Shown here piece by piece: positions 1 through 64,000 of a stretch of DNA of 64,000 bases. Source of the stretch: Psammoneis japonica (lineage: Eukaryota). Location of the stretch: assembly GCA_008632985.1 (NCBI GenBank), contig QPGO01000014.1, positions 696,289-760,288 on the forward strand. Reading direction: 5' to 3'. Below the pieces are notes generated by a model, which was given only the letters and a program-made list of their open reading frames with translations, was not told where the DNA came from and did not search any database. A program made the translations under genes and the position numbers. The number at the start of each line of letters is the position of its first letter. The first letter of the stretch is position 1.

Positions 1-1618
1 TGACATGAGACCTGGCCTATGGCTTGCTCCCTTTGCATGTGACAAGCACTCCAAGCTTGCTCGTGAGCATCCGGAATGGATCATTTGCAACGACCAAGGC
101 CGCTACGCGAATTCGTCCAACTGTGGAAAGTTCTTTTACGGATTGGACGCCTCAAATCCCGAGGTTCACGACTACGTCAAGACTTGCATTCGTCGTGCGG
201 TAAAGGACTGGGGCTACACTGTATTGAAAATTGATTTCTTGTACAGCGCATGCTTATCCGGCAATGGTAAATACGATTTGTCCATTAGTCGCGCCGAAGC
301 CATGCGCATGGCTTTGGAAACGGTACGGCATGCTGCTGGACGCAACACATTCTTGATTGGATGTGGGTGTCCCATTGGCACAGCCGTGGGCTACATTGAT
401 GGAATGCGCGTTTCGGCAGACACTGGACCGACATGGTATCCCGCCTTTCCTTTCCCCAAGAACGATCACGGGACACTGCCTGCTTTGAAGAGCATGCTTA
501 GGAATTCCATGTCAAGAGTATCCTTAGGACATCGATGGTGGCACAACGACCCGGACTGTCTCCTTTTTGGTAACAGCACCAAGTTGACGGACACAGAGGT
601 AACAAGTGCTGCGTCGGTAGTAGCCATGACGTGCGGTATGTTACTCCTATCGGACGACTTGACAAAGCTTACAGCTGAACGCCAACGTATTCTGAGCAAA
701 ATCTATCCCTTGACGGGCGCCACAGCCATCCCGCTAGACCTGCATAGCACCAACAACAAGGGAATGCCGTCTCTCCTAAGATTGTGGTGTACGGACCGCT
801 ACGACTTGACATTTGATGAAGAAGTACACGGCAGTCTCATTGAATCGTTTAACGTCTCCGAGCGAGATCACAATGCTGCTGCAACCTTCTTTGGGAGGCG
901 TGCCTCATTTCACGCCGACGAGCCTTGGCCGGTACCGAACGAGAGGAAGCGCAATTGCATCTGCGTTGCTTCGGGCATGGGTACATGGACGGTGCTATCA
1001 TTAACGAATAGCCATGATGTACCAAGAATCATGAAGGCCCCTTTATCTTCCCTGCATCCACCGCCAGAGACGGGGTGGGAAGAGGTGTCATATGATGAAA
1101 TCGAGCCAACGAAATCTCAGAAACGAAGCACCCACGGCTACCACGTGTTTGCCTTTTGGTCGTCGACCTATACCTGGATTCCAGATCAAGATGATCCTGC
1201 TACACAGCACACTGGGTGGAGCAAGCTTATTGACGCGCACGCGACGGAGATTATTCATATTCGGCCCGTGTCGCTCAACATGCCTCAATACGTGGGTAGC
1301 GATTTACACTTTTCCTGTGGATTTGAGGTGAATTCCTTCGAATCAACGGTATCCAGTGTCAACCTGTCGTTGAAGAATGACTGGCATCGAAAGGGGTCCA
1401 TCTTTTTGTATCTCCCACGTCAAGACGTCAGCTCTATTTCCGTGACTGTCAATGGTGTTCCGATTGATCGCAAGGTCGGGGGCTGGGATGTCGTGGCCAA
1501 CACTCCGCGTCATCACGATGTACCTCCACCAACTTGCCTTGGACGTATCATTTCAGTATTTGTTGTGATTCACGCAGATCAATCAGAACATGATGGCCAA
1601 GTAATTGTTAAATTCTAG
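1..1618 (+). CDS. Glycoside hydrolase family 36 (alpha-galactosidase/melibiase), 5' part outside the window
   Basis: 537-aa ORF with GH36-type motifs PGLWLAPF, LKIDF (nucleophile Asp), GCGCP, MRVSADTGP (acid/base Asp) and WHNDPDCL; normal dinucleotide composition. Confidence 0.85.
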   Translation, partial: DMRPGLWLAPFACDKHSKLAREHPEWIICNDQGRYANSSNCGKFFYGLDASNPEVHDYVKTCIRRAVKDWGYTVLKIDFLYSACLSGNGKYDLSISRAEAMRMALETVRHAAGRNTFLIGCGCPIGTAVGYIDGMRVSADTGPTWYPAFPFPKNDHGTLPALKSMLRNSMSRVSLGHRWWHNDPDCLLFGNSTKLTDTEVTSAASVVAMTCGMLLLSDDLTKLTAERQRILSKIYPLTGATAIPLDLHSTNNKGMPSLLRLWCTDRYDLTFDEEVHGSLIESFNVSERDHNAAATFFGRRASFHADEPWPVPNERKRNCICVASGMGTWTVLSLTNSHDVPRIMKAPLSSLHPPPETGWEEVSYDEIEPTKSQKRSTHGYHVFAFWSSTYTWIPDQDDPATQHTGWSKLIDAHATEIIHIRPVSLNMPQYVGSDLHFSCGFEVNSFESTVSSVNLSLKNDWHRKGSIFLYLPRQDVSSISVTVNGVPIDRKVGGWDVVANTPRHHDVPPPTCLGRIISVFVVIHADQSEHDGQVIVKF

Positions 1619-1629
1619 AGAAAGCTTTT

Positions 1630-2620
1630 TAAAAATCTGACATGTCCGCTGTGCCGAGCCGATAAGCGTGTTCCTTCTTCCTCTCAACACTACTGTATTT
1701 CCTAGCCAGCACCATATCTTCAATTCCCACGATCTACACCGTCCCAACGATATCCTGGCCGGATACCAAATGGGTTTGGCTTCGGTGGAGGTCCCTTGTA
1801 TCTCGGTTTCAGAGGAGCCGCCGGTCCACCGCCTCCTGTCTTGCGTGCAGACGCTTTCTGTTGCTTCTTGTACGCACATGCAGCCATGGGATCTTCTGCT
1901 CGAATCTCGTGCTTTCTCTCATATCTTCTAGGCCTAATAAGCCCGACGTGCAAAGGACTCTGTTTGCATTTGACTCACATGTTCTTGTTGCAGTCGTCGT
2001 TTGCGTCCCATGTTCAGTAGCTTGGATGCCTCCTCATCCAATTGTTTCGGCTGCTCTAGCTTTTCATCCACCTTGCCAGACTTGTCTATACGGTTTCTCC
2101 CATCCCGTGTGGTTCCACCATGAGTTGTGCTTCTTGCTTCTTTCCCCTCTGCAAACTGTTCTTCTGCCTTGTGGAAATCACTCGATTGCTGCAAACCTGC
2201 CATTTGACCCGAACTCATTTTCTCTAGGCCATTGCTACTGCTATCGTCGTCAGGAGAGTCGTGTCGACGGCATCTTGGAGGAGATGGACTCTGATTATCT
2301 GAATCATATCTACGCCTTCGTCTAGGGTTCTTCTAGGAGGAGGAGAGCTACTTGTCTCTGAATCATGTCAACGTCGAGTACGAACCTGTACGTTGCTGTC
2401 ACTGTCTGAATCATGCCTTTTTCGACGAGGCGGTGATGCGCTCGGCGAGTTGTGATGATTTCTTTGTCTCGGTGGTGAATCTCCTCTGCTACTATCATCG
2501 TCATCAGCATCATGTCGGCGTCTACGACGAGGTGGTGAATCATTATCATCATCAGAATCATGCCGTCTTTTTCTACTCGAGTTGCTATGGTCAGAAACAC
2601 GACTATCCACCACCTCCCAT
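1630..2620 (-). pseudogene. BUD13: BUD13/Cwc26 (RES splicing complex) homolog, frameshifted
   Basis: RRHDSD/SPPR repeats at the N-terminus; C-terminal signature PRYKGPPPKPNPFGIRPGYRWDGVDRGN, continuing after a frameshift as EDMVLARKY...AYRLGTADM; split over several frames with stops. Confidence 0.75.
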
Positions 2621-3061
2621 TCCTGCTTTTCCTATTTATTTCTTCAGAGTCCGCAACGCGGCAAAATGTTCGGCGATTTTCGACTTGAGGGCATCAATAG
2701 GCTCCAATTCCCAAGCAGGCAGGAAAAATGACATTAAACCGAGGATTGGACCTCAGCAGGGAAAACGCGATACCAGAAATATTCTCACATGCAATGCCTG
2801 GAATAATTTCCCTCGTGAGGTTTCCTGGTCCACGAAACGGACCTCCAGGTTCGCAAATACGACAGAAAAAAGAACCTTTTTTACCGGCAGGAATAGTAAG
2901 ACACGAGTAGTGAGACAATCTTACACTCGGTGGAAAAGGCTGCAGCCAACGAATCCGAATAGGCAAGCGAATTGTTGGTCATTTGGAGTATGATGCTCTC
3001 AACGAACATTTCAAGGTCCTTACAAGTAATGGCAGTGCCGTAATGGTTGGTTTTGGTAGCT

Positions 3062-6000
3062 TCAAACCATATCTACAGAGCTGCAGTAGCCTCCAGCAGA
3101 CGAAGCAGATGCGCTGCGGGTCTTCCTGTGTCCTTTTGAATCTGTGTTAGTGCTTCCTTCTCCAACAGAGCTCGATCGAGCTACTTTTGTGTTACTAAAA
3201 CGCCTACCAGAGCTTCCGTTCGAACTGTGATCGCCAATAGAACTTCCACGAGAAAGTTTCGGCGTCTTTCGATCTAGCATACCAGCCAACGAAACGCCTG
3301 ATTTTGTTCGACGCATTTTGCTGGTCTTCGCAACTCGATGCATCTCCCGCAAGTTGTGGTCGTCCACAACAAGGTAATCTCTTAGTTCGTCACTATCGTC
3401 GTTGCCGAAATGCGGCAAGTGCTGTTTCTTCAGTTGCGTAGTGCCACATATGCGAACCAGAGTTTGGCACCATTGCAGCGAATTGTTCTTGCAAATTTCT
3501 CCATCTGCTTCTCGCTCATTCCACAGACGCTCAAAGTGCATCTCGGCGTCGATTAAATCGCTGTAAAATCGAAGGTGCAGCATGCCATGGATGGAATCGA
3601 CGATCAAGTGATCTTCCTTCACCCTACTCCAGCGATTTTCTCTCGGTGAAAGAAGACTGCTAGTCGTACTATCATCTTGAGGCGGGAGTGGCTTCCAAAA
3701 TTCATCCGCGATGCTTTCCGTATCAAGCTTGCCCACAGAACCACTTGCAGCATCTTTCTTTGGAATTATGCGTTCGACAGTGGCTGCATAAACTGAGGAC
3801 AGATCAAGGTGGCCAACAACCTTCCGACCCTCTGCCACGTCACTCAACCTTAGACCTTTTCCACCATTGGTAGCTACGACAGCCTGGTGAACTGACCGAC
3901 CTTTCTCGGTGGCTTCTCCGCACCCAACGGATTCGCTGTACTCGTACTCAAACTTTGTGGGAGCTTCAAAATACACGATCTCAAACTTCGTGATGACCAC
4001 ATCAACAGTTGTCCAGGTATCTAGCAGGGGCAGGAGCTTTTTGTCACAACGACGCATGCTGCGAATAAGCCGCGCATTCGGAGCAACAAAAATCGATGAT
4101 CCTTTTCCTGACGCAGTATTGGAATCATCAACTTCCAACTCGTTCTTTGAGGTATCAACTTCGAACTGAGCCACCGCCAAAGGTGATAGCGATTTGTTTG
4201 GCGAAGACGTGTCACTTCGTTCGGCCTTTGACGCATCACTCACAGACCTGACCGGTTTTCCGATCTTCCCGGCTAGAATGACCGACTGCGCTTCTGCTGA
4301 GAGTTTTGAATACCGGCGGCCGAGCGACATAGAAGACTTCGTGGGTGACTTTGTCTCTCCTTCTTCACCACAAGTCTGATGTTTTGAGGGGTTCACAGAG
4401 TGATCCCCACCAGGCGGTACCTCGCTCGGGGCTTCCCGGAGGAGCTTCTGTGGCGGCTCATCCACGATGTCAATACCCAGCATCGCTTGAAGCAATTCCC
4501 CGCTAAACTCCCCGTGCCTTTTAACGACTTCGGGATACTTCGTTATTCCATGGTTCCAAAGTTCGATGAATGTTCCCGTCTCGTGCTGCAAACCTTTAGT
4601 GTGACCTTTGTGACCACCTGAAGTGTTGCCGTGCACGGTCTGCTCGTCGTATATTCCTAGATGGAACTCGACATGCTCCGCCGGGCCCTGAAATTCGGGC
4701 TTTCGACGGCAGAGAAACCGTGAAAGCTTCCGTGCAACAAAAAATCTGAGCAAGCGAAGTGCAATCAGGGATGTGAAGGGTTCAATATTCCCCACGCCAT
4801 CACCAACGCGGTTTCCAAATTGCTGACTGCATCTTACGTCGGATTCCGCAAGCAACCTGGTTTCTTCACTACTGCACTCCCTTTGCAGTTCTGACAGCAT
4901 GAGCAAAAGTAAACAAAGACTGCTTAACAGTACATCGAGTACCGCCGCAATGGACATCTTGACCCTCGCCTTGTAAGGAACGGGTTGTCCAGCGCGGAAT
5001 AAAATACAATCGATGACGATATTATGATGAACATTGACAACCATGCAGTTTCAAGCCAGAAATCAACTGCCGGTAACAGTTCCCAGGTGTTGCCTGGATC
5101 AGGAACCGTATTCGAAGCATGGAGAAGGGATTCAACTCGCATACCAACAAGAAAAAAACAAACCATAGTGCCAAACACAGCGCTCATATGCCTGTACACA
5201 CGACCTTGAAAGAACTCCCGACACTTCTGATCGATCGATTTCACAGGTTTGGCAAAGTCTTGCCTTCGTCTCTCACTCGGATCTATTTCAGGAATATCAC
5301 CCGCGTCGCTGTGACCGTCGTCAGAGCCGCTTGAGTCCAACGTATCGTCGTCTATGTCGCTGGTGACTACGCCATCGGCTTTTGCATTGCGAGACCCTTC
5401 TGCGGAATCATCTGAGCGAGAAGTGGCATTTTCAGGTACGACATCACTCACGAACTGAGCTTCTTCATTTGCAGCACCACTCGGATCGGATGCAAGTGGG
5501 GTAAACGGAGACGACGGGTTTTCCAAGGACTGGGTATTTTGAGTTTCAGAAAAGCTCACAACTTTATTTGGTGATTTCCCCCGTCCTTGAGGCCCCGCTG
5601 ATATGCCTCCCGCTCGACCTTCTGCACCGGCAAACTCGCCGTGAGACTCTTGCGCTCCAAGGCTCGACCGTCCCACTGGGATCGACAACTCCGTTGCGGG
5701 AACCGACATGATGGGGATTCCTTCAATCAATGGGTTGAGGGTCGGAGTCTTTTCTGGTGAGCGCCTTTCATGATGAAGCTGTGCATCCTTCTCTTCGGCT
5801 GCGGCAACCTTTGCCATTAGCTCAATAGCAGCATTGGCTGAGAGCGATTTTTTTCTCCGGGAACGCTCTCTCCTGCGAGTTAGTTTAGCTCCTAAGTCTC
5901 CCATTGTGGGCTCACCGATAGCTGGTAGTGGAGCGGCGGCAGAAACATTATCTTCGCCTTCATTAACACTGCTTAGCGTGACTTGAGCAGCGCCTGACAT

Positions 6001-7929
6001 CTTTCCCGGCGTCCTCATCAGCCTCATTGACGCCACGCCGTCAGAGACCGCTCTTTTCCTGGCACTTCGTCTGGCCTTTATCCTCTCTTCGCGGCTCAAA
6101 GCACTCTTCTTATTACTGCTCAGAAGCAGCTCCTTTGGAACCAAAGATCTTAGGTCTTCCGTTTTCGTTTCTGTGAGCTCTGATAAAAGAACACGATTTA
6201 ACGACCCGTCACTTGCACTCAAGTCGCTCATCTCGTCATGCTCTTTCTTTGATGCCACTTGCGTCCCTTCTAAAGCAAGAGCGGAGAGAGTAGACCTAGT
6301 GCTGAGTCTATTGAGAGCGTCATCGGAGCGGTGACCTCCGTTGAGCCATTTATCATCGATATCCGCGTCTTTAGAACGTTGGGCGTCCCTTTTCACTTGT
6401 GCCTTTGCCTGCTCCTGAGCCTGCTGTAGCAGGTACTCTTCTTCGGCTTGTTTGGCTTCCCTAAGGATTCGTTGCTTCTTCAACGTTTCTTTCAAATGAT
6501 GAGCGGCAAGCGTCTCCTGCAAGCGGTGTTTGTTCACAAGCTGTCCAAGACTGGTACAGAGAGTGTATCGAGGAATCACACGAGCACCAATATAAAGAAA
6601 CAGGGCATTTGCTAGTCCAACAATCAAAGCGTAGTATCCGGTCTTGATCCGACCATCTATCTCCTCGGTGAAGACAATCAAGAGAGATATGGAAAGCGCG
6701 AAACCAATCTGCATCAATTGCATCATCCCAATAATGTATTTCGGTTCACCGCCCCAAAAGAGTTTCATTTGCTTTTCTTTTCTTCGATAAGACGCGTCTA
6801 CAGACGATCCGCCACCTTCGTCGTCTCCGACTACGCAATCAATCAATTTTTCTTTCATAATTGCTCTGTATACTCGCTTGACCTTGTTGAATATTGCCAA
6901 AGACACTATCACCATTGCAAATAAAGAACAGATGAAAATTGCACTCATGGACGTCCCCACTTTCTCTAGATCTTCGGTTACATATGCAACCATTCCCATT
7001 AGAAAATACAGCAAGTTCAAACCCCCGGTCAGAAGCAGCCAAGAGAAAGGCTTGATGTGAACCATCTTTTTTAGAACGTGCATTTCCGATCGTTTCAGGT
7101 AATCAGACACCTTCAAATTCAAAGGTAGGTCATTTGCTTTAAGAAATGTACTCGTAATTCGTGGAACCGCACTTGCACCAGTAAATTATGGTGCTTCCGG
7201 TTCAGGCGAGGATTCCGTACCGGCGTCTCGAATCGCCTTGCACGAGTACTCGACCCCCTTCAAGTTCCATTCAAAGGCTACTTCGGCTGTGCGATCCGCA
7301 CGCACACTCTCATGTCTTTCCTGAGCCAATTTTTCATTGACCTTTTCGAATTCTTCTCTTAGCTCAAGGTAATTGTCCACGTCTAGCTGTTCTGTTTGTC
7401 GATCGGAAACGCGACCAGTGAAGAAAGCAAGTAAGACGGTCTCGAGAGCATTGAACAGAGCAGCGAAAAACAGCATAAAGTGAACGTCTGCAAAAAGCTG
7501 CTTCGCGTCCTTATTATAGTCAGTGTAGTAGGTTTGAAACAAGTATATTCCAAACTCTACGATTCCGAGAGTCGCCACTGAAAGCACCGATTTCGTAGGC
7601 AAAGTGTTAGAGCGGGGGGAGGCAATCTGGGTGAGTATTCAATGACACAAAAATTGTAAATTCTTACATTCTCGATAGACTCCTTCGAGTACAGTCGAAA
7701 AGAATGGTCTACCAACAGCCATGTAATCAATCTTGTGGCGGAAGAACTCGACGATCAGGATGAGACCCAACGTCAAGACAGCCACAGTCAGCACACTATA
7801 ATCTATTGATCCATCTTCTTTTTCACCAGCCAGTCTTCGAAACAAAGACTGTGTGAAGGACTCAAAGACACGCCATGAGGACATGTCGTCGTTGTCGTCA
7901 TGTAGCAACGTCTCCTGAGTCTCCGCCAT
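3062..7929 (-). CDS. MLO-like multi-pass membrane protein with a long C-terminal extension carrying extra TM helices; one intron (7578-7667) and about 3 apparent frameshifts
   Basis: MLO-like motifs in order: ILIVEFFRHKI, VYRELATLGIVEF (across a GT-AG intron), DVHFMLFF, DYLKRSEMHVLKKMVHIKPFSW, LFWGGEPKY, IPRYTLCTSLG; frames switch near 7220, 7140 and 5000. Confidence 0.65.
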
Positions 7930-7984
7930 GGTGGATGCTGAAGCTTCTCGTGTGTTTTCATTCAGGCTTGTGCAATCATGATAA

Positions 7985-8008
7985 ATATATATATATATAT
8001 ATATATAT
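7985..8008. repeat. (TA)n microsatellite upstream of the MLO-like gene
   Basis: Direct reading: uninterrupted ATATAT run. Confidence 0.95.
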
Positions 8009-8089
8009 TGTTCGTCTGACCGTCATTCGTCGTCCGTTCGAGCGAGAGAGTGATGGTGTCTGCGTGTGGATGGGGGTTCTTTGAACGAA

Positions 8090-10600
8090 GTGTTTGAATT
8101 GCAGAATGGCATTGATGTCAGTTTCCCATTGTTGGCCAGCTCTGGGTGCTGACTAACAGAACACTCACCACCAGCATTGGACCTGCAATGCCACCCGTGG
8201 ACACATGTGGCACAGCAGCACACTGAGAGACATGATGATGGTGTTTTCAGCGTGCTGGCAGTGTGCCAGCTGCTGGCACAGCTGCATTTTTGCTGCCTTG
8301 AGCTTCTTTGCTTGTTCAAAAAGAACAACAATTTTGCTGCTGTGTTGTGTTTGTCCTCCATGGATGGCAGCTTTTTGGAGTGATGAGCAGCTCACGCACT
8401 GCCGCTTGCAAAACAAAGAGCCCTCTTCTTTTTTTTCTTGAACAGCTGGCGTGTCCATCGAAGACATGTGCGGGGTTGCTGCCAATGCCAAAGGTGCACT
8501 GCTGTCAGCCAATGAGTTGGTTTTGACAAGTTGTCTTAATGTTGCCTTGATGTTGCAGTTCCAGCAGGGTTGGTTCTTCTCTGATGAGTCAAATTGAGGC
8601 AGTGCTTCACAAGCTGTTGCAAGGTGCAAGATTGTGCCGGAAACGGAAGAAACGGAAGACGTGGTGGCACTCCACATCCATCAGTGTGACACTGCCACCA
8701 AGGACAAACACTTGGTCTTTTTAAAACACTTTAAGGAACTGAGAAACTCAAACACTGGATGAGCAGTCCAGCCCTTCACTGGTGTGCGTCAGATGTTGTG
8801 CCTGATGAAAAATTCCATCAGACATTTATGACAGAGAGCTGCAAGAGCTCCCAGTTTAAGATTTAGATGACCTGACCCCCATGTGGCTCAGCAATGCTGT
8901 TGAAGCTATGGCTGCCAGACTTCTGCTGGTCAACACTCAGCTGCAGCAGCACAGAAGCAATGTCAGCAACTCATTTGGCAATGCCCCATTTGTTGAGTTT
9001 TTTCACATTTCAGGAAGAACAGGAGAAATCACCGCCAAACATGCTGCACTGAAAGATTGCCAAGAAAGATTCCAACTCTCAATTGGCCACAGAGGAGATC
9101 ACAAAATGGCAGAGCCAAAGACACACTGTGAGTTCACCCACCACAGAGTCCTTCCAAAAGAGGAAAAAGACACTCTGAGACCAAAGGTTGTCAGAAACCC
9201 AAAAGTGGCTCCAATGTTCTCACCTCAATCAGAGCTCTGCTGAGTCATCACACAAGGACATGAAGGCAAAAGACTCAGCAAACCCAACAGCAGGCAGTGA
9301 CCCCCCCCCCCCCCATCATCCTGACCAATGACATGCTGACATTTGGGTCATTGCCAAAAACATGCAATGCAATGCAAAGCAGTCATCCTCAAGGCCACAA
9401 TCAGCATGGAGGACATCCCACAAACTGTTGCCAGGAGGCTTGTGCAGTGCCAAAACCAGGAGACCCCAGCCCCAGATTCAAAACTTGTTGATGCACCTCT
9501 GGCTGAGCAGTTTGACCTGCTCAAATTGAAAGACAATGCTGACCATGAAAAGTGTGAAGCAGACAATGAATGTGAAAACCTTGCAGCAGCTTGTGAAGCA
9601 CCTTGCATTGATTTGGCAGAAGAGCCAAGTTCTGTTGAAACACAAAGATGACTCATCAACCAACTCATCGACTGCCTTTGGTCTTTGGCGCTGTCATCAA
9701 TGAGCTTGTGCACTTCTTTGGTTGACAAGCTCAACCATGGCAAATGGTAAAAAACAGCCCAGCATGAGCTGCAGTGTGACTTGAAAGATCTTCTTGGAGA
9801 GAAGGCTCCCCAAGGATCAACTTCACAACTCCAGTCACAGCCTTTGTCAACTCTGCTGCCTGCAACAAGATTGGCTGATTGTCTTCAGCCCAACCAGTGT
9901 TTTGCTCACACAGGCAACACAAGGGATGAACTTTGCCACAAGGTAGAAAGTTGGTTTGTTCCAATGAGAACTTGTTCCAGAGTGCCAGGTGAAACATGTG
10001 CTGACAATTTTGGCAACATCTGGAGAGGTGGGTTGCGATGATGAAGATTTCACACAAAGTCACAAAGATCATTCCTTTTTCAAGATGATGGCATTGCTGC
10101 CAAGCAATTGCAGCTGTCAAATCTTCATCTTGGGAATTACAGTGACAAAAACAGAGGTCCTTCTTCCCCTGTCAGGGACAGAGTGCATGTCCTTCCGACT
10201 GGAGTGTAAACGACCCGAGCTTGTGCCGGCTTGCATCTCTTGTTTGTCATGACAGCTGAAGCAAGGAGTGTCTGTTACTACACTGATGTTAAGCGGTCAG
10301 TGGCTTGCATTTTGGAACAGTTTGAATCGAGGCAGAAGGTTCAACATTGAGTTGTCATGGTTCACTCATCCTCCACTCTTGTCAACTCTTGTCCCAAAAA
10401 CACTGCGTCACAGTGCATTTCTCGAAACTTAGTTTTTTGATGCATGCACGGAAATCCTTCCAACCATTGCAAAGATGTGTGCTGACTTTGATCATCTTGT
10501 AGACCCCAGTTGACCCAAAGCGACAGTACCTCCCAACTACGAGCTCTCAAAACTGGAGACTGAATGGAGACTGCCATGCTGAGTCGATTTTTGAGAAATC
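8090..10600. mobile_element. Degenerate transposon-derived block, TpA/CpG depleted
   Basis: Very few TA or CG, excess TG/CA, only broken Cys/His/Gln-rich ORFs; family not identified. Confidence 0.55.
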
Positions 10601-10869
10601 AGAAATCGCATGAGATCTGAGTCGGGATGCGCCACCTTCGTATGCAACACACACGTGGCCACGTCGACGTGGGACTCAACTCCCGCCATCGAACGATACA
10701 TACACGCGGAGCGAATACAGTGCCAGTTGCTTCCATTCCACTATCTTTAAACAGCGATCGCTGCCCGCTTGGCGATTGTATTGTTGCTCTCCGAGTCGTC
10801 TCTGTGGTGGAGCTTGTCTTTTGAGTTGCTCCTTTTCGCCATCTGTTTGGATTTTTTTGTTGTCTTACG

Positions 10870-12576
10870 ATGAAGCAAGCTGCAAAAGCAGTCGCTTGTG
10901 CTGCCGCTGTAGCTGCGAGTACAGCGGCGTCATCATCTACCTCCACAAGTTTCAAGTCATCTTCTGTTGTCTCTGGAATAGTTTCCAACAAAAGCGCATA
11001 TTCAGAGCAATGTGAAGAATCAAGAGATATCGGGAGAGCCGTGCCAGCGACATTGATCACTTCAATCCGAGGAGGCGAAGCAAATTCAGAAGAGGATTCA
11101 TCAGCAACGACGCGGTCTGAGAGCGAGAAAACACCAAAGAAGAAAAAGAAGCACGCGAAGAAAAAGAAAAGGAAAGAGGAAAAGCAGGACGTGCATGAAG
11201 AAGAGACTTCCACAGCAAAGGATGATAGTTCCCATAACAATCATCACCGGAAACACCACCACAAGCAAAAGGACGACGACTCTGCCGAATCATCGGCTCA
11301 CCATCACCATAATCTACACAAGGCTCATCAAGACAGGGTTGTCAATGAGATTCTGAATTCAGACGACTATTATACCATCTTGGGTGTTACAAAAACCTGC
11401 ACGTCTGCACAAATTCAAAAAGCCTACCGAAGACGCTGTGTACTAACTCATCCGGACAAAATGTCTTCAGGAGATCGTAAGGCTTTCGATAAGGTTGCTG
11501 AGGCTTATGAGGTACTAAACGATGAATCTAAACGAAACCTGTATAATCGTTATGGAAAGGCTGGAGTTGATGGAGGTGCTGGAGGAGGTGGCGCCGCGTC
11601 ATCTTTTCCACAAGAATTGTTTCGCTCCTTTTTCGGAGGAGATCCGCCACAGAGACGGTACCAACCCCGCAATCGTACTGTTCGCTATCAATTGGAAGTC
11701 TCACTGGAGGACTTGTACAATGGCGTAACAAGGTCGGTCATCGTGACGAAACCTGGAAGTTCCTCTTCGAGTGATCGTAAGCGTGTCGAGGTACACGTAG
11801 AGCGTGGCATGGCATCTGGACAAAGCATCACCTTATCGGGAGAAATGGATTCAGTCAGAGACGCCACACCTGCTGATTTAGTCTTCTTGTTGGCACAGCG
11901 TCCTCACCCCACTTTTACGCGGAAGGGACATGATTTGGCAATTGAATTAACTATTGGTTTACAAGAAGCAGTCTGTGGTGTTTATGAGCATTCCATCAAG
12001 CACTTGGATGGACGTGTCATTACCATATCTTCTGCGAGAAGAAAGTGGAGAGGAAGTGAGGGAGGAGAGCCATTCATGATTCGAACCGGTGATGTTCATG
12101 TTTTAAAGGGTGAAGGTATGCCGAAGCGACATGTCGTTGGTGGTAGCCATCACCATGACACCGATTTAAGCGACGAAAGTCACGACGAGAGTAGCTTTGG
12201 AGATTTGTACGTGCAATACCGAGTAGAAATGCCGTCTTCAGAAGCGATACGCAACCTGTCAGTAGAGGAGCGCGAAGACTTGGGGCGTCTACTAGCAAAG
12301 CTCGATGGCAATCCAACCCCCAAAAGAAGAACTGGTAAAGACCCTGAAGGTGTGAAACTGCTACAAAAGGCGACTTCTTACGACTTTGGACGTGCAAGCG
12401 GTCCATTTCGTACAAATGATCCACACGACCCACATTTTGGAGGCGAAGCGGAACACAACGGTTCGTCATTTCCATTTGGCACGGGACAATTTCACTACTT
12501 CTCCAGTACTGGTGGCAGTCCGTTTGGCTTTGCCGCTGATGATGAAGATGGAGAAACTCAATGCCAACAAATGTAA
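10870..12576 (+). CDS. DnaJ/Hsp40 co-chaperone (J domain, G/F region, DnaJ C-terminal domain, CAAX end)
   Basis: DYYTILGV...HPDK...AYEVLND..KRNLYNRYG, YQLEVSLEDLYNG, HPTFTRKGHDL, LKGEGMP, GDLYV; C-terminal CQQM prenylation motif; no zinc-finger repeats. Confidence 0.92.
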   Translation: MKQAAKAVACAAAVAASTAASSSTSTSFKSSSVVSGIVSNKSAYSEQCEESRDIGRAVPATLITSIRGGEANSEEDSSATTRSESEKTPKKKKKHAKKKKRKEEKQDVHEEETSTAKDDSSHNNHHRKHHHKQKDDDSAESSAHHHHNLHKAHQDRVVNEILNSDDYYTILGVTKTCTSAQIQKAYRRRCVLTHPDKMSSGDRKAFDKVAEAYEVLNDESKRNLYNRYGKAGVDGGAGGGGAASSFPQELFRSFFGGDPPQRRYQPRNRTVRYQLEVSLEDLYNGVTRSVIVTKPGSSSSSDRKRVEVHVERGMASGQSITLSGEMDSVRDATPADLVFLLAQRPHPTFTRKGHDLAIELTIGLQEAVCGVYEHSIKHLDGRVITISSARRKWRGSEGGEPFMIRTGDVHVLKGEGMPKRHVVGGSHHHDTDLSDESHDESSFGDLYVQYRVEMPSSEAIRNLSVEEREDLGRLLAKLDGNPTPKRRTGKDPEGVKLLQKATSYDFGRASGPFRTNDPHDPHFGGEAEHNGSSFPFGTGQFHYFSSTGGSPFGFAADDEDGETQCQQM

Positions 12577-12882
12577 CTTTAATAAGTATGTGCGTGGGTA
12601 ATGCGTCCGTCACTGCCGACGCTTCCGTCACATCATACCAGGTAATCTTTTGCCGTTAATTAAAAAAAAACAATGAAATGGCGATATGTTTTTAACGCAC
12701 TGATTGTAACTGTGTGGTTGTGGCTTCGAGCCGTCCATTAGGTCTCCAAATCATTCGCCTTCTGAACGTGCATATTCCCGCATGCTGCCTCAAGGCTCAC
12801 TGCAAGCACGACGTAAATTAAGAAAATGTGGAAGGAGTTAGGACGCCGCGTGGACTTCTTTCGCCCCCACCCATTCTTAGCC

Positions 12883-15363
12883 CTAACTGGACTTCGTGTC
12901 TTTCCATTGTTCCACAATCGGTTTCAGTATTTTGCTCAACTTGATTGACAACTCACGAACCCGCCCATGGCTGTAGCAGTTGTATTCCAAACCGTCATCT
13001 CTATGGGTGCGATTCTGATCGAGCTTCCTAAAAGTGGTCAATTTCGGTATACCTACAGGACATCTGTCTGATGCCTTCTTGAATGCATGATGACACTTCT
13101 TTTGCCAGTCTAGTGTCGCTAAAGGCCCCGTCGTTTTCGCGTGCAGCATGAAGGCCTCGCGCAACTCATCGACGCGTCGTTCGTAAGGACGCCGCTCTAC
13201 AAATGCAGGGGACACCTGATTCGGTGAAGTAAGCAAACGCTTGGTGACTGTAGAATAGTGAACGTGGTGGCTCAAAACGAAGTCAGGCTTGAAAATCTGC
13301 TTTTTCGCACGCCATGCCCAGCCTGGCTTTGGAAATGGCGTAACGTCGCAATTATAAGTCTCCAGAAAGGTTGCGTCCCGATGCTTTTCTATGCATTTGG
13401 ATGTTGATGAAGTATCTCCACATTTGGTGCGGTCCGATCCTCCGTAGTGTGGGACCATAAAGTCGACATTCGGCAGTGCTCGAGTTTGGAAGAAACTGAG
13501 AATGTTGGTGTTCTTGTCAATGACCCCACCACTCTTCACTCCTTCTATGAGCCACTGTTTTGGATCTGACCAATTTCCCTGTGGAATGAGGTACTCGTCC
13601 GTGTCGAAGAACACCATCCATTCTGTCGACGGTCCGTATCGGAGACGGCAACTGGCCTCCGCTGCGTACTGACTGCTTCGTTCGCCCACGTTGGGGTGGC
13701 TAGGACCGTTGTTGTTGCAGACCCTGTGTGACCAAGGTATTCTTGTCACACGATCAAGAGGGAACAAATCAATAACAGATGCCAGTGACGTTTCATTCGA
13801 GTATGCACCAGAGTTGTCGTACACGTAGATGTGGTCAAGCTTCGCAATGTAGAGGTGAAAAGCGAGCCATTCAATCAAACGATCCAATGTGGAAGAGTCC
13901 GTCGGTGCAGACTTCCCTCTAGTGGCAAAGGCTGCAGAAGCCCATAAGCAACCTGTAAGAGTGTGGCGCTTAGGGGGTGGCTCGCGTAATCCCCCAACCG
14001 CACCGGTAACCTTCCCGAAGCTCTCTTGTTTTGTGTCTTCTTCTGGAGGTAGACAAAGAGGAATGTTTGCCCAACGTCCACTCGATTCAATTGTTGGTAG
14101 AACGTGCTCATTTCCCCACTCTCTTTGAGGACTAAATGATGACACTTCTAACGCCTGGGGGAAGTACCCCTCACGAGTCAGACGTGGCCTCGTCCGTATT
14201 GGAACAACATCAACGTAAAATGTGGGAACATCGTTGACAGCTCCGATTCCACCATTGATGATCGAGCGCACTTCGTCAGGGACTGGACAACGAAAATGCA
14301 AGATAGTATTCCAAATCTGCTCATTGTGTGCACCGTGTTTGTCTCCTTCATTGGTGGGCCGAGTCAACATGGGATGAGATCGAGGCTTGCGATAGTTAGC
14401 GTGTTCGTAGTTGTACGGGAAGACGCTGAGAGTCTCACCCACCACAACCTTTTGAACACCAACAATATCACCATGCTCCGTTATTGGTATGAGACGATGA
14501 AAGTGACAAATGAAACGTGTCTCGCGAGCATCCTCATCAGCGTCCTCCAGGGAGGTTAGTCGATACCGAATGGTCGAGTCTCGAGGCATTGCGTTGGACC
14601 ACAGTTTGTCTGGTGCCATTTGTCGCACTTCTGCTTCTGTCAAACGTTTGATTGGAACACTCTGCATTAGTGTGACTTGCGGTTCTAAATTTTCTAAATC
14701 TTGAATAAAGTCCTTGGCCCCCGACCGGCATTTTCGCTTGTTGTGTGCCACAAATTCAATGTAAGTCGCATCTGCATTGGGGAAGACGTCATGAATCCAG
14801 GGCAAGAAAGGATCAGCGTCCACTGGACATGCATCTTGCGCATACTTGTATCGAAGGGGATAGAGCGATTTCATAGTTTGGCCAACATTTGATCCATACT
14901 TGGACAGCAGGTGGAGTGAGTGGTCGACAGGAAGACTGTTCGCGAGATTGGAACAGGTATTGACGTTACTGTAGGTGTACTGACGTAGCGCTTCAGGCCC
15001 ATGTAGGCGCATTGGTAACAATGAAAGCTCCGTTTCGTTAGTCACAGTAGGAAGTGGCGGTTCAACGTAAGCTGTAAGTGGGAGCGATGATCTGTTGGTG
15101 GTGCGAAGTAAGTATCTCGAAACGAGCCGAGCCTCATCCAGCAGCCTCTCAGCTCTACTTGAGTCACCTGCCAATACAAAGTTGGACTTTTCGACACGAT
15201 CTTCCCCACTCTGGTACATTCCTGGAAACGCATGGCTGTTCTGATCGAGATCAACGGATGCATTCAACACAAGAAGAAACAGTAGGCAGCAGGCAAGAGC
15301 GGAAGCCAACACAATCAGTGGCAGCGAGAACTTGCATTTACGTTTGCGTCTTTGAAAGTCCAT
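12883..15363 (-). CDS. Type II membrane glycosyltransferase, GT92/DUF23-like
   Basis: N-terminal signal anchor; LIEWLAFH, HIYVYDNS, QYAAEASCRLRYG, WMVFFDTDEYLIP (DxD), HHVHYS; start taken at MDFQRR. Confidence 0.7.
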   Translation of the reverse strand: MDFQRRKRKCKFSLPLIVLASALACCLLFLLVLNASVDLDQNSHAFPGMYQSGEDRVEKSNFVLAGDSSRAERLLDEARLVSRYLLRTTNRSSLPLTAYVEPPLPTVTNETELSLLPMRLHGPEALRQYTYSNVNTCSNLANSLPVDHSLHLLSKYGSNVGQTMKSLYPLRYKYAQDACPVDADPFLPWIHDVFPNADATYIEFVAHNKRKCRSGAKDFIQDLENLEPQVTLMQSVPIKRLTEAEVRQMAPDKLWSNAMPRDSTIRYRLTSLEDADEDARETRFICHFHRLIPITEHGDIVGVQKVVVGETLSVFPYNYEHANYRKPRSHPMLTRPTNEGDKHGAHNEQIWNTILHFRCPVPDEVRSIINGGIGAVNDVPTFYVDVVPIRTRPRLTREGYFPQALEVSSFSPQREWGNEHVLPTIESSGRWANIPLCLPPEEDTKQESFGKVTGAVGGLREPPPKRHTLTGCLWASAAFATRGKSAPTDSSTLDRLIEWLAFHLYIAKLDHIYVYDNSGAYSNETSLASVIDLFPLDRVTRIPWSHRVCNNNGPSHPNVGERSSQYAAEASCRLRYGPSTEWMVFFDTDEYLIPQGNWSDPKQWLIEGVKSGGVIDKNTNILSFFQTRALPNVDFMVPHYGGSDRTKCGDTSSTSKCIEKHRDATFLETYNCDVTPFPKPGWAWRAKKQIFKPDFVLSHHVHYSTVTKRLLTSPNQVSPAFVERRPYERRVDELREAFMLHAKTTGPLATLDWQKKCHHAFKKASDRCPVGIPKLTTFRKLDQNRTHRDDGLEYNCYSHGRVRELSIKLSKILKPIVEQWKDTKSS

Positions 15364-15689
15364 GCCCCTTGACGATGCATGATGTGAGATGGTACGCCCT
15401 AATCGTACATTCATGATCCGACTTTTGCAGCAACACGCGGACGGCGGCCGCCGCGGTCATTGTGCTGGGTCGATGCAATTTTCTTTTTCTGAAGTAAAAA
15501 TGCAATAAAACATAAAACAAATCGTCTTTTGTCTTTTGTTGGTGTGACATCGTAAATTTTTTGTTCAATATTTTCTCAATTTTTGAAATTTGACTTTCTT
15601 TTTTTTTAATGTTTTTTGAGAAAATCCACGGAGGCGAAGACATGACATCGCAATAAGAAACCGAATGGCAAATCTTGGTCAAATGGCAA

Positions 15690-18480
15690 AATGAAAAAAT
15701 GGCAACAACAACTCTAACAAAGCAGCACTTTCAATGGCGAGCACCACAAGGCTTGACAGTGTCTAGGACACTAAGACCTCAGTGGCTCATGACTCGTTGC
15801 ACTCTCTAGAAAAGAACTTCTCGGCTTTTCCTTTTCCAAAGGTGTTGCCACAATGTTGGCTCATCAACTTTGGCACAAACACCGTTTGGAAACAAACTGG
15901 TGGTTGTGATGGCATCTGACCTGGATTTGTGGGCAATGTGAATTCTCTGCATGATGAGAGCCCTTTCATCAGGTCAATTTCTTCCTCGAGTTCTTGCGTT
16001 CGTTTGACCGAATCGTCACATGGTCGACTCACATTCTCCATTGCATTTCTTCTCGCCATGACTTGAGCCAGTTTCCTTGCTCCCTTCAAGCATTCCAGAA
16101 CCTTGCTCCATGTGTCAGGCAAGGACAATCAAAGTGCATCACAGCATCCTCTGAGATCCAGAATGGCAGCTTCAATGTTCCAAACACTGTGCCCGAGTGC
16201 AGAGTGCCGTGGCTTTGGCTGCAGACAGCGGGTCGATCTCCCCCTCTTTGCCTTGTTTGGTGAGCAAGACATCTTGCAAGTTTAAAAAACTCAGTGGCTG
16301 ATTCAACTCTGTGCTGACATGGTCCTTCATCCAATGTTTGATTGTGGCAACATGACAGCATTGCCCAAACCATTGTCACTGGAAAGCATCCAAACAGAGG
16401 CGCAGATTGAGCATTTGCGCTGCAATTTGAATGTCATTCATTGGGTCTGAAACCAGTGTCAAGGCAGGTTGAAAATCTTGTTTTCCTGCACAAAAAGACT
16501 CTTCTTCAACAATGTCTGATTGGCAATGCTGCTTGTTGGCACAGGGACAAATCATGTCGCACACATCATTGAGACCAGGAGATGCCACAAACTCATCACA
16601 TTGGCATTGGATGCATTTGCACTCTCAAACACTGATGATTCCACCCACTGTTTTTGTTGGCCTCAATTGCTTCTCAGCATCCACCAGAGTCTTTTGATCT
16701 TGTTGCTTGTTTGCCAAAGTGCACTTGGCAGGAGCATGTGCACTTGGCTCATGCTGCCGGCACAGAGATGGTGCTCTTGACAAATCAAAAATGTGCAGTG
16801 ATGTGCAAATGTGGGCTTTGAACCAGTGCCTCTCCATCTCTCGAGGTGTCTTTGTGAATTTCAGTGTTGGATTTTTTGGCTTTTTGTTGATTGTTTTGGC
16901 AAGGTTTGTGTGTGGAGCGGTGGGAAAAAGTGAGGACTGAAATCACCACTGGGCAGAGGATGGACAACAGAGTGTGGCAGCCCTTTGTTGTTCTCACCCT
17001 GCTCATGCACTTTTGGTCAAAATTTTAAAGTCATTTGTCAAAGTCACTGTGACATTTTCTGCATTTTGCTTGTGTCACCAAGATTCAAAATCCATTTCTT
17101 GCCCTTTCTACAAAATGCATTGTTGAGATCTCTCTTCAGCTTGCAGCCATGAGATGTGTCTTCCTGTGGAAAGCTTTCACAATGATGACAGCCACTGCAC
17201 TGCAACCTTCTCCTGCTCTCTTGTCCACAAAGCCACTTCACACTGCATTTCACCCACTTGGGCAGAAATTACGGAAATTGTGGTCACGGAAAAGCACACA
17301 CCAAATCGCCCCCCGCACCTCTTAAGGCAATTGTGTGACATGCAACAGTGAGTCTGACAGCTCCAACACTGAAGGCTGCAATGACACATTTAAAATGTTG
17401 ATGACATGAGCTGATTTTTTTTACCTCCCAATGAGTGTGCCAAAGGAGAGCACATTGGTTTGAAGCTCTGTCATGTTGAACATTCTGATGGCACAAAATG
17501 TGAAAAGTCCCCAACATCTTTTTGCATTCAAACAATGCTCCGCTGCCATGTTGACAGTGTGTGGGTGCAGAAAACTTTACTCCAAACATTGTGGTCACTG
17601 TTTTTAAGCATCCATTTTTGGTTTGGTGAAATGTGCTGGGGCAGAATGAATCTCTGTCAGTGTGCATCTTGATGCATTCACAATCAAATGATGTGCAAAG
17701 CTCATGGCTTGTCCAAGGACACTGTCATTTGCATGTTTTGCTTCATTTGGCAAAAAGAAGTGACACCATTTCTTTGACTCACAAGCTGCCTTTGCTGCCC
17801 GCTCCTCTTCTTTTCTTCCATGAGCATTTTTTCTTCTGTCAAAGTGCCCTTGTGTCTCCATTTTGTTTGGACAAGTGCTTGCTGCTGCAAGGTCACATGA
17901 GCTTGGTTGGTGGGGTTTCATTGCTTCCATGCCAGCTTCTTCAGGAATGCCTCCAGCACCCACTGCATCTGAGCCAGACACTTCACAAAACACCCAAGCT
18001 TGACAAGGTCTCTCTGCCAAACCCCCCAGTGCCTGTTGAACTGCAATCAGCTGTGAAAAGGCACTCTCCTCCATTTCTTTTGATCTTAAATCTTGACTTT
18101 CAAAAGCCAACTTCAGTTTGTTGAACAGATCTGCTTTGCTTCTGGTTGGCCAAGTGGAGTGACCTCTGATGTCAGGTGGTCTTCTTGCTTGCCTGGATTT
18201 GTGAAGTTGGTTGACAAAGCCAATGGAAATGTCTCCAGAGTCTACGTTGACCAAGCACATGGCTCATGCTTTCCACAGTTTTGCAAAAGATTTCTGTGAC
18301 AAGGTGGCTTCTGGGCACTCTTTGGCTGATGATGAGGGGCAAGATGGTGGTGGTCAAGAGGACTCTGTTGACAGAAATGTTTTTGTGAACCAGTTCTTCA
18401 GAAGAAGTTTCTTCTGAAGAACTGGAAAATCAATTAGTTGCTTCAGCAGAAGCTCATGGGGAAAAAAGCTGGATTACAAG
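15690..18480. mobile_element. Degenerate transposon-derived block, TpA/CpG depleted
   Basis: Same compositional signature as the other blocks; broken coding remnants, apparently on the minus strand; family unresolved. Confidence 0.55.
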
Positions 18481-19020
18481 ACAACCTGCTCCGGAGCGCC
18501 GAGGACTCCCACAGCACCGATCTTCTAATGAAGATGCCAACACCAGATTTCTACTGAGACGGTGTTCGACATGTCAGTGGCAGGGAATGTGAAATCGCTC
18601 CCGTTGTTCATCCGTGGCTCAATGAAATATTCCTATTTTGGATTATCCTGTGTTGTGAAATGCTGCTTGGTGTATTTGCAAGATGGACTATTGGCCAGGG
18701 CGAAAGCAGTGTCCACTAACTAAAGCGGCGCTATTTCGTCTTTGAAACAGTAACTTTGATTTTGTTCAGGCATCGTTAGCTCACCATTTCTTTCGTAACG
18801 ATTTTAGGTCGAGCAATCCATGAAGTAGAAACTCTAGCTCTCTACTCTAGAGACAATGTATTGCAACCAAGTAGCACCTTGAAGAAGGAGACGCAATGGA
18901 GAAAGCATCGAATGTGTCTTTTTGAACAACGAAGCTACAAATGTGAATGGAAATTCCAGCAATCAACTACGGAGTCGTTGCCGGAGCACGACCTTGTGCG
19001 TGTAGGGCGCTGAAACCATT

Positions 19021-19686
19021 CTACCTATTGTCCTCATTCATTTCGTCAACAATTGCCATGAACGAAACGACCAAACAAGGATCAATGCCTGGTCCAATCC
19101 TGATTGCCCACTGGTTGCCTTTGGCAATTCCCAAGTTGATCTCCTTCATGTGGGCGCAAGGCTTTCCGTTGCGGGTGAGACGCATCTGACGCAAATCCAC
19201 TACTTTGCCCACGCCATCTGTGAGATATTCAACGCCGTCAAAGGTCTTCATGCTCTTGCGCACAGAAAAGAACTTATCCTTGCACTTGGCCCATTCATAC
19301 AGAGGCCTGCCTTCATGCTTTTGCTCCGAACTTGGTTCTTGTCCTTCTACAAACGGAGTAAAACCGTAAATCTTGAACGTTGTCTCCCACTTCAGATACA
19401 TCTTCAAAATGATCGCGAGAGGTTCGCCAGATTGATTTTGGAGCATCATTCTGTCTCGAATGGTCAAGACTACACCTTTGATGTCTGCCTCAAATGGCTT
19501 CTGATCACCAAAGTAAGTAATACCAAAGCTATCGCCCGACCAGCTTGTCCAGAGCTTCTCCTTCATGACAAGGTGATAAAGTTTGTCTGCAGGCACGTCT
19601 GGATGAAGCACTTTTGGAGGAGCTGGATGGACAAAGTTTAAGTCCTCGTCAGTGGGGATGGGAGTCGAATGTTTAAACATGGTCAA
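19021..19686 (-). CDS. LURP-one-related / Tubby C-terminal-like (scramblase fold) protein
   Basis: 221 aa; MKEKLWTSWSGDSFGI near the N-terminus and IRIGPGIDPCLVVSFMAIVDE at the C-terminus match LURP1/Tub_2 patterns. Confidence 0.75.
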   Translation of the reverse strand: MTMFKHSTPIPTDEDLNFVHPAPPKVLHPDVPADKLYHLVMKEKLWTSWSGDSFGITYFGDQKPFEADIKGVVLTIRDRMMLQNQSGEPLAIILKMYLKWETTFKIYGFTPFVEGQEPSSEQKHEGRPLYEWAKCKDKFFSVRKSMKTFDGVEYLTDGVGKVVDLRQMRLTRNGKPCAHMKEINLGIAKGNQWAIRIGPGIDPCLVVSFMAIVDEMNEDNR

Positions 19687-20074
19687 GTCGTTTAATCGAT
19701 AAAAAACTATTGAAACCAGAAACCAAGTTTACTGCTGCGACAAGTTCGGAAAGATGAAAGCAAGATGAAAGATACGCTTTTTTGACAATAACTTGACAAC
19801 GCCAGCAGTTTTCTTGTTCCGCGACTATTGAAACGAAGTTTATTGCTGCGACAAGGTCGGGAAGATGAAAGATGCAAGCAAGATGCATGAAAGATGAAAG
19901 ATACGGTAGGTCTAGCTCTAGAGTATCGCAGTGCTGTACTTGTGCTGTACGCGCTTTTTTTGACAAAAAACTTGACAACGACGCGCCCGCCGCGCGCACT
20001 TCCAAGTGGTTCTTGTCCCGCGCGAGTCTTCAAACTCATAGCACCGTGTTGTAGAGTAGCCCAGGAGGACCAAG

Positions 20075-20290
20075 GTGTTGACCAGCAAGTCAACCAGCAT
20101 GAAAATTTGCTCTTGCATTGAGAGGAAGCTCATGGACAGGGGTTGAATGATCCTGATGTCCTTTGACCCAAGTGTCTGTTGGTGCAAACTGAGCGATGGT
20201 GAACAAAGTCAAGGCCAGCTGGGTCACAATTGCACTCCAAGGCCTGCTGCAATGGATTGGGACACTTGCACCAGTTGCTGTTGACCCAGG
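20075..20290 (-). mobile_element. RNase H fragment of a non-LTR retrotransposon
   Basis: WVKGHQD...HELPLNARANFHAG*LA resembles the WVKGHQD..N..AD.LA RNase H motif of LINE-like elements. Confidence 0.55.
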
Positions 20291-22116
20291 GTGATTTGAC
20301 AGAGGTGCTGCAGGCCTGTTCCATGTTGAGTGAGTCGTCAAAAAAATTTTGTTCGAGAGAGTCAACTGGGGAGATGGTGGATGCAGCAGCACACAAGTGC
20401 TCTTCATTGGCAAATCGAGCTGAAGTGAGTTTTCTGGCATTGGGGTGGGATGAATGGTGCAAAGTGGGAGGAGCATCATTGACTGAGCTTGAGGAAAAAG
20501 AATCCCAGTTGTCAGAGTCCAAAGAGTCTGCATCAAGGATGGTGGGTGAATCAATGTCAAGAAAATCCTGGATGGTGCCAGCACGTTTGTCGACAGGTGT
20601 GTTGTCACAGTTGGTGAGTTCAGAGTCATTGTTGGAGACCTGACAAATGGGGAGAGCTCCGGAGAATGGGACATGGTCATGCACCAAGAGGATGATTCGA
20701 AGAGTTCATCAAAATGGACATCACACATGACAATCAAATGTTTTGGTCTGATGCCTTCGGGGGGACACACATCAAGCATCCAGCCTGATTGGGTGCAAAA
20801 CCAACATGAATGCCACGAGATCAATGTTGGAGCTGTTGTTTGGTGGTGGTCAGGCGGCTGGTTTCTGGGTTGAGTGATTGACACCTGTCAAAAGTGGCGA
20901 GAAGCCAAAAACGTGAAAATGGCTGATCTTTGGGTGCTTGTTGAAAGCATGAAAGTGAGGTGTAGAGAGAGAGAGAGAGAGAGAGCCATCTTGCAAACGG
21001 GCACCTTTGGCCAGGAGCACATTCAGTGTTGCAATGGCATGGAGGAACAAGTGATGACAAAAATGGGCCAAGAGGCAGGTGTTCATGAGAAGGCAGCAAA
21101 TCACATTCAGTGTGAATTGTCACATCCTTTCACTTGTGCCATTCATTTGTTGGTGACAAGGCACGGCAATCTCATCCTTGATGCCATTGTCAGAACCAAA
21201 AGAAAGGAATTTGTGAGGGAGGAAATGTTGTACAGAGTCAGCTCGAATGAAGTTGACATCCTTCACTTGGCCAACAGCTTGAACTTTGGCCACCCAAGAC
21301 TTGAAAGCCGCAATGATGTTGCTCGTCGTGGGACTCTCAAAGCCACAGATGCTGCAGCAGTGTCCCTTGTGTGCAGCCATGAAGAGATGGTGCAGAAAAG
21401 ATGAGCCGGGGGTGAGAGCAACATTGTGTGGGTTTGGAGTTGTGTCCACAAACACACATGAAAAGTGTGTTCTGGTTCAGTTGGGTCACACTCAACGTGA
21501 TTTTGCTTCCGTGATGCAGCGATGCACATGCTGTCTGAACAGTCAAGCCAAACTTTGCCAATTGTTTCAGCCAAAAGACTTTGAGAGGAACGACAAGCAA
21601 AACATCAAACTGCAAGGTCAAGATCAATGGTGGTGGTCTTTGGGGTAGAGGAGGGTTTGAGAGAATGTGTGTTGGTCTCAACAGCATTGGCATCACTGGG
21701 AGTGGAGTGGTCAGTGGATGCATTGTGGCAAGAGTGCTTGTGACGAAGCATTGGGAAGCTGAAAATGTGTCCATCATCACCAAAATTGAGCTTGGTGATG
21801 TTCGTCATGACATGCACATTGAACAAATCATTGCGGCAAAAGCAGGGACCAAGAACAGATTCCGGTTGAGACTGGGGATGCAACAGACACTTTCAAGGAC
21901 AAGGTTGACAGGGCATCCTTGATCATCTTGGAAATTCAGGGTGATGGAGCTGGCTTTTGCAGCGTGGACAATGGTGCCATTTGCAATCACAACAAGGACA
22001 TGACAATCAATGGGGTTGTCAAGAGAGTTGTGGTGCACAAAATGGGAGGAGGCACCAGAGTCAACAAACCAGCTGCCAATGTTGGAGAGGTCATTGTCGC
22101 ATGGGAGTTGCTGGGG

Positions 22117-22361
22117 TGTTTCAGTCTGCCCGTTGTTGGATTAGCGGGATTACCTCTACGGTGAAAAGCTGCTGCTCTGTGGTGCCAAGGGGGTGTGACG
22201 TGTTTGTGAGTTCGTTTCCTGGAAAGTAAGACTTTGTGCGATGTCTGCGACATTTCTAGGACATTAGAGTATAAGATCGAGAGGTCCACTCGAGGATCCT
22301 CTCACAATTCGAATAGATCATGTTTTGATCATTGATTTATTCTATCGACATGGTTTTAGCA
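22117..22361 (+). repeat. 5' LTR (245 bp)
   Basis: TGTTTCAGTC...TTTTAGCA, direct repeat of 28641-28883. Confidence 0.95.
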
Positions 22362-22395
22362 CTTTGTCAGAGCCAGTCTCCGACCACCTGAAATC

Positions 22396-24018
22396 ATGGC
22401 ATTTGCTGCAGCTCAAACCACATCGTTCTTCAAGGACAACGATCAGATGGGACTGCCCAATGCGACTCATGTGCAGCCAGCGGTTGAGGGTCTTGAGCAT
22501 GTGAATGAACTCACGGACTTCGACGAGGATGGTCTCCAACAGTTGTTCGAGAACCTCAAACGTCCTGGAGGCACTGTTCCGGATCCGAATCCTGGTGCGG
22601 CTGCTGGTGCGGTCATCTGAACCCCAGCATTTGTCACAGGTGCCAAGAGCATGATGCGTCTCAAGGTTGCTCGTCAAGCAGCTCAATTCTACGAGACCGT
22701 CGGTCGCGACTTAACAGCTGCCAACATGCGTTGGAACCCCATCCTCAAGAACTTTCAGGAGGCTTGGAAGGCCCTCAAGGAGCGCAAGGCCAAAGACGAC
22801 CCAGACGTCCCCAGGATCTCCAAGTCTCTACCAATTATGAAGTGGACCGAGGCGTTCCGTGATCACCTTCAGCAAGTGATTGGCAACAGGACAATCCCGT
22901 TGTCCTGCATAACTCGTGAGACGGTCGCGGTTCCAGCAGATGCTCCTGCCTTAGCAGCGAACCAACTGCACTCCAACGAACACGGTTCCCTTGGAGACGA
23001 ATTAGTGGCACGTGCCAGCCACACCCATCCGTTGTTTCGAGAGGATAACGCATCCGTTTATTGTGCACTCAAAGAAGCGACTCGTGGCACCTCCTACGCC
23101 GCTTCGATCAAGCCTTTTCAGCGTAGGAAGGATGGACATGGAGCGTGGGTTGCTCTCACTGCTCAACATGCAGGCGAAGACAAGTGGGCGGCCGAACTCA
23201 AGAAGCAGGAAGAGTTCATCCACAATCGCAAGTGGAAGGCTCAGTCGAATTTCTCTCTTGATCGGTTCATTGCGCAGCACCGTAATGCCTTTGTCTCGAT
23301 GCAACAATGTGCGGAGTACGTCACGCACCAACTTCCGAACGAATGTTCTCGGGTCACGCATTTGTTGGATGCAATCGAAACCTCCGATGCACCCCTACAA
23401 GCCGCAATGGCCCTAGTCCGCAATGATGCCGGGCCGAACGGCAAACGTAGCGTCTTCGAGGCGGCTGCGGCGTGCCTTCTTCCCTGTGACCCCATGGCCA
23501 AGAAACGCGCCGCAAAACGCCCTCATGCCAAAGTGTCGGGCATTGACTCCAGCACCATCAAATCTGGCATCGGCAATTCTGGGGTGGAACTTCGCTGCCA
23601 CACTCAGTCTGAGTACAAGAAGCTCACCTCTGAGCAGAAGGTAGAACTCAAGGAATGGCATGCAAAACAAGGGGCCGGATTGCAAAAGAAGAAGATGGAA
23701 GGCAAGAACCTGGTGGAGGGTCGCGGTCACAAGAACATCAAGAAGATGATCTCAGAAGCAGTGGCCTCTGAGCTAGCTTCTCGTGATAAACAAGATCAGC
23801 AACCCAGTGCCTCTGACCCCGATGATGCCCAAGCCGGTGCCTGCCTGCTGTCGTTGGCACAGGCAGCATCTGCGTTGGCTCCTGCTGCATCGCAACCCCT
23901 GCTGCCACCACCTCCTCCGGCGCCATCTGCTCCGCCTGCCCAAGCCTCTTCTGTTCAATTTAAGGCTCCGGCTGTCATGCTTCAATCCATTCTGCGGCGC
24001 GCTGGTGCCAAGAATTGA
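22396..24018 (+). pseudogene. gag: Copia gag with an in-frame TGA at 22618-22620
   Basis: ORFs 22396-22620 and 22651-24018 share a frame; motifs GNRTIPLSCITRE, DGHGAWVAL and FSLDRFIAQHRNAF resemble CoDi gag. Confidence 0.85.
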
Positions 24019-24084
24019 AATGAAGGGACGGCGCTGCATTCCCACGTCTCCTCGCTTGAGGGGAGAAAGTGCGCCTTTTGTGCC

Positions 24085-27000
24085 ATGGAATTGCAGTCGT
24101 CGATTCCCAATCGCTCTGTTTTAAAATTTGTCGATCGTCACATGGTCTCCGATGTCACAATGGATGCAAGTGACGAGACCATGAGCAGGAACGAGATGCA
24201 CACCGAATTGGATTCGCATGCCAACATGGTTGTTGTCGGCAGAGGATCCCACGTCTTGAACAACACTGGTCGCACCGCCCAAGTCAGCCCGTTCAATCCA
24301 GAATGCAAATCGATGAAGGACGCAAGGATCATTGATGCGCTGCTGGCACACGACTGCCCGCATTTGTTGAAAACACATTTGTTGGTCCTTCACAATGCCT
24401 TGCATGTCCCGGCAATGGATCGCAACCTTCTGCCACCCTTTGTGCTGCGAGAAGCAGGGGTGACAGTCAACGACGTTCCCAAGATGCAGATCAGGGGACA
24501 AGAACCAACGGAGGATGACCATGCCTTGACACTCACGGATGTGAAGGTGCGGATTCCTCTGTCATTGTGGGGAGCATTTTCCTGCTTCCCAACCCGTTGT
24601 CCGACACTCCAGGAGATGAGAGACACCGAGGATGCACTGGTGCTCACTCCGTCTGGACACACCTGGAATCCTCACTCAGACTCCTGTGCGCGCAATGAAG
24701 AGAGCATGTTGGACTGGGAGGGGAACATGTCAGACAAACGAGACCGGGTGAAAATCCTGGTGGAGGATCTCCTGGACAAAGATGAAGAGATCTGACTCTC
24801 CTTGACCATGTCGAGTGTCGAGATGCGTTTGATTGATCACAACATGACGTTGGTTGACCATTTCGAAGTGCGGGATGACTTGAGTGGGACTCGTGAAACC
24901 ATTCGTGAGGTGGACAGTTCTCATGCTGTTCTGTGTGATCTCTCTGTCACTCTCGACCCCGTTGCACTTGTGGAGAACCTTCAGGATCGCCGCAATGTTG
25001 GAGTTTTTGCCGCTTCAGTTGGGTCCACGACAGTGGGACACGAAGATGACTCGGGTCAAGATGACAATGTCGACTTTGACATTTTCGAGGATGTCCAACT
25101 TGAAGACATTGTTGACGACCTTGTGGAGTGCTTCGAGTCAGACCCCGAGGTCAATGTTGGTGGGACCACGGCATCAAAGTCCAAGGGTGCATCCCCAGAG
25201 CATCTATCTAAGATCTGGCGGATGAGCACAAAGGATGCCGAGCGGACGATTGACAACACCACCCAACCACTGCGTCGCTCTGAGGACCCTGCTCTTCTTT
25301 GTGGACACCTTCTTTGCAAGTGAGAAGGCTGGAAAATCCACAAGGGGGCACTCGTGCATGCAACTGTTTGTTGCGGACAAAGGATTTGTCCATGTGGTTC
25401 CGATGCGTGCTCGATCAGAAATCCCTCAGGCTCTCAAAATGTTCACGAAAGAAGTGGGTGCACCAGAAGCGATCACATGTGACAGTGACTCGGCACAGAA
25501 GTCTGATGAAGTTCGACAATTCCTTCACTCTGTCGGCACCAGTCTACGTTTGCTGGAGGAAGGAACGCCATGGTCGAACCGTGCTGAATTGCACATTGGC
25601 CTGCTCAAGGAGGCCGTCCGGAAGGATGTGAAGGCCTCGCTGTGCCCTCTCCCATTCTGGGACTGCTGTTTTGAACGGCGAGCTTGGATCAACAACATGA
25701 CGGCTCACAACCCATTCCAACTTGAGGGGAGAAAGCCACACTTCTCCGCAACAGGGGAGGAGGGTGACATCTCAAACCTTGCCCAGTTTGGTTGGTGCGA
25801 ATGGTGTTACTTCCGCGAACACACTGACCCCTTCCCATTCAACCGAGAGGTCCTGGGTTGTGCACTGGGTCCGGCAAAAGGGGAGGGCAACAAGATGGCT
25901 CAGTGGGTGCTGAAGGGAAATGGCAACGTCGTCCCCAGGCGGTCCGTTCGACACTTGACAGCCACCGAACTCAACAGTGACACTGAGAAGTGCAAGCGCA
26001 ACATTTTTGATCAGTGTGTTGAGTCACGTTGGGGTTCTGCCACTCACCCTGTGTCGTCCACGGGAAAGCAGTGCACTCCGCATGGAGACATCAACGAGAA
26101 GCCCCGGGTCCTTCCAGAGTTTGATGATCCCGTGGATGCTGCAGGGAACGCTGCCGACCCCGTTCCACTGTGCGACAAGCTGATCCACGCCAAGGTTGCC
26201 CTTCCTCAGGGTGACAAGCTGCACAATGCCAAGGTCATTGGTCGCTCTGTGGATCCTGAAGGTCGCACCATGGGCTCTTACAATGACAACCCCATTGTGA
26301 ACACGCTTGTGTACAAAGTCAAGTTTCCTGACGGGGAGGTGAAGGAGCATGCGGCCAATGTAATCGCCAAGAATCTACTCTCTCAGGTCAACTCCAAAGG
26401 CTGCACACTCAACGTTTTTGACAGTGTCCTCGATTTTGCCAAGGATGACACCGCATTGACCAAGGACAACATGTGTGCCAAGGTTGGCAAACGGTCTTGT
26501 TTGCGTAAAACGACGTGCGGCTGGAAGTTCCTTGCGCTGTGGAAAGACGGATCTGAGTCGTGGGTTTCCTTGAAGGACATGAAGGAGTCCCATCCAGTGG
26601 AAATGGCCGAATTTGCCAAAGCGAGAGGCACAGATGATGAACCGGCTTTTCGATGGTGGACACCGCACACACTCCGGAAGCGTGATTGCATCATGTCAGC
26701 GGTCACGGCTCGTGTGCGGCGTGTCACTCACAAGCATGGAGTCAAGCTGCCCAACACTGTCAAGGAGGCACTCGAGCTTGACCGACAGAATGGTGACAAC
26801 CTGTGGGCAATGGCAATTGAGAAGGAGATGCGTGACGCGGGCCTTGCCTTTGAAACACTTGATGACGACACACCAACTCCTGTCGGTTGGTCCAAGCAAT
26901 CGGGTCACCTCATCTTTGATGTCAAGATGACCATGGCAAGGAAGGCTTGGTGGGTTCTAGATGGACACAAGACTTCCAATCCAGAGGGCTCAACGCACGC

Positions 27001-28450
27001 AGGTGTGGTTTTGCGTGAAAGTGTGCAAATTGCTCTAACACATGCTGCTTTGAACGACGTTGATGTCATGGTGGCGGATGTTCAGAATGCATGTCTGCAG
27101 GCCCCGTTGTCACAGAAGCATTGCATCACATGTGGCGCCAAGTTTGGCATCGAGAACGTGGGCAAGCGTGCCCTTGTTCGTCGTGCATTGTGTGGAGGCA
27201 AGTCAGCAGGACAAGACTTCTGGAATCATCTACAAGCCTGCATGTTGCATGTCGGATTCAAGCCTTGCAGAGCAGACCCTGATGTTTGGATGCGTGAAGC
27301 GCTCAAGGCGGATGGCAATGAGCATTGGGAGCACGTCCTGTTGCATGCGGACGATGTGTTGTGTGTCTCCAACAATGCTGAAAGGATTCTGCGGGAGGAA
27401 ATTGGCAAGCACTTTCTGCTGAAGGAGTCCTCAACAGGTCCTCCTAGCTTGCATCTGGGAGGTCATCTTTGCAGGGTGGAGCTTGAGAGTGGGACAAAGG
27501 CGTGGGCCTTCAGCTCTTTGCAATGGTCTCAGGCATCCGTGAAGAACGTAGAGACTCACCTGCTGGAGAAGGGAACGAAGCTGCCGTCCAAGGCTTCCAC
27601 CTCTCTCAGTGGCTCGCATCGTCCGGAGGTTGACACGACACCCAAACTGCAACCAGCGGAGGCAGCTCATCATCAATTGCTCATTGGTGTCTTGCATTGG
27701 ATGGTGGAGCTCGGTCGCGTTGATGTTTGTCTGGAAGTGTCCATGATGTCCTCTTGCCTTGCTCTGCCTCGAGAGGGACATCTTGCCCAGGTGCACCATG
27801 TCTTCACCCACCTCAAGAAGCATCACAATACGGAGATGGTGTTTGACCCCACCCATCCGGACATTGACGAAGAGTTGTTTGCACGTCGCGATTGGACTGC
27901 CTCCAAATTCGGTTTGGCCATGAAGGAGGAGATGCCTGCTGACATGCTCCAGGCCAGGGGATCAGGCATGGTCGTACGAGCCTTTGTCGATGCGGACCAT
28001 GCGGGTGACTCCATCACTCGTCGGTCCCGCACTGGATTTTTGATCCATCTGAATTTGGCGCCCGTCCATTGGATGTCGAAGAAGCAGACGAGCATCGAGA
28101 CGAGCTTGTTTGGATCAGAGTTTGCCAGCATGAAGCAGTGCATGGAGCACATCTGTGGGCTCCACTGCAAGCTTCGAATGATGGGGATCCCGGTCGTCGG
28201 ACCGGCCCATGTTCATGGAGACAACCAGTCTGTCCTGGCAAACACCTCTGTCCCCAACTCAACGTTGAAGAAGAAATGACACAGTCTGGCGTGCCACTTT
28301 GTTTGTGAGCATGCGGCCCGGGATGAGTGGCAAACAGCGCACGTCAATGCGCACCTCAATCCCAGCAATCTGTTGACCAAGGCGCTCCCTTCAGGGGAGA
28401 AGCGCAGTTGGTTCGTTAGAATGACATTGCACTGTCTTGGAGGGAAGGTG
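24085..28450 (+). pseudogene. pol: Copia pol (protease, integrase, RT, RNase H) with stops, a frameshift near 25295 and Tyr-to-Cys/His substitutions
   Basis: ELDSHANMVVVG (PR); TPWSNRAE (IN); ADVQNACLQAP, RALCGGKSAG, LLHADD (RT); FVDADHAGD, GSEF, GDNQSV, NPSNLLTK (RH). Confidence 0.92.
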
Positions 28451-28640
28451 GATTGGGCCGTGTCGGCTGAACCACCTGCCAGTGCGGAGGGTTTTGTTGG
28501 AGTTCCCTGCCGATGGAGTGGTTTTGTTTGGATTTTCCACTTGATGGGTGTTTGTGTGCAGTTTGCCATCGCATGGTGTTGACGAATCCCTTTGTTGGCA
28601 ATCTAGTTTGATGACACAATCAAGTCTAGATTGAGGGGAG

Positions 28641-28883
28641 TGTTTCAGTCTGCCTGTTGTTGGATTAGCGGGATTACCTCTACGGTGAAAAGCTGCTGCT
28701 CTGCAGTGCCAAGGGGGTGAGACATGTTTGTGAGTTCGTTTCCTGGAAAGTAAGACTTTGTGCGATGTCTACGACATTTCTAGGACATTAGCATAAGATC
28801 GAGAGGTCCACTCGAGGATCCTCTCACAATTCGAATAGATCACGTTTTGTTTGTTGATTTATTCTGTCGACACAGTTTTAGCA
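28641..28883 (+). repeat. 3' LTR (243 bp)
   Basis: Direct repeat of 22117-22361, preceded by a polypurine tract. Confidence 0.95.
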
Positions 28884-30399
28884 GGGGTCAGCATTGGGTG
28901 GCATCCTTGGCCATGCGTGCAACTTGACAGAGTGCTTTGTTGGTGACTTGATCAAAGAGGGGGAGCAAAGGTTGCTCTAGAGCTCCAGTGCTGAGCTCTG
29001 AGACGACAGAAGAGTTCGTTGATGGCAGTGCTTCAAGAGGTGTGAGGGCATGCGTGTCATGCAGGTCCAATGGAAGTGTCGGTGCCATGGTGGTCAGAGT
29101 GATGGCAGATCCAACAGGGTGTGCCTCATGAGAGGGCAAAGGAAAATGTCAGCGTCCTGGGGATCAGAGAATCTGGTGCAGGGCCAGCAGCATCAATGTG
29201 TGCATGCTGGAAGGCAGGGGCATGTTTGGGAAGATACAAAATTGTCATGGTGGAGGACAAGTCCATGCTGGAGTCACAGTTGTGACATGCAAGAGGCGGG
29301 GGACTGGTGTTGTCAGAGTCAATGGATTGAGCATCATCAACGACATGTTCAGTGTCAGAATCATCAAGCAGTTCCTGCAGGGACAGGGTTGGCATGGATC
29401 CATGAGTAGAAAGTGAAAAACAACAATCAAATGGGTCGGAGCTGAAAAATGAATCTTTTGAGGAGTCATCACAGGGCAACAGGTGTCATGATTTGAGTGA
29501 TGGGACAGAGTTGGACAAGGATGAATCACAGGAGAGCATGTCGTCATCACCAGTGCAAGCAGCACAAAAAACAATTTTGTTGTCTGTGGTTGGACATTGT
29601 TGCAGTGGGTCTTGGTGGTGTGACAGCAAGAGCAGTTTGTTTGTCTGCCTGCTGTAGCTCAGGGCATTGAGGATGAAGGTGCCCCTTTTTCTTGCAGTGA
29701 AAACAGGTGACTTTGCTCAAATCCCAAGTGGGCTTCTTGTCTGAAGGTGGCTTGGTTGTGCCATTCTTCAAGTCTTGAAGGCGGGAGCGACATTCAGTGG
29801 CGCCATGGTTCCATTTGCCACAACACAGTTGCAGCTCCTCAAGTGCCAAAATTTTCCAGAACATGATGCAATGTCCAACATGTCTGACTGGTGGGTCTTG
29901 TCCAAGTGTGTCCACAGCAAGGCACAGAGGGCTTTGTCAGCTGGTTCCAAAAGTGAACGGAGGGGGGGGGGGGGCAGATTGAAAATTGTCAAGGACACCA
30001 TTGAAGTCCAGAAAAGATGCAAAGGTTCTGCGCAAGTCATTCAGAAATGAGCAAAATTTTCGTCTTCTTGTGTGTGGATTCTGATTGTGATGCAGCATTC
30101 CAAGATTTGTGTGGGATGCATGCTTCATGAGTGAGTTGGCCAACAATTCCAAAGAGTGCTCTGTTGCACCAGTGGTGCAATTGAGATGCTTGGATGTGAT
30201 GGGTGAGTCGTCGGATGAAGAGCATCCTGATGGCAAGGAGTTGGGTGTCTGTCTTGGCAAGAGAGCAAGGCGGAACAGAAGTTTCATGTAGAGAGACTCG
30301 GCCTCTTGTGTCATGTCCTTGAAGCGGTCAAGTGCAAGGGTGCCAGGCTCACAAGCCGGGTGTTGGCAGAGGAGACTTTCAAAAGATGACTTGGCCAAG

Positions 30400-33040
30400 C
30401 CGACAATGTAATGCAGCTAAGCGGAGCATTTGTTTGCATGACAGAAAAACGGAATGAGAGCCCATTGGACATCAAAAAGGGCACCAATGGTCACGAGTTG
30501 AACTTGTGTGTTAATGTCGCTGTCCAAAGAGTCAGTGACATCGTGTGTGACTGAAGTTGTCAATGCCAGTGGAGGTGACATTTCAGCAGCTGGTGTTTGT
30601 GGCAGAGAAGCAAGTGCAGCAGTGAGTGCATCATCCATTTCGGTTGAGATGGGAGTGACAGCATGCATGAAACAGAGGATTCTCAGACTTGGAAGAAGAT
30701 GGGTCAACGTGTGACAGTGCTGGGGTTGCCTGATCCTCAGGAGAGGAAAGAAGCAGGAATTCTTCAGGAGGACCCAGCAACATGGCTGCGGCAGACACGA
30801 GTTTGTCCATGGGGAGTGTGGACCCCCCTTTCGTTGGAGCATCATTGTCATTGGAATGAACAGTCTCAACTGTTGCGCAGATAAAATGGGGTGACAAGGG
30901 ATGCTTGGAAGATTGATGTCCATTGTTTTCACATGTCCTTGGTTGGCCCTTGAAGTGGCAATCAACCTCTGGATTGGGGAAAGGCTTGGAATGGGTCATG
31001 CAATGACAATGGCGGCAGGAACGCAATGATCGGATTCCTGGTCAGGTGTCATCTGGATGGATTGCTTCAACTTGGAGCAATGACAATGTTTGCGGGGTTG
31101 TCTTCCAGAAATGTGAGCAGAAGTGGTGCTGGAGGCTGGCTCAGAAGGTTTCTGAATGCGGTTGTGCAAAGAGCCCAGATCAACCTCCAGAATGTCCAAA
31201 GAGTCATCAATGGATGTCAATTGGTCGTGGATCACACAGTCACAGACATTGTGCTTGGGGTCAGAAAAATCTTTTTTGCCATTGTCAACCTGTTCTAATG
31301 AAGTGTCAAGATGAGCATGAGAGTGCTGCAAGACACAACAGTTGGATTAGATCTTGATGGTCTCTATCTGGAGATGATCTGTGCAAAACTGGGCTTGGGC
31401 AAGGCACTCTTGGAGGGCACAGTGGATGCCAGCTTTGACTTCAGCAAGGTGAAGTTCCTCAGGAGTGGGCAAAGGAGAAGCCAGAGTGCACTTGACAGAG
31501 GCAATGGAGCGATTGATCACGCATTTGTTGTGACGTTGGATGGTCTTGGTGTGCTTGCAAGATGGCTGAATGGATCTGGCAGGGGTCTTGGGCAAAGACA
31601 CATCTTTGCCATTGTGCAGACCATGGACAGACAAGGGGGTGTGATGCTCAAAGTCCAGGTTGTTGGCTGATGTGTCAATGGTGCAATGGATGGTGCAACA
31701 AGAGCAATGAGTGGAGACCTTGTTGTGCTGCAAATTTAGGGTGGGTGTGCTCCTTGGTGGGTCGCTCATGCAATGGGTGCAATGATGACATGAAGAGCAC
31801 AAACCAGCATGCTGGACAACAGAGCCAGTGTCAACATTGTGACAATGGTCATGAGGATCAGCCATGGGGACATCATTGACAGAGCATCCGTGGACCTGAA
31901 AAAAACATCTTGCAAAGCAAGTGCGTGCAATGACGGCTTGCAAGAGGAAGCTTTGCGAGACGCACAACTGGCGCTCCGCTTGAAAGAAATGGTCTCGTCA
32001 GACCAAACCGGAAGTGTTGCAACCCTGACAGAAAAAGGGCAAGAGAAGGGTGCTCACCTGAAGGCAACTGAAGTGATCAAATCTGCGCACTGACAGGAGA
32101 GAGCAAGCCAAGGCCAGAAACATCCTGCAGCAAAGTGTGTTCTGGATGTTGTGAGAGATTCTGAGCCAGTCTCAGAAGAATCAAAGCCAGGATGGAAAAT
32201 GATGGATTCTGACAGGTTGATGAAACTCCATGGATTGAAGATACAATGTCTTCAGTCATGAGGTTCCAACATCAGAAGGGAACATGGAATCCCTGACAAA
32301 GGAGGGGTCGCAGGTGATGGGGGAATGTTGCTCAGCAGGACACCTGCTGAGGTCTTGTTGTTGTCACAGAAAGCTTCAATGTCAGTGCAGCAGTGCATGG
32401 TTCTTGCAATGTTCAAAAAGATGGAACAGAAAACAGATCAAAGACAGGACTCCTCTGCAGGCTCCCGCGTGGAAGGACAAAGTTTTTCGGCCAAAGACCG
32501 GCCCAGCAGCACAGTCAACTGGGGGTTTCCCATCAAGTGTGATTGTGCATCCCCAAAGGTCACACTGTCTTTGAGGACTGAATCATTGCTGCACCACACA
32601 CAAGGCACAACTCACCTGCAATCTGCTGGGATCCAGCCAAGTGTGCCTCATGCTCCAAAGCTGCACCCAAGGAGCTTGGGCTTGTGGTGGTGGTGCACAA
32701 ACATTTTACCTGGCTGTGCCACACCCCTGATGCAGCCCATGCTGAGTGCTCTCATCCAGTGCCAGTCATCTGCTCCTCCTGCCAAGAAGACTCACAAGAC
32801 CCAGCCATGCCAGCTGGGGCTCTCTGGGCATGGGAGTGCCCCAGCAGCTCAGGCTCTTCTTGCTGCCCACACCACCACCAGCAGCACCAGGTGTGCAGGA
32901 GCCAGTGCAGCGAAAGCAGCCAGCCCAGCCACCATTTCCCCTCTCCTCATGACAAAAGCATGGTGCTTCTTTCAAAATATCTTGATTCGCAAAAAGCTTC
33001 CTGAAAATCTGGGAGGGTGAGGCGGGTCGAAGGCAGAGAG
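30400..33040. mobile_element. Degenerate repeat-derived sequence, TpA/CpG depleted (may be the 5' part of the outer Copia)
   Basis: Compositional signature only. Confidence 0.5.
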
Positions 33041-33385
33041 AGAAACAGCTACTCTAGCTTCTACTAGAGAGTAGCCTGCCTCGCTCTGCGGTGATCCGGA
33101 ACAATCGTGACTGAATCATCAGTTATGTAAACTCATGACTCAGTCTCAAACGCAAAACGCAGCGGGTGGGCAGTGCCACCATGACACGTACCGTAACACT
33201 TTACAGCATTGCCGATTGCCGTTGTGTCATCAATCATTCATCAGAGCATCTTGCGTCAGCAAGAACGACCCATCCTCTGTGTAAACGAAACATGTCACAA
33301 ATAATTCACACCGTTAAGGTCATAAACTGAGAAAAGAAAACATCTCTCTCTCTCTCTCTCTCTTCCTCTCTCACACACCCGAAAC

Positions 33386-34612
33386 ATGTCGAAGAACAAC
33401 TGCAAGCACCGACGTCCCCGCCCTGCGCCTTCACTCGTGGTTATTTCCACCGTTCTTCTTCTAGTCTTGCATTCCGAAGCATTTGTTCCACACCATCAAG
33501 CTCCGAACCTAAGACCGTGGGGGAGTGAAAGAGTTTTCTATTCAGAGGCAATTGCACAACAAAATCAAGACACACCCTCACCTGAACAAGACGACGAGGT
33601 TGTTGCTGCGGTACGAGCTCCGCTCAAGTTTTTTGGTCCGTATCCAACCCTTGCTTTACGATTCCCGAACTTGGCCACAACGGCTCAACGAGCTAAAAAT
33701 GTCACGGGTGTCAGCCTAGATTTTATTGTAGATACGGCTGCCAATGTCAACACAATCAATGGAGCAGTCGCGCAAGAATTAGGCCTCGAGCAACAAGGAC
33801 AAGCTCTTCCAGGTGTCGGTTCCGCGGGGGCAATTCAAGGTGGAGACACGTACGTATTGGGTGATGCGGAATTGGAAGGAGTACTTGATGAAAATGATGA
33901 GCCCTTTGTGTTCATGACTAATTTGACTGCCTCGGCGTTGCCAGTAGCCAATCCTGCTACCGCCGGATTGTTGAGCATGGCGTTTCTTCAGTCCTTTGAG
34001 GGCGGTATAGAATTTTGTTGGGGGGGCAGCCATGGTGATTACGAAGCGAAGCCACCATCTCTAACTTTTTATGGCGATTCTGTTGAACAAATTCTTCAAG
34101 ATCGGACTCGCGTATCATTTGATCGAGCTCCAGTCACTCAACTGCCAATTGTGACCATCAATGTTAACGGAGTTTCCATGCCCGCCTTGTTGGATACGGG
34201 AAGTCCAGTGACGGTTCTCAATGCACAAGCCGCAAAGCAAGCTGGTGTTGAAGCCACCACTCTTCCCGCAGTGGAAAAATCAGGGAATCCCTTTTCCAGC
34301 TTTGCCAATCGTTTCCAACAAGCCCAAGCTGCGTCTCGCGGGGACGTCTTAACAATAATGGGAACTGACGGCAAACCAACCAATCTTGTAAAGTCTGCAG
34401 TACCTCCAACTGTATCGCTGGAGGCGAGTACGAATGATGGTAGCAATGTCGGCTTCGGGGAGACTCCTGTGTACGTTGGTGATTTACCTGGATTGGAGGC
34501 GCTCAAGGGACTGGGTGTCAATGCGCCACCGGCAGTAGTGTTGGGAATGGACATCCTGCGACAACGGCCAAAAATGCTGCTACGTGCTCAACAGAATGAA
34601 GTTTGGTTTTAG
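33386..34612 (+). CDS. Aspartyl protease with two retropepsin-like domains, probably plastid-targeted
   Basis: FIVDTAAN and ALLDTGS catalytic motifs, VVLGMDIL; hydrophobic signal ending SEA-FVP, like the diatom ASAFAP motif. Confidence 0.8.
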   Translation: MSKNNCKHRRPRPAPSLVVISTVLLLVLHSEAFVPHHQAPNLRPWGSERVFYSEAIAQQNQDTPSPEQDDEVVAAVRAPLKFFGPYPTLALRFPNLATTAQRAKNVTGVSLDFIVDTAANVNTINGAVAQELGLEQQGQALPGVGSAGAIQGGDTYVLGDAELEGVLDENDEPFVFMTNLTASALPVANPATAGLLSMAFLQSFEGGIEFCWGGSHGDYEAKPPSLTFYGDSVEQILQDRTRVSFDRAPVTQLPIVTINVNGVSMPALLDTGSPVTVLNAQAAKQAGVEATTLPAVEKSGNPFSSFANRFQQAQAASRGDVLTIMGTDGKPTNLVKSAVPPTVSLEASTNDGSNVGFGETPVYVGDLPGLEALKGLGVNAPPAVVLGMDILRQRPKMLLRAQQNEVWF

Positions 34613-34689
34613 AAAAAAGATCATTTAGCTGTTGCAATAAGATGTGGGTATTTTATGTTGTGTTAAGGTTACCAAACTAAGAGGAAAAT

Positions 34690-37600
34690 AGGCTTTTGTG
34701 GTGCCAGTAGCCAGCATGTTCTCAGTGCGGAGCAATTTCAACTTTAAAGTGCTTTCGAACGAGGTGTCATTGTTTGATTGTCAAGTTTTCTTGTCGACGC
34801 ACTTCCAAGACCCCTCATTGTTTTCGTCACTGCCATTTGTCATTGTTTTCCCTCACACATCTCGTTCATCCTTTGCAAACTGAAACTTAGCACAGTGCCA
34901 GCAAGGAGCAGCGGCAGTTCAATTCGACTGTCATTGCAGACCTTTGAGGCAGGGGTGTGTTTTGAGATGGAGTTTGGAGTCTGGAGTTCAGCTGTTTTTG
35001 GACGAGCAGTTTGTCAGCTTGTCAAGAATGAGTCTGATTCTGCGGGATGAATGGCAGTCACTTCCTGACAACTCCTTCACTTCAAAAATGGAAAACAATC
35101 AACACCCAATGCACTTGGGCAGCCAAGGCAGCAAGTCTGCATTCTCCTTCCCAGAGAAACACAACTGGTGAGACTCGGCAATGAAAGATCTGGCCCCATA
35201 AAGAACAGAAGTGAAACAAGTGCAAATCAAGCTCAAAATGCCACTCTGGCTCAAAGCAGCATCAAACATTTTCCTGATGCAGAGCCTCATCTGCACTGCC
35301 TTGAAGGCATCCACTGAACAAGTTGAAAGCAGTGCATGCCAAGTGTGTGCTTGCACAAAGCCGCTTTTGATGCCTCTTCCCCATCAGTGAAAGTGCTGAC
35401 ATGAACCTGGCATTGAACCAAGAAATGCTGTTAAGGAAAGGAAGTGCAAATGGATTCACAACTTGCTCCAGAGTCACATGCTCCATTGCAATGAAGCAGC
35501 AGCGGCTCTGCAATGCACGCAATCATCAATCTGAGTGCCTTTTTTTTTTTAGACAAGTCAATTTCAAGTGCACGCATTCATGGCCTGTGTGCCTTTCAAG
35601 TGGTGGAACAACAAAATTCCCAATGTTGAGAGCAACTTTCAACATCAGAGCAGACACGGAGCATGGCTTGCATCATGCACTTCATTGCCCAAGGCTCCAG
35701 GGCTGGCTTGCATTTGTGCAACATTGATCAGGTCTGCCATCAAGAATCTGAGTCAACTCCACTGTCAGCAGCACCAGGGCCAAAGCCATTGCAGGCATGG
35801 AGATTTTTGCAACTATCATGGCAACAATTGACTGCAGGTGCCACATCATGCACCAACATCTCAATCTTTTGGATGCAAGACAAAAACCTGCCATGCTTTG
35901 ATTTTGCTGCAAATGTCCATCAATCTGCTGCAAAGCACAAAATGAAGTTTTCACAAGTTAAACCATGAGCTTGGTGTGGGAGCATGTCAGAAAGCAAACT
36001 CAACCAACCACAGCTGTGACATCCCAGTTTTGTCATGCCTTCAAAAACAATGGTTTTGCCAAAGCCATCTTTTGAAGTGGTGCCCATGCACTGGAGCCAC
36101 TTAGCTGAAACTTGAGTGGCTGGAATGCAGGTGAAGTTTAACCACCACATGACCTGAATCAATGCTGTTGCCTGAGATTCAAAGATGAACATCATTTTTT
36201 ACTTCAAGCCCATGCATGAATCACATTTGATGCTCTTTGCAAGTTTCCAAAATGACAAGTTAAGCTGGACAGGCTAGAGAAAATGGCCCATTTCACAATG
36301 GAATTTGTTGCCATGAACATTGAGTTGACCTTGACACAATCAACTGTGGGCCAATTGTGAAATGGCCAAGGTTCATCTCCATCAGCAATGTGCAGCCAGC
36401 AACCAACTCAGCAGCAACCACACTTTTCTTGCAGAAACTTAGCATCAACTCTTTTTTTCCACTTCAATCAGCAAATCTTGCTTTGCAGTTGCTTCTCAAG
36501 GATGTTCTTGTGGCAATTAAACAAGTCCAATCTGTCTCCCTCATGCAACAACATGATGCCTTCATCATGAAGAAGTTTGCAAAAACAAACAACCTCCTCA
36601 CATTTGCATTTCTTTGTTGATCTGAGCACAATTTCTTTGTCCTTGTTGCAAAGAAAATGCTGCTCATTTGAGCAGCCTGGTTCTTGCTTGGCATGACTCC
36701 ACAGCTGTTCACCACAATTTCGTCAGCTCCCAAAACACAAAACTTGCCATTCTGCCTTCTCCATCTGGACCTTGCTTGCAGGCAAAGGCTGAGTTGTTCT
36801 GCTTCTCAGTTGTCACAATCATGCCAGATTCAATTTGCCAAAAAGAGCACTGCGCAGAGAGCCATTTGCAACATTTGACAATCCTGTCAGAGATTCAATT
36901 CAAAAATGCAGAAAAAAGACAAGGTCATTGCAGAGGCACTCTGCAAAAATGCACCAGTTGGACTCCACAAGTTTCTCAACCAAAACACCCCCTCAACTGG
37001 AAGGGTGGCAAAGATGACAACAAAAACTGCAGGACATTTCACAGCACAAATGCAAGCAAATCTGAGATTGGTCAAAGGATGAGGCAGGCATCATGCTGGC
37101 CAATCACATGAAGATTGTGTGCAAGCAACACATGCACCAGCAAGTGCTCAAATTGGAGATGTTGCTGATGCTTTTTTCTCTTGCAGAATCAAACCACGCT
37201 GCAGACAGAAAGGGTCACTCCAAAAGCACCTCAGTGCACACAGTTTGCTTCAATGCCCATTCTTCCATCACACTTGTCAGCACATCCTTGTTGCTGCTGC
37301 TCACACCACAACTTTTTTCCCCAATGTGTCAGGAAAATGCAAACTTGGCAAGACCAATCTAAACACAACAGCATCTGAAACTAACAAAGATCTGTGGTGG
37401 CAGCTTTGAATTCAAAATTCTTTTTTCAAACCAAGAGCATAGCATTTTTTGATGTGTGGGCAGCAAATGTCAGACTGCAGGTGGCACAGGAGAGGTTGAG
37501 CACACAAAAACAACACAAAAACAAATGACTCTGGCAGACTGCACCATGAGAGCCTAAAGCAGATTTGGAGTTAACTTTTGTGCCAAAATTGAGCCTCTTT

Positions 37601-40600
37601 CTTGGAGCATGCCCGCATGACATTTTTGTGCACCACAGGCTTGATGGCTCTGGTTGTGCAGTGATTGTTGAGAGCAATGCCAAAAGATGGTTGGCATGGT
37701 GGTGTTGCAGAATTGTGCAAAAATTGTTGCCATGCATGGCTGCTGCTGCTGATTCAAACAGCGCAGCTGTCTCCCAGCTCCAGCTTCCAGATGGCGGCAG
37801 AGGTCTGGTGCTTGTGGAGCCAAAGCTTCAGACCCAAGGACCAGTGGCCTGGTGGACTGTGGCTCCTGGGGGTGGGCAAGAAGGTCCTTTAAGTTGTCTG
37901 CTTGTTGTTGTTGCAACAACAACAAAGAATGACCTTGTCTGCCAAGAGACACCAGTGACCAGCAGTCAGCAAATGCAAGCATTGAGTGTCTGTCTTTTTG
38001 TGGACATGCTCAAACCTGTCAACAGCCCTTTTGTCATCTTCCCCATGTTCTGCAGTGGTTGCTGCCACTTTGAACAGCATGGCCAACTCCAGCTCTAACT
38101 TCCAGCAGATGGTGGCAGAGGTCCATTCACAGAGCTCGAGCTCCAGACCCAATCACCAGGAGCCTGGTGGGCTGTGACTCCCAGGCAATTTTTTGTGTGG
38201 CACTGAAGGGGGGCATCAAGTTTGGGTGGAAGTGCAATGTGAGCAAGAATGGGGGTGGGCTAAGTGCAAGGGAATGTCTTGGTTCAGAATTGGGAGAGCA
38301 GTTGCCTTGGGAGATCATTTGGGAAGAAAATTGAGCATGACAGGTTTGGCTTTGACGTGTGGAGGTGTCAAAGCATTTCATTGGAGTGCGCGCTGCCAGC
38401 AAGAAGGAAGTGGGTGAAGATGTCTTCTGGCAGGAAACCACAAGCAGAACCAAGGATGGCAGTGGCCAAGTGCAGTGCTCAGGCAACATCAGAGGGTTTC
38501 ACTGGTTTCAAGGCATTGCTGGTCAAACAAGATGCTGGCGGCACAGTGGGAGGGGTGCCATGTTGGCAGAGACAAGTGGGTGCAGAACAGGGGTCTCCAC
38601 TTTGGACCAAGGCAAGGTTGTGGTGGCTTGCATGGCTGCATTGAACCTGAACATGTGCTGCCAACTGGTGCTGGAGCAGCAAGACAAGAGGAAAGCCAGC
38701 TTGCAAAAATGGAAGAAAATCATTGTCTTGCTCACCAGTTGTTCTTGCAGCCACTTTCATGCAAGGTGCAAAAAGACAGCTCATCTGCAATGGTGCAGGA
38801 TTGTTGCCTTGAGTCACCCAAGCTGGGAGATTAACATCTCTGCCGCGACCTCTTCCTTGACCAGCACTGCCACTGGGAATGCCTCCCATTGGTGCTTGAC
38901 TCCCAGACTGAGGATCAGTGCTGGCAGCATCAGCTCCATTGCCTGCCAGTGCACTTCTCAAGCTGTCCTGCCATTGTGTGCTGGCAGCACCTTCAATCAT
39001 CCAAGCTGGGAGATTGCAATTTCCACCGCATCCTCTTCCTTGACCAGTGCCACAGGCATTTGCACTTGGGACGACTGCTGGTGGAGCATGACTGCCAAGC
39101 AATGGATCTTTCCATTGCAGCTTGCTTTGATGTTGTTGGCACCAGGGGATGGCTGACCAACTGTGAAGGATCTTGGATCATTCATGGCTAGACTCCTCTG
39201 CTTGTGGCCTTGTTCATGGGCCGCAGCTCCACTGCAATGTGCCGCTCCAGAAGGCGGATTCCCAGATGCCACACTGCCACAATTCTCTTGATGAAGCAAT
39301 CCAGAGTCACGTCTGTCAAAGTCATGGCAAGCTCTTTTGCTGGGAGGTTCCTTGCAACCTGATCTGGAACTGCACAGGTGTCTGTCACTTTCTTGATTTC
39401 TGTGCCTGTCTCTGGGATTGCCTCTGTCAGATGGGGCACACCATGAGATGGTTCTGGATGCGCCCTTTTATAAAAAAAAAAAAAAAGATGCTTTTGTCTG
39501 TGGCAGGTGGCAACACAGTGCAACCAGCCAGTGCTTCGACAATGGACAATGTTGGCTGTGGGTCTGAGTTCCCTTTGTCAGATGGGCAAGATCCATTTGG
39601 TTGTCTACCAAGAGAGCCAATTGGTTGTTGCGCACGGGGCAGCAACTGGCACAAAATGCAACATGATGTGCTCATTGACAATGAAAAGCATTCACATGGT
39701 TTGTTGCTGCAGTGACAGACACACAACAATGTTTGATGTCTGCATGTGACTTTTTGTGTAAGATTTGCACTGGTCAATGCAATTGACAAACAAAATGATG
39801 AGGCAACAAATGGAATGTCTCTTCATGAGTGCGAATTCAAATGAAGGTCATGCCTGCACCCGCCATGCCATTTAGTCAAACATTTGAGCATGTGTGCAGT
39901 GGTGTTCAAAGATGGAGTTGACAAACGGAGTGTCGACGGTTGAATGTGCAACATCTGCAACAACGTTCAAACAATTGAAAAGTGAGGACTTTTGTGAGGC
40001 ATTTGCATGCAACACATGCAAAAATTGCCATTTGTTCTGGAAAGAACCGTTGTCATTAAATGAAGGTCTAGATGAAATCCAATGCAAAATGTCTGACCAG
40101 TGTGACAGGTGCGTTCATGCTGAACATAGCCTCACAGAGACTGATCAATGGAAGCAGCAGCTCCCTCAGCACTCGAGTCTCTCCCAACAACACCTTTCAT
40201 CACATCGGCAACTTTTGGCTTTGCTGGCTTCTTGCAATCCCACTCTGACCCTGTTGCCACACCTGGTGTTTGTGACCAACCTCTTTTTCTGGTTCAGGCA
40301 GAGGAAATGAACCGCACCAACTGTCACCAGAAGTGCCATCTTGCAATTGCTGGTTTGCAGCAGGATGTGAGGAAGTGGCGCTTGGTGTGCCGGCAGCAGA
40401 TTTCATCCCTTTCTTTGCAGCAGATGCTGCAGGGCCAGCTCTTCCCATTGTCCTGGCTTGCAACACTTCCAAACGCTTGTTCAACTGTTCCCATTTCTGT
40501 TTCTCCTCATTGTCTTTCTCGCTGGGGGCTCCTCCAGATGATTTGGAACACAAAGCCTTTGCAGGTGCCATCTTGGTTGCACTCAATGCAACTTTGACTT

Positions 40601-41900
40601 TCTCAGAAGTTGTTTTGTCCATGTCTGAGGGCAACACAATCAGTTTAAGATGGTTTTGCGCCTTTGCACACAATGCAATCATCTGATTGTTCTTAAAAGC
40701 TCTAGCTCTTTTCATGGTCTTTGGCACAGAGGAGTGGAACTCAGAAAGCACGAGCCTCAGAGCAAACGACAGGCAAAATGGGAAGCGAGTGACAAGAAAC
40801 AATGTAGAGAATGACTTCCAACTTACATCATTCATGATTTCTTTCCAGTCCAAGCCACATTTGTCTTTCAACACTGCAAGTTGTTTTGAAGTGTTGATCA
40901 CATGCTGCTCTTGCATGAAAAGGATGAGGTTGTTCACCAACAGATGGTCTGTTGCCCTGCAGCCTTGCCCCCTTGGTTTGACTTGCTTTGCTCCTCAGTG
41001 CATCAGAGAGCAAATTTGTGCCACTCAGCACCCACAACCTTAGCAGGAATGGGCTTGTCTTTATCATTGCTGGCAAAGATTTTCTTGACGATCTTGCCGT
41101 CATTTCCCTTGGCACAACATTGATGCAAACATGATGCAATCAACAGCATTTCATCCAAGAAGCCCTCTTGCATCAAATCAACAGCATTGACAATGCCTGC
41201 AATGGCAGCATTGTCAACAAAAGAAAAGCCTTTCACTTCCACATCTTTCCATGCTGCTGTGTTGCTCTCCGGGGTTGGTTCCAGTGCACCATCTCGTGTC
41301 ACAAAATGACATCAAGATGAGAACCATGTGATGACGGGAGGCAAACAACCAAGCACCACAAGAAAAAGTCTTGCCAATGCCTTCAACATGATTTCAATGG
41401 AGCAAAATGAAGACACAGCCTTGGCCGGTGGCTTGGCATCCTCCTCATCATCGGCAATGCTTTTGCCCCCACCTCTTGTCGAGAAATCCAGAAAGAGAAA
41501 AGCAACAACAAAACCCGGGGGCAAGTCCACAGAAAAATGAGTGGAAAAATGCACAAAACCTGCAGTGCAACCTCCTGCAGCAAATGTACAATGCCCTTCG
41601 AAAGATCTCCCGAGGGCGAAATTCGGGGGTCTCGCAATGGCAAACCAACCATTCACACCTGACTCTCCTTTGCGACTTTTTCCAAATCATCATCTTCGCC
41701 AGCCATGGCGGTTGAGACAAGAGCAGAAGCAGGACGTATCTCTCACTGCTGGTACCATGCCCCCGGCTGCTGTCGCTGTGTTGAACGATCTACAGCATGT
41801 TTCGCGTCGTACAGTGCGGCACTGTAAACGAATGAATGATGAACCTTGGATGAACACAAAAAAAAAAACGGTAAATGTTTTCATGACGTCATTGGACGAA
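34690..41900. mobile_element. Degenerate repeat block with possible host-gene fragments, TpA/CpG depleted
   Basis: Compositional signature; duplicated GRGRG..NLPAW motif at 38815-39055. Confidence 0.55.
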
Positions 41901-42067
41901 CTGACCAATCAAATGCCAGCGTTCGAGAGTTGAATGGCTACCGCCAAAATCTTGTTGCTGACAATCACTTCACACATCGCAAATTCGAAAGTCGCATATG
42001 CACCAGGTGTTGTTGTGATTGATTGATTTGTGGTCTCTATCGCGTGCACCGACAGCACATCTATGCC

Positions 42068-43473
42068 ATGAGAAGTGCATTTACTGTGTTAACATGTCTG
42101 TGGACGACAAGCTCTACTAGCGGCTTTGCGCCGTTGTATCACAAGCAATCGCCACCTACTTATGCTCCGCCATCAAAGAAGCAACACGTGATTCAAATGA
42201 CACGAGACGATGACAGCAGTCCCTCTTTTTCCAATCAAGTGCTCTCGTTCATAACAGCGGGATTTATTGCCTTCAGCAGCATCCTTCCAGCACATCAAGC
42301 TATTGCAGCAACTGCACCGCCAACCGATGCAACAGTAACTCTCGCACCTGAAGTGGCTCAAGCCCGAACGGTGGATGCGGAAAAGGAGGCAGTCGCGGTT
42401 GCCAAGCAACAAGTGTCGGCGGAAAAAAAGACTTTGGATGCAGCCAAGGCAGAGGATAGCAAGGCCCTTGCTGCGGTGGAGAGTGCGGGAAAAACCGTCA
42501 CGTCCAAGAAACAAAAACTGATTGAAATCAACGACAAGCTCGCCAAGGCGAAAACGAACAAGAATGAAAGGTCTATTGAACTGCTATCGGCACAGCTTGG
42601 TGGGTCTGCACACTCGGAATGTTATACAGTGGTCCACACAAATCTTACGTAACACTTACTCCTTATGCTATAATGATTTCTAATCTCGCAGCTCAAGCCA
42701 AGGTCGCACTCGAGGAATCGCGAGCATCCCTGAAACAAGCCAAGGAAGCACAATCTAGGACGCACTCTGCCGTCGGCAGCGCCGAATCGAGCTACAAGGC
42801 GGCAACAAAAAATGCAGAAAACGCCGCCAAGGCTGTCAAATCATCGGAAAAGAAACTCGCCGAACTCAAGAAAAAAGCAGCTGAAAACGCCAGAAGGGCC
42901 GCCAAGGCACAACAAGAGGCCGCGAAACGGGCTGCCAAGGCACAAAAGGAGGCGGCCAAAAAGGCTGCCAAGGCTCAGAAAAAGGCAGCGAAAGCGGCTG
43001 CCAAGGCCAAAAAGAAGGCCACGCAGCAAGCCAAGAAACAAAAGGCAAAGCTAGCAAAACAAGCAAAGGAGCAAAAGGAAAAGGAAGCGAAAAAGCTCAA
43101 AGCGGAAAAGGAACAGGCTGCGAAAAAGCTCAAGGCCGAAAAGGAACAAGCCGCCAAAAAAGCAAAGGCCGAGAAGGAACAAGTGGCTAAAAAGGCGAAA
43201 AAAGCTGCCGAACAAGCCAAACAACAGAAACAGCAACAACTCGTGATGCAACAGCAAGAAAAGAAAAAGCAAGACGAGATTGCCAAGGCAGCCAAGCTTG
43301 CACAAGAAAAAAAGGCACAGGCGATTCAAGCCGAACAAGCCAAAGTGAAGGAGCTGGAAAAGGCACGAGCGACCTATCTGAGCCAACAAAGCACCAATCT
43401 CAAGGAGGCACAACGGGCAAAGTCGCAACTAGAAGCCGAACTGGCCAAGCTTGAAAAACTCAAACAAGAATAA
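42068..43473 (+). CDS. Ala/Lys/Glu-rich coiled-coil protein with predicted plastid/thylakoid-lumen targeting; intron 42600-42691
   Basis: Signal peptide ending TSG-FAP, second hydrophobic segment ending AIA-A; a GT-AG intron joins the two ORFs in frame; KAEKEQAAKK repeats. Confidence 0.75.
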
Positions 43474-44288
43474 TGATAACGACAAAGAAACGCGCTCGCT
43501 TCTCTCTATAGTATGACGGCCATGCTAACGAAAAGCAATTGTGTCTGTTGATTTTAAAAGAAATCGTTTCAATTGTCGGTGCTATGCTATGCAGAGCTTG
43601 AACTCCATACCTGTACTACAATAGTGGTAAACGTGAGACTGACTCATGGTGGCACAAAAAGTACCATGCAAACAATTCACAAGGTTAGTAGATGCCGTTT
43701 TGGACTATTGTATCTGTGACTGTGACAAAGCGTATGAAGCGGTGACTTGGGACTACCGGTTGAAGTAAATCAGTCAAGAGACTGTCTCGTAGTGGTCTTG
43801 GGATGTCTGCCATAATCTTTCTCTGCTTCAATGGACAGTCGTAGTCTATATCATAGAGCTTTGCTGTCTTTGCCAATGCCGCTGCATTCGTCTCGTTCTC
43901 AAAATTTGAAAACTTGTACCCTACCGACAGCAGTGTGCTGACACCCACAACTTCTTTAAACTAGAAGGAACATTTGTTCTTAGAGTCGACCTTCCAGTTT
44001 GATAGGAACTCCAAGAAACCTGATGAAACCAAAGACGGGACGCTTTCATCAGTTACGAAGTCATCTTGCATGTGGTACGGGTTAAGCCTTTGGTTGGAGA
44101 CAAGGAGTATGGTGTGTCGACTGCGTTTCGAGACCGAGGGTTGTTTCTCTGCAGCAATTGACTCGTCTTGGAACACCCCTACCACAATACAGACGAGGGA
44201 CGAAAGGAATGGGAATGGCCGTCAGATGACGACAAGAAGTTTGCAGGCGGCGTGCTCAAAGTATCCAGTGGCAAAGCGATAGTTTAAG

Positions 44289-44940
44289 TTTCAGAGCTTG
44301 CTAAACCGAGAGCACGACAGGGCGTCGTAACGCGACTGAATAAAGTATATTGCCTATGGTTCATGTAGTGTTACGACTCCTCCAGGCACATTTCACACTT
44401 CTTGCTTTCTCAAGTATTCCTCTTTCCGTTCCACTGTTTCCAACCCATTCCTCTTTACCAAAGCTTCAATGCAGTTCTGAGCTTGCTAAACCGAGAGCAT
44501 GACAGGGCGTCGTAACGCGATGCTTATGAATAGAGTATGTTACCTATGGCTTCTGTAGTGTTACGACTGCTCCAGGCACATTTTAAACTCCTTGCTTTCG
44601 AAAGTGTTCCTCTTTCCATTCAACTATTTCCAGCCCGTTCCTCTTTACCAAAGCTTCAATGTAGTTCAGAGCTTTTGCTAAACCGAGAGGACGAGAGAGC
44701 GTCGAAACTAGATACTACTGACTAGAAAGTATGTTACCTATGGCATCCGTAGTGTTACGACTGCTCCAGGCACATTTTCTACTCCTTGTGCTTTCTTAAG
44801 TATTCCTCGTTCCGTGCCACTATTTCCAACTCGTTCCTCTTTGCCAAAGCTTCAATGTAGTTCAGAGCTTGCTAAACCGAGAGGACGAGAGGGCGTCGCA
44901 ACTAGATGCTACTGACTAGAAAGTATGTTACCTATGGCTT
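44289..44940. repeat. Tandem repeat, unit about 185-195 bp, about 3.4 copies
   Basis: TTCAGAGCTTGCTAAACCGAGAG...TGTTACCTATGG...GTAGTGTTACGACT...CCAAAGCTTCAATG recurs at ~44289, 44475, 44665 and 44861. Confidence 0.92.
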
Positions 44941-45289
44941 CCGCGAACGGTATATCGATGCTATGGGAGACACCGGCCAAACGATTTCCAACAATGCGAC
45001 CACATTTCACACGATGACGACTAATTCAAACACTGAGGAACACTACTATTGTTACGCTTAGACAGTGTCGGTCTGCTGGCTGATATAAGCTTTGGCACCG
45101 ACATGGCCTCCGCCTGTTTTCATCAGTTGAAGTTTGACAATCTCGGCATTCACTTCCACGGGTGACATGGTTCCGTTGCTTCCGATCTTTACCAATACTG
45201 TCGCCTCTAGTGGACTCAAAATCCCGGATCCGTCGGGTATTACACAAGATGGATCAGAGGAAACAGACCTTCATCAAAGAGGAGAAGAA

Positions 45290-46389
45290 ATGTCGCTGGC
45301 AGAGAAGGATAAGAAGGAACAGCTGGCAGATGATGATGACGGGTGGAGTGACTTTGATGAGTTCGAAGAGAAAGTTTCCGGGAAAGCGGAAGGAGAAGTC
45401 GAGGAGGTTTTGGCCTCAAAAGAGGATGAGGGAAACGTGGATTCACATGATTCAAGCGAAGAAGGAAATCGCGGTCACTCTCCCGCTGATGTGAATTCCA
45501 CAGTCGTAGAAGTGGACTCGACAGGACATGTTCCTTCATCTCAATGTATTCCGGAAATGGATATAGATCAGATTGAAGAAGACGCTGCGTGAAGAACTTT
45601 GCAACTCGACCCAACACCTGATTCATTCTGTTCGCCTCGATTTGAGTTTCTGAGTTCAGTTCCGACGGAGCTACAGAAGCTGCAGGAGCAATCAGCGAAG
45701 CGGTGCGAAGATTTTCACGCTCAAATCCATGACATGGAAAGTAAGCTGCCATCTGCCACTGTACGACTAGCTGAAGAGACAATGGATCGAGATGCGGCAG
45801 CGAAGGATTGGATGGACCGATCCGTCTATCATCCACTCGAACAAGGTGTCAGACCGTGTCTTTGCGACAATGGAAAAAGAGTTGTCTCCATCCTACGCGT
45901 CTGCCGGTGAGGCTTGCTTGGCAGATCTGGATCGTTGTATGATCAGGCTTTATACGAACCTGACTCGACATATCCACATGTTATTGTTTGGCCGAAAATC
46001 TGTGAGCTTGGATTCGTTCCATCCTGTGATTGAGCACGACTTGGCTCCCAGCTTGCGCATTGACTCCGCTAAGGCTACGAAGCAGGAGGGTGCTATTGTC
46101 AAGAAATTTGAATCTATTGTAGGGACCATGGCTCGAAAGTACCAAGAGACGCTTGCAGATCGAAAAGCTTCCTTGGAGTTGATGCAAGAGAAACTGTCAG
46201 CGGCCGTTGACTCCAACGCAGAAAAGAGAAAGGAGAACAGTTTTTCGCCGACGTACAGAAACTACGACGCGACTTACAGAAGGAGCAAGCAGAAAGAAAG
46301 AAGCAAGACCAAGAAATATGCGAAAAGATAGCACAGACAGCAGCAGCAATGAAACGCGCACTGCTCGAAGCAGTCGGAGATCCGAGTAG
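45290..46389 (+). pseudogene. Frameshifted coiled-coil gene, possibly SF-assemblin/beta-giardin-like, with an acidic N-terminus
   Basis: Protein-like coiled-coil segments in changing frames (LQKLQEQSAKRCEDFHAQIHDME; KQEGAIVKKFESIVG; LQKEQAERKKQDQEI); family call is tentative. Confidence 0.4.
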
Positions 46390-46434
46390 TTTAACAGCGT
46401 ATCTTTAGTAGTTGTATGCCTCGTAGAGTAGGTG

Positions 46435-47088
46435 CTAGTCACTCTCATCTTCACTGCTGCTGCTGTCACTCAGATTCATGGTTGTTGCAAGCACTGGCTG
46501 TGGCGGCCCCTTTCGAGATATGCTTGCCCGTCGGGCTCGTGTCATCTGTGAATCAGTGCGATCGAGTTCATGTTTGTGGTGGGCAAGATCGCGGCGTTTA
46601 GGATCCATAGTTTGCTCTTCTTCATCTTTTGCCTTTACAATCTTAGAATCCTTTTCAATTTGCGCTGCTTCTTTCTCAATTTGATCTTCTCTTTGTCGTT
46701 TTTTCGATGCTGTTTGTTCTTCCTTTTCTCGGAGGCTTTGTTTCGTCGCCCGCTCCAGCTGCAACGCACCCAACGCACCCCCGCGTAGTTGATGGGGAAG
46801 TGGGTTTGGCGTTGCGAATCCAACAACCGGTAAGTTGGGATTCCATCCTGCAGGTGCCGATGTACGTCCCGATAATGCTCTTGCCACCGCCAAAACTTGC
46901 GTGGCCTCGTTGGTGTTCGCAGGAATGGGCCGAAAACGCCCTCCACGTCGGGATAAGTTGTCTTTCTCGCTCTGGCTCAATAACGGTTCCGATTTCTCTA
47001 AGGCATTTGTCAAGGATCTCTCCAAATCAACCAACGCTTCAACTTTAATCAACATCGAGAGTGACTCTTGCTGTTGTTCCGTTGCCAT
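46435..47088 (-). CDS. MED4: Mediator subunit 4-like protein
   Basis: TSAPAGWNPNLPVVGFATPNPLPHQLRGGAL resembles the Med4 P.GW.P..P.P....R.G.L motif; acidic/Ser C-terminus. Confidence 0.6.
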   Translation of the reverse strand: MATEQQQESLSMLIKVEALVDLERSLTNALEKSEPLLSQSEKDNLSRRGGRFRPIPANTNEATQVLAVARALSGRTSAPAGWNPNLPVVGFATPNPLPHQLRGGALGALQLERATKQSLREKEEQTASKKRQREDQIEKEAAQIEKDSKIVKAKDEEEQTMDPKRRDLAHHKHELDRTDSQMTRARRASISRKGPPQPVLATTMNLSDSSSSEDESD

Positions 47089-47209
47089 CGTGACGTGATC
47101 TATCTTCGCGATGTTATTGCGGTGTGCCGCGTCTTTTTGTGAAAAAACCTGAAAACCACAGGTAGGCTTTGCGCTCTACCAGAACGGACAGAGGACAGAC
47201 ACAGTCGTA

Positions 47210-50200
47210 CCCTGATTATCATAGCATAGAAAATCTGTGGCACAGATTTGGGGTTCAGATTTCTTACAGATTTTCAAGGGGTCCGCAGAAACAGTTACAG
47301 ATTTTCAAAAAGCACAGATTTGTGCCACTAAAACTACAATGCAGCTGAAACTAAAATAAAAAAACTACAGAATTAACCCTCCTCGTCGAAAAAACTACAG
47401 AATTAACCCTCCTCGTCGTCCTCCACGTCACTTCCATCAAAATCCTCCGACTCCTTGTATGCAGTCACCGCGTCTTCGCCCGCCGCATTGCCAATTAAGC
47501 GGACTAGTTTTTCTCTGTACTCTGTTGCTGTTACCGCTTCAACGATGGCTGTGCACGTCGGGTCGGGCTCATCCGTTGGATCCTTGTAGCCAGCAACCAA
47601 GAAGGACTTGTAAACAAGTCCCTCTGGCACCTTCTCCCACGCTTCCACTGTCCACTGTGCAATGAGTTGCCTCGATGGAGCAATCGGATTCCCAGCGGCG
47701 TTAAGGGGGGCTTCCAGCATATACAAGTCATACAGATCCCGATAGAATGCCTTCCATATTTTGTTGATCAAAATGTCAAGAGGCTGTGCTTTGGGCGTGA
47801 TTCCTCCCGCCATTATCAAGAAGTGGAGCTTGCGGATAAGAGCAGTCCTGTCTTTGACGCATTGCTTTGAATGCCCTTTGAAATCGTCGACAAGGACGCC
47901 ACCGGCGTTTCCGTTCTCCTTTCCCTCTGAATCAACGACTCCGATGCCTGGAAGAATAACACGATCCAACACATCATTTGTAAGCTCACCTGAAGAGTTG
48001 GCAGTCTTTGACACTGTCATCACAATCTTGTCGTCGGAGGGATACTCATTGCCGTTGCTGTCTTTCGTGCGCTCGGTTATCTCATACATGATGGTGTTTC
48101 TTCCATATGGCGGACTCACAGGCGTGCCCTTCCAAATCACATACGGCCGCAACTTGTTGTTCTTCTTTGAGAAAGTGATGCTTAATTGTACAGTGAATCG
48201 CTCCTTCTCCTTTCCTCCGGTTCGAATGTTGCGCCTTCCAGACCCCTTCTTGCCCCAGGTATACTCCCCCACTGGCTCTCGCCACGTTGGAACATGATCG
48301 GTGTTGCAGAATGCCATGGGAGGGACAGCAACATATTCACCGGGAACGCCGTCAATCCTATGAGGGTGCATAATGCTGTTGCATCTTGCATTGATATCCT
48401 TCACCTTCTCTTCCCAACCATTGGGGAGCTTCTGCCCAGCTCCCGATTTCCGAGTATAGGACAAGTTGCACCGCCTCTTCAATCCATAGTAGAACCAAGT
48501 TTTCAACTGCTTCATTCGGTTCTGCCCTGGTCGGATGAACGAGGGACTGAGCTTCATCACCTCCCTGAAAATTATCAAACGGGTTATCCTACATCCCGTA
48601 CTGCTCAACTCGGCAAGCCTTTTCTCAAGCTTAGACTCCATTGCCTTCAAGACGTTTCCAACCTTGTTGCCCCGTTTCTCCTTGGCGTGGACAGTAGTAG
48701 ATACAAGGTACGCTCTTCGTTCGCTCGGAGAGAGAGCCTCTAATTTTACGCCGTGAAGCAACAATCCCTCCTTTCCTTTCTTGTATGTATCTGAAACCAA
48801 TTCGTATGTCTTCTTGTATATCTTATCTTTGCAAGATCCGCTCCATGATGTGTAGAAGTTATTTCGGATACGATGGGCAAGGTCATTAACTTTAGAGCCA
48901 CTCGAGATTGCCTCATATACAGCAATGCGCCACTCGTTGGTTTGTTGCTTTCCTTTTCTGTTGTATAGCCCGTCCTTCTCGGTGGCTTTTTGAAGAGGAG
49001 TCTTGGATTGCTTGTCCTCCAAATTTTGAGATCGCTTCTTGTAACGTTGTTTGAGCGTTTCTTCTTCTTGAGCCGCCTCAATTTTGAAATGTGTGCGGCT
49101 CCTCCAAAGGTTGATTGCACGGTCACACTTCATGTCACATGCAATCCTATGTGACCAAAGTGAGGATACACAAGCAGTATTAGCATCATACATAGAAAAA
49201 ACATCCAAGCAGTACCGCAGTGGTACTTACCGAGCCTCCGCATTAGCAAGAGTAGCAACAGCCCCAGCCATTTCAGCCTCCCATTCATTGTTCATTTCCT
49301 GAAACTTCTCTTTGTCCCCTCCACGATCAGGGTGTGATGCTGCTAGCCTTTTTCGGTTCTGTCTTTCGGCCTCTTTAGCAAGGTGCGCCATATCGGTGTC
49401 ACTGGTGGCACGACTACCGCCAAGGACGCGGTAGTATCCAAGGATGTCCTCAAGATTATCGCTCTTGATGCCACACTCGTCAAGAGTTGCTCCTTCAAAT
49501 ATCTCGAGAGCTGGGGATTCTTTCCACCTTTCCTTCTCGAGATCCGTTGCCATCTCCAAAAGTTCAGCTCCGCCTTGACGACCCGACCGCCAGTCTCCGT
49601 GTTGTGTAATAGTAAGATGCTTGGATTTAGAAGCATCACAGGAGATGCTAGCTGCCCCTCTTTTTCTTGAGGTATGAACTGCTTCTACCACTGTGTCACT
49701 ACTGCCGGTACCGCACTCGTCGTCATCGTCGTCATACAAATTTATGACACTTCCTCCTTGTTCCTTCTGGCTTGAGTTGGTATAGTCTGACGGCCTTGAC
49801 TTGTTGCTTGGCGGCATCGAAGAACGGGTGGCTTTGTGAGCGACCTTTTCCTTCCTCTTCTTGCGGGGAATAGTCCTGAAGAAAGACTGCATGGTCCATT
49901 TACCATTGTTACCACCCGAGTAATTTGCCTTTCTCTTCGCCTTTGTTTCACTACTACTAGCATCAGTACTGTCATCTGTAGCTTTGGCGTTCGAACTGAA
50001 GCTGTCATGGATGGGCAAGGGGGCGGTTTTCGTCTCGTCAAACTCATCTTTGCACAGCGTTTTGAACGTGGCAAGAAATACTCTGTACTTGATCGGTTTG
50101 TATGGCGGAACACAAACCTTACAAAGAAGGTTCTCCCATTGTGCTATGGTGATGAGCTTAAGTTCCTCCACACAGTCAACACCCTGTAATTCAAGCCATC

Positions 50201-50549
50201 GGTCGATTTCCTTTGTGCAAGAAAGGTTCTTATCGCAGAACCACTTTCTTACGGCGGGTACCGCCCACACTGGCTTCGAGGGGGCTTCATCCGAGGCCGT
50301 ATTCTCCTTAGATGCCATCGTTGCTGCAAAGAAATGATGTGCCGGAATGAGTGTGTCTCTTTCCACTCCTCACTTTGGCGCGGTCAACGTACATCCTACG
50401 TGCATTTTTAGTACAGAGGGGGGAAGGACAGACGGGGTCCAGATTCCAGATTTTCGGTTCGAAAAACTTACAGATTTTATTCGGCCCCTAAAATAAACTT
50501 ACAGATTATATTTTTCGGCACAGACTTTCTACCGGTATGATAATCAGGG
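47210..50549 (-). mobile_element. Apparently intact pogo/Tc1-mariner superfamily DNA transposon (3340 bp)
   Basis: TIRs CCCTGATTATCATA (47210) / TATGATAATCAGGG (to 50549), extending imperfectly to about 30 bp; TA target duplication at 47208-9 and 50550-1; repeated ACAGATTT subterminal motifs. Confidence 0.93.
47403..50318 (-). CDS. Spliced DDE_1 (pogo-type) transposase, about 943 aa, with N-terminal SAM-like and J domains; intron 49147-49230
   Basis: Catalytic motifs NTDHVP, LVDDFKGH, QPLD; KERFTVQL; a GTAAGT...TAG intron joins the 379-aa and 601-aa ORFs in frame; YYRVLG...HPDRGG. Confidence 0.85.
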
Positions 50550-50659
50550 TAGACTACTTACTGGATGGAATAAATTCATACGATCGTCCGTCAGTCAGCC
50601 GGCGGGACCGGTTGAGGCAGCGGGACCGGTTGAGCCCGCCGGCAGCTGGCGCTGGTGAG

Positions 50660-53600
50660 TTGTTCATCTGCACTTCTCTGCAATGTGAATTGCTTACACA
50701 AAGTGCAAAGATTTGTGCAACAATTGTGGTGTTGAAGGGATCTTTCTGAAAGGTGTGCACAGAATTGGGAAAAGATGCTTCAAGGATTTTTTGATTTGCA
50801 GCCACGCGAGTGATGAGAAGAGAAAACAGTTTTTTTTGTGAGCCTCCAGCCTCCCCAGAGATTGCACACACACATGCACACACAACACTCACTCTGTCAT
50901 GACGGAGTGCACAACAAAAGCTGCAGCATGCACAAGCATTTTAATTGAGGTGGAGAAAGCAAACAAAAAATGCATTGAAACTGCGCTGTTCAACTCCCCA
51001 AGCCCTCGCAAGGGCTCTTCTGTCAAAACACCACTTGCTCTTTAGAAAAGCCACTGTGCTGTTGTCAAAAGAAATAAAATCATTGTTGACATGTCACCAA
51101 ATCCAAAACACTGCAAGAAGCTGGAAAAGATGTGACAGTCATTGACAGCATCTTTCTTCATGAGGATGATCTCCTGCAAGAAGCAGAAGCAATGAGAGCA
51201 TTGTGCCGAAATGACTGCCTTTGAACAAGCTTCAAGTGCAACACAGAGTTGTGGGAGAAGCTCCACTTCACCTGCCTCTCTGGGGTGCATTTGCCTGGTG
51301 TTGTTGACAAGACAGTGAGTCAAGTCAAGCAAAAGCAAGCACAAGCATTGAACAAGGACACCCTCCCCAAGTCAATGGAGGCAAGGCTGCAGCTGAGTGT
51401 GGGTGTCTGTGGTTTCCATGTCAACCAGCCCCTCTGCCCCCACAGCTTGTCCTGCCAACTGCCACTGGCATCCACCACAAGCAATGTTTTTTGTGGCCAT
51501 GATGCTCAGACAAAAATCTGGAGCAACAAGCCATCAGGAAAAGATGTGATGGAGCTGTTGAACATGTGCAACAATGCAACAGACAATCATGAAGCACCGC
51601 AGTGGAAAATTTGGTGCCACAAGCAAATCTTCAAGAAGGGGCTCAAAGAACAAGTGACAAGCCTTGAGCAAAAAGGAGCTGGAGCAACCTCACCCCCAGC
51701 TGAAATTCTGGCATTGCCACCCACAGTTGTTTCACAATTTTTTAGCAGCTTTGCTGTCAGCCAAGCCAGGCAGTTTGCTGGCAGCACTTTCTTTACATTG
51801 ACTCTTCATTTGCCTCTCCAACTGTGTTGACAGTGCCTCAGATGAAGGCTGGTCAAAGCAAACATCTCTTGGACAATTGTTCACCTGCATTGTGCAGCAT
51901 CATTGGAAATGTTCTTGTGGTTGCTGTCCTTGATGAGACATGACTTTGCTCATGAAAAATTGATGACAGGCCTGTGAGGGTTTGTGACAGTGCCACATGC
52001 ATTGAACAAAATGGCAAGCACACTTGTGCCCTTGCCTTGCAAGCTCTGCATGAGTTTGAAAAATTTGCAGTTTTCTCAACACCCAGGGAGCAACCCCAAG
52101 TGTCAACACATGGCAATTGCAGAAAACACAAGAGCACAAGTTTTTGAAGGATGTGCTGGGCCAGCATGGACACTTTTGACCACTCAACATTGCCCTCATT
52201 TTTGCTCCTGTTCTGCATCTGGCTTGTTGCAGCATCTTGATTTGGTGGTTGTGCTGAGAATGCATGGTTGGGCCAAACAAGCCACACTCTGTCTTGCATT
52301 GCCATGCAGTTCAAGGTGGTGACAATGCCCTCTCACATGGCACAGCCCCTCTGTCCATGTGTTGGGAGCTGCCATGTGAAAGCAAATGGAGCAGAGTGGT
52401 TGGGACAAAGAACTGCAAATGGCAGCAACAAAGCTGAACAACAACAACAATCACTGTCATGTCAGGACAACAGGTTGCAACACAGTTGGGTGATGGCTGC
52501 CAGCTGCCATGGCATTGTCTGTGCCACCATTCTTTAAAAGCACCACAAGCTGGCCCACACACAGACATGACAGGAAAAAGAGGAGCACATGATCTGTCAA
52601 ATGAAAAAAAAAGCCACTGCACTTGTTGCCACAGTTTTTTCTTGATGACAGGCCCAGCAACTGGGTGGTTTGAAAGAGCTGAAGTGTCAGTCAAGAGTGC
52701 TGAAATTGTCCCCAACATTGTTGTTGAACAAGCACAGCTCTGCACACGTGCCAATCTGTGGCTGAGAAAGGTCATCTTTGGCAGAGGAGCTGCAGCCCTC
52801 AAAAGAAGCCAATGTGAGTGAGCCAGTCAAGCAAGTCCAGCAGAGCTGCAGCCAGTGTGAGCATGGCTGAAGTGCCACGTCAAACATGTCCACCATGAAA
52901 GAACATGGGTTCAGCAAAAAGAAGAAACAAGCTGCCAGATCAATGGCATTGGGAGTGTGTTTGCAAGCCAAATGGTGAGTTTGGAGTCAGCAGTGAGACC
53001 AAATGCATGCTGGTCAGCAAGCCACAAACTCTGATGACCATGACTGCTGAGTGGAAGGACATCTCCAGTGCACGCAAAGCAGAAGAAGATCATCAGAGGA
53101 TCAAAAAACAAACAAAAGAGCTCATCAAAGTCTAAAAAAATGCCAACACACACAGCAGTGGGGCAGTTGGCGGCACTTCTTGTCAAACAGCAGGAGAGAC
53201 AAAAGACTGCCAAGCACAGGGTGGAGGAGGGCAATGACTGCAGTGCACAGGCCCTGCCAGAGCAGTTGCCTGTAAAAGTGACAGCAGCACATGTGGACAA
53301 AAATTGCATGCTGGCAGGTGTGTGCACAATGTGCCTGCAGCGGGTTGTGCCCCATCCAGTGCTCTGTGGCTTTTGTCATGGTGGGGAGCATGCAGCACAC
53401 ACTGCACTGACAGCTGGCAGATGCCAGTCAGATGCCTTATGATGAAGGCCATCCCAAGGTGCTGAGGTGCATGGCACAACTGCAAACATTGTTGCATGCA
53501 AGCCCACATTGTGCCCCATGTATGTACTAGGCGCTGAAAAAGAAGATGTGTTACGACTTCGTCGTTGTGAAAATTATGAGCTAGTTTAGAGTAGAGAAAA

Positions 53601-56600
53601 TGGGATCGTGCGAATAGGGAATCTTGCCAAATCCCTATTCGTTCGCATTTGGATCGTATTAAATCGATCGTGCGTTCGCATTATGGATCGTGCGAATCAA
53701 GCCATCACGCGCCATGCACGAGTGATGTCATCGTGTGGAATCACGCTACCATCGTGGGCCAGACGACGGGCTAGTGTGCTTCACACGGACGCTCTCTTAG
53801 CATCCTTCTGGAATTGCCTAAGACCTAGAGCCACGCCCTCCTGTGGTCGTGCTTCCCAGGTACGTGTTAACAACACTACGTTGCCACGTACAAGAGGCTC
53901 ATGCACGGTCTCGCCGTGTTGTCCAGCAGCGAGGCACACTGCACACTCCCCCATGATCAGGGCCTGGTGCACGCATGGGGCACAGCAATGGCTTGCTCTC
54001 AGCCCACTGATCACATGTGCTTGCAATGGATTGTGGTGTGCCAGCTTGGTGCTGTGAGTGAGCTTGCATCACACAGCAAGGGTTGCTCATTTGAGGCTGG
54101 CCTCCAAAGTCAAGCACCAAGCAAGCAAAGACAAAGCTGCACATCTGAGCCCCAAAATGAGCTTGGAGCAAAGTTTTTCCCCAATGGTGGGCAAAAAGGA
54201 CAGAAGGTTGCATGTGGCAGCATGAGCATGAAGGAAAGAAGGTGCACAACTGCTCACGTGGCCAAAATTCATGGTCTCTGGCAGCAGCCATTTTTGGAAG
54301 AGCCGCCTTCATCTTCATCACCAAACTCAGTGTGTGAGGCAGAAACAGCTTCTTGGCTCTTTGTCACAGGCGAGTGCTCTCAACAACAAACAACACACAA
54401 TGTGCGTGGGGCACCACATGCTGCATGCCTTGAGGAGACACGCTTTGTGCTTGGTTGTTGCTTTGTGACTCTGTCGTCTCCATGCAATGACAAGTTCTGA
54501 AAAGGTGTGTGATTGTGGTGCGCTGCTTCTCTCCAGATGAGTGGTGGATTGGAGAGCATGGTTTTTCTGCCGCACAAGCAACAGCAATCTTTCACGCTGC
54601 AGAGTCATTTGCACAGAAATGTGTAGAACAGCACCAAGACAATTGTTGAAAAGTCTGTTTGTCTGTCCTCAGTGAATTTTAACTTTGCGAAAAATGGACT
54701 TGACTCTTTTCTGATCAGGCGCATCATTGACCACCCAGTGGTTGGTGATTGCAGACTTTTTTGTGTCAGCCAGTCAGTCAGTGTGTTGGTGGGTCGGTTG
54801 GGATGTCGGCAATTGAAAGTGTGTCCCTCAGAATTCAGAACAGCATGGTTTGTTTGGCACACACAAATTGTTCGCGTTCTGAGAATGATCGTCAAGGACA
54901 TTGGGGTTTGCAGGGACTTCTTAAAAAATTGACAAATTCCCTGCAATGAGTGCGTGGTGCAATTTTTGGAAGAGCTTGAAACTGCAGCAGAATTGGGGTT
55001 GCCGGTTGCCGGTGTGGCATGTTGAAAAATGCATCCAGCTGTTGACAGACATGATTTGTCATTGGTTCTGCACAAAACAGTCACATTGGATAAAAAAATG
55101 TCAAACAATGAGAAAGTTTGTGCGATGCACCATTTCGGTGGCAAATTTGCACATCGCTGCACAGCCCCAAAAATGGCATGAGCCACAAAATGTGATGGTC
55201 ATCCGCTTGCGGTGGCCACGCCACCCTGGTGGTGGGGCCCTGTGCATGCACAGCACAGGCAATGCTGCACGCAACGGCACACACCAACAAAGAAAGACCA
55301 GTGGTTGATGCTCCCTGCAGGCCTGGTTTTTCTTCAACACATTTGCAAAAATGTGCCTGACCGACAAGAGTCAAGTAGTCTGTTTTTGCACAAATTGTGT
55401 GAACATGACAGTTTCAGCACAAAAACGTGTAGATTCTACAGACGTCCTCAACTGTTTTGTGTGTTTTGTGTTGCGGGTCATTTTCAAAAGATTCCTGTTG
55501 GTTTGCCGGCATTCTTCTTTGGCGCAACCAGCATCATGTGCATTGCAGCACCATCCGTGACTTCTCATTGCTCAATGTGTTTGCATGAACCCAATGGACA
55601 AACACACACATGTGTTGTGCAGCTTCACATTGCTTTGGCAATGAGACACATTCTGTGCTTGCCAAATTGCCAATGTTTTCAATCATGAAATGTCAAAAGA
55701 GAGTTGGTCGCGGAAAGACGTCAACTGATCACAGGTGATCAACAGCAATCACAAGCAATCACAACTGGGGTCAAAAGCAATCAAAAGTCTTCACATGCCC
55801 TCTCCACAACATGTGCTAAATGTCCAGCCTGACCCCTTGGACAAAGGTCAGATTTCCCTGTTAACAGACAGGCCAACAGACCGACAGACCACGCTGCAAA
55901 TCTGTGACACCAGGTGCAACTAGTTTGAGGCAATGAAATCATTAAGACCACACTTGCAACAACTGCAAACGCCCTCATTGACCATTGTTTGCCTCCAAGA
56001 AGTGGTCCTGGGCTTCTTTGTACCTGGCAGGACCAAAGAATTGATGAAAGACACGCGTTCCAGCCTGGGTGGGAGCTGGCAGCACTGATGTGTGACACAA
56101 TTGCATTTTGTCATCCGTTGCTCTTATAAAAAATTGTTCCAGACTCGCTGTTTTGCAAAACCCCAGAGACGTTTTGCTGAACAAAATTGCCGGAAGCAAC
56201 ATGAGTGCACCAGGTGCATTCTTCAATGTCTGAAGAGTGCGCTGAGCACCTGGCTGAGCAAAAAAAATGTGCTTCAATCATGGATGAGTTTGTGCCTTTG
56301 CAAAATTGCCTCATTTTCTGTTGGCAATCATTGGTGTGTTCATCACCTGACAATTTTGCTGCGGAGCTTGCACGCAGAATTTTGCGGGCCAAATGTCACA
56401 AGGATTCCCATCTGCGTCTGGAACACATCAAAGGCAGGTCATGGGTTTTTCCAAAAATTGCAGTGGTGGCCACGCAAATGTGGCCCAAAAGTGTTGGTCA
56501 TGGGTCGTGAGGGAGAAGCGCAAGATTTCAAGCTGCATGAATGTTGGCAATGACTCTGCTTGTGTGATGAAGACACATGCACTTTTGCACCAGGAAGCAA

Positions 56601-59600
56601 CAACATGCAACCTCTCTACAACACACACTGAAATTTGGCATGTGCCCCCAGTCAGGGACACAAATGTCCAGTCAGATGGGATGTGACACACCCATGTGGC
56701 GGCTGCAGGGAGCTTGGGCCCTTCGCATTGATTTCAAGGTTCATCCAGCATTCGCAGACAGACAAAATCTAATCTTTGAAATTGACACGGGCAATCCCTT
56801 TGATTGGCCAAAAGCAAGGGAAAACAAAAAATCAAACAACATGCTCTGATGTGGCGCCAACACAATGCACATCGTGCAAGCAAAAAGACAAGCACTTCTT
56901 GCCCGACCAACTGCGTTGGCCATGACTGATCATTTTACCTGCATCTGTGGAGATGCCAAATGCCATGCAACAAGATTCAAGCTTCAGAGATGCATGTCAG
57001 TGGCAGTGACAGTTGGGCCGAGCAACCACACTGATTCCAACCACAGTCGGTTCCATGTGGTGTCCTTAAAGAGCAAGGTAAAAAATTGGACAGAAAGTGT
57101 GTTGTGCAAGCTCCCCTTGTGTCAGTGGGAGAAGCGGATGGACATGTTGGTTCTGGCAAAGAAGCGAATGTAGCACGTGCAAATCAGGTTGCCAAATGTT
57201 TGTCTGACAGTGCTGCAGCACCAGCCACTGAATCCAAGAAGCCATGTGATGATTTCAGAAATGACACTGCCAGCACTGGAATGATGGCAATGAATGACAC
57301 TGTGCAAGCCACCACACCCATTGCAAAAGCCACTGCACCAACAAACAAAGATGACAATGATGAAGAAGGCATGCCTCAGCTGATGTCAAGAGGGCATCAG
57401 ATGCGCCCCCTCTCACTTTAGAGTCAGTGCAATTTTTGAATGCTGCAATGGTGACTGAAAGTCACTCTAATTTGCTTTTTCACAATGCGGCATTTCTGAA
57501 GGAACAAAATTGCATTGTAGATTGAGCCGCCTTCACATGAGTTTCTTGCACATGATTTTCAATGAGCCACTGAAAAGAGAAAAATGAACACACTGACAAT
57601 GAGAGGCATGGCAAAATGCGACGCATCCAACACAATGAAATGCAGCAACATGACAAGAGGCATTCAAAAAACTTCCAGCAAATGCCAAATGCACACCACA
57701 AGGAGTGACAAAATGGAAGAGCAAAGAGCAAGAGGAAGCAAAATGGCATTTGCAAAATGCACTCACTCACAACAAGCAAACAGAGAAGTGAGTGCATTGG
57801 CATGTGACCATGAGGGAAAGCAACAGCAGAATCATGAAGGAGAGCAACAGCAGCGTGATGGCAATGTGGCCAGCATGATGTCAGTGTGAGGTGTGCATGT
57901 GCACTGAGATGGATTCATCAGTTCCCTCATTTTTGGCCTGTCAAAGGGATTGCTTGTGTTAATTTTGAACGTTGGATTTTTGTTTGCACACCAACATGCA
58001 GTCAAAGCGCAAAGGATCCATTTTTTTGTGTGCCGCATGTCACATCCCATCTCACTGGATGTTTGTGTCCCTCCCACCAGTGTTTGTCAATGTGAGTGGA
58101 CTGCAATCACAAGTCATCACAAGCAATCAGGACAAATGAGTGTCCAAAGACAAACTGACATGGCAGCCCTGCAAATCTGACCATTGCCTCTGCTCAGTTG
58201 AGTGACCCTGCAACCATGGTTTTGCTTTTGGGGCAAGCCCAGCTGATGTCAGTCAACTCATCCTTTCCGTCTTCTCATGTTGATGACATTTTTGCACAAG
58301 ACAGACAGCTGGCTGTCCTTTGCACGGGAACCGCACGCTCAACTTTCTAAAGCAATCACAAGTCATCACACTGCAAGTCATCACAAGTCATCTCATTGAG
58401 CATTTTGTCCCTCGCAGGACCATCTGCACACATTGTCATGCTTGACAGCATCAAATGGAGTTTCAGCGTTTGATTCCCATGCATGGACATGGGCATGCAT
58501 GGGGCCCCAGCGTTTGGTTGCCATGGTTGAAAGGCTGCGCAGTGGTGTCATGATGTGTGTTGTTTCCAAACAATCATGAACAGGAAGATTGTGTGCACTT
58601 TTCCACTTGGGCTGGCACAATGCAAACAAGCAACGAATGGAAATTTTCCCTTGGGGGGGGGGGGGGGCATTTGCTGCTTTTTTAAGCTCAAATTCGGCCA
58701 AACAGCTAGCAATTTGCATGATTTTTTCTGAATTTCACCATGCTTCACCATGGTGAAAACATCAAGCCATGAGTGTGACAGAGGTGGGCCGTCTGTCAAC
58801 TCTTGTTCATTTTGTGTTCATTGTGTTTCAAAGGTCACACGTGCATCAACAGTTTGTAGACGGACCACTTGGTTGTGGAAGTTGGGGAAGAGCATCCAGA
58901 ATTGAGAGCTGGAAATGGACAAAAAGGGCATGTTGACTTTAATTGGAAATTCTGGAAGATGCTGGTCTGCAAGTCAAACAATTCATAAGAGACAAAATGT
59001 TGGTGGGTGCAGCAGCAAGGATCTACGGTGCGCTCTGATTGGCCGAAGAGGAGCAACAAGAGGCAAATCAGCAGGAGCCAAAATGCAAACATCAGCACAA
59101 AAAATGGCTGACTCTTGCAAAGCAGGCAGAGCAGCAACATGCAGAGCAAATGTTCTTAGAGCTTTTGTGCCAATCCAGTCAAACACTGAGCAAACCAAGA
59201 AACAGAACATGTCACAACACAACCAGTCATCCAGAGGCACGAACAGCAAAATCTCTTGACAATGATGCAGATTTTCAGCTTGTTGGGCTTGGGCTGTTTT
59301 GTGCCACACAGAAAAGTTCCAGGGACAACATTTCAAAGGGAGTCAAAGGGTGAGTCAGCAAAATGAGTTCTTGATGGCAACCACCAAACTGTTGCCATGG
59401 ATGCCAACATTCACAAACTGAAGAAAACAGTGACAAAAAAATCTCGATCAACTGACTGCAACAAAAGATGCTTCTGCCAGTGCAAAGCATGCTAAAGCTC
59501 ATCATTGCCTCAACCAAGGCATGCAACCTGATGTGCGCTGGACCTTTTGCTGGATGTAAAATGAGTTGACATCCATCACTTTACCCAATTCATCAGGCGG

Positions 59601-62600
59601 GGGAAGCAGGAGGCACAAAGACCCAGTGGGGACATGGAGCTGCATCCCAGGAAGTCCAGCTTCAGTGGCCCCATTGTTTGGACCATGGTTTCCAAACTCA
59701 ATTTCCTGCACGGGGTCATTGTTTGCACCACGTTCACACCGCCAAGCTTTCATTGTCATGTGGCCATCAACAAGGCCTGGGCATCCAAGCAAGTCAATGG
59801 CAATCACCTGTTGAACACCATGGTTTGGATTCTGAGCTGTGGTCAACCAATCCAAAGCTTTGGCACAAACGTGCTCTTCAGTCTCTGAGTGTGCTGCTTC
59901 AACTGTGAGATTTGGCCATCGGTTTCCTGTGCTGTCGGCAGTGTCAACATGGTTGGGTCCTGGAAAAAATCTTCATTATTTGCAAGCTGTCCATCCAGTT
60001 CACAGGACCAGTTGGCATTGTTGTTGTCACTTCTGGGGCCAAACGCGCTTGCAAAATCACCACTGCAATCACCCATCTCCATGACAAGCTCAAAAATGCC
60101 TTCTCTTGCAGTGCATTCATGTGCAGCAAGTGGCAGCTTGTAAAGCCAGGCTCCACCATCTCAAAACTCACAGCAAGAGTGCCCTTCTAGAGCATCACAT
60201 TGAGTGTGGAACTCTCCCAGTGTCAATTCTTTGTCAACAAGACAAAATGGCAAGGACGCAATCTGCTCCTCACAAGACATGGAATTGAACCAGTTCAGGG
60301 CGTCCATGATTGAAATTATGTGCGCAAATGAATCAACAACTGGTCCTTCCTTGGCAACAGTTGCCACGTCTTCAGTGCAGCCACCGCCCCTTCCTTCCAA
60401 TGTGTCTTTGTTGGCACGAATCAGATCCAATGAGACAACGGAGAGTGATGAAAAAGTGCCATTGGCTGAAGCGCCGGTCTGGTTTGATGGCGACTTGTTG
60501 CTGATGGGCATTTTGTTTGACAAAGGCGGGCCTTGCACTGTCAAGCACAGCAAGAGCAATGCATCAGTTGTGCTTTTTGTTGATTCAATGAAGCACGCAA
60601 CTGCAGGGTTGCTCTGGTGTGTCACCTGTGCCATTGCCATGGTTTTGATCGCCACTGTCTTGCCACCGCAGTGCAACTGTGATCATGCATTGTGCAAGTT
60701 GTGAACATGGAGCATGACAGAGAGGAGTCATGCAAGCAGCTGGAAATGAGTTCAACAACTGAACCCTGGAGCAGTTGCCTCAACCAGCAATTGGCAAGTG
60801 CTGCCCATCATCTTGAAGTTTGTTTTTAAGCAAATGTTTTTCTGAACCATTTGTCTGTTTAATTGAAACCATTTGTGACTGTTTTCCGCCACAGGCATGG
60901 TGCCAGGAGCAGGCACACAGCCTCCCAGCATGCAGTCTCCTGGCACACCATCAATCTGACAGAAAATGAAGATGACTGGGTGAAAGAAAATAATTTCTCC
61001 TTGCTGCTGTCTAAATGACAGATGAGTCTCCATGCAGAGACCATCACAGGAGCCAAAAGACTGGTGCTGTGACATGGCACTGCTGTTGTTGTTCTTGTGA
61101 GCCCTGGTGGCTTGAGAGCAAACTGCCTTGCACATTGCGTGCACAACCAAGAGCACACACAGTTGTGTGTGACAAACTAAAATCTTGTTCAAATCCTGTC
61201 ATCATGCCTGGCTGGCACAGGTGCAAGTGATGGCAGGTGCACTGCTGAGTCAAGCAGCACAGCTCAGCTTTGAGTCAAACCCCAGGCTGGCCACCAGCTC
61301 CGAGTGCCTCCTGTGTGTTTTTTTGTTTGAGCTGCGCCATGCCAACTGCACAAAGCTGCTTTGTGGTGGCTTGCATGCCACATTGAGGTGGTCAGGCCCA
61401 TGCAGTGAAGGCCACACATGTGCCACTGACCCTGTGCAAAGCTGCCTGAGGCCAAGCACAAAAATCTGCAATGGCTGCTGGCTCAGATGTGTTGCAAACA
61501 GGGTGCAGAGGCAGCAGCATGCACAGTCAGTTGTGGCAAAGTCTTGTGCATCTTGGTGTGTGGACAGGGGGCAGAGGGGCGGCAGGGTGCAAGATTGTCA
61601 TTGATGCAGCAAGAAGGCTTGCAAAGTTGCTCATTTAACTCAGAGCCAGCACTGTGAGCAGCTGCAGTGCAAAGATTTGGGCAGCTTGGCCAGCTTGTGC
61701 TCTTTGCTCACATGGTGCAAAGTGCTGTCTCATGACTGTTTTGGCACTGGCTTTGGTGCACTCTGCCAGCAAAACCAGCAACAATGAGGGCACACCCCTG
61801 GGAAGTCATGCTGGGTGGAGGGCTCAGCCTTGCCACCAAAGCACCAATCATGTTGCCTCATCTTGTCTCATCTTGTGATGATTTGAACCTGCAACCCCAA
61901 GTTGCTGGGTGCATTGGCTGGCAGCAGGGAAAGCAGTCTTGAGTGCTGGCTGGCACGTGAGGGTGGTGCTGTTGCCAAGAGCTCACAACCCTCAGTCAGA
62001 TGTCTTGGCCTGCAGTTTGGAAAACATTTTTGATTGCAGCCTGCTGGTGTGTGGGCGATGCCATCAACAAGAGCTACCACTCTGCAGTGAAAGATGGAAG
62101 CAAGCAGAAAAGTGTTGCAAGAAGTGTCATGGCAATGATTGGGTGGGATGACAGCATCTGGACCTTGCTGACCTGGATGAAGCAGCCACAGCAGGAGAGA
62201 TCCCACACTTTTGTGATGGAGTGTCCAATGCCGGACAAAGCTTGAGCACAGAGGAGAGCAGTCCATTCAAGCTCCAGAAAGCAGACAACATTGCACATGT
62301 GTTCATTCATCAACATGCCTCAAGCTGCAAGTCACAAAAACCACTGCCAATCTTTCTGCCAGCCACAGATCAAACAGCAAGTGTGCTGCTTTTTAGGGCC
62401 CAAGATTCAAAACAGGGGTGGCTCATCAACTCTCTTCTTGTTTCATCCATTCAAGAGCTTCTTGTTCTCTCCAAGTCTTTGGTGTGCATTCATGTCTCTG
62501 TTGATTCAAGTGCAAAGAGCAGTCATTTCTTGTTTTGCTTTCTCTCTGCTGGTTGCTGGTTGTTGAGTGGTGCATTTTTTGTTGTCACAATTTGGAAATT

Positions 62601-64000
62601 GGCAAGCCCAATCACTGCTTGAATGTCAACCCATTTTCCACATTTTAAGTCTCCAAAGTGCAAAATGCAACAAGCCCACAGCCCTCAATTGTTTCATGCA
62701 ATGCAATGCAATTCTTTGAAAGGTGCCCAACATCAACTCAATTCAGTTGAAATCCCAGTTTGTCAATGACTCAAAATCACAAACATCAAACAAATGGCTG
62801 CTTTTGACATCAAGCTCCCCAACTTCATTCCAGATGTGACTGTGCACCTCAAAGTTCATGGCCATGATGCATGCAAGCATGCTTTGTTGTCATTGTCAAG
62901 CACTTGTGCATGAAAGAAAGCCAGTGCATCAAAGTTCAGCAAAAGGATGGAACACAAATTCATTTGTGTGTTCATTTCCTGCATTGGTGTGGTGATGTCA
63001 GGGGCAGAATCGATCGCAACTGTGCACTCACCATGATTGACATTTCTGCATTTTTGCCATTTTGAAATCCCGCCATCAGCCATTTAACACCCATTGTCAG
63101 CCATTTGGCAGTCTTTGTGCTGAAGCAGAATTTTCATTAAGGATCATTGTTGACCATTTGGCTTGCGCTGGCTCAAGGTCATTTAATGAGATGGGTCATG
63201 GGCTCATCGTCAACCAGCCAGAAGCATGAAATCTTTGCCAATTTTTCCTGAATTTTGCTGTGCTTCGCCGTGGTGAAACAACAAACCACAAGTCTGTGAT
63301 GGAGGAGGCATGTGTGCCAACTCTCATTTGTTTTGTGTTTGTCAAAGATTGCACGTGTGTGAAAAGTTGGCAGACAGCAAGCTGCATTTTTGAGAAATGT
63401 TGATCACTGTCATCATCACCCCATGCTTTGATTGCCATGCTGGTGGTTCTCATTTTTGTGTGTGACAGGGTGTGACTGTGAAAAGCTCTTGTCTTCAAAA
63501 ATGAGCAAAAAGCACCAGTGTTGCTTGGAAAGAACTGCCATTGTCAAAGCTGGGTCATTGTTTTCCGCTGTTTTTTTAAACAGCTTGTGATTTTCCCATT
63601 TCCCCATGCTTTGCCCGTGCTGTTTTGTGATGCCTCTGAGCACCCCGAAACACTTGTGAGTGTGTCCAGCCCACATCAGGGCTGTCAGACCTTTGTGTGA
63701 ACTAAACTTGTCAACCTTCAAATGCATGTTGTTGGCTTGGCAAGGTTGTCACATTTGACAAAGTGCCATTTTTTTTAAAGTCAGACTGCTTGTGGCAAAC
63801 AAGCCACAACTTTCCAGGAAATGCCCATCAGAGGCCCGTTTCAAGAATGAGCTGTCTTGTCATCAGACCAGTGGACAGTCTCGCAGATGACATGTGTGAG
63901 TGTTGTCACACAAATTTGTTTGTGATGAATCATCGTCATTCAACATGAATCACACCTGTTCACCACAAATGGGTGTGATTAAAAACTGACAAATGTCCAT
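50660..64000. mobile_element. Large block of nested, highly degenerate repeats, TpA/CpG depleted
   Basis: Extreme TA scarcity and TG/CA excess; no credible intact ORF. Confidence 0.65.
52540..52810 (+). mobile_element. Ty3/Gypsy-like integrase fragment
   Basis: LMTGPATGWFERAEVSVKSAEIVPNIVVEQ...WLRKVIFGRG resembles the MIDPATGWFE...YPWP..VIFDRG integrase core of algal Gypsy elements. Confidence 0.6.

Follow-up and report, generated by a model that had tools for sequence, protein, structure and literature searches.

What produced the differences between the two long terminal repeats (LTRs) of a retrotransposon lying in a 64-kb stretch of DNA (hereafter the window, meaning the whole stretch analysed): ordinary decay, or processes that strike particular dinucleotides in transposon DNA? 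An earlier note on this locus had read the pair as a record of mutation in chromosomal DNA after insertion. The present analysis follows that reading from the LTRs into the interior of the element, its flanks and the neighbouring host genes.

The element and its LTR pair

We read the element as a dead LTR retrotransposon of Ty1/copia type that inserted into an older retroelement. Its TG...CA LTR pair, polypurine tract and conserved block after the 5' LTR are as expected of that group. The features of the element and its flanks are as follows:

21808..22140, minus strand: left flank, older retroelement remnant (Pol_BBD, E=5e-10)
22113..22116: left GGGG, candidate 4-bp target-site duplication
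22117..22361, plus strand: 5' LTR, 245 nt, TG...CA (TA observed/expected ratio, o/e, 0.66; CG o/e 0.94)
22362..22375, plus strand: primer-binding-site-like block CTTTGTCAGAGCCA (GTTTATCAGAnCCA in 18 relatives; TA>TG in the window copy)
22396..24018, plus strand: gag of 540 codons, interrupted prematurely by an in-frame TGA (22618-22620)
24106..25294, plus strand: pol part 1, in the same frame as gag and matched to relatives, with an in-frame TGA at 24793
25295..28444, plus strand: pol part 2, following a frameshift near 25295, with an in-frame TGA at 28277
28633..28640, plus strand: polypurine tract GAGGGGAG, adjoining the 3' LTR on its upstream side
28641..28883, plus strand: 3' LTR, 243 nt, TG...CA (TA o/e 0.61; CG o/e 0.85)
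28884..28887: right GGGG, second copy of the candidate target-site duplication
29550..31997, minus strand: right flank, an old retroelement, either that of the left flank or a different one, in a single reading frame broken by 4 stops

The element was inserted into the older minus-strand retroelement remnant of the left flank, which has a TA o/e of 0.03 and a CG o/e of 0.26; the corresponding values in the right adjacent flank (28884-30000) are 0.06 and 0.21, and the long right-flank frame encodes a CCHC zinc knuckle and is His/Cys-rich and Tyr-poor. Ty1/copia insertions typically duplicate 5 bp of target, a reading that fails here (TGGGG versus GGGGT). Pol part 2 matched RVT_2 only weakly (25.4 bits, under the cut-off of 31.6), and PF07727 was present in all of the pol relatives listed (at least 120, at 55-66% identity). 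No pol relatives were found in viral_contigs, and tRNA and Rfam scans of the window returned nothing.

A repeat search and a global alignment identified 22117-22361 and 28641-28883 as a direct repeat pair and reproduced exactly the differences listed in the earlier note. The 14 substitutions comprise 12 transitions, all within Y-R dinucleotides, and two transversions, at 22196 (T/A) and 22328 (A/T), accompanied by one 2-bp indel at 22266-67. Counted as events the transitions number nine, divided equally between CG versus TG/CA differences (22131, 22200 and 22321), TA versus TG/CA differences (22247, 22270 and 22344) and reciprocal sites with TG in one copy and CA in the other (22180-81, 22330-31 and 22351-52), and the alignment places them in both copies and on both strands. 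Y-R steps cover 116 of the 245 LTR positions (47%), and all nine events fall inside them (P = 0.0012); sequence context at +/-1 fails to distinguish changed from unchanged LTR sites. No second copy of the LTR occurs in the window, a 24-nt LTR pattern matched nothing in viral_contigs or metagenome_contigs, and upstream of the primer-binding block the LTRs of relatives show no similarity to that of the window element. What we give as ancestral at the nine sites is therefore inferred.

As a control we used repeat pairs from contigs carrying related elements, most of which are contig-end overlaps whose status as LTRs is unproven. Sixteen of the 33 pairs found were retained, leaving out 12 identical pairs together with the second hits of L009 and L059 and the pairs of L036, L039 and L075. 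These 16 pairs hold 92 transversions, 59 other transitions, 20 TA-type, 27 CG-type and 0 reciprocal differences, compared with 2, 0, 3, 3 and 3, respectively, in the window LTR pair (Fisher P = 1.5e-4). The expectation that LTR-divergence dating would overestimate the age of this insertion is borne out, as the K2P distance of 0.061 stands against two transversions and no other transitions. Naive dating is inflated roughly 4- to 7-fold, and, if the reading is right, LTR dates in such genomes would be several-fold too old unless TA and CG sites are masked.

The reciprocal sites had been attributed to independent hits on opposite strands. Change on both strands and in both copies is confirmed, but uniform independent hits predict 0.25 such sites against the 3 observed (P = 0.002), so either hotspots common to both copies or another route is needed. 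Most likely, the three sites would be ancestral TpA hotspots that mutated in both copies, once per strand. A two-step route within one copy (TG>TA>CA) was rejected as too rare by our estimate, there being 0 other transitions in the LTRs.

Direction, context and distribution of the interior changes

The interior of the element allows changes to be polarised against related elements. Amino-acid columns were scored where 20 or more of 22 relatives, picked from the at least 120 listed, share one residue; nucleotide changes in pol were polarised with 42 of 79 related loci, namely the loci whose ORF reaches 1200 aa or more, and the outgroup elements used for gag and pol numbered 42-47. Across both pol parts 26 of the 29 conserved Tyr were lost (16 to His, 9 to Cys and 1 to Trp, with 3 kept), and 14 of 47 conserved Arg had changed, with His, Gln, Cys or Trp replacing 13. 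Conserved His (12/12), Trp (18/18) and Lys (29/29) were retained throughout, as were six of seven Cys.

The nucleotide changes have the same direction. Only two of 35 conserved TA in pol were kept, 21 having become CA and 12 TG, and of 26 conserved CG 15 were kept, four became CA and three TG. The reverse, RIP-like direction, which the earlier note had named beforehand as evidence against its reading, was absent from gag and pol: none of 131 conserved TG and none of 49 conserved CA had become TA (0/180). The proposed direction, from TA and CG to TG and CA, was therefore recovered in both genes. T>C (99) and A>G (74) were the largest classes of change at conserved columns, and both depend on context. 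T>C affected 53 of 68 conserved T before A, compared with 7-11% before C, G or T, and A>G affected 32 of 52 conserved A after T, compared with 4-9% in other contexts. In the CG context, 19 of 98 C before G had become T, and 39 of 139 G after C had become A. Both strands were thus mutated in the interior as in the LTRs, with a moderate bias on the sense strand (53 T>C and 32 A>G; P=0.03) that is also seen in Tyr codons (27 to His versus 11 to Cys, P=0.014), the His outcome predominating in the 3' part of pol. By hand count, CA and TG outcomes form 16 runs along pol against approximately 17.6 expected, indicating no clustering.

Leave-one-out deviation rates show that the excess is specific to these two dinucleotides. 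TA-type deviations reach 3.67% in the window pol (relatives' median 0.42%, maximum 2.19%) and CG-type deviations 2.45% (median 0.41%, maximum 1.09%), with no excess in other transitions (3.46% versus 3.33%) or transversions (5.38% versus 4.91%).

The two kinds of loss are distributed differently along the element. CpG loss is even, with a CG-type excess of 2.16% in gag and 2.45% in pol, an agreement that speaks for a single age throughout the element. TpA loss amounts to ~80-90% in the interior and roughly 10-25% per copy in the LTRs, whose TA o/e of 0.61-0.66 is near normal (0.69 in the LTR-plus-UTR regions of relatives). Depletion sets in 5 nt inside the 5' LTR edge and continues from there. 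Within gag, 22362-22689 lacks any TA and the remainder is partly depleted (o/e 0.31), and the ratio falls to 0.04 in pol part 1 (over 24019-25234) and 0.09 in pol part 2 (over 25235-28279). As a mutation record the LTR pair consequently stands in part: it bears the TA/CG signature, but it under-records the process that acted on pol. If the loss in pol was chromosomal and followed integration, near-normal TA in the LTRs demands a protection or targeting rule. A mosaic of ages, with old pol and young LTRs and gag, was not supported, given the equal CG-type excess in gag and pol and the lack of an excess of other substitutions in pol. Patchy hits within a single-age element offer a handle on how the process is targeted.

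Targeting of transposon DNA and origin of the mutations

A scan of the window in 256 segments of 250 bp gave a bimodal TA/CG map. In 121 of these (47%) TA (o/e 0.08) and CG (0.21) are depleted and TG (1.76) and CA (1.84) enriched, and 96 are normal (TA 0.57, CG 0.96). The depleted 47% is old transposon DNA. Depleted blocks contain retroelement remnants, in which TTAA persists and RTAY is nearly extinct. The loss of Arg and the conversion of Tyr to His or Cys make such remnants hard to annotate, and as a result a Pfam match was obtained for only one of 96 ORFs from them. Long ORFs in such DNA are likewise not evidence of genes, because TAA and TAG have been destroyed and TGA is almost the only stop left. 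Host genes are spared, their codon-junction TA o/e being 0.55 (220 observed, 399 expected) compared with 0.05 in the element's pol. The TA o/e of the 79 related elements is 0.46-0.84. A genome-wide mutation bias was rejected on the ordinary codon-junction TA of host genes, and low-complexity (TG)n as the cause of the TG/CA excess was rejected on inspection of 60001-61500. The best matches among named DnaJ relatives are all diatoms (43-47% identity), and a Fistulifera solaris protein falls within one cluster of the pol relatives.

We consider it probable that TpA and CpG transition processes, acting after integration and directed at transposon DNA, made the LTR differences, since differences between the LTRs of one insertion arise after integration. 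Two dinucleotide-specific processes would strike transposon DNA and spare host genes. One would convert TpA to TpG or CpA (A:T to G:C), most likely through enzymatic adenine deamination in DNA, and the other CpG to TpG or CpA, most likely through deamination of 5-methylcytosine in putatively methylated transposons. The nine LTR events would be chromosomal products of both, whichever the strand or the copy. The TpA process is regional, having brought pol and the first ~250 nt of gag near saturation and only grazed mid-gag and the LTRs, and CpG decay is uniform along the element. The enzymes, and the presumed timing of the interior mutation, are the more tentative parts of this scheme.

The strongest alternative, which we nevertheless regard as unlikely, confines the chromosomal process to the LTR differences and places most of the interior TpA loss before integration, through deamination of RNA or of single-stranded cDNA during reverse transcription, the LTRs being protected because they become double-stranded almost at once. 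The passage from TA-bearing LTRs to the TA-free interval from 22362 to 22689 fits such a course, as do the unequal TpA loss beside equal CpG decay in gag, pol and LTRs and the sense-strand bias, which is greatest near the 3' end of pol. A single-strand editor, however, gives one direction, and 38% of the changes are sense-strand A>G; mid-gag, although interior, is only lightly mutated; both strands of the old elements on either side are saturated; and the LTR differences, which are post-integration, bear the same signature. The measured precedent, in Bigelowiella natans, works on integrated chromosomal DNA as described in the preprint (10.64898/2026.01.13.699255). ADAR-like editing of genomic RNA was rejected as sole cause, sense-strand T>C being the larger class.

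It is improbable that the LTRs were already non-identical when the element formed, either as a recombinant or by conversion of its ends from other copies or cDNAs, with the reciprocal sites especially as inherited polymorphisms. The surplus of reciprocal sites over the uniform double-hit expectation, the patchiness of TpA loss and a target-site duplication that is unambiguous over 4 bp only would all accord with such an origin. Against it, both flanks are old minus-strand remnants of like composition and GC skew, fitting one simple insertion, the CG-type excess, alike in gag and pol, argues for a single age, and pol has no excess of other substitutions.

A sequencing or base-calling artefact, in which modified bases in transposon chromatin are misread as TG/CA for TA/CG, is very improbable. 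Either/or calls at a palindromic dinucleotide (TG in one LTR, CA at the matching site of its partner) would fit modification of two strands, and the effect is limited to transposon DNA. Yet host genes have long unbroken reading frames and pol a single frameshift in 4.3 kb, which indicates an accurate assembly; LTRs of the same element retain TA; the survival of TTAA beside the near-extinction of RTAY points to a context rule; stops and frame breaks occur in the old elements as well; and an Illumina-based experiment shows a real process of such signature (Mettrop et al., 10.64898/2026.01.13.699255). Ordinary neutral decay with a dinucleotide pattern due to chance, for which only the small sample of 14 substitutions speaks, is already contradicted by the confinement of every transition event to Y-R steps, by the comparison with the repeat pairs of related elements and by the repetition of the signature in about 120 polarised interior changes.

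Comparison with known systems

Decay of CpG through 5-methylcytosine, as in vertebrates, plants and diatoms, resembles the CG>TG/CA changes that the LTRs, gag and pol carry on both strands, and the CG o/e of the window's old elements, which falls to 0.21. Diatom transposons are reported to be CpG-methylated (PMC2806351, PMC9998398). Four related elements from other hosts (L013, L018, L061 and L062) combine a CG o/e of 0.21-0.31 with a TA o/e of 0.56-0.81; such decay accounts for the CG-type third of the LTR events and leaves the TpA loss wholly unexplained.

Repeat-induced point mutation (RIP) of fungi converts C to T at CpA and is triggered by sequence duplication. The window shares with it the transition hypermutation of transposon DNA, the inactivation of coding capacity, the dinucleotide skew and the sharp regional boundaries. 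The direction is opposite, as RIP makes TpA from CpA/TpG and the window element loses TpA, and the LTR pair, the only duplicated sequence in the window, is its least mutated part.

Editing of retroelements before integration by APOBEC3 or ADAR is strand-specific, yielding G>A or single-strand A>G, and ADAR favours TAG-type contexts. Deaminase-type, context-dependent hypermutation that affects the interior beyond the LTRs is common to these systems and the window element. Here, however, both directions are present, TAG-type contexts are among the survivors, and differences from one LTR to the other cannot be pre-integration edits.

The closest counterpart has been described in Bigelowiella natans (Mettrop et al., bioRxiv 2026, 10.64898/2026.01.13.699255), where integrated DNA of NCLDVs and virophages undergoes A:T>G:C hypermutation specific to TpA; this is the one unrelated alga from which TpA-directed DNA hypermutation has so far been reported. 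As described in that preprint, TpA becomes TpG or CpA depending on strand, in a regional, foreign-DNA-directed process ~1000-fold over background; de novo mutation is ongoing in some lines only, at 1e-7 to 1e-6 per site per generation; over the long term TpA is depleted and CpA and TpG are enriched; and reverse-transcriptase and DDE transposase Pfam families are enriched in TpA-depleted coding sequences. We found no report of TpA depletion or hypermutation in diatoms in the literature, in which this preprint was the only match to the phenomenon. The likenesses are an excess of A>G and T>C, with only TA-type and CG-type changes above the level of relatives; the conversion of conserved TA to CA or TG in 33 of 35 cases in pol, confined to TpA; and the regional targeting of mobile DNA with host genes spared. 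In contrast, the host here is diatom-like (Stramenopila) and not a chlorarachniophyte (Rhizaria), and mutation falls on an LTR retrotransposon and on debris of old retroelements occupying nearly half of the window, as against 124 clusters in about 95 Mb given in the preprint. Depletion is also far deeper (TA o/e 0.03-0.09, compared with 0.45 in the NCLDV region described there), CpG decay is coupled to it, and what the window shows is a footprint of the process.

A broader reading, which we hold to be possible but doubtful, is that a TpA adenine-deamination defence operates on a massive scale in a diatom-like stramenopile, guided by small RNAs or homology to pol and 5' gag and sparing the LTRs, as part of an ancient SAR-wide 'reverse RIP'. 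If true, Tyr codons and TAA/TAG stops would be erased from transposons in a span too short for background substitutions to be more than barely detectable. The main reading, if right, would itself mean that TpA hypermutation has shaped about half of the sequence in the window, and that a process described in one rhizarian alga extends to a second major lineage, one dominant in marine primary production.

The LTR pair

The element is bounded by a direct repeat pair with TG...CA ends (22117-22361 and 28641-28883), with GGGG at each outer flank and the polypurine tract GAGGGGAG immediately 5' of the 3' LTR. Global alignment of the two copies returned exactly the differences listed in an earlier note on this DNA:

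22131, 22200, 22321: CG versus TG/CA (n = 3)
22247, 22270, 22344: TA versus TG/CA (n = 3)
22180-81, 22330-31, 22351-52: reciprocal, TG in one LTR and CA in the other (n = 3)
22196, 22328: transversions (n = 2)
22266-67: 2-bp indel (n = 1)

All nine transition events lie inside Y-R steps, which make up 116 of the 245 LTR positions (P = 0.0012). The spectrum is unlike that of 16 control repeat pairs from related elements' contigs, which are mostly contig-end overlaps and not proven LTR pairs (Fisher P = 1.5e-4); these were chosen from 33, after exclusion of 12 identical and 5 other pairs. Between them the controls carry 20 TA-type and 27 CG-type differences but no reciprocal one, the rest being 59 other transitions and 92 transversions. 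Because differences between the LTRs of one insertion post-date integration, editing before integration is excluded for them by logic, and neither copy and neither strand is free of changes; the chromosomal, both-strand origin claimed in the earlier note therefore holds.

That note had also read the reciprocal sites as double hits, and the core of this reading is kept, but it needs hotspots. Nine TA and nine CG are intact in both LTRs and six losses are one-sided, and a uniform per-copy loss rate of 0.14 predicts 0.25 reciprocal sites versus the three observed (Poisson P = 0.002). Sequential change inside one LTR copy would be too rare, with 0 other transitions in the pair, and the +/-1 context did not separate changed from unchanged LTR sites. 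On the simplest reading, the process that saturated pol also had access to a subset of the LTR sites. Since conserved sites in pol lost 94% of TA versus 27% of CG, the ancestral state at the three reciprocal sites would much more probably be TA than CG.

The naive K2P between the LTRs is 0.061. Background change amounts to 2 transversions and no transitions of other kinds, a pairwise divergence of 0.8% (at most 1.6% when only positions outside Y-R steps are counted), so that LTR dating would, as anticipated, overestimate the age, roughly 4- to 7-fold.

Direction of change in the coding interior

No further copy of the element's LTR was found in the window, viral_contigs or metagenome_contigs, and the relatives' LTRs gave no alignment to it; the nine LTR sites are therefore not directly polarisable. 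The coding interior was polarised against related copia elements.

22396-24018: gag, with a premature TGA at 22618
24106-25294: first part of pol, matched to relatives, with an in-frame TGA at 24793
25295-28444: second part of pol, after a frameshift, with an in-frame TGA at 28277
21808-22140, minus strand: Pol_BBD remnant of an older retroelement
29550-31997, minus strand: older retroelement, one reading frame interrupted by four stops, with a CCHC zinc knuckle

The element is thus nested in older minus-strand retroelement debris. Its RVT_2 match scores 25.4 bits, under the Pfam cut-off of 31.6; PF07727 is carried by every one of the 120 relatives listed, which are 55-66% identical and about 1450-1530 aa long, and one cluster of pol relatives includes a Fistulifera solaris protein. 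The stretch 22396-22650 resembles a 5' UTR but belongs to gag, whose start is conserved: from an ATG about 35 nt past the LTR, relatives vary at third codon positions. The ORF finder missed this start in the window because of the premature TGA. All four stops in the element's frames are TGA, three premature (22618, 24793, 28277) and one the gag terminator (24016), as expected if TpA loss destroys TAA and TAG.

Amino-acid polarisation used 22 relatives and columns with agreement in at least 20 of them (595 columns, 93 changed). Tyr was kept in only 3 of 29 conserved columns (16 became His, 9 Cys and 1 Trp), and 14 of 47 Arg columns changed, with His, Gln, Cys or Trp as the outcome in 13. Nothing was lost among conserved His (12/12), Lys (29/29) and Trp (18/18) columns, and Cys lost one column of seven (6/7 kept). 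In nucleotide polarisation with ORFs from 42 of 79 related loci, 2 of 35 conserved TA were kept (21 became CA, 12 TG), as were 15 of 26 conserved CG (4 became CA, 3 TG), and TA was gained at 0 of 131 conserved TG and 0 of 49 conserved CA. These counts give the direction as TA to CA/TG and CG to TG/CA. The claimed loss of TA is thereby borne out in the coding interior (33/35 conserved TA lost, 0/180 TG/CA changed to TA), and a RIP-like direction is excluded there.

Of 68 conserved T preceding A, 53 had become C (7-11% in other contexts), and of 52 conserved A following T, 32 had become G (4-9% otherwise). Both strands are affected, the sense strand moderately favouring T>C (53) over A>G (32; P=0.03); Tyr to His outnumbers Tyr to Cys (27 versus 11, P=0.014, relaxed column set), His outcomes predominating in the 3' part of pol. 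Only TA-type and CG-type changes exceed those of the relatives, and this TA/CG process far outpaces background substitution.

Deviations in pol, leave-one-out comparison (window; relatives' median, maximum)
TA-type: 3.67%; 0.42%, 2.19%
CG-type: 2.45%; 0.41%, 1.09%
Other transitions: 3.46%; 3.33%, 6.47%
Transversions: 5.38%; 4.91%, 10.16%

Distribution of TpA loss

TA and CG observed/expected (o/e) along the element
5' LTR: TA 0.66, CG 0.94
22362-22650: TA 0 (0 TA, about 15 expected), CG 0.66
gag ORF 22651-24018: TA 0.31, CG 0.84
pol: TA 0.04-0.09, CG 0.67-0.77
3' LTR: TA 0.61, CG 0.85
Element flanks: TA 0.03-0.06, CG 0.21-0.26

The TpA process is uneven, saturating in pol and at the start of gag and light in mid-gag and both LTRs. 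The LTRs are islands of retained TA, near the family norm given a TA o/e of 0.69 for LTR-plus-UTR in 12 relatives (coding sequence, 0.59). Relatives carry 7-20 TAs in a 360-nt stretch that includes 22362-22650, with the primer-binding block and true gag start, and the element's primer-binding block carries TA>TG. Conserved TA was kept at 4 of 8 sites in gag versus 3 of 39 in pol (Fisher P=0.011). The CG-type excess is alike in gag (2.16%) and pol (2.45%), and the per-copy CG loss inferred for the LTRs comes close to it, which argues for a single age for CpG decay. The LTR pair, proposed earlier as a record of the process, does carry its signature but under-records it, TpA being almost erased from pol.

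The whole window has o/e values of 0.28 (TA), 0.58 (CG), 1.49 (TG) and 1.51 (CA), and its TA/CG map at 250-bp resolution is bimodal with sharp edges.

Classes among 256 windows of 250 bp (o/e)
Depleted, 121/256: TA 0.08, CG 0.21, TG 1.76, CA 1.84
Normal, 96/256: TA 0.57, CG 0.96, TG 1.15, CA 1.17
Mixed, 39/256: mostly element interior, TA gone and CG largely retained

Host genes (melibiase, DnaJ, GT92 glycosyltransferase, Med4) fall in normal windows; the named relatives of the DnaJ are all diatoms (43-47% identity; best unnamed match 56%), which makes the host a diatom-like stramenopile that has no closely related sequenced species in the database. At codon junctions, where TA loss can be silent, host genes have a TA o/e of 0.55 (220 observed, 399 expected) and CG of 0.89, and the element's pol 0.05 and 0.50. 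Genome-wide bias as the source of TA loss is rejected by these ordinary host-gene junctions, and the process is aimed at transposon DNA. Chromosomal TpA and CpG transitions after integration, aimed at such DNA, are the probable main explanation.

Surviving TAs in depleted DNA are often TTAA (43/158 versus 42/893 in normal DNA), and RTAY contexts are nearly extinct there (ATAT, 1 versus 49; GTAT+ATAC, 2 versus 137; GTAC, 2 versus 78). Depleted DNA is complex, ruling out microsatellite as its make-up. Long stop-free frames are common in it and should not be taken as a sign of genes; among 96 ORFs of 110 codons or more, a single one had a Pfam match. Further features are:

53519-53892: ~375-bp island inside a depleted block, its TA and CG content normal, with ends TGTATGTA...CACGTACA
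47406-49226, minus strand: intact 607-codon ORF with a DDE_1 transposase domain, TA and CG ordinary
49230-50369, minus strand: ORF beside the DDE_1 ORF, TA and CG ordinary
44290-44943: tandem repeat with a 190-bp unit, 3.4 copies at 84% matches; surrounding block normal and TA-rich
33326-34609, plus strand: 428-codon ORF with Asp_protease_2 and gag-asp_proteas (retroviral-type aspartyl protease) in a normal-composition block

The island, at which no matching flanking duplication is present, may be a solo LTR or other short young insertion that escaped TpA loss like the LTRs studied here. Hypermutation does not cover every transposon-like gene in the window. The tandem repeat copies are separated by 10 TA-type and 6 CG-type changes, alongside 25 transversions and 7 other transitions. 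The protease ORF may belong to a young element or, alternatively, be a DDI1-like gene of the host.

Comparison with known systems

Diatom transposons are reported to be CpG-methylated (PMC2806351; PMC9998398), so that CpG decay in the element is expected. Five related copia elements from metagenomes (L010, L013, L018, L061, L062) have a CpG o/e of 0.21-0.36 with TA ordinary at 0.50-0.81; their hosts show CpG decay without TpA loss. Searches of the openly available literature turned up neither TpA hypermutation nor extreme TpA depletion for diatoms.

According to a preprint on Bigelowiella natans (Mettrop et al., bioRxiv 10.64898/2026.01.13.699255), two integrated viral regions in mutation-accumulation lines mutate about 1000-fold above the rest of the genome, almost only by A>G and T>C and all at TpA, with hypermutation limited to some lines. 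TpA-depleted coding sequences are described there as enriched in reverse-transcriptase and DDE domains, and the authors propose an ADAT2-like DNA adenine deaminase. The window, which shows a footprint only, resembles that system as described in TpA context, outcome and the targeting of foreign DNA. It differs in that its host belongs to another supergroup, the targets are LTR retrotransposons, the depletion is far deeper and more extensive, and TpA loss is coupled with CpG decay. TpA hypermutation of foreign DNA is of a kind described only in 2026, to which the element adds a further case.

Follow-up and report, generated by a model that had tools for sequence, protein, structure and literature searches.

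TpA-specific transitions in a Ty1/Copia retrotransposon and neighbouring DNA of the diatom Psammoneis japonica

Why should the polyprotein of a Copia-type retrotransposon be almost free of tyrosine? The question is raised by a 64,000-nucleotide stretch of contig QPGO01000014.1 from the diatom Psammoneis japonica, referred to here as the window, for which the original prediction proposed that Tyr had given way to Cys or His through A>G changes within TpA on one strand or the other. The Tyr counts on which it was based could be reproduced (0 of 258 residues in the protease (PR) ORF and 3 of 1017 in the pol ORF, as delimited here), and every Cys/His-bearing peptide string that it quoted is present in the ORF translations. 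Only 18 TpA are observed between positions 24085 and 28450, against 235 expected from base composition and 186–280 in 1000 mononucleotide shuffles of the same interval. Observed/expected (O/E) ratios over this interval are 0.08 for TpA, 0.70 for CpG, and 1.51 for TpG/CpA, and the codons TAT, ATA, and TTA are absent from the pol ORF. TpA loss from the element (∼90%) has progressed much further than CpG loss (∼30%); the highest GC content of the window (0.53–0.54) coincides exactly with the element, as expected if TpA loss precedes CpG loss. Depletion was originally placed at 24085–28450, where it is indeed found, but its extent is greater, taking in all of the internal element from 22362 and ∼59% of the window.

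The element is a Ty1/Copia LTR retrotransposon by its LTR pair, its PR–IN–RT–RH order, and the RVT_2 domain of its relatives (Table 1). It is collinear with a 1516-aa relative, P0002, residues 30–438 of which align to 24106–25296 in tblastn searches, with pol frameshifted relative to PR near 25296. Composition of the 5′ LTR was computed on 22113–22361, and the PBS-like stretch in the leader is presumably the counterpart of the initiator-tRNA PBS of copia-type elements. The gag-like ORF had no gag match in Pfam, and its depletion is only half that of pol. The RVT_2 match of pol itself is weak (E 1.3e-5, below the cut-off), as expected after hypermutation, whereas relatives carry PF07727. The proposed conversion of the RT motif from YTDD to HADD agrees with the aligned relatives, in which the first position is Tyr in 70 of 70 and the second Thr in 45 of 70 (Y-T-D-D), and the codons are as originally read. 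With Tyr lost, YxDD changed to HADD, and the PBS-like stretch apparently altered, it is probable that hypermutation killed this element. No second copy was found within the 64-kb window, either by tblastn with the polyproteins of 4 and then 40 relatives or by self-BLAST. Apart from the LTR pair, self-BLAST of the window returned nothing but an unrelated tandem repeat at 44.3–44.9 kb. A contig joining 22117 to 29656 was considered as an empty insertion site and rejected because the joint is not clean.

Table 1. Coordinates of features in the window, with strand and supporting observations
Feature	Position	Strand	Observations
TpA/CpG-depleted block, origin without assignment	7900–10500	.	composition; no Pfam match
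TpA/CpG-depleted block, origin without assignment	15751–18500	.	composition; no Pfam match
Older, more decayed Copia-type element, PR side	20001–22116	-	TpA O/E ∼0.05, CpG ∼0.3
5′ LTR	22117–22361	+	TG...CA; self-BLAST and alignment to 28641–28883, 93% identity; TpA O/E ∼0.67, 12 TpA kept
Leader, with PBS-like stretch 22363–22374	22362–22620	+	0 TpA in 259 bp
gag-like ORF, 465 aa	22621–24018	+	TpA O/E 0.30, 21 TpA; named by position
PR-like ORF, 0 Tyr	24019–24795	+	TpA O/E 0.02
IN-RT-RNaseH pol ORF, 1017 aa	25226–28279	+	3 Tyr; TpA O/E 0.08–0.09
RT catalytic motif H-A-D-D (CAT GCG GAC GAT)	27344–27355	+	relatives Y-T/V/C-D-D
In-frame TGA stop, cuts polyprotein	28277–28279	+	homology runs on to 28432
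Polypurine-tract-like run	28633–28640	+	adjoins 3′ LTR; read from sequence, putative function
3′ LTR	28641–28883	+	TpA O/E ∼0.61, 11 TpA kept
Older element, gag side	28884–33000	-	TpA O/E 0.06–0.15, CpG 0.2–0.45
TpA/CpG-depleted block	34751–41500	.	TpA O/E 0.07–0.13, CpG 0.06–0.44, TpG/CpA up to 1.85
TpA/CpG-depleted block, continuing past window end	50751–64000	.	500-bp normal island 53501–54000

Relatives of the element could themselves have carried Cys or His at these sites, a concern raised at the outset. Among the relatives listed, however, all 120 contain 3.2–4.9% Tyr, with none below 1.5%. GC-matched intact relatives have ∼45 TpA/kb, compared with 4.3/kb in the element. Across the homologous RT region, eight related metagenome loci gave TpA O/E ratios of 0.31–0.84, and L005 (0.31) is the sole hint of a TpA process among nine loci. 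Straight translation of L005 contains 18 stops, so the Tyr test is uninformative there.

To polarise the changes, the majority residue of 70 relatives was taken at 768 conserved columns, giving 138 unambiguous single-base changes, of which 33 are transversions. T>C changes number 33, with 30 followed by a 3′ A, and A>G changes number 31, with 26 preceded by a 5′ T. TpA context thus holds for 56 of 64 A:T>G:C changes against a background of 0.204 (p = 1.7e-30), in line with the proposed route from Tyr to Cys or His and with the anticipated excess of TA>TG/CA over other A>G changes. A second context is seen among the G:C>A:T changes, 32 of 41 of which lie at CpG (G>A, 28 changes, 23 after C; C>T, 13 changes, 9 before G). 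The 36 columns with conserved Tyr now read His in 24, Cys in 7, Tyr in 3, and another residue in 2; at symmetric RTAY sites the ratio of His to Cys outcomes is 15:4, and ATA-Ile columns read Thr in 4 and Met in 0. Strand bias across the whole element was rejected as unproven, since the Tyr codons favor His but the codon-boundary TpAs disagree, with 21 sense A>G changes versus ∼5–18 T>C estimated from the relatives' own codon ratios. Strand balance of the product trinucleotides is confounded by differing baselines and, because TpA is palindromic, A>G cannot be distinguished by sequence alone from T>C on the opposite strand.

Bases flanking the dinucleotide also matter. Survival of TpA in depleted relative to normal blocks is 0.015 for ATAC/GTAT, 0.038 for GTAC, 0.30 for CTAA/TTAG, and 0.69 for TTAA, and the four-base context effect is strong (class test, p = 4e-22). 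RTAY is therefore the hottest context and has been almost erased, with TTAA nearly immune; an effect of the −2 base on the changed strand and one of the +1 base on the other strand are not separable here.

The two LTRs, each ∼245 bp, stand out as islands of near-normal TpA content (O/E 0.61–0.67) with depleted DNA on both flanks. The step at the LTR end is razor-sharp, the last TpA lying at 22357 and the next at 22690. The LTRs differ from each other by 12 events, comprising 3 single changes of TpA type, 3 single changes of CpG type, 3 TG-versus-CA doubles, 2 transversions, and 1 indel. No transition between the LTRs falls outside YpR. These differences show that changes occur after integration and that integrated DNA is a substrate for at least part of the process. 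The LTRs also bear the four-base imprint, with the RTAY class making up 1 of their 23 TpA versus 29% in normal blocks (Fisher p = 0.008), and a TATA-like stretch is kept in the 5′ LTR. Their sparing runs against a simple model in which the silenced domain is mutated and against uniform in-place models, neither of which predicts it. Since the LTR dose is far below that of the 6.3-kb interior, targeting is not simply of a whole silenced domain.

Across the window, TpA O/E is bimodal, with at most 4 TpA in 152 of 256 bins of 250 bp. Contiguous depleted blocks have TpA O/E ratios of 0.04–0.2 and TpG/CpA ratios of 1.5–1.98, with CpG O/E down to 0.04–0.3 in old blocks, and their edges are sharp, being resolved to ≤250 bp. 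The directional, context-dependent changes are restricted to sharply bounded blocks. Host genes (melibiase-like, DnaJ, GT92, and Med4) lie in normal blocks. The element itself sits inside an older Copia-type element on the opposite strand, into which it inserted; the older element gave a Pol_BBD match at 21808–22140 (minus strand, E 5e-10), and a CCHC knuckle can be read from the translation of the ORF at 29550–29936, which had no Pfam match. Pfam searches of the 93 ORFs of at least 110 aa in the other depleted blocks gave this one Pol_BBD match and left 92 without a match, and a second scan, of 23 ORFs of at least 200 aa, gave no match in depleted DNA outside the element. With only 1 of 93 ORFs recognisably TE-derived, the status of most depleted blocks as repeats is presumptive. 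Not everything TE-like is affected, as an intact DDE_1 transposase ORF (47406–49226) and an aspartyl-protease ORF (33326–34609) are found in normal blocks. No deaminase was found by Pfam among the ORFs of the 64-kb window.

If modified bases of heterochromatin had been miscalled from TA to TG/CA in a long-read assembly, a similar spectrum might arise in silico. The sequencing platforms of the assembly and of public run X1 are not on record, and X1 is possibly derived from the sample used for the assembly; its contigs reproduce the sequence, as a check on raw data would ask, but do not count as independent. A contig from X1 covering 26557–28237 has 3 differences in 1681 bp at a depth of 56, and at 25713 the window has CA where 6 other contigs of the run have TA. 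The run contains many diverged related contigs, 229 of 395 matching contigs being <90% identical. Against miscalling, the k-mer contigs of X1 reach 315 kb at a depth of ∼55–70 with ≥99% match, which noisy long reads would presumably not yield. Nor would miscalling account for the frameshift, the stop, and the 33 transversions, for the survival of TTAA sites where RTAY sites are lost, or for LTR copies that differ as TA versus TG at single sites, and in the alga Bigelowiella natans, according to the accessible part of the report discussed below, Illumina data gave the same spectrum. An artefact is accordingly very improbable. Contigs of another run, X2, whose kind can only be guessed, cover only normal blocks.

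Among known systems, repeat-induced point mutation (RIP) as known from Neurospora and other fungi is similar in its dinucleotide-specific transitions, missense-riddled elements, sharp edges, and sparing of genes. RIP, which is carried out by a DNMT-like enzyme, runs the opposite way, however, in that C>T at CpA creates TpA, whereas the changes here remove TpA and yield CpA and TpG. RIP is triggered by duplications that exceed a length threshold, and the lower dose in the 245-bp LTRs than in the 6.3-kb interior would be compatible with one. Decay of 5-methylcytosine is also evident in parallel, with 23 of the 28 G>A and 9 of the 13 C>T changes at CpG, but it can neither remove TpA nor account for the 56 TpA changes; the earlier view that neither RIP nor 5mC deamination explains the pattern is therefore retained. 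The process may resemble ADAR/ADAT and APOBEC3 enzymes in using deamination for restriction. An A that comes after U is the substrate of ADAR and of tRNA A34 deaminases (U33–A34), but the ADAR and APOBEC3 systems work on RNA or on minus-strand cDNA, leaving a footprint on one strand, in contrast to the changes on both strands seen here (26 versus 30), some of them postintegration. Simple attribution to ADAT2 is weakened by the accessible text on the amphioxus enzyme, the sole ADAT shown to deaminate A in DNA, which prefers GAA rather than TpA (PMC10354150).

The closest counterpart comes from the chlorarachniophyte B. natans, for which a recent preprint (Mettrop et al., bioRxiv 10.64898/2026.01.13.699255, April 2026) describes A>G/T>C hypermutation that strikes only TpA in integrated DNA of NCLDV and virophage origin. 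As far as the preprint text available here goes, two hypermutable regions had 231 mutations in mutation accumulation (MA) lines, 230 of them A>G or T>C, all A>G/T>C changes in the two regions fell on TpA, and de novo rates were ∼1e-7 to 1e-6 per site per generation and varied episodically from line to line. The same text describes the NCLDV target as single-copy, reports enrichment of RT and DDE domains among low-TpA coding sequences, and proposes a defence role and an adenine deaminase. The statement that no described system has this spectrum has thus been overtaken, since the preprint measured it de novo; the original interpretation stands as regards TpA>TpG/CpA transitions, a dead Copia element, and spared genes, and is conjectural as regards a link to silencing and repetition as such as the trigger, the B. 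natans NCLDV target being single-copy. The likeness extends, within that text, to an identical spectrum (TpA>TpG on one strand and TpA>CpA on its complement) and to TpA depletion with CpA/TpG gain in clustered windows. Confinement to foreign or mobile DNA, described for B. natans, is seen here for the Copia element and the older Copia-type element around it, with genes normal, and is presumptive for the other depleted blocks, where 92 of 93 ORFs had no Pfam match. The two cases differ in host (Stramenopila versus Rhizaria), in target (an LTR retrotransposon versus integrated NCLDV/virophage), and in depth of depletion (O/E 0.02–0.1 here versus 0.45 for the B. natans NCLDV region, with a cluster cut-off of ≤0.43). 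CpG decay accompanies TpA loss here and is not mentioned in the B. natans main text, which also gives the dinucleotide only, in contrast to the hot RTAY, cold TTAA, and LTR sparing found here. Rates in B. natans were measured de novo, whereas the diatom case is known from its evolutionary footprint alone. Beyond B. natans, our literature search returned no report of a TpA signature in a diatom or other eukaryote, and none is reported in the accessible part of a MA study of Phaeodactylum tricornutum. The diatom signature is real and probably a further instance of the just-described kind of TpA hypermutation, which had been reported once before, in an unrelated alga.

Several rival explanations were weighed. 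An adenine deaminase might edit RNA and/or minus-strand cDNA before integration in the manner of APOBEC3G, the LTRs escaping because they are single-stranded only briefly; this would suit their near-normal composition, the steps exactly at the LTR/internal junctions, the excess of Tyr>His (minus-strand A>G) over Tyr>Cys, and the Thr outcomes at ATA-Ile columns. Against it, both strands are affected, sense A>G at codon boundaries is at least as common as T>C, and the LTR–LTR differences arose after integration. Moreover, there is no monotonic gradient, because the leader next to the PBS, expected to be the first part to become double-stranded, has no TpA while gag keeps 21, and the B. natans target is, in the accessible text, integrated, nonretroviral DNA. 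Editing before integration is therefore improbable. Equally improbable is a thymine lesion, in which TET/JBP-type hydroxylation at TpA in silenced DNA would give 5-hydroxymethyluracil (5hmU) or a derivative that is miscopied or misrepaired to C. Such a lesion would draw on the palindromic nature of TpA, by which A>G and opposite-strand T>C look alike, on the 28:7 lead of sense T>C in Tyr and ATA codons showing both outcomes, and on the enrichment of dinoflagellate 5hmU at TpA and TpC; yet 5hmU:A pairs are, to our knowledge, not strongly mutagenic, and the window offers no clue to base modification.

A variant of the preferred explanation, and one that accounts for the LTR islands, is that all copies of a nonautonomous lineage were mutated uniformly and then mobilised in trans, with selection keeping the cis-acting LTR and some of 5′ gag. 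The lesser depletion of LTR and gag than of pol, the TATA-like stretch in the 5′ LTR, and the many diverged contigs of X1 are in its favor; the leader, also cis-acting, is nonetheless without any TpA, the PBS-like stretch looks altered, and the window has no second copy in which shared and private changes could be compared. We regard such a lineage as unlikely. That TpA was removed without a mutator, through GC-biased gene conversion or through selective pressure on composition or codon usage, is hardly credible: TpA loss does give a net increase in GC, but the A:T>G:C changes are concentrated at TpA, the same DNA shows GC>AT at CpG, the catalytic Tyr of RT was destroyed, and the block edges are sharp.

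The reading preferred here is that this diatom probably has a context-specific TpA>TpG/CpA process that acts on mobile or silenced DNA and spares adjacent host genes. The A:T>G:C transition would occur at TpA on one strand or the other, most likely by deamination of adenine to hypoxanthine, which would be read as G at the next replication, with ordinary, slower decay of methylated CpG running alongside. Together, the two would drive old repeats to O/E ratios of ∼0.05 for TpA, ∼0.1 for CpG, and ∼1.9 for TpG/CpA. A hotspot of four bases is what a DNA-modifying enzyme typically shows and suggests that the process is enzymatic; by analogy, it may be of the same kind as the live mutation in B. natans, and its role is plausibly genome defence. 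Target choice could depend on a length or homology threshold, on an RNA guide, or on selection for cis-acting LTRs in a nonautonomous lineage, all of which are possible. More tentatively, and with the balance tilting against it, diatoms and chlorarachniophytes might share an ancient guided DNA-editing defence whose enzyme has an R-T-A-Y hotspot and whose targets are recognised through small RNA, homology, or length and not solely by chromatin domain. If so, this would explain how a 245-bp LTR escapes beside a saturated 6-kb interior, and the process would outpace CpG decay and be a main reason that old repeats of these genomes turn into unrecognisable TG/CA-rich DNA.

Targeted hypermutation as a defence in eukaryotes was previously known as a cytosine-based phenomenon, exemplified by RIP and APOBEC. 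A saturated footprint in a diatom would mean that the TpA process is not peculiar to a single species and may extend widely across the SAR clade. Both the hotspot of four bases and the sparing of LTRs set concrete limits on what the enzyme can be and on how targets are recognised, and the mechanism would become testable where genetic tools for diatoms exist. A natural DNA adenine-editing enzyme with a defined context would also be of interest for base-editor engineering. Hypermutated copies lose TAA and TAG stops, yield long spurious ORFs, and go undetected by Pfam and BLAST, and the process would thus shape the evolution of repeats, the GC content, and the annotation of TEs in one of the major primary producers of the ocean.

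The hypermutated DNA belongs to a Ty1/Copia-type LTR retrotransposon, the young element, whose parts are listed in the table with other features of the window. A protein search (8000 candidates scored) returned 1620 relatives of the element protein, the best at 69% identity, and a 1516-aa relative could be aligned collinearly over 24106-25296 and 25295-28432; because this match falls into two pieces, the polyprotein must be broken, by one frameshift and one in-frame TGA (28277-28279). The RVT_2 match of the element itself is weak (E 1.3e-5, under the Pfam cut-off), and PF07727 was found alone in 119 of the 120 relatives listed, the remaining one adding PF00665. The young element is nested in an older, more decayed Copia-type element, in which a Pol_BBD match and, read from the translation, a CCHC knuckle can be seen. 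The sequences flanking the young element (TGGGG at 22112-22116, GGGGT at 28884-28888) have in common no more than GGGG as a 4-bp direct repeat, whereas Ty1/Copia insertion would be expected to leave a clean target-site duplication of 5 bp.

Coordinates of the young element and of other features in the window
Feature	Position	Strand	Remarks
Ty1/Copia-type LTR retrotransposon (young element)		+	6.8 kb; from LTR pair and ORF order
LTR pair	22117-22361 and 28641-28883	+	93% identity; TG...CA ends
Leader with PBS-like stretch	directly 3' of 5' LTR	+	
gag-like ORF	22621-24018	+	
PR-like ORF	24019-24795	+	
IN-RT-RNaseH (pol) ORF	25226-28279	+	1017 aa
Older element, Pol_BBD match	21808-22140	-	
Older element, ORF with CCHC knuckle	29550-29936	-	
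Depleted blocks besides young element	7.9-10.5, 15.75-18.5, 20-22.1, 29-33, 34.75-41.5, 50.75-64 kb		
GT92 host gene	12886-15414		
Normal islands within depleted DNA	18501-20000 and 53501-54000		normal TpA and CpG
Aspartyl-protease ORF	33326-34609	+	428 aa; in normal-TpA island 33001-34750
Coiled-coil-like ORF	42580-43470	+	Lys/Ala/Glu-rich; internal repeats
Tandem repeat	44290-44943		~190-bp unit; 82-86% identity
DDE_1 ORF	47406-49226	-	607 aa, intact; pogo/Tigger-type transposase
J-domain-like ORF	49230-50369		adjoins DDE_1 ORF

As originally predicted, tyrosine is nearly absent from the element, with 3 residues in the 1017 aa of pol and none in the 258 aa of the PR ORF, and the codons TAT, ATA, and TTA do not occur in pol. 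Across 24085-28450, 18 TpA dinucleotides were observed against 235 expected (minimum of 1000 shuffles, 186), giving observed/expected (O/E) ratios of 0.08 for TpA, 0.70 for CpG, and 1.51 for TpG/CpA. The relatives do not carry Cys or His in place of the missing residues: Tyr makes up 3.2-4.9% of all 120 listed. When the element was aligned by MAFFT with 70 relatives of at least 1300 aa, 36 columns had Tyr in at least 60% of sequences, and at these the element has His in 24, Cys in 7, Tyr in 3, and Phe and Trp in 1 each. The RT motif is H-A-D-D (CAT GCG GAC GAT, 27344-27355), exactly as claimed, where relatives have Y (70/70)-T (45/70)/V/C-D-D. TpA density is 4.3/kb in the element versus ~45/kb in GC-matched intact relatives, and eight metagenome loci with related sequence, matched over 572-1584 bp, have TpA O/E of 0.31-0.84 in the homologous RT region.

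Two metagenome contigs with related Copia loci deserve mention. A degenerate relative on L005 (962-2246; 56% identity, GC 0.52), with O/E of 0.31 for TpA and 1.66 for TpG and a Tyr content made uninformative by frameshifts, may represent partial TpA hypermutation in a different marine organism. The relative on L006 (2344-3917) has O/E of 0.00-0.01 for CpG and 0.40-0.47 for TpA; CpG decay is complete there and TpA loss is short of saturation, which indicates that in other organisms the two processes can be uncoupled.

Changes were polarised using single-base, unambiguous amino-acid differences from the majority residue of the relatives. Of the 768 conserved columns, 568 showed no change and 138 were usable; the change was ambiguous in 12, and at least two changes were required in 50. 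Usable changes were T>C in 33 cases (followed by A in 30), A>G in 31 (preceded by T in 26), G>A in 28 (preceded by C in 23), C>T in 13 (followed by G in 9), and transversions in 33, to which YpR context does not apply. The predicted excess of TpA>TpG/CpA is evident, with 56 of the 64 A:T>G:C changes at TpA (p=1.7e-30, against a background of 20% of A's preceded by T in intact relatives), and ordinary CpG decay has gone on in parallel. Neither the residues of the relatives nor the polarised spectrum speaks against the original prediction, clearly so in both cases.

The ratio of Tyr>His to Tyr>Cys is 24:7 overall (p=0.003) and 15:4 if only symmetric RTAY sites are counted (p=0.02). TpAs at codon boundaries show 21 A>G changes on the sense strand, at least as many as T>C, whose number was estimated at ~5-18 with the relatives' codon ratios and at 5-30 over the whole range tried, and the polarised TpA changes divide into 26 A>G and 30 T>C. 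We conclude that a consistent strand bias is absent, despite the Tyr asymmetry.

Flanking bases strongly govern TpA loss. Survival of strand-collapsed tetranucleotides, taken as TpA density in depleted relative to normal blocks (172 TpA in 35.2 kb versus 916 in 24.9 kb), was 0.015 for ATAC/GTAT, 0.038 for GTAC, 0.047 for ATAG, 0.06 for ATAT, 0.10 for ATAA, 0.12 for CTAC, 0.13 for GTAA, 0.17 for CTAG, 0.30 for CTAA/TTAG, and 0.69 for TTAA (context class test, p=4e-22). In an additive per-strand model, which fits roughly, the base at position -2 from the A ranks as purine first (G and A about level), C next, and T far last; 45 of the 56 polarised TpA changes have a purine at -2. In the survival data, this preference could be read equally as an effect of a pyrimidine at +1 on the other strand.

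The window as a whole is bimodal in TpA, and depletion extends beyond the young element. Depleted blocks have O/E of 0.04-0.2 for TpA, 0.04-0.45 for CpG, and 1.6-1.98 for TpG/CpA, whereas host-gene blocks have ~0.5-0.65 for TpA and ~0.9-1.0 for CpG; at most 4 TpA are present in 152 of 256 250-bp bins, and block edges are sharp. Low CpG together with normal TpA is found in no block of the window. In the young element, ~90% of TpA but only ~30% of CpG is gone, and its GC content is the maximum of the window (0.53-0.54), which makes TpA loss the faster of the two processes. TAA/TAG density is 3.6/kb in depleted versus 16.3/kb in normal blocks, a loss that leaves long meaningless ORFs in every frame of depleted DNA; between 22 and 31 kb, 40 overlapping ORFs of at least 100 aa lie on both strands. 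The open 1017-aa frame is no evidence of element activity, and in depleted DNA gene callers will call false proteins while Pfam misses true ones. Among 93 ORFs from depleted DNA outside the young element, a single one has a Pfam match, and the repeat status of these blocks we mostly infer.

Named relatives of the GT92 host gene are all diatoms (Nitzschia 50% identity, Cylindrotheca 46%, Fragilariopsis 44%, Thalassiosira ~41-43%), which identifies the window as diatom DNA, in line with the original guess. The DDE_1 ORF, normal in TpA and CpG, is either domesticated, very recent, or unrecognised by the TpA process. The aspartyl-protease ORF, with two retroviral-type stretches (Asp_protease_2, gag-asp_proteas), lies between two depleted blocks and could represent a host gene of the DDI1 type or a TE protease that has been domesticated. 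The longer normal island is covered by contigs of X2, a second sequencing run otherwise found only on host genes at 11-15 kb; the shorter (500 bp) holds 22 TpA and 35 CpG. The coiled-coil-like ORF and the tandem repeat lie in normal DNA with strong A>T skew.

Contigs of a public sequencing run reproduce the window over 26557-28237 (3 differences in 1681 bp) and 15322-20453 (2 differences), and their depth (~55-70), length (up to 315 kb), and agreement argue against a long-read base-calling artefact, although this support is not independent, as the run may come from the assembly's own sample. A second 1681-bp contig of the first span shows 200 differences at depth 28, against depth 56 for its partner, and the pair looks like a graph bubble between the window copy and another copy or allele that has diverged by 12%. 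Across 11-31 kb, 395 contigs of the run match with at least 80% identity, and for 229 of these identity is below 90%. All four transitions dominate their differences (252-324 each, versus 42-69 per transversion type), as independent YpR changes in separate copies would give. Among the 40 of 1554 variable sites listed, four inside the element have several contigs: 25713 (CA in the window versus TA in six contigs), two of CpG type, and one of neither.

Within the element, the LTRs have TpA O/E of 0.67 and 0.61, compared with 0.30 for gag, 0.16 for the tail, 0.02-0.09 for PR-pol, and 0.0 for the leader. Stretches free of TpA run between 21647 and 22141 and between 22358 and 22689. Only 1 of the 23 TpA in the LTRs is in RTAY, versus 29% in normal DNA (p=0.008). 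Of the 12 LTR-LTR differences, 3 are TpA-type singles, 3 are CpG-type singles, and 3 are TG-versus-CA doubles, where a single ancestral YpR changed in both copies; the others are 2 transversions and 1 indel, and every transition is at YpR. The two LTRs are identical when an element integrates, and these changes therefore arose on chromosomal DNA. Editing before integration would account for the excess of Tyr>His over Tyr>Cys and for the LTR islands, but is contradicted by these later LTR changes, by changes on both strands, and by the fully depleted leader. The LTR islands also argue against plain domain-wide action; they are compatible with a threshold of length or homology, with guidance by RNA, or with selection on cis-acting LTR sequence while the lineage is mobilised in trans.

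The original prediction knew of no described system with this spectrum, a statement now outdated by a preprint on Bigelowiella natans (bioRxiv, 14 April 2026; 10.64898/2026.01.13.699255). According to its accessible text, 231 of 302 nuclear mutations in 15 mutation-accumulation lines fell in integrated NCLDV (186 kb) and virophage (25 kb) DNA, 230 of the 231 being A>G or T>C, all placed on TpA by its authors, at a rate of ~6e-7 and in some lines only. In that genome, windows poor in TpA and rich in CpA+TpG form 124 clusters, RT and DDE domains are enriched in low-TpA CDS, and defence through adenine deamination is proposed, with an ADAT2 homologue named. That text does not treat trinucleotide context, CpG, or diatoms, whereas the diatom window offers a four-base context and CpG decay. 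Our literature search found the TpA signature reported for neither diatoms nor eukaryotes other than B. natans. The accessible part of a mutation-accumulation paper on P. tricornutum describes mutation biased towards GC>AT, the mutable contexts being CG, CC, and TG. Amphioxus ADAT2, the precedent for A deamination in DNA, is described in the excerpt available as preferring A within GAA and C within TCG (PMC10354150), and so lends no context support to an ADAT2 attribution.

We regard it as probable that mobile or silenced sequence in chromosomal DNA is edited at TpA, most intensely at RTAY, by a host process of the same kind as that in B. natans, and the RTAY hotspot suggests enzymatic action. 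Adenine deamination is the leading guess for the lesion chemistry, its probability being about one half at most; a lesion on the thymine of TpA would give the same sequence outcome. The observation first made is confirmed and is stronger than claimed; its interpretation finds partial support, and such a spectrum has meanwhile been described. This would be a diatom case of a process described only in one 2026 preprint (10.64898/2026.01.13.699255, as far as its accessible text goes), to whose anatomy it adds the four-base context, the sparing of LTRs, and TpA loss ahead of CpG decay.

Follow-up and report, generated by a model that had tools for sequence, protein, structure and literature searches.

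Does a transposon of the pogo superfamily carry its own J domain, and if so, what would such a domain do for a transposase? The question is raised by positions 47210-50549 of the 64,000-nucleotide stretch of DNA that was analysed (the window), where a sequence-only reading had placed a pogo-like transposase fused to a J domain and a SAM-like domain. As far as the available text of the pogo surveys goes (including PMC7386202), mobile pogo elements are described with only HTH-type DNA-binding motifs and a DDE domain. The features of the locus are collected in Table 1.

Table 1 Features of the element and its gene, in window coordinates
Feature	Position	Strand	Description
Whole element	47210-50549	minus (gene)	3,340 bp, perfect 14-bp TIRs, TA duplications
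Left TA target-site duplication	47208..47209		
Left TIR	47210..47223	+	CCCTGATTATCATA; perfect 14-bp; in gene orientation, the element's 3' end
Left subterminal region	47224..47360		Five copies of the AAATCTGT motif
30-bp perfect tandem duplication	47359..47418	-	Covers the stop codon and the four codons before it
Exon 2	47403..49146	-	Last J-domain helix, HTH-like region, DDD core, acidic tail; stop 47403-47405
Catalytic core	47604..48338	-	Pfam DDE_1 match over P0002 residues 326-514
Catalytic triad	D646 48299-48297; D783 47888-47886; D820 47777-47775	-	DD36D
HTH-like DNA-binding region (predicted)	48465..48947	-	From QQTNEWRIAVYEAI... to ...WFYYGLKRRCNLSYTR
J domain	49120..49466	-	Residues about 285-372, split by the putative intron
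Putative GT-AG intron	49147..49230	-	84 nt, GTAAGT...CACATAG
Exon 1	49231..50318	-	ATG at 50318; SAM-like domain, disordered basic/acidic linker, WRxGR/DPA..W motif, J-domain helices I-III
HPD motif	49334-49326	-	H329-P330-D331, residues 329-331
(D/N)WRxGR ... DPA..ER..W motif	49524..49610	-	Residues 237-265, conserved
SAM-like five-helix domain	50019..50270	-	Residues 17-100
Right subterminal region	50400..50535		Upstream of the gene; AAATCTGT-type motifs
Right TIR	50536..50549	-	TATGATAATCAGGG; perfect 14-bp
Right TA target-site duplication	50550..50551		

The locus is a structurally intact-looking cut-and-paste DNA transposon. Its boundaries read, in order, TA, CCCTGATTATCATA, the interior, TATGATAATCAGGG and TA, and its termini read CCCTGATTAYCATA; the intact TIRs that the sequence-only reading claimed are thus found as perfect 14-bp repeats with TA at both ends. 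A repeat finder returns the arms 47208-47223 and 50536-50551 as 16 nt, including the TA, with 100% complementarity. The terminal 16-mer occurs at only two places in the 64 kb, where the number expected from 100 shuffles is 0.00. In addition, the 150-bp ends of the element hold six of the eight AAATCTGT occurrences in the window, and we propose that these copies are transposase-binding sites. One copy of the element is present in the window. Elsewhere, the metagenome locus L002 contains a 1.2-kb internally deleted relative with TA and 25-bp perfect TIRs. Because this deletion derivative bears a TIR start, TACCCTGATTACCATAG, that is near-identical to the terminus of the window element, the family is mobilised. 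A search around the intronless 899-aa ORF of a further locus, L001, found no TIRs.

The catalytic half identifies the element. The window protein matches Pfam DDE_1 (PF03184) with 23.8 bits (cut-off 22). The DDD core had been described with about 36 residues between the second and third aspartates; exactly 36 residues separate D783 from D820, and all 11 sequences of alignment A3 keep D646, D783, and D820. Together with the TA duplications and the short TIRs, the DDE_1 match and the DD36D spacing support a pogo-like transposase. The element belongs to the pogo superfamily (IS630-Tc1-mariner group), in a family whose hosts are marine algae, probably diatoms; one relative, P0016, is named Cyclotella meneghiniana by its source. 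The spacing is not uniform in the family, as the intronless subfamily of P0007, P0009, P0010, and P0012 has a catalytic spacer longer than DD36D. The DNA-binding region is less readily matched than the core. The window protein P0002 has no HTH match in Pfam at E<=1, and HTH_Tnp_Tc5 is found at the aligned position in four of the 12 relatives at sub-threshold scores (15.2-20.9 bits, cut-off 22.2).

These properties resemble those of "Mover" (Gao et al. 2020). In the available part of that survey, all Mover elements are DD36D, and they are confined to stramenopiles, a red alga, and Rhizaria (PMC7386202). Mover, by its published description there, and the window element both have a TA duplication, short TIRs, a DDE_1 core, and DD36D, and hmmscan reveals a DNA-binding domain in neither. 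With 3.3 kb and 943 aa, the window element also lies inside the ranges that the same text states for the pogo superfamily (total length 1.2-5.2 kb, protein 300-977 aa; PMC7386202). On this description, the element probably represents the Mover (DD36D) type of stramenopile pogo elements. However, the Mover text as available describes no J or SAM-like domain, with "dnaj" and "j domain" occurring 0 times each (PMC7386202), whereas the window element has both.

The gene is covered by two minus-strand ORFs (49227-50369 and 47403-49226), and all peptide strings quoted in the sequence-only reading are present in their translations. The 84-nt GT-AG segment that was said to link the ORFs in frame is in the sequence where it had been placed, and its removal, which is a prediction, would give a single 943-aa frame that reads ...LANAEAR/IACDMKCD across the junction. 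From its N-terminus, the predicted product consists of the SAM-like domain, about 135 residues of disordered linker that include basic NLS-like runs, the WRxGR/DPA motif, the J domain, the HTH region, and the DD36D core. The GTAAGT...YAG boundaries of the putative intron are canonical, and its bases 2-4 are the in-frame TAA that ends ORF 1. In the alignment, the 28 residues encoded by the putative intron face a gap in eight intronless relatives, which align straight through the exon junction of the window. Three exon-1-like ORFs (P0023, P0024, and P0031) stop at the same codon, ...E(E/A)R-stop, and the exon-2-like ORF P0004 opens in intron-like sequence just before RIQYDKKCD. The intronless relatives and the four relatives broken at the same position support the prediction that the 84-nt segment is a spliced intron.

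The same arrangement could be read as a device for making two products. If the intron were retained, sometimes or always, a 363-aa SAM-like/J protein without the DNA-binding and catalytic parts would regulate the full-length transposase. Acting through the SAM-like interface common to both proteins, the truncated form may be, for instance, a dominant-negative or a chaperone adaptor; the P-element repressor likewise arises by intron retention. In accordance, the putative intron lies exactly where the N-terminal module borders on the DNA-binding/catalytic half, it opens with an immediate in-frame stop, the four broken relatives end or begin at this position, and an in-frame Met occurs five residues into exon 2. 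However, the eight intronless relatives encode a continuous protein, and it is therefore the fusion that is conserved as a product. Exon 2 encodes helix IV of the J domain, and the TAA in the donor may be incidental, because GTAAGT is the commonest splice donor. We therefore regard regulation by two products as improbable and take the once-spliced 943-aa protein as the predicted product of the gene.

The J domain of this protein is recognized in the family. The exon-1 protein of the window alone has no Pfam DnaJ match at E<=1, and its best match in a single-sequence PDB search is the J domain of SV40 small t (2pf4_E) with E 0.94. When a family profile (alignment A1, in which the window's protein is included) is compared with the PDB, 52 sequences are found at E<=1, and essentially all of them are J-domain proteins. 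The top match is E. coli DnaJ (1bqz, E 1.7e-6); this alignment extends over helices I to IV, as far as R..YD, and helix II contains an insert of 7 residues. The J region is found in 11 of the 12 relatives scanned, nine of which match Pfam DnaJ (PF00226) at E<=0.1. P0037 is the only relative above the DnaJ cut-off (28.8 bits, cut-off 27.8), the other eight being sub-threshold (14-25.5 bits), and the window protein P0001 matches P0037 with E 3.5e-5 in a library of 1.8 billion proteins. The J domain of the sequence-only reading thus holds at the level of the family.

The predicted structure is compatible with the profile. The AlphaFold model of the J region has a pLDDT of about 90-96, and the modelled HPD loop (pLDDT 89-96) joins a 21-residue helix (307-327) to a second helix (336-361). 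With this model, the matches ranked 1-10 by Foldseek are all J domains, with weak E-values, and nothing is found at E<=0.001 against the PDB and BFVD. A single-sequence AlphaFold model of the protein is poor, with a mean pLDDT of 41.6. As in DnaJ/Hsp40, the HPD loop lies between antiparallel helices II and III, helix II is basic, and helix IV carries R..(Y)D. In contrast to DnaJ/Hsp40, helix II of the window protein is 7 residues longer, and the G/F, zinc-finger, and client-binding domains are absent; here the transposase would presumably serve as "client" in cis.

The divergence of the J region admits a second reading, in which the region descends from a J domain but has stopped engaging Hsp70, a structural relic that serves as a helical spacer or as a dimerisation hairpin. 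The miss of the window's copy in Pfam DnaJ, the insertion in helix II, and a helix-IV motif that reads ACD in the window instead of the YD of the relatives are consistent with decay, and in one comparison helical hairpins from many unrelated proteins score equal to J domains. However, the pattern of conservation speaks against a relic. All 12 family members that cover the region carry HPD, at 21-41% overall identity and while most other columns vary, so that a check among related elements leaves the J domain standing. Only five columns are invariant in 10 or more sequences, and two of them are P330 and D331. In addition, basic residues are kept in helix II ahead of HPD (RQNRKR in the window; KRRRDK and SRRRRE in relatives). 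We judge a relic unlikely, and the profile, model, and conservation together indicate a genuine, though divergent, J domain.

One known likeness is viral. The large and small T antigens of polyomaviruses also have a J domain in the DNA-manipulating protein of a selfish element, N-terminal to the DNA-binding part, as here (PMC8567380, available text). The HPDRGGDKEKF of the window resembles the HPDKGGDEEKM of T antigen; the best single-sequence PDB match, mentioned above, is SV40 small t. Common descent of HPDRGGD with T antigen was considered and is rejected, because that match reaches E 0.94 only. The phage collection contains no match, and viral contigs give two weak matches, with 33% identity over 75 residues.

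The N-terminal domain is predicted to have five helices. It matches no Pfam SAM family (SAM_1, SAM_2, and similar) at E<=1, and we therefore use the label "SAM-like fold" and do not assign it to the SAM family; an Atlas feature search gives SAM families at 0.79-0.82 only, below a meaningful level. Between the SAM-like domain and the J domain, W265 of the WRxGR/DPA motif is kept without exception in the 12 sequences in which this position is covered.

The fusion is not confined to the window. In the transposase tree, J-bearing proteins are spread over at least five lineages, with 36-53% identity to the window's protein, and the predicted combination of SAM-like domain, J domain, and transposase is conserved across diverged family members. 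The source annotation of one relative is "curved DNA-binding protein CbpA". When the first 363 residues of the window's protein are used in a word search of proteins 534-1700 aa long (5,644 candidates), none is returned at E<=0.01, and a further word search with alignment A1 returns two proteins only.

A fused transposase could also be a domesticated host gene, that is, a host SAM/J protein with a captured, immobile transposase, as in POGK, POGZ, and CENPB. The SAM-like domain does occur in proteins without a transposase (P0034, which also has a Pfam HA domain, P0030, P0035, and P0038), the 64-kb window holds a single copy, and the known pogo fusions with extra domains, in the available text of the survey, are domesticated genes (PMC7386202). 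CENPB, POGK (KRAB), and POGZ (ZNF) resemble the window protein in that a pogo transposase has extra N- or C-terminal domains, but according to the same text they are immobile host genes without TIRs (PMC7386202), whereas the window fusion has other domains and lies inside an intact mobile element. The entire gene is enclosed by perfect TIRs and TA duplications, the element's termini recur elsewhere on a deletion derivative, many diverged copies are found on separate contigs, and the catalytic triad is intact. Domestication is therefore very improbable, and the gene is better read as that of a mobile element. Within the openly accessible literature searched, including the available text of two pogo surveys, no J-domain transposase was found.

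As the full explanation, we consider it probable that the element encodes a once-spliced 943-aa pogo transposase with a cis J domain that recruits Hsp70 and remodels oligomers. The conserved cis J domain suggests that these elements need the host Hsp70 chaperone. By analogy with known J domains, host Hsp70 would dock on the J domain via HPD and the basic helix II, and the J domain would stimulate the Hsp70 ATPase; Hsp70 would therefore be loaded onto the transposase itself. The recruited chaperone would most likely serve to remodel transposase oligomers. One possible target is SAM-mediated self-association, the SAM-like domain supplying the interface for self-association or synapsis; the other is the transpososome left after integration, which is very stable. 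Dissolving either would allow repair to be completed and the transposase to turn over. The proposed parallels are the action of ClpX on MuA and the use of Hsc70 by the J domain of T antigen. In MuA/ClpX, an ATP-dependent chaperone takes apart a stable DDE-transposase assembly (PMC5415555, available text). The analogy has limits, since ClpX is an AAA+ protein and not Hsp70, it recognizes a degron-like tag and not a J domain, and the system is bacterial (PMC5415555).

A broader version of this proposal is possible, and we put it forward only tentatively. The whole transposon family may have hard-wired a J domain and a polymerising SAM-like domain, so that transposition would rely on host Hsp70 dismantling the assemblies as a eukaryotic counterpart of MuA/ClpX. 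Because unfolded proteins titrate Hsp70 away, transposition could couple to proteotoxic or heat stress. In the subfamily that has the conserved intron, its retention could also yield a SAM/J-only regulator.

DDE transposases form very stable protein-DNA complexes. To our knowledge, how eukaryotic cut-and-paste elements release such complexes is poorly understood, and the clear precedent that we know of for chaperone-driven disassembly, MuA and ClpX, is bacterial. The fusion described here adds two domain types to the modules carried by active, not domesticated, pogo transposases. A cis J domain kept across a diverged transposon family is a natural pointer to an Hsp70 requirement, on which an HPD point mutant would give a clean genetic handle. 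In practice, an intact element of diatom-like algal origin could be developed into a transposon tool for such organisms.

At 47210-50549, the window carries an intact-looking pogo-type element with its gene on the minus strand; the transposase has conserved SAM-like and J domains on the N-terminal side of its DNA-binding and catalytic regions. The element is bordered by TA on both sides (TA/CCCTGATTATCATA ... TATGATAATCAGGG/TA). The terminal 16-mer is present at two sites in the 64-kb window, both of them element ends (expected, 0.00 in 100 shuffles), and the window contains one copy of the element. The octamer AAATCTGT occurs eight times on the two strands of the window, with six of the eight inside the two 150-bp ends of the element, and a similar repeat of the AAATCTAT type is found at the ends of the metagenome locus L002. 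These subterminal octamers are likely to be transposase-binding sites. Subterminal 12-mers (TTACAGATTTTC twice on the left, TTCCAGATTTTC and TTACAGATTTTA on the right; window 47264-47306 and 50444-50512) share one strand orientation at the two ends, which makes them direct, not inverted, to each other; the terminal 14 bp differ in this respect. An 18-bp tandem repeat (AGCCGGCGGGACCGGTTG / AGGCAGCGGGACCGGTTG) is located at window 50597-50632, ~45 bp beyond the right target-site duplication. A minus-strand ORF at 46438-47091 (ATG at 47088) matches Pfam Med4 (Mediator subunit 4) with 27.9 bits (cut-off, 26.9). The left element end is ~120 bp upstream of this ATG, and thus the insertion is likely in the promoter or 5' UTR of the predicted gene.

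A scan of metagenome contigs yields six loci. L002 holds a 1.2-kb internally deleted derivative in which the C-terminal third is all that remains of the transposase; the derivative is flanked by TA and 25-bp perfect terminal inverted repeats (TIRs) starting TACCCTGATTACCATAG, and its terminus is nearly identical to that of the window's element. L001 contains an intronless 899-aa ORF that belongs to a more distant subfamily, and a search for TIRs around this ORF found none. The TIRs and target duplications of the window's element, together with the L002 derivative, make it very improbable that the gene is a domesticated host gene and no mobile element.

Coordinates of the element's features (window positions in nt; residues of the spliced 943-aa protein)
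Feature	Position	Strand	Size or detail
Terminal repeat arms	47208-47223 and 50536-50551		16 nt including TA; 100% complementary (repeat finder)
Stop-to-stop frame 1	49227-50369	minus	380 aa
Stop-to-stop frame 2	47403-49226	minus	607 aa
Exon 1	50318..49231	minus	1088 nt
Putative intron	49230..49147	minus	84 nt, GTAAGTACCA...CACATAG
Exon 2	49146..47403	minus	1744 nt
HPD	residues 329-331
Catalytic aspartates	D646 (NTDH), D783 (VDDF), D820 (QPLD)		36 residues between D783 and D820

Exon 1 and exon 2 join into one 943-codon frame (...LANAEAR/IACDMKCD, R codon split CG/G), and all sequence strings and coordinates in the sequence-only reading are found in the window as given. Eight intronless relatives, aligned with the read-through translation (P0003), show a gap opposite the 28 residues that the intron encodes, and ...NAEAR/IACDMKCD of the window is aligned with ...SGRLLYDMKCD and ...VSRYQYDEDCD. 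The exon-1-like ORFs P0023, P0024, and P0031, which lie on other contigs, stop at the same codon (...REER, ...TAER, and ...REER, respectively), and the closest transposase relative, P0004, has a non-conserved start and enters the family alignment at ...THRIQYDKKCD. The gap in the intronless relatives and the ORF breaks at the same position indicate that the intron position is common to the window's subfamily and missing from more distant ones. Splicing of the intron is supported at the level of this comparison; its retention, yielding a regulator protein of SAM and J parts only, is an alternative that we consider unlikely. A perfect 30-bp tandem duplication (AAAAAACTACAGAATTAACCCTCCTCGTCG twice on the plus strand, window 47359-47418) spans the last four transposase codons and the stop, so that ...DEEG-stop is encoded twice, the second copy lying in the 3' UTR.

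Searched by itself, P0001 (the exon-1 protein) gives no Pfam DnaJ match at E<=1, and its best phmmer match in the PDB, the J domain of SV40 small t antigen, is not significant (E 0.94). Residues 323-347 read KKCKEFHPDKGGDEEKMKKMN, against KRLAASHPDRGGDKEKFQEMN in SV40 small t. Exhaustive HMMER comparison of P0001 with 1.84 billion representatives returns 16 relatives at E<=0.001. The J segment is present in seven of the eight long transposase relatives examined, and nine of the 12 relatives scanned match Pfam DnaJ at E<=0.1, with scores of 14-25.5 bits in eight relatives (cut-off, 27.8) and of 28.8 bits, above the cut-off, in P0037. The profile of the 16-sequence family alignment has 52 matches in the PDB at E<=1, almost all of them J-domain proteins, led by E. 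coli DnaJ (1bqz, 1.7e-6) and human HSP40 (3.7e-6). The alignment with DnaJ spans from YY..LG (helix I) through HPD to R..YD (helix IV), and the family differs from canonical J domains by one 7-residue insertion in helix II. All 12 sequences that span this region retain HPD (outside the count is a thirteenth row, P0027, where the aligner placed an unrelated tail). In the N-terminal half, just five columns are invariant in at least ten sequences, P330 and D331 among them. AlphaFold, run with a 24-sequence alignment, models residues ~290-355 with pLDDT of 89-96 and positions HPD in the loop between helices 307-327 and 336-361. In a Foldseek search of the PDB, ranks 1-10 are all J domains, with a best E-value of 0.49 and none at 0.001. 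The predicted fold is supportive; since the Foldseek E-values are weak, the case is carried by the profile match and HPD conservation. By the DnaJ profile match, the P0037 score, and the HPD kept among related elements, the J domain proposed from the sequence is supported at the level of the family, although it is divergent. That the J-like segment is inert seems improbable.

Residues 12-100 are predicted with pLDDT of ~95 to form five helices (21-29, 36-45, 51-55, 58-68, and 75-89). In an all-against-representatives search, 18 of the 50 matches listed cover this part. At least ten of the 18 are titled SAM domains (among them SARM1, ASK3, DGK-delta, p73, BICC1, SAMD1, CASKIN2, AIDA-1, Aveugle, and EphA1), and the remaining ones are mostly SAM-containing complexes (among them liprin, EphA2/SHIP2, EphA5/SAMD5, and TIR-1). 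No Pfam SAM profile matches the window's protein, and SAM families reach only 0.79-0.82 in an Atlas feature search, too low to count. Therefore, the N-terminus is described here as SAM-like in its predicted fold, as in the sequence-only reading, and not as a SAM family member. The SAM-like domain is also found in proteins without transposase (P0034, P0030, P0035, and P0038); in P0034 it precedes a 'Helicase associated' (HA) domain (Pfam, 42.5 bits). The data suggest a lineage-specific shuffled module or domain family without a Pfam model. The linker to the J domain (residues 112-241, pLDDT <50) is disordered, with KAKRK and RKKRKEK runs. Between linker and J domain lies a conserved (D/N)WRxGR...DPA..ER..W motif, of which W265 is invariant in 12/12 covering sequences.

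The exon-2 protein (P0002) matches Pfam DDE_1 (23.8 bits; cut-off, 22), in agreement with the earlier assignment as a pogo-like transposase with a DDD core. Of 8,000 candidates scored in a word-indexed search, 19 are relatives at E<=0.001, with identity of up to 53% in the best. The source of one relative gives its name as Cyclotella meneghiniana (diatom), and one distant match is a bird CENPB-type pogo-derived protein. The three aspartates and neighbouring motifs are invariant in an 11-sequence alignment. No Pfam HTH family matches the window's protein; HTH_Tnp_Tc5 gives sub-threshold matches in four relatives at the aligned position. Gao et al. (2020) describe Mover as a pogo family that occurs only in stramenopiles, a single red alga, and a single rhizarian; its members are all DD36D, and its DNA-binding domain escapes hmmscan (PMC7386202). 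The window's element, compared by description, matches that account (DD36D, no HTH detected; PMC7386202). P0004 (residues ~600-750) and the L002 derivative (880-1270), the closest subfamily, share a conserved ~150-aa C-terminal extension past the acidic tail (...GDTVLFYFEWGWERGIVH...VLVRYVIDGDY...), which has no Pfam match at E<=0.1 and is absent from the window's copy.

A maximum-likelihood tree of 20 rows (the window's exon 2 and all 19 relatives) places J-bearing proteins in at least five lineages: the window's clade, P0005, P0017, the P0018 clade, and the P0007/P0009/P0010/P0012 clade. Its backbone is without resolution, and its alignment included the J columns of full-length rows. The rows that lack a J label comprise fragments and exon-2-only ORFs, whose N-termini are absent from the record, and the bird outgroup. 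On the simplest reading, the common ancestor of the sampled family would already have had the SAM-like/J module, and its descendants would have retained it. P0005 has a J domain and transposase, lacks a SAM-like domain, and begins at the DPA..ER..W motif; it and the SAM-like-only ORF P0035 are both recorded on a 3,675-nt Logan contig. The two ORFs may belong to a single element in which another intron or a frameshift interrupts the linker.

J domains dock on Hsp70 through HPD and the basic helix II; the ATP hydrolysis that they trigger loads Hsp70 onto a client close by. By this general behaviour, the transposase would probably draw host Hsp70 to itself. The transposase oligomer, formed by SAM-mediated self-association or as a stable post-integration complex, would be the most plausible client. 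ClpX on MuA (available text of PMC5415555) and the T-antigen J domain with Hsc70 (available text of PMC8567380) serve as working analogies.

Searches of the full-text literature, excluding Repbase, subscription journals, and closed supplements, turned up no transposase with a J domain; an earlier description may exist. The available text of the pogo survey (PMC7386202) and of the Tc1/mariner survey (PMC7325037) does not mention one; the former gives mobile elements HTH-type DNA-binding motifs and DDE only, and lists KRAB, ZNF, or dimerisation domains for domesticated genes only (PMC7386202). The HPD motif of the family is a direct experimental handle on any chaperone dependence of eukaryotic cut-and-paste transposition.
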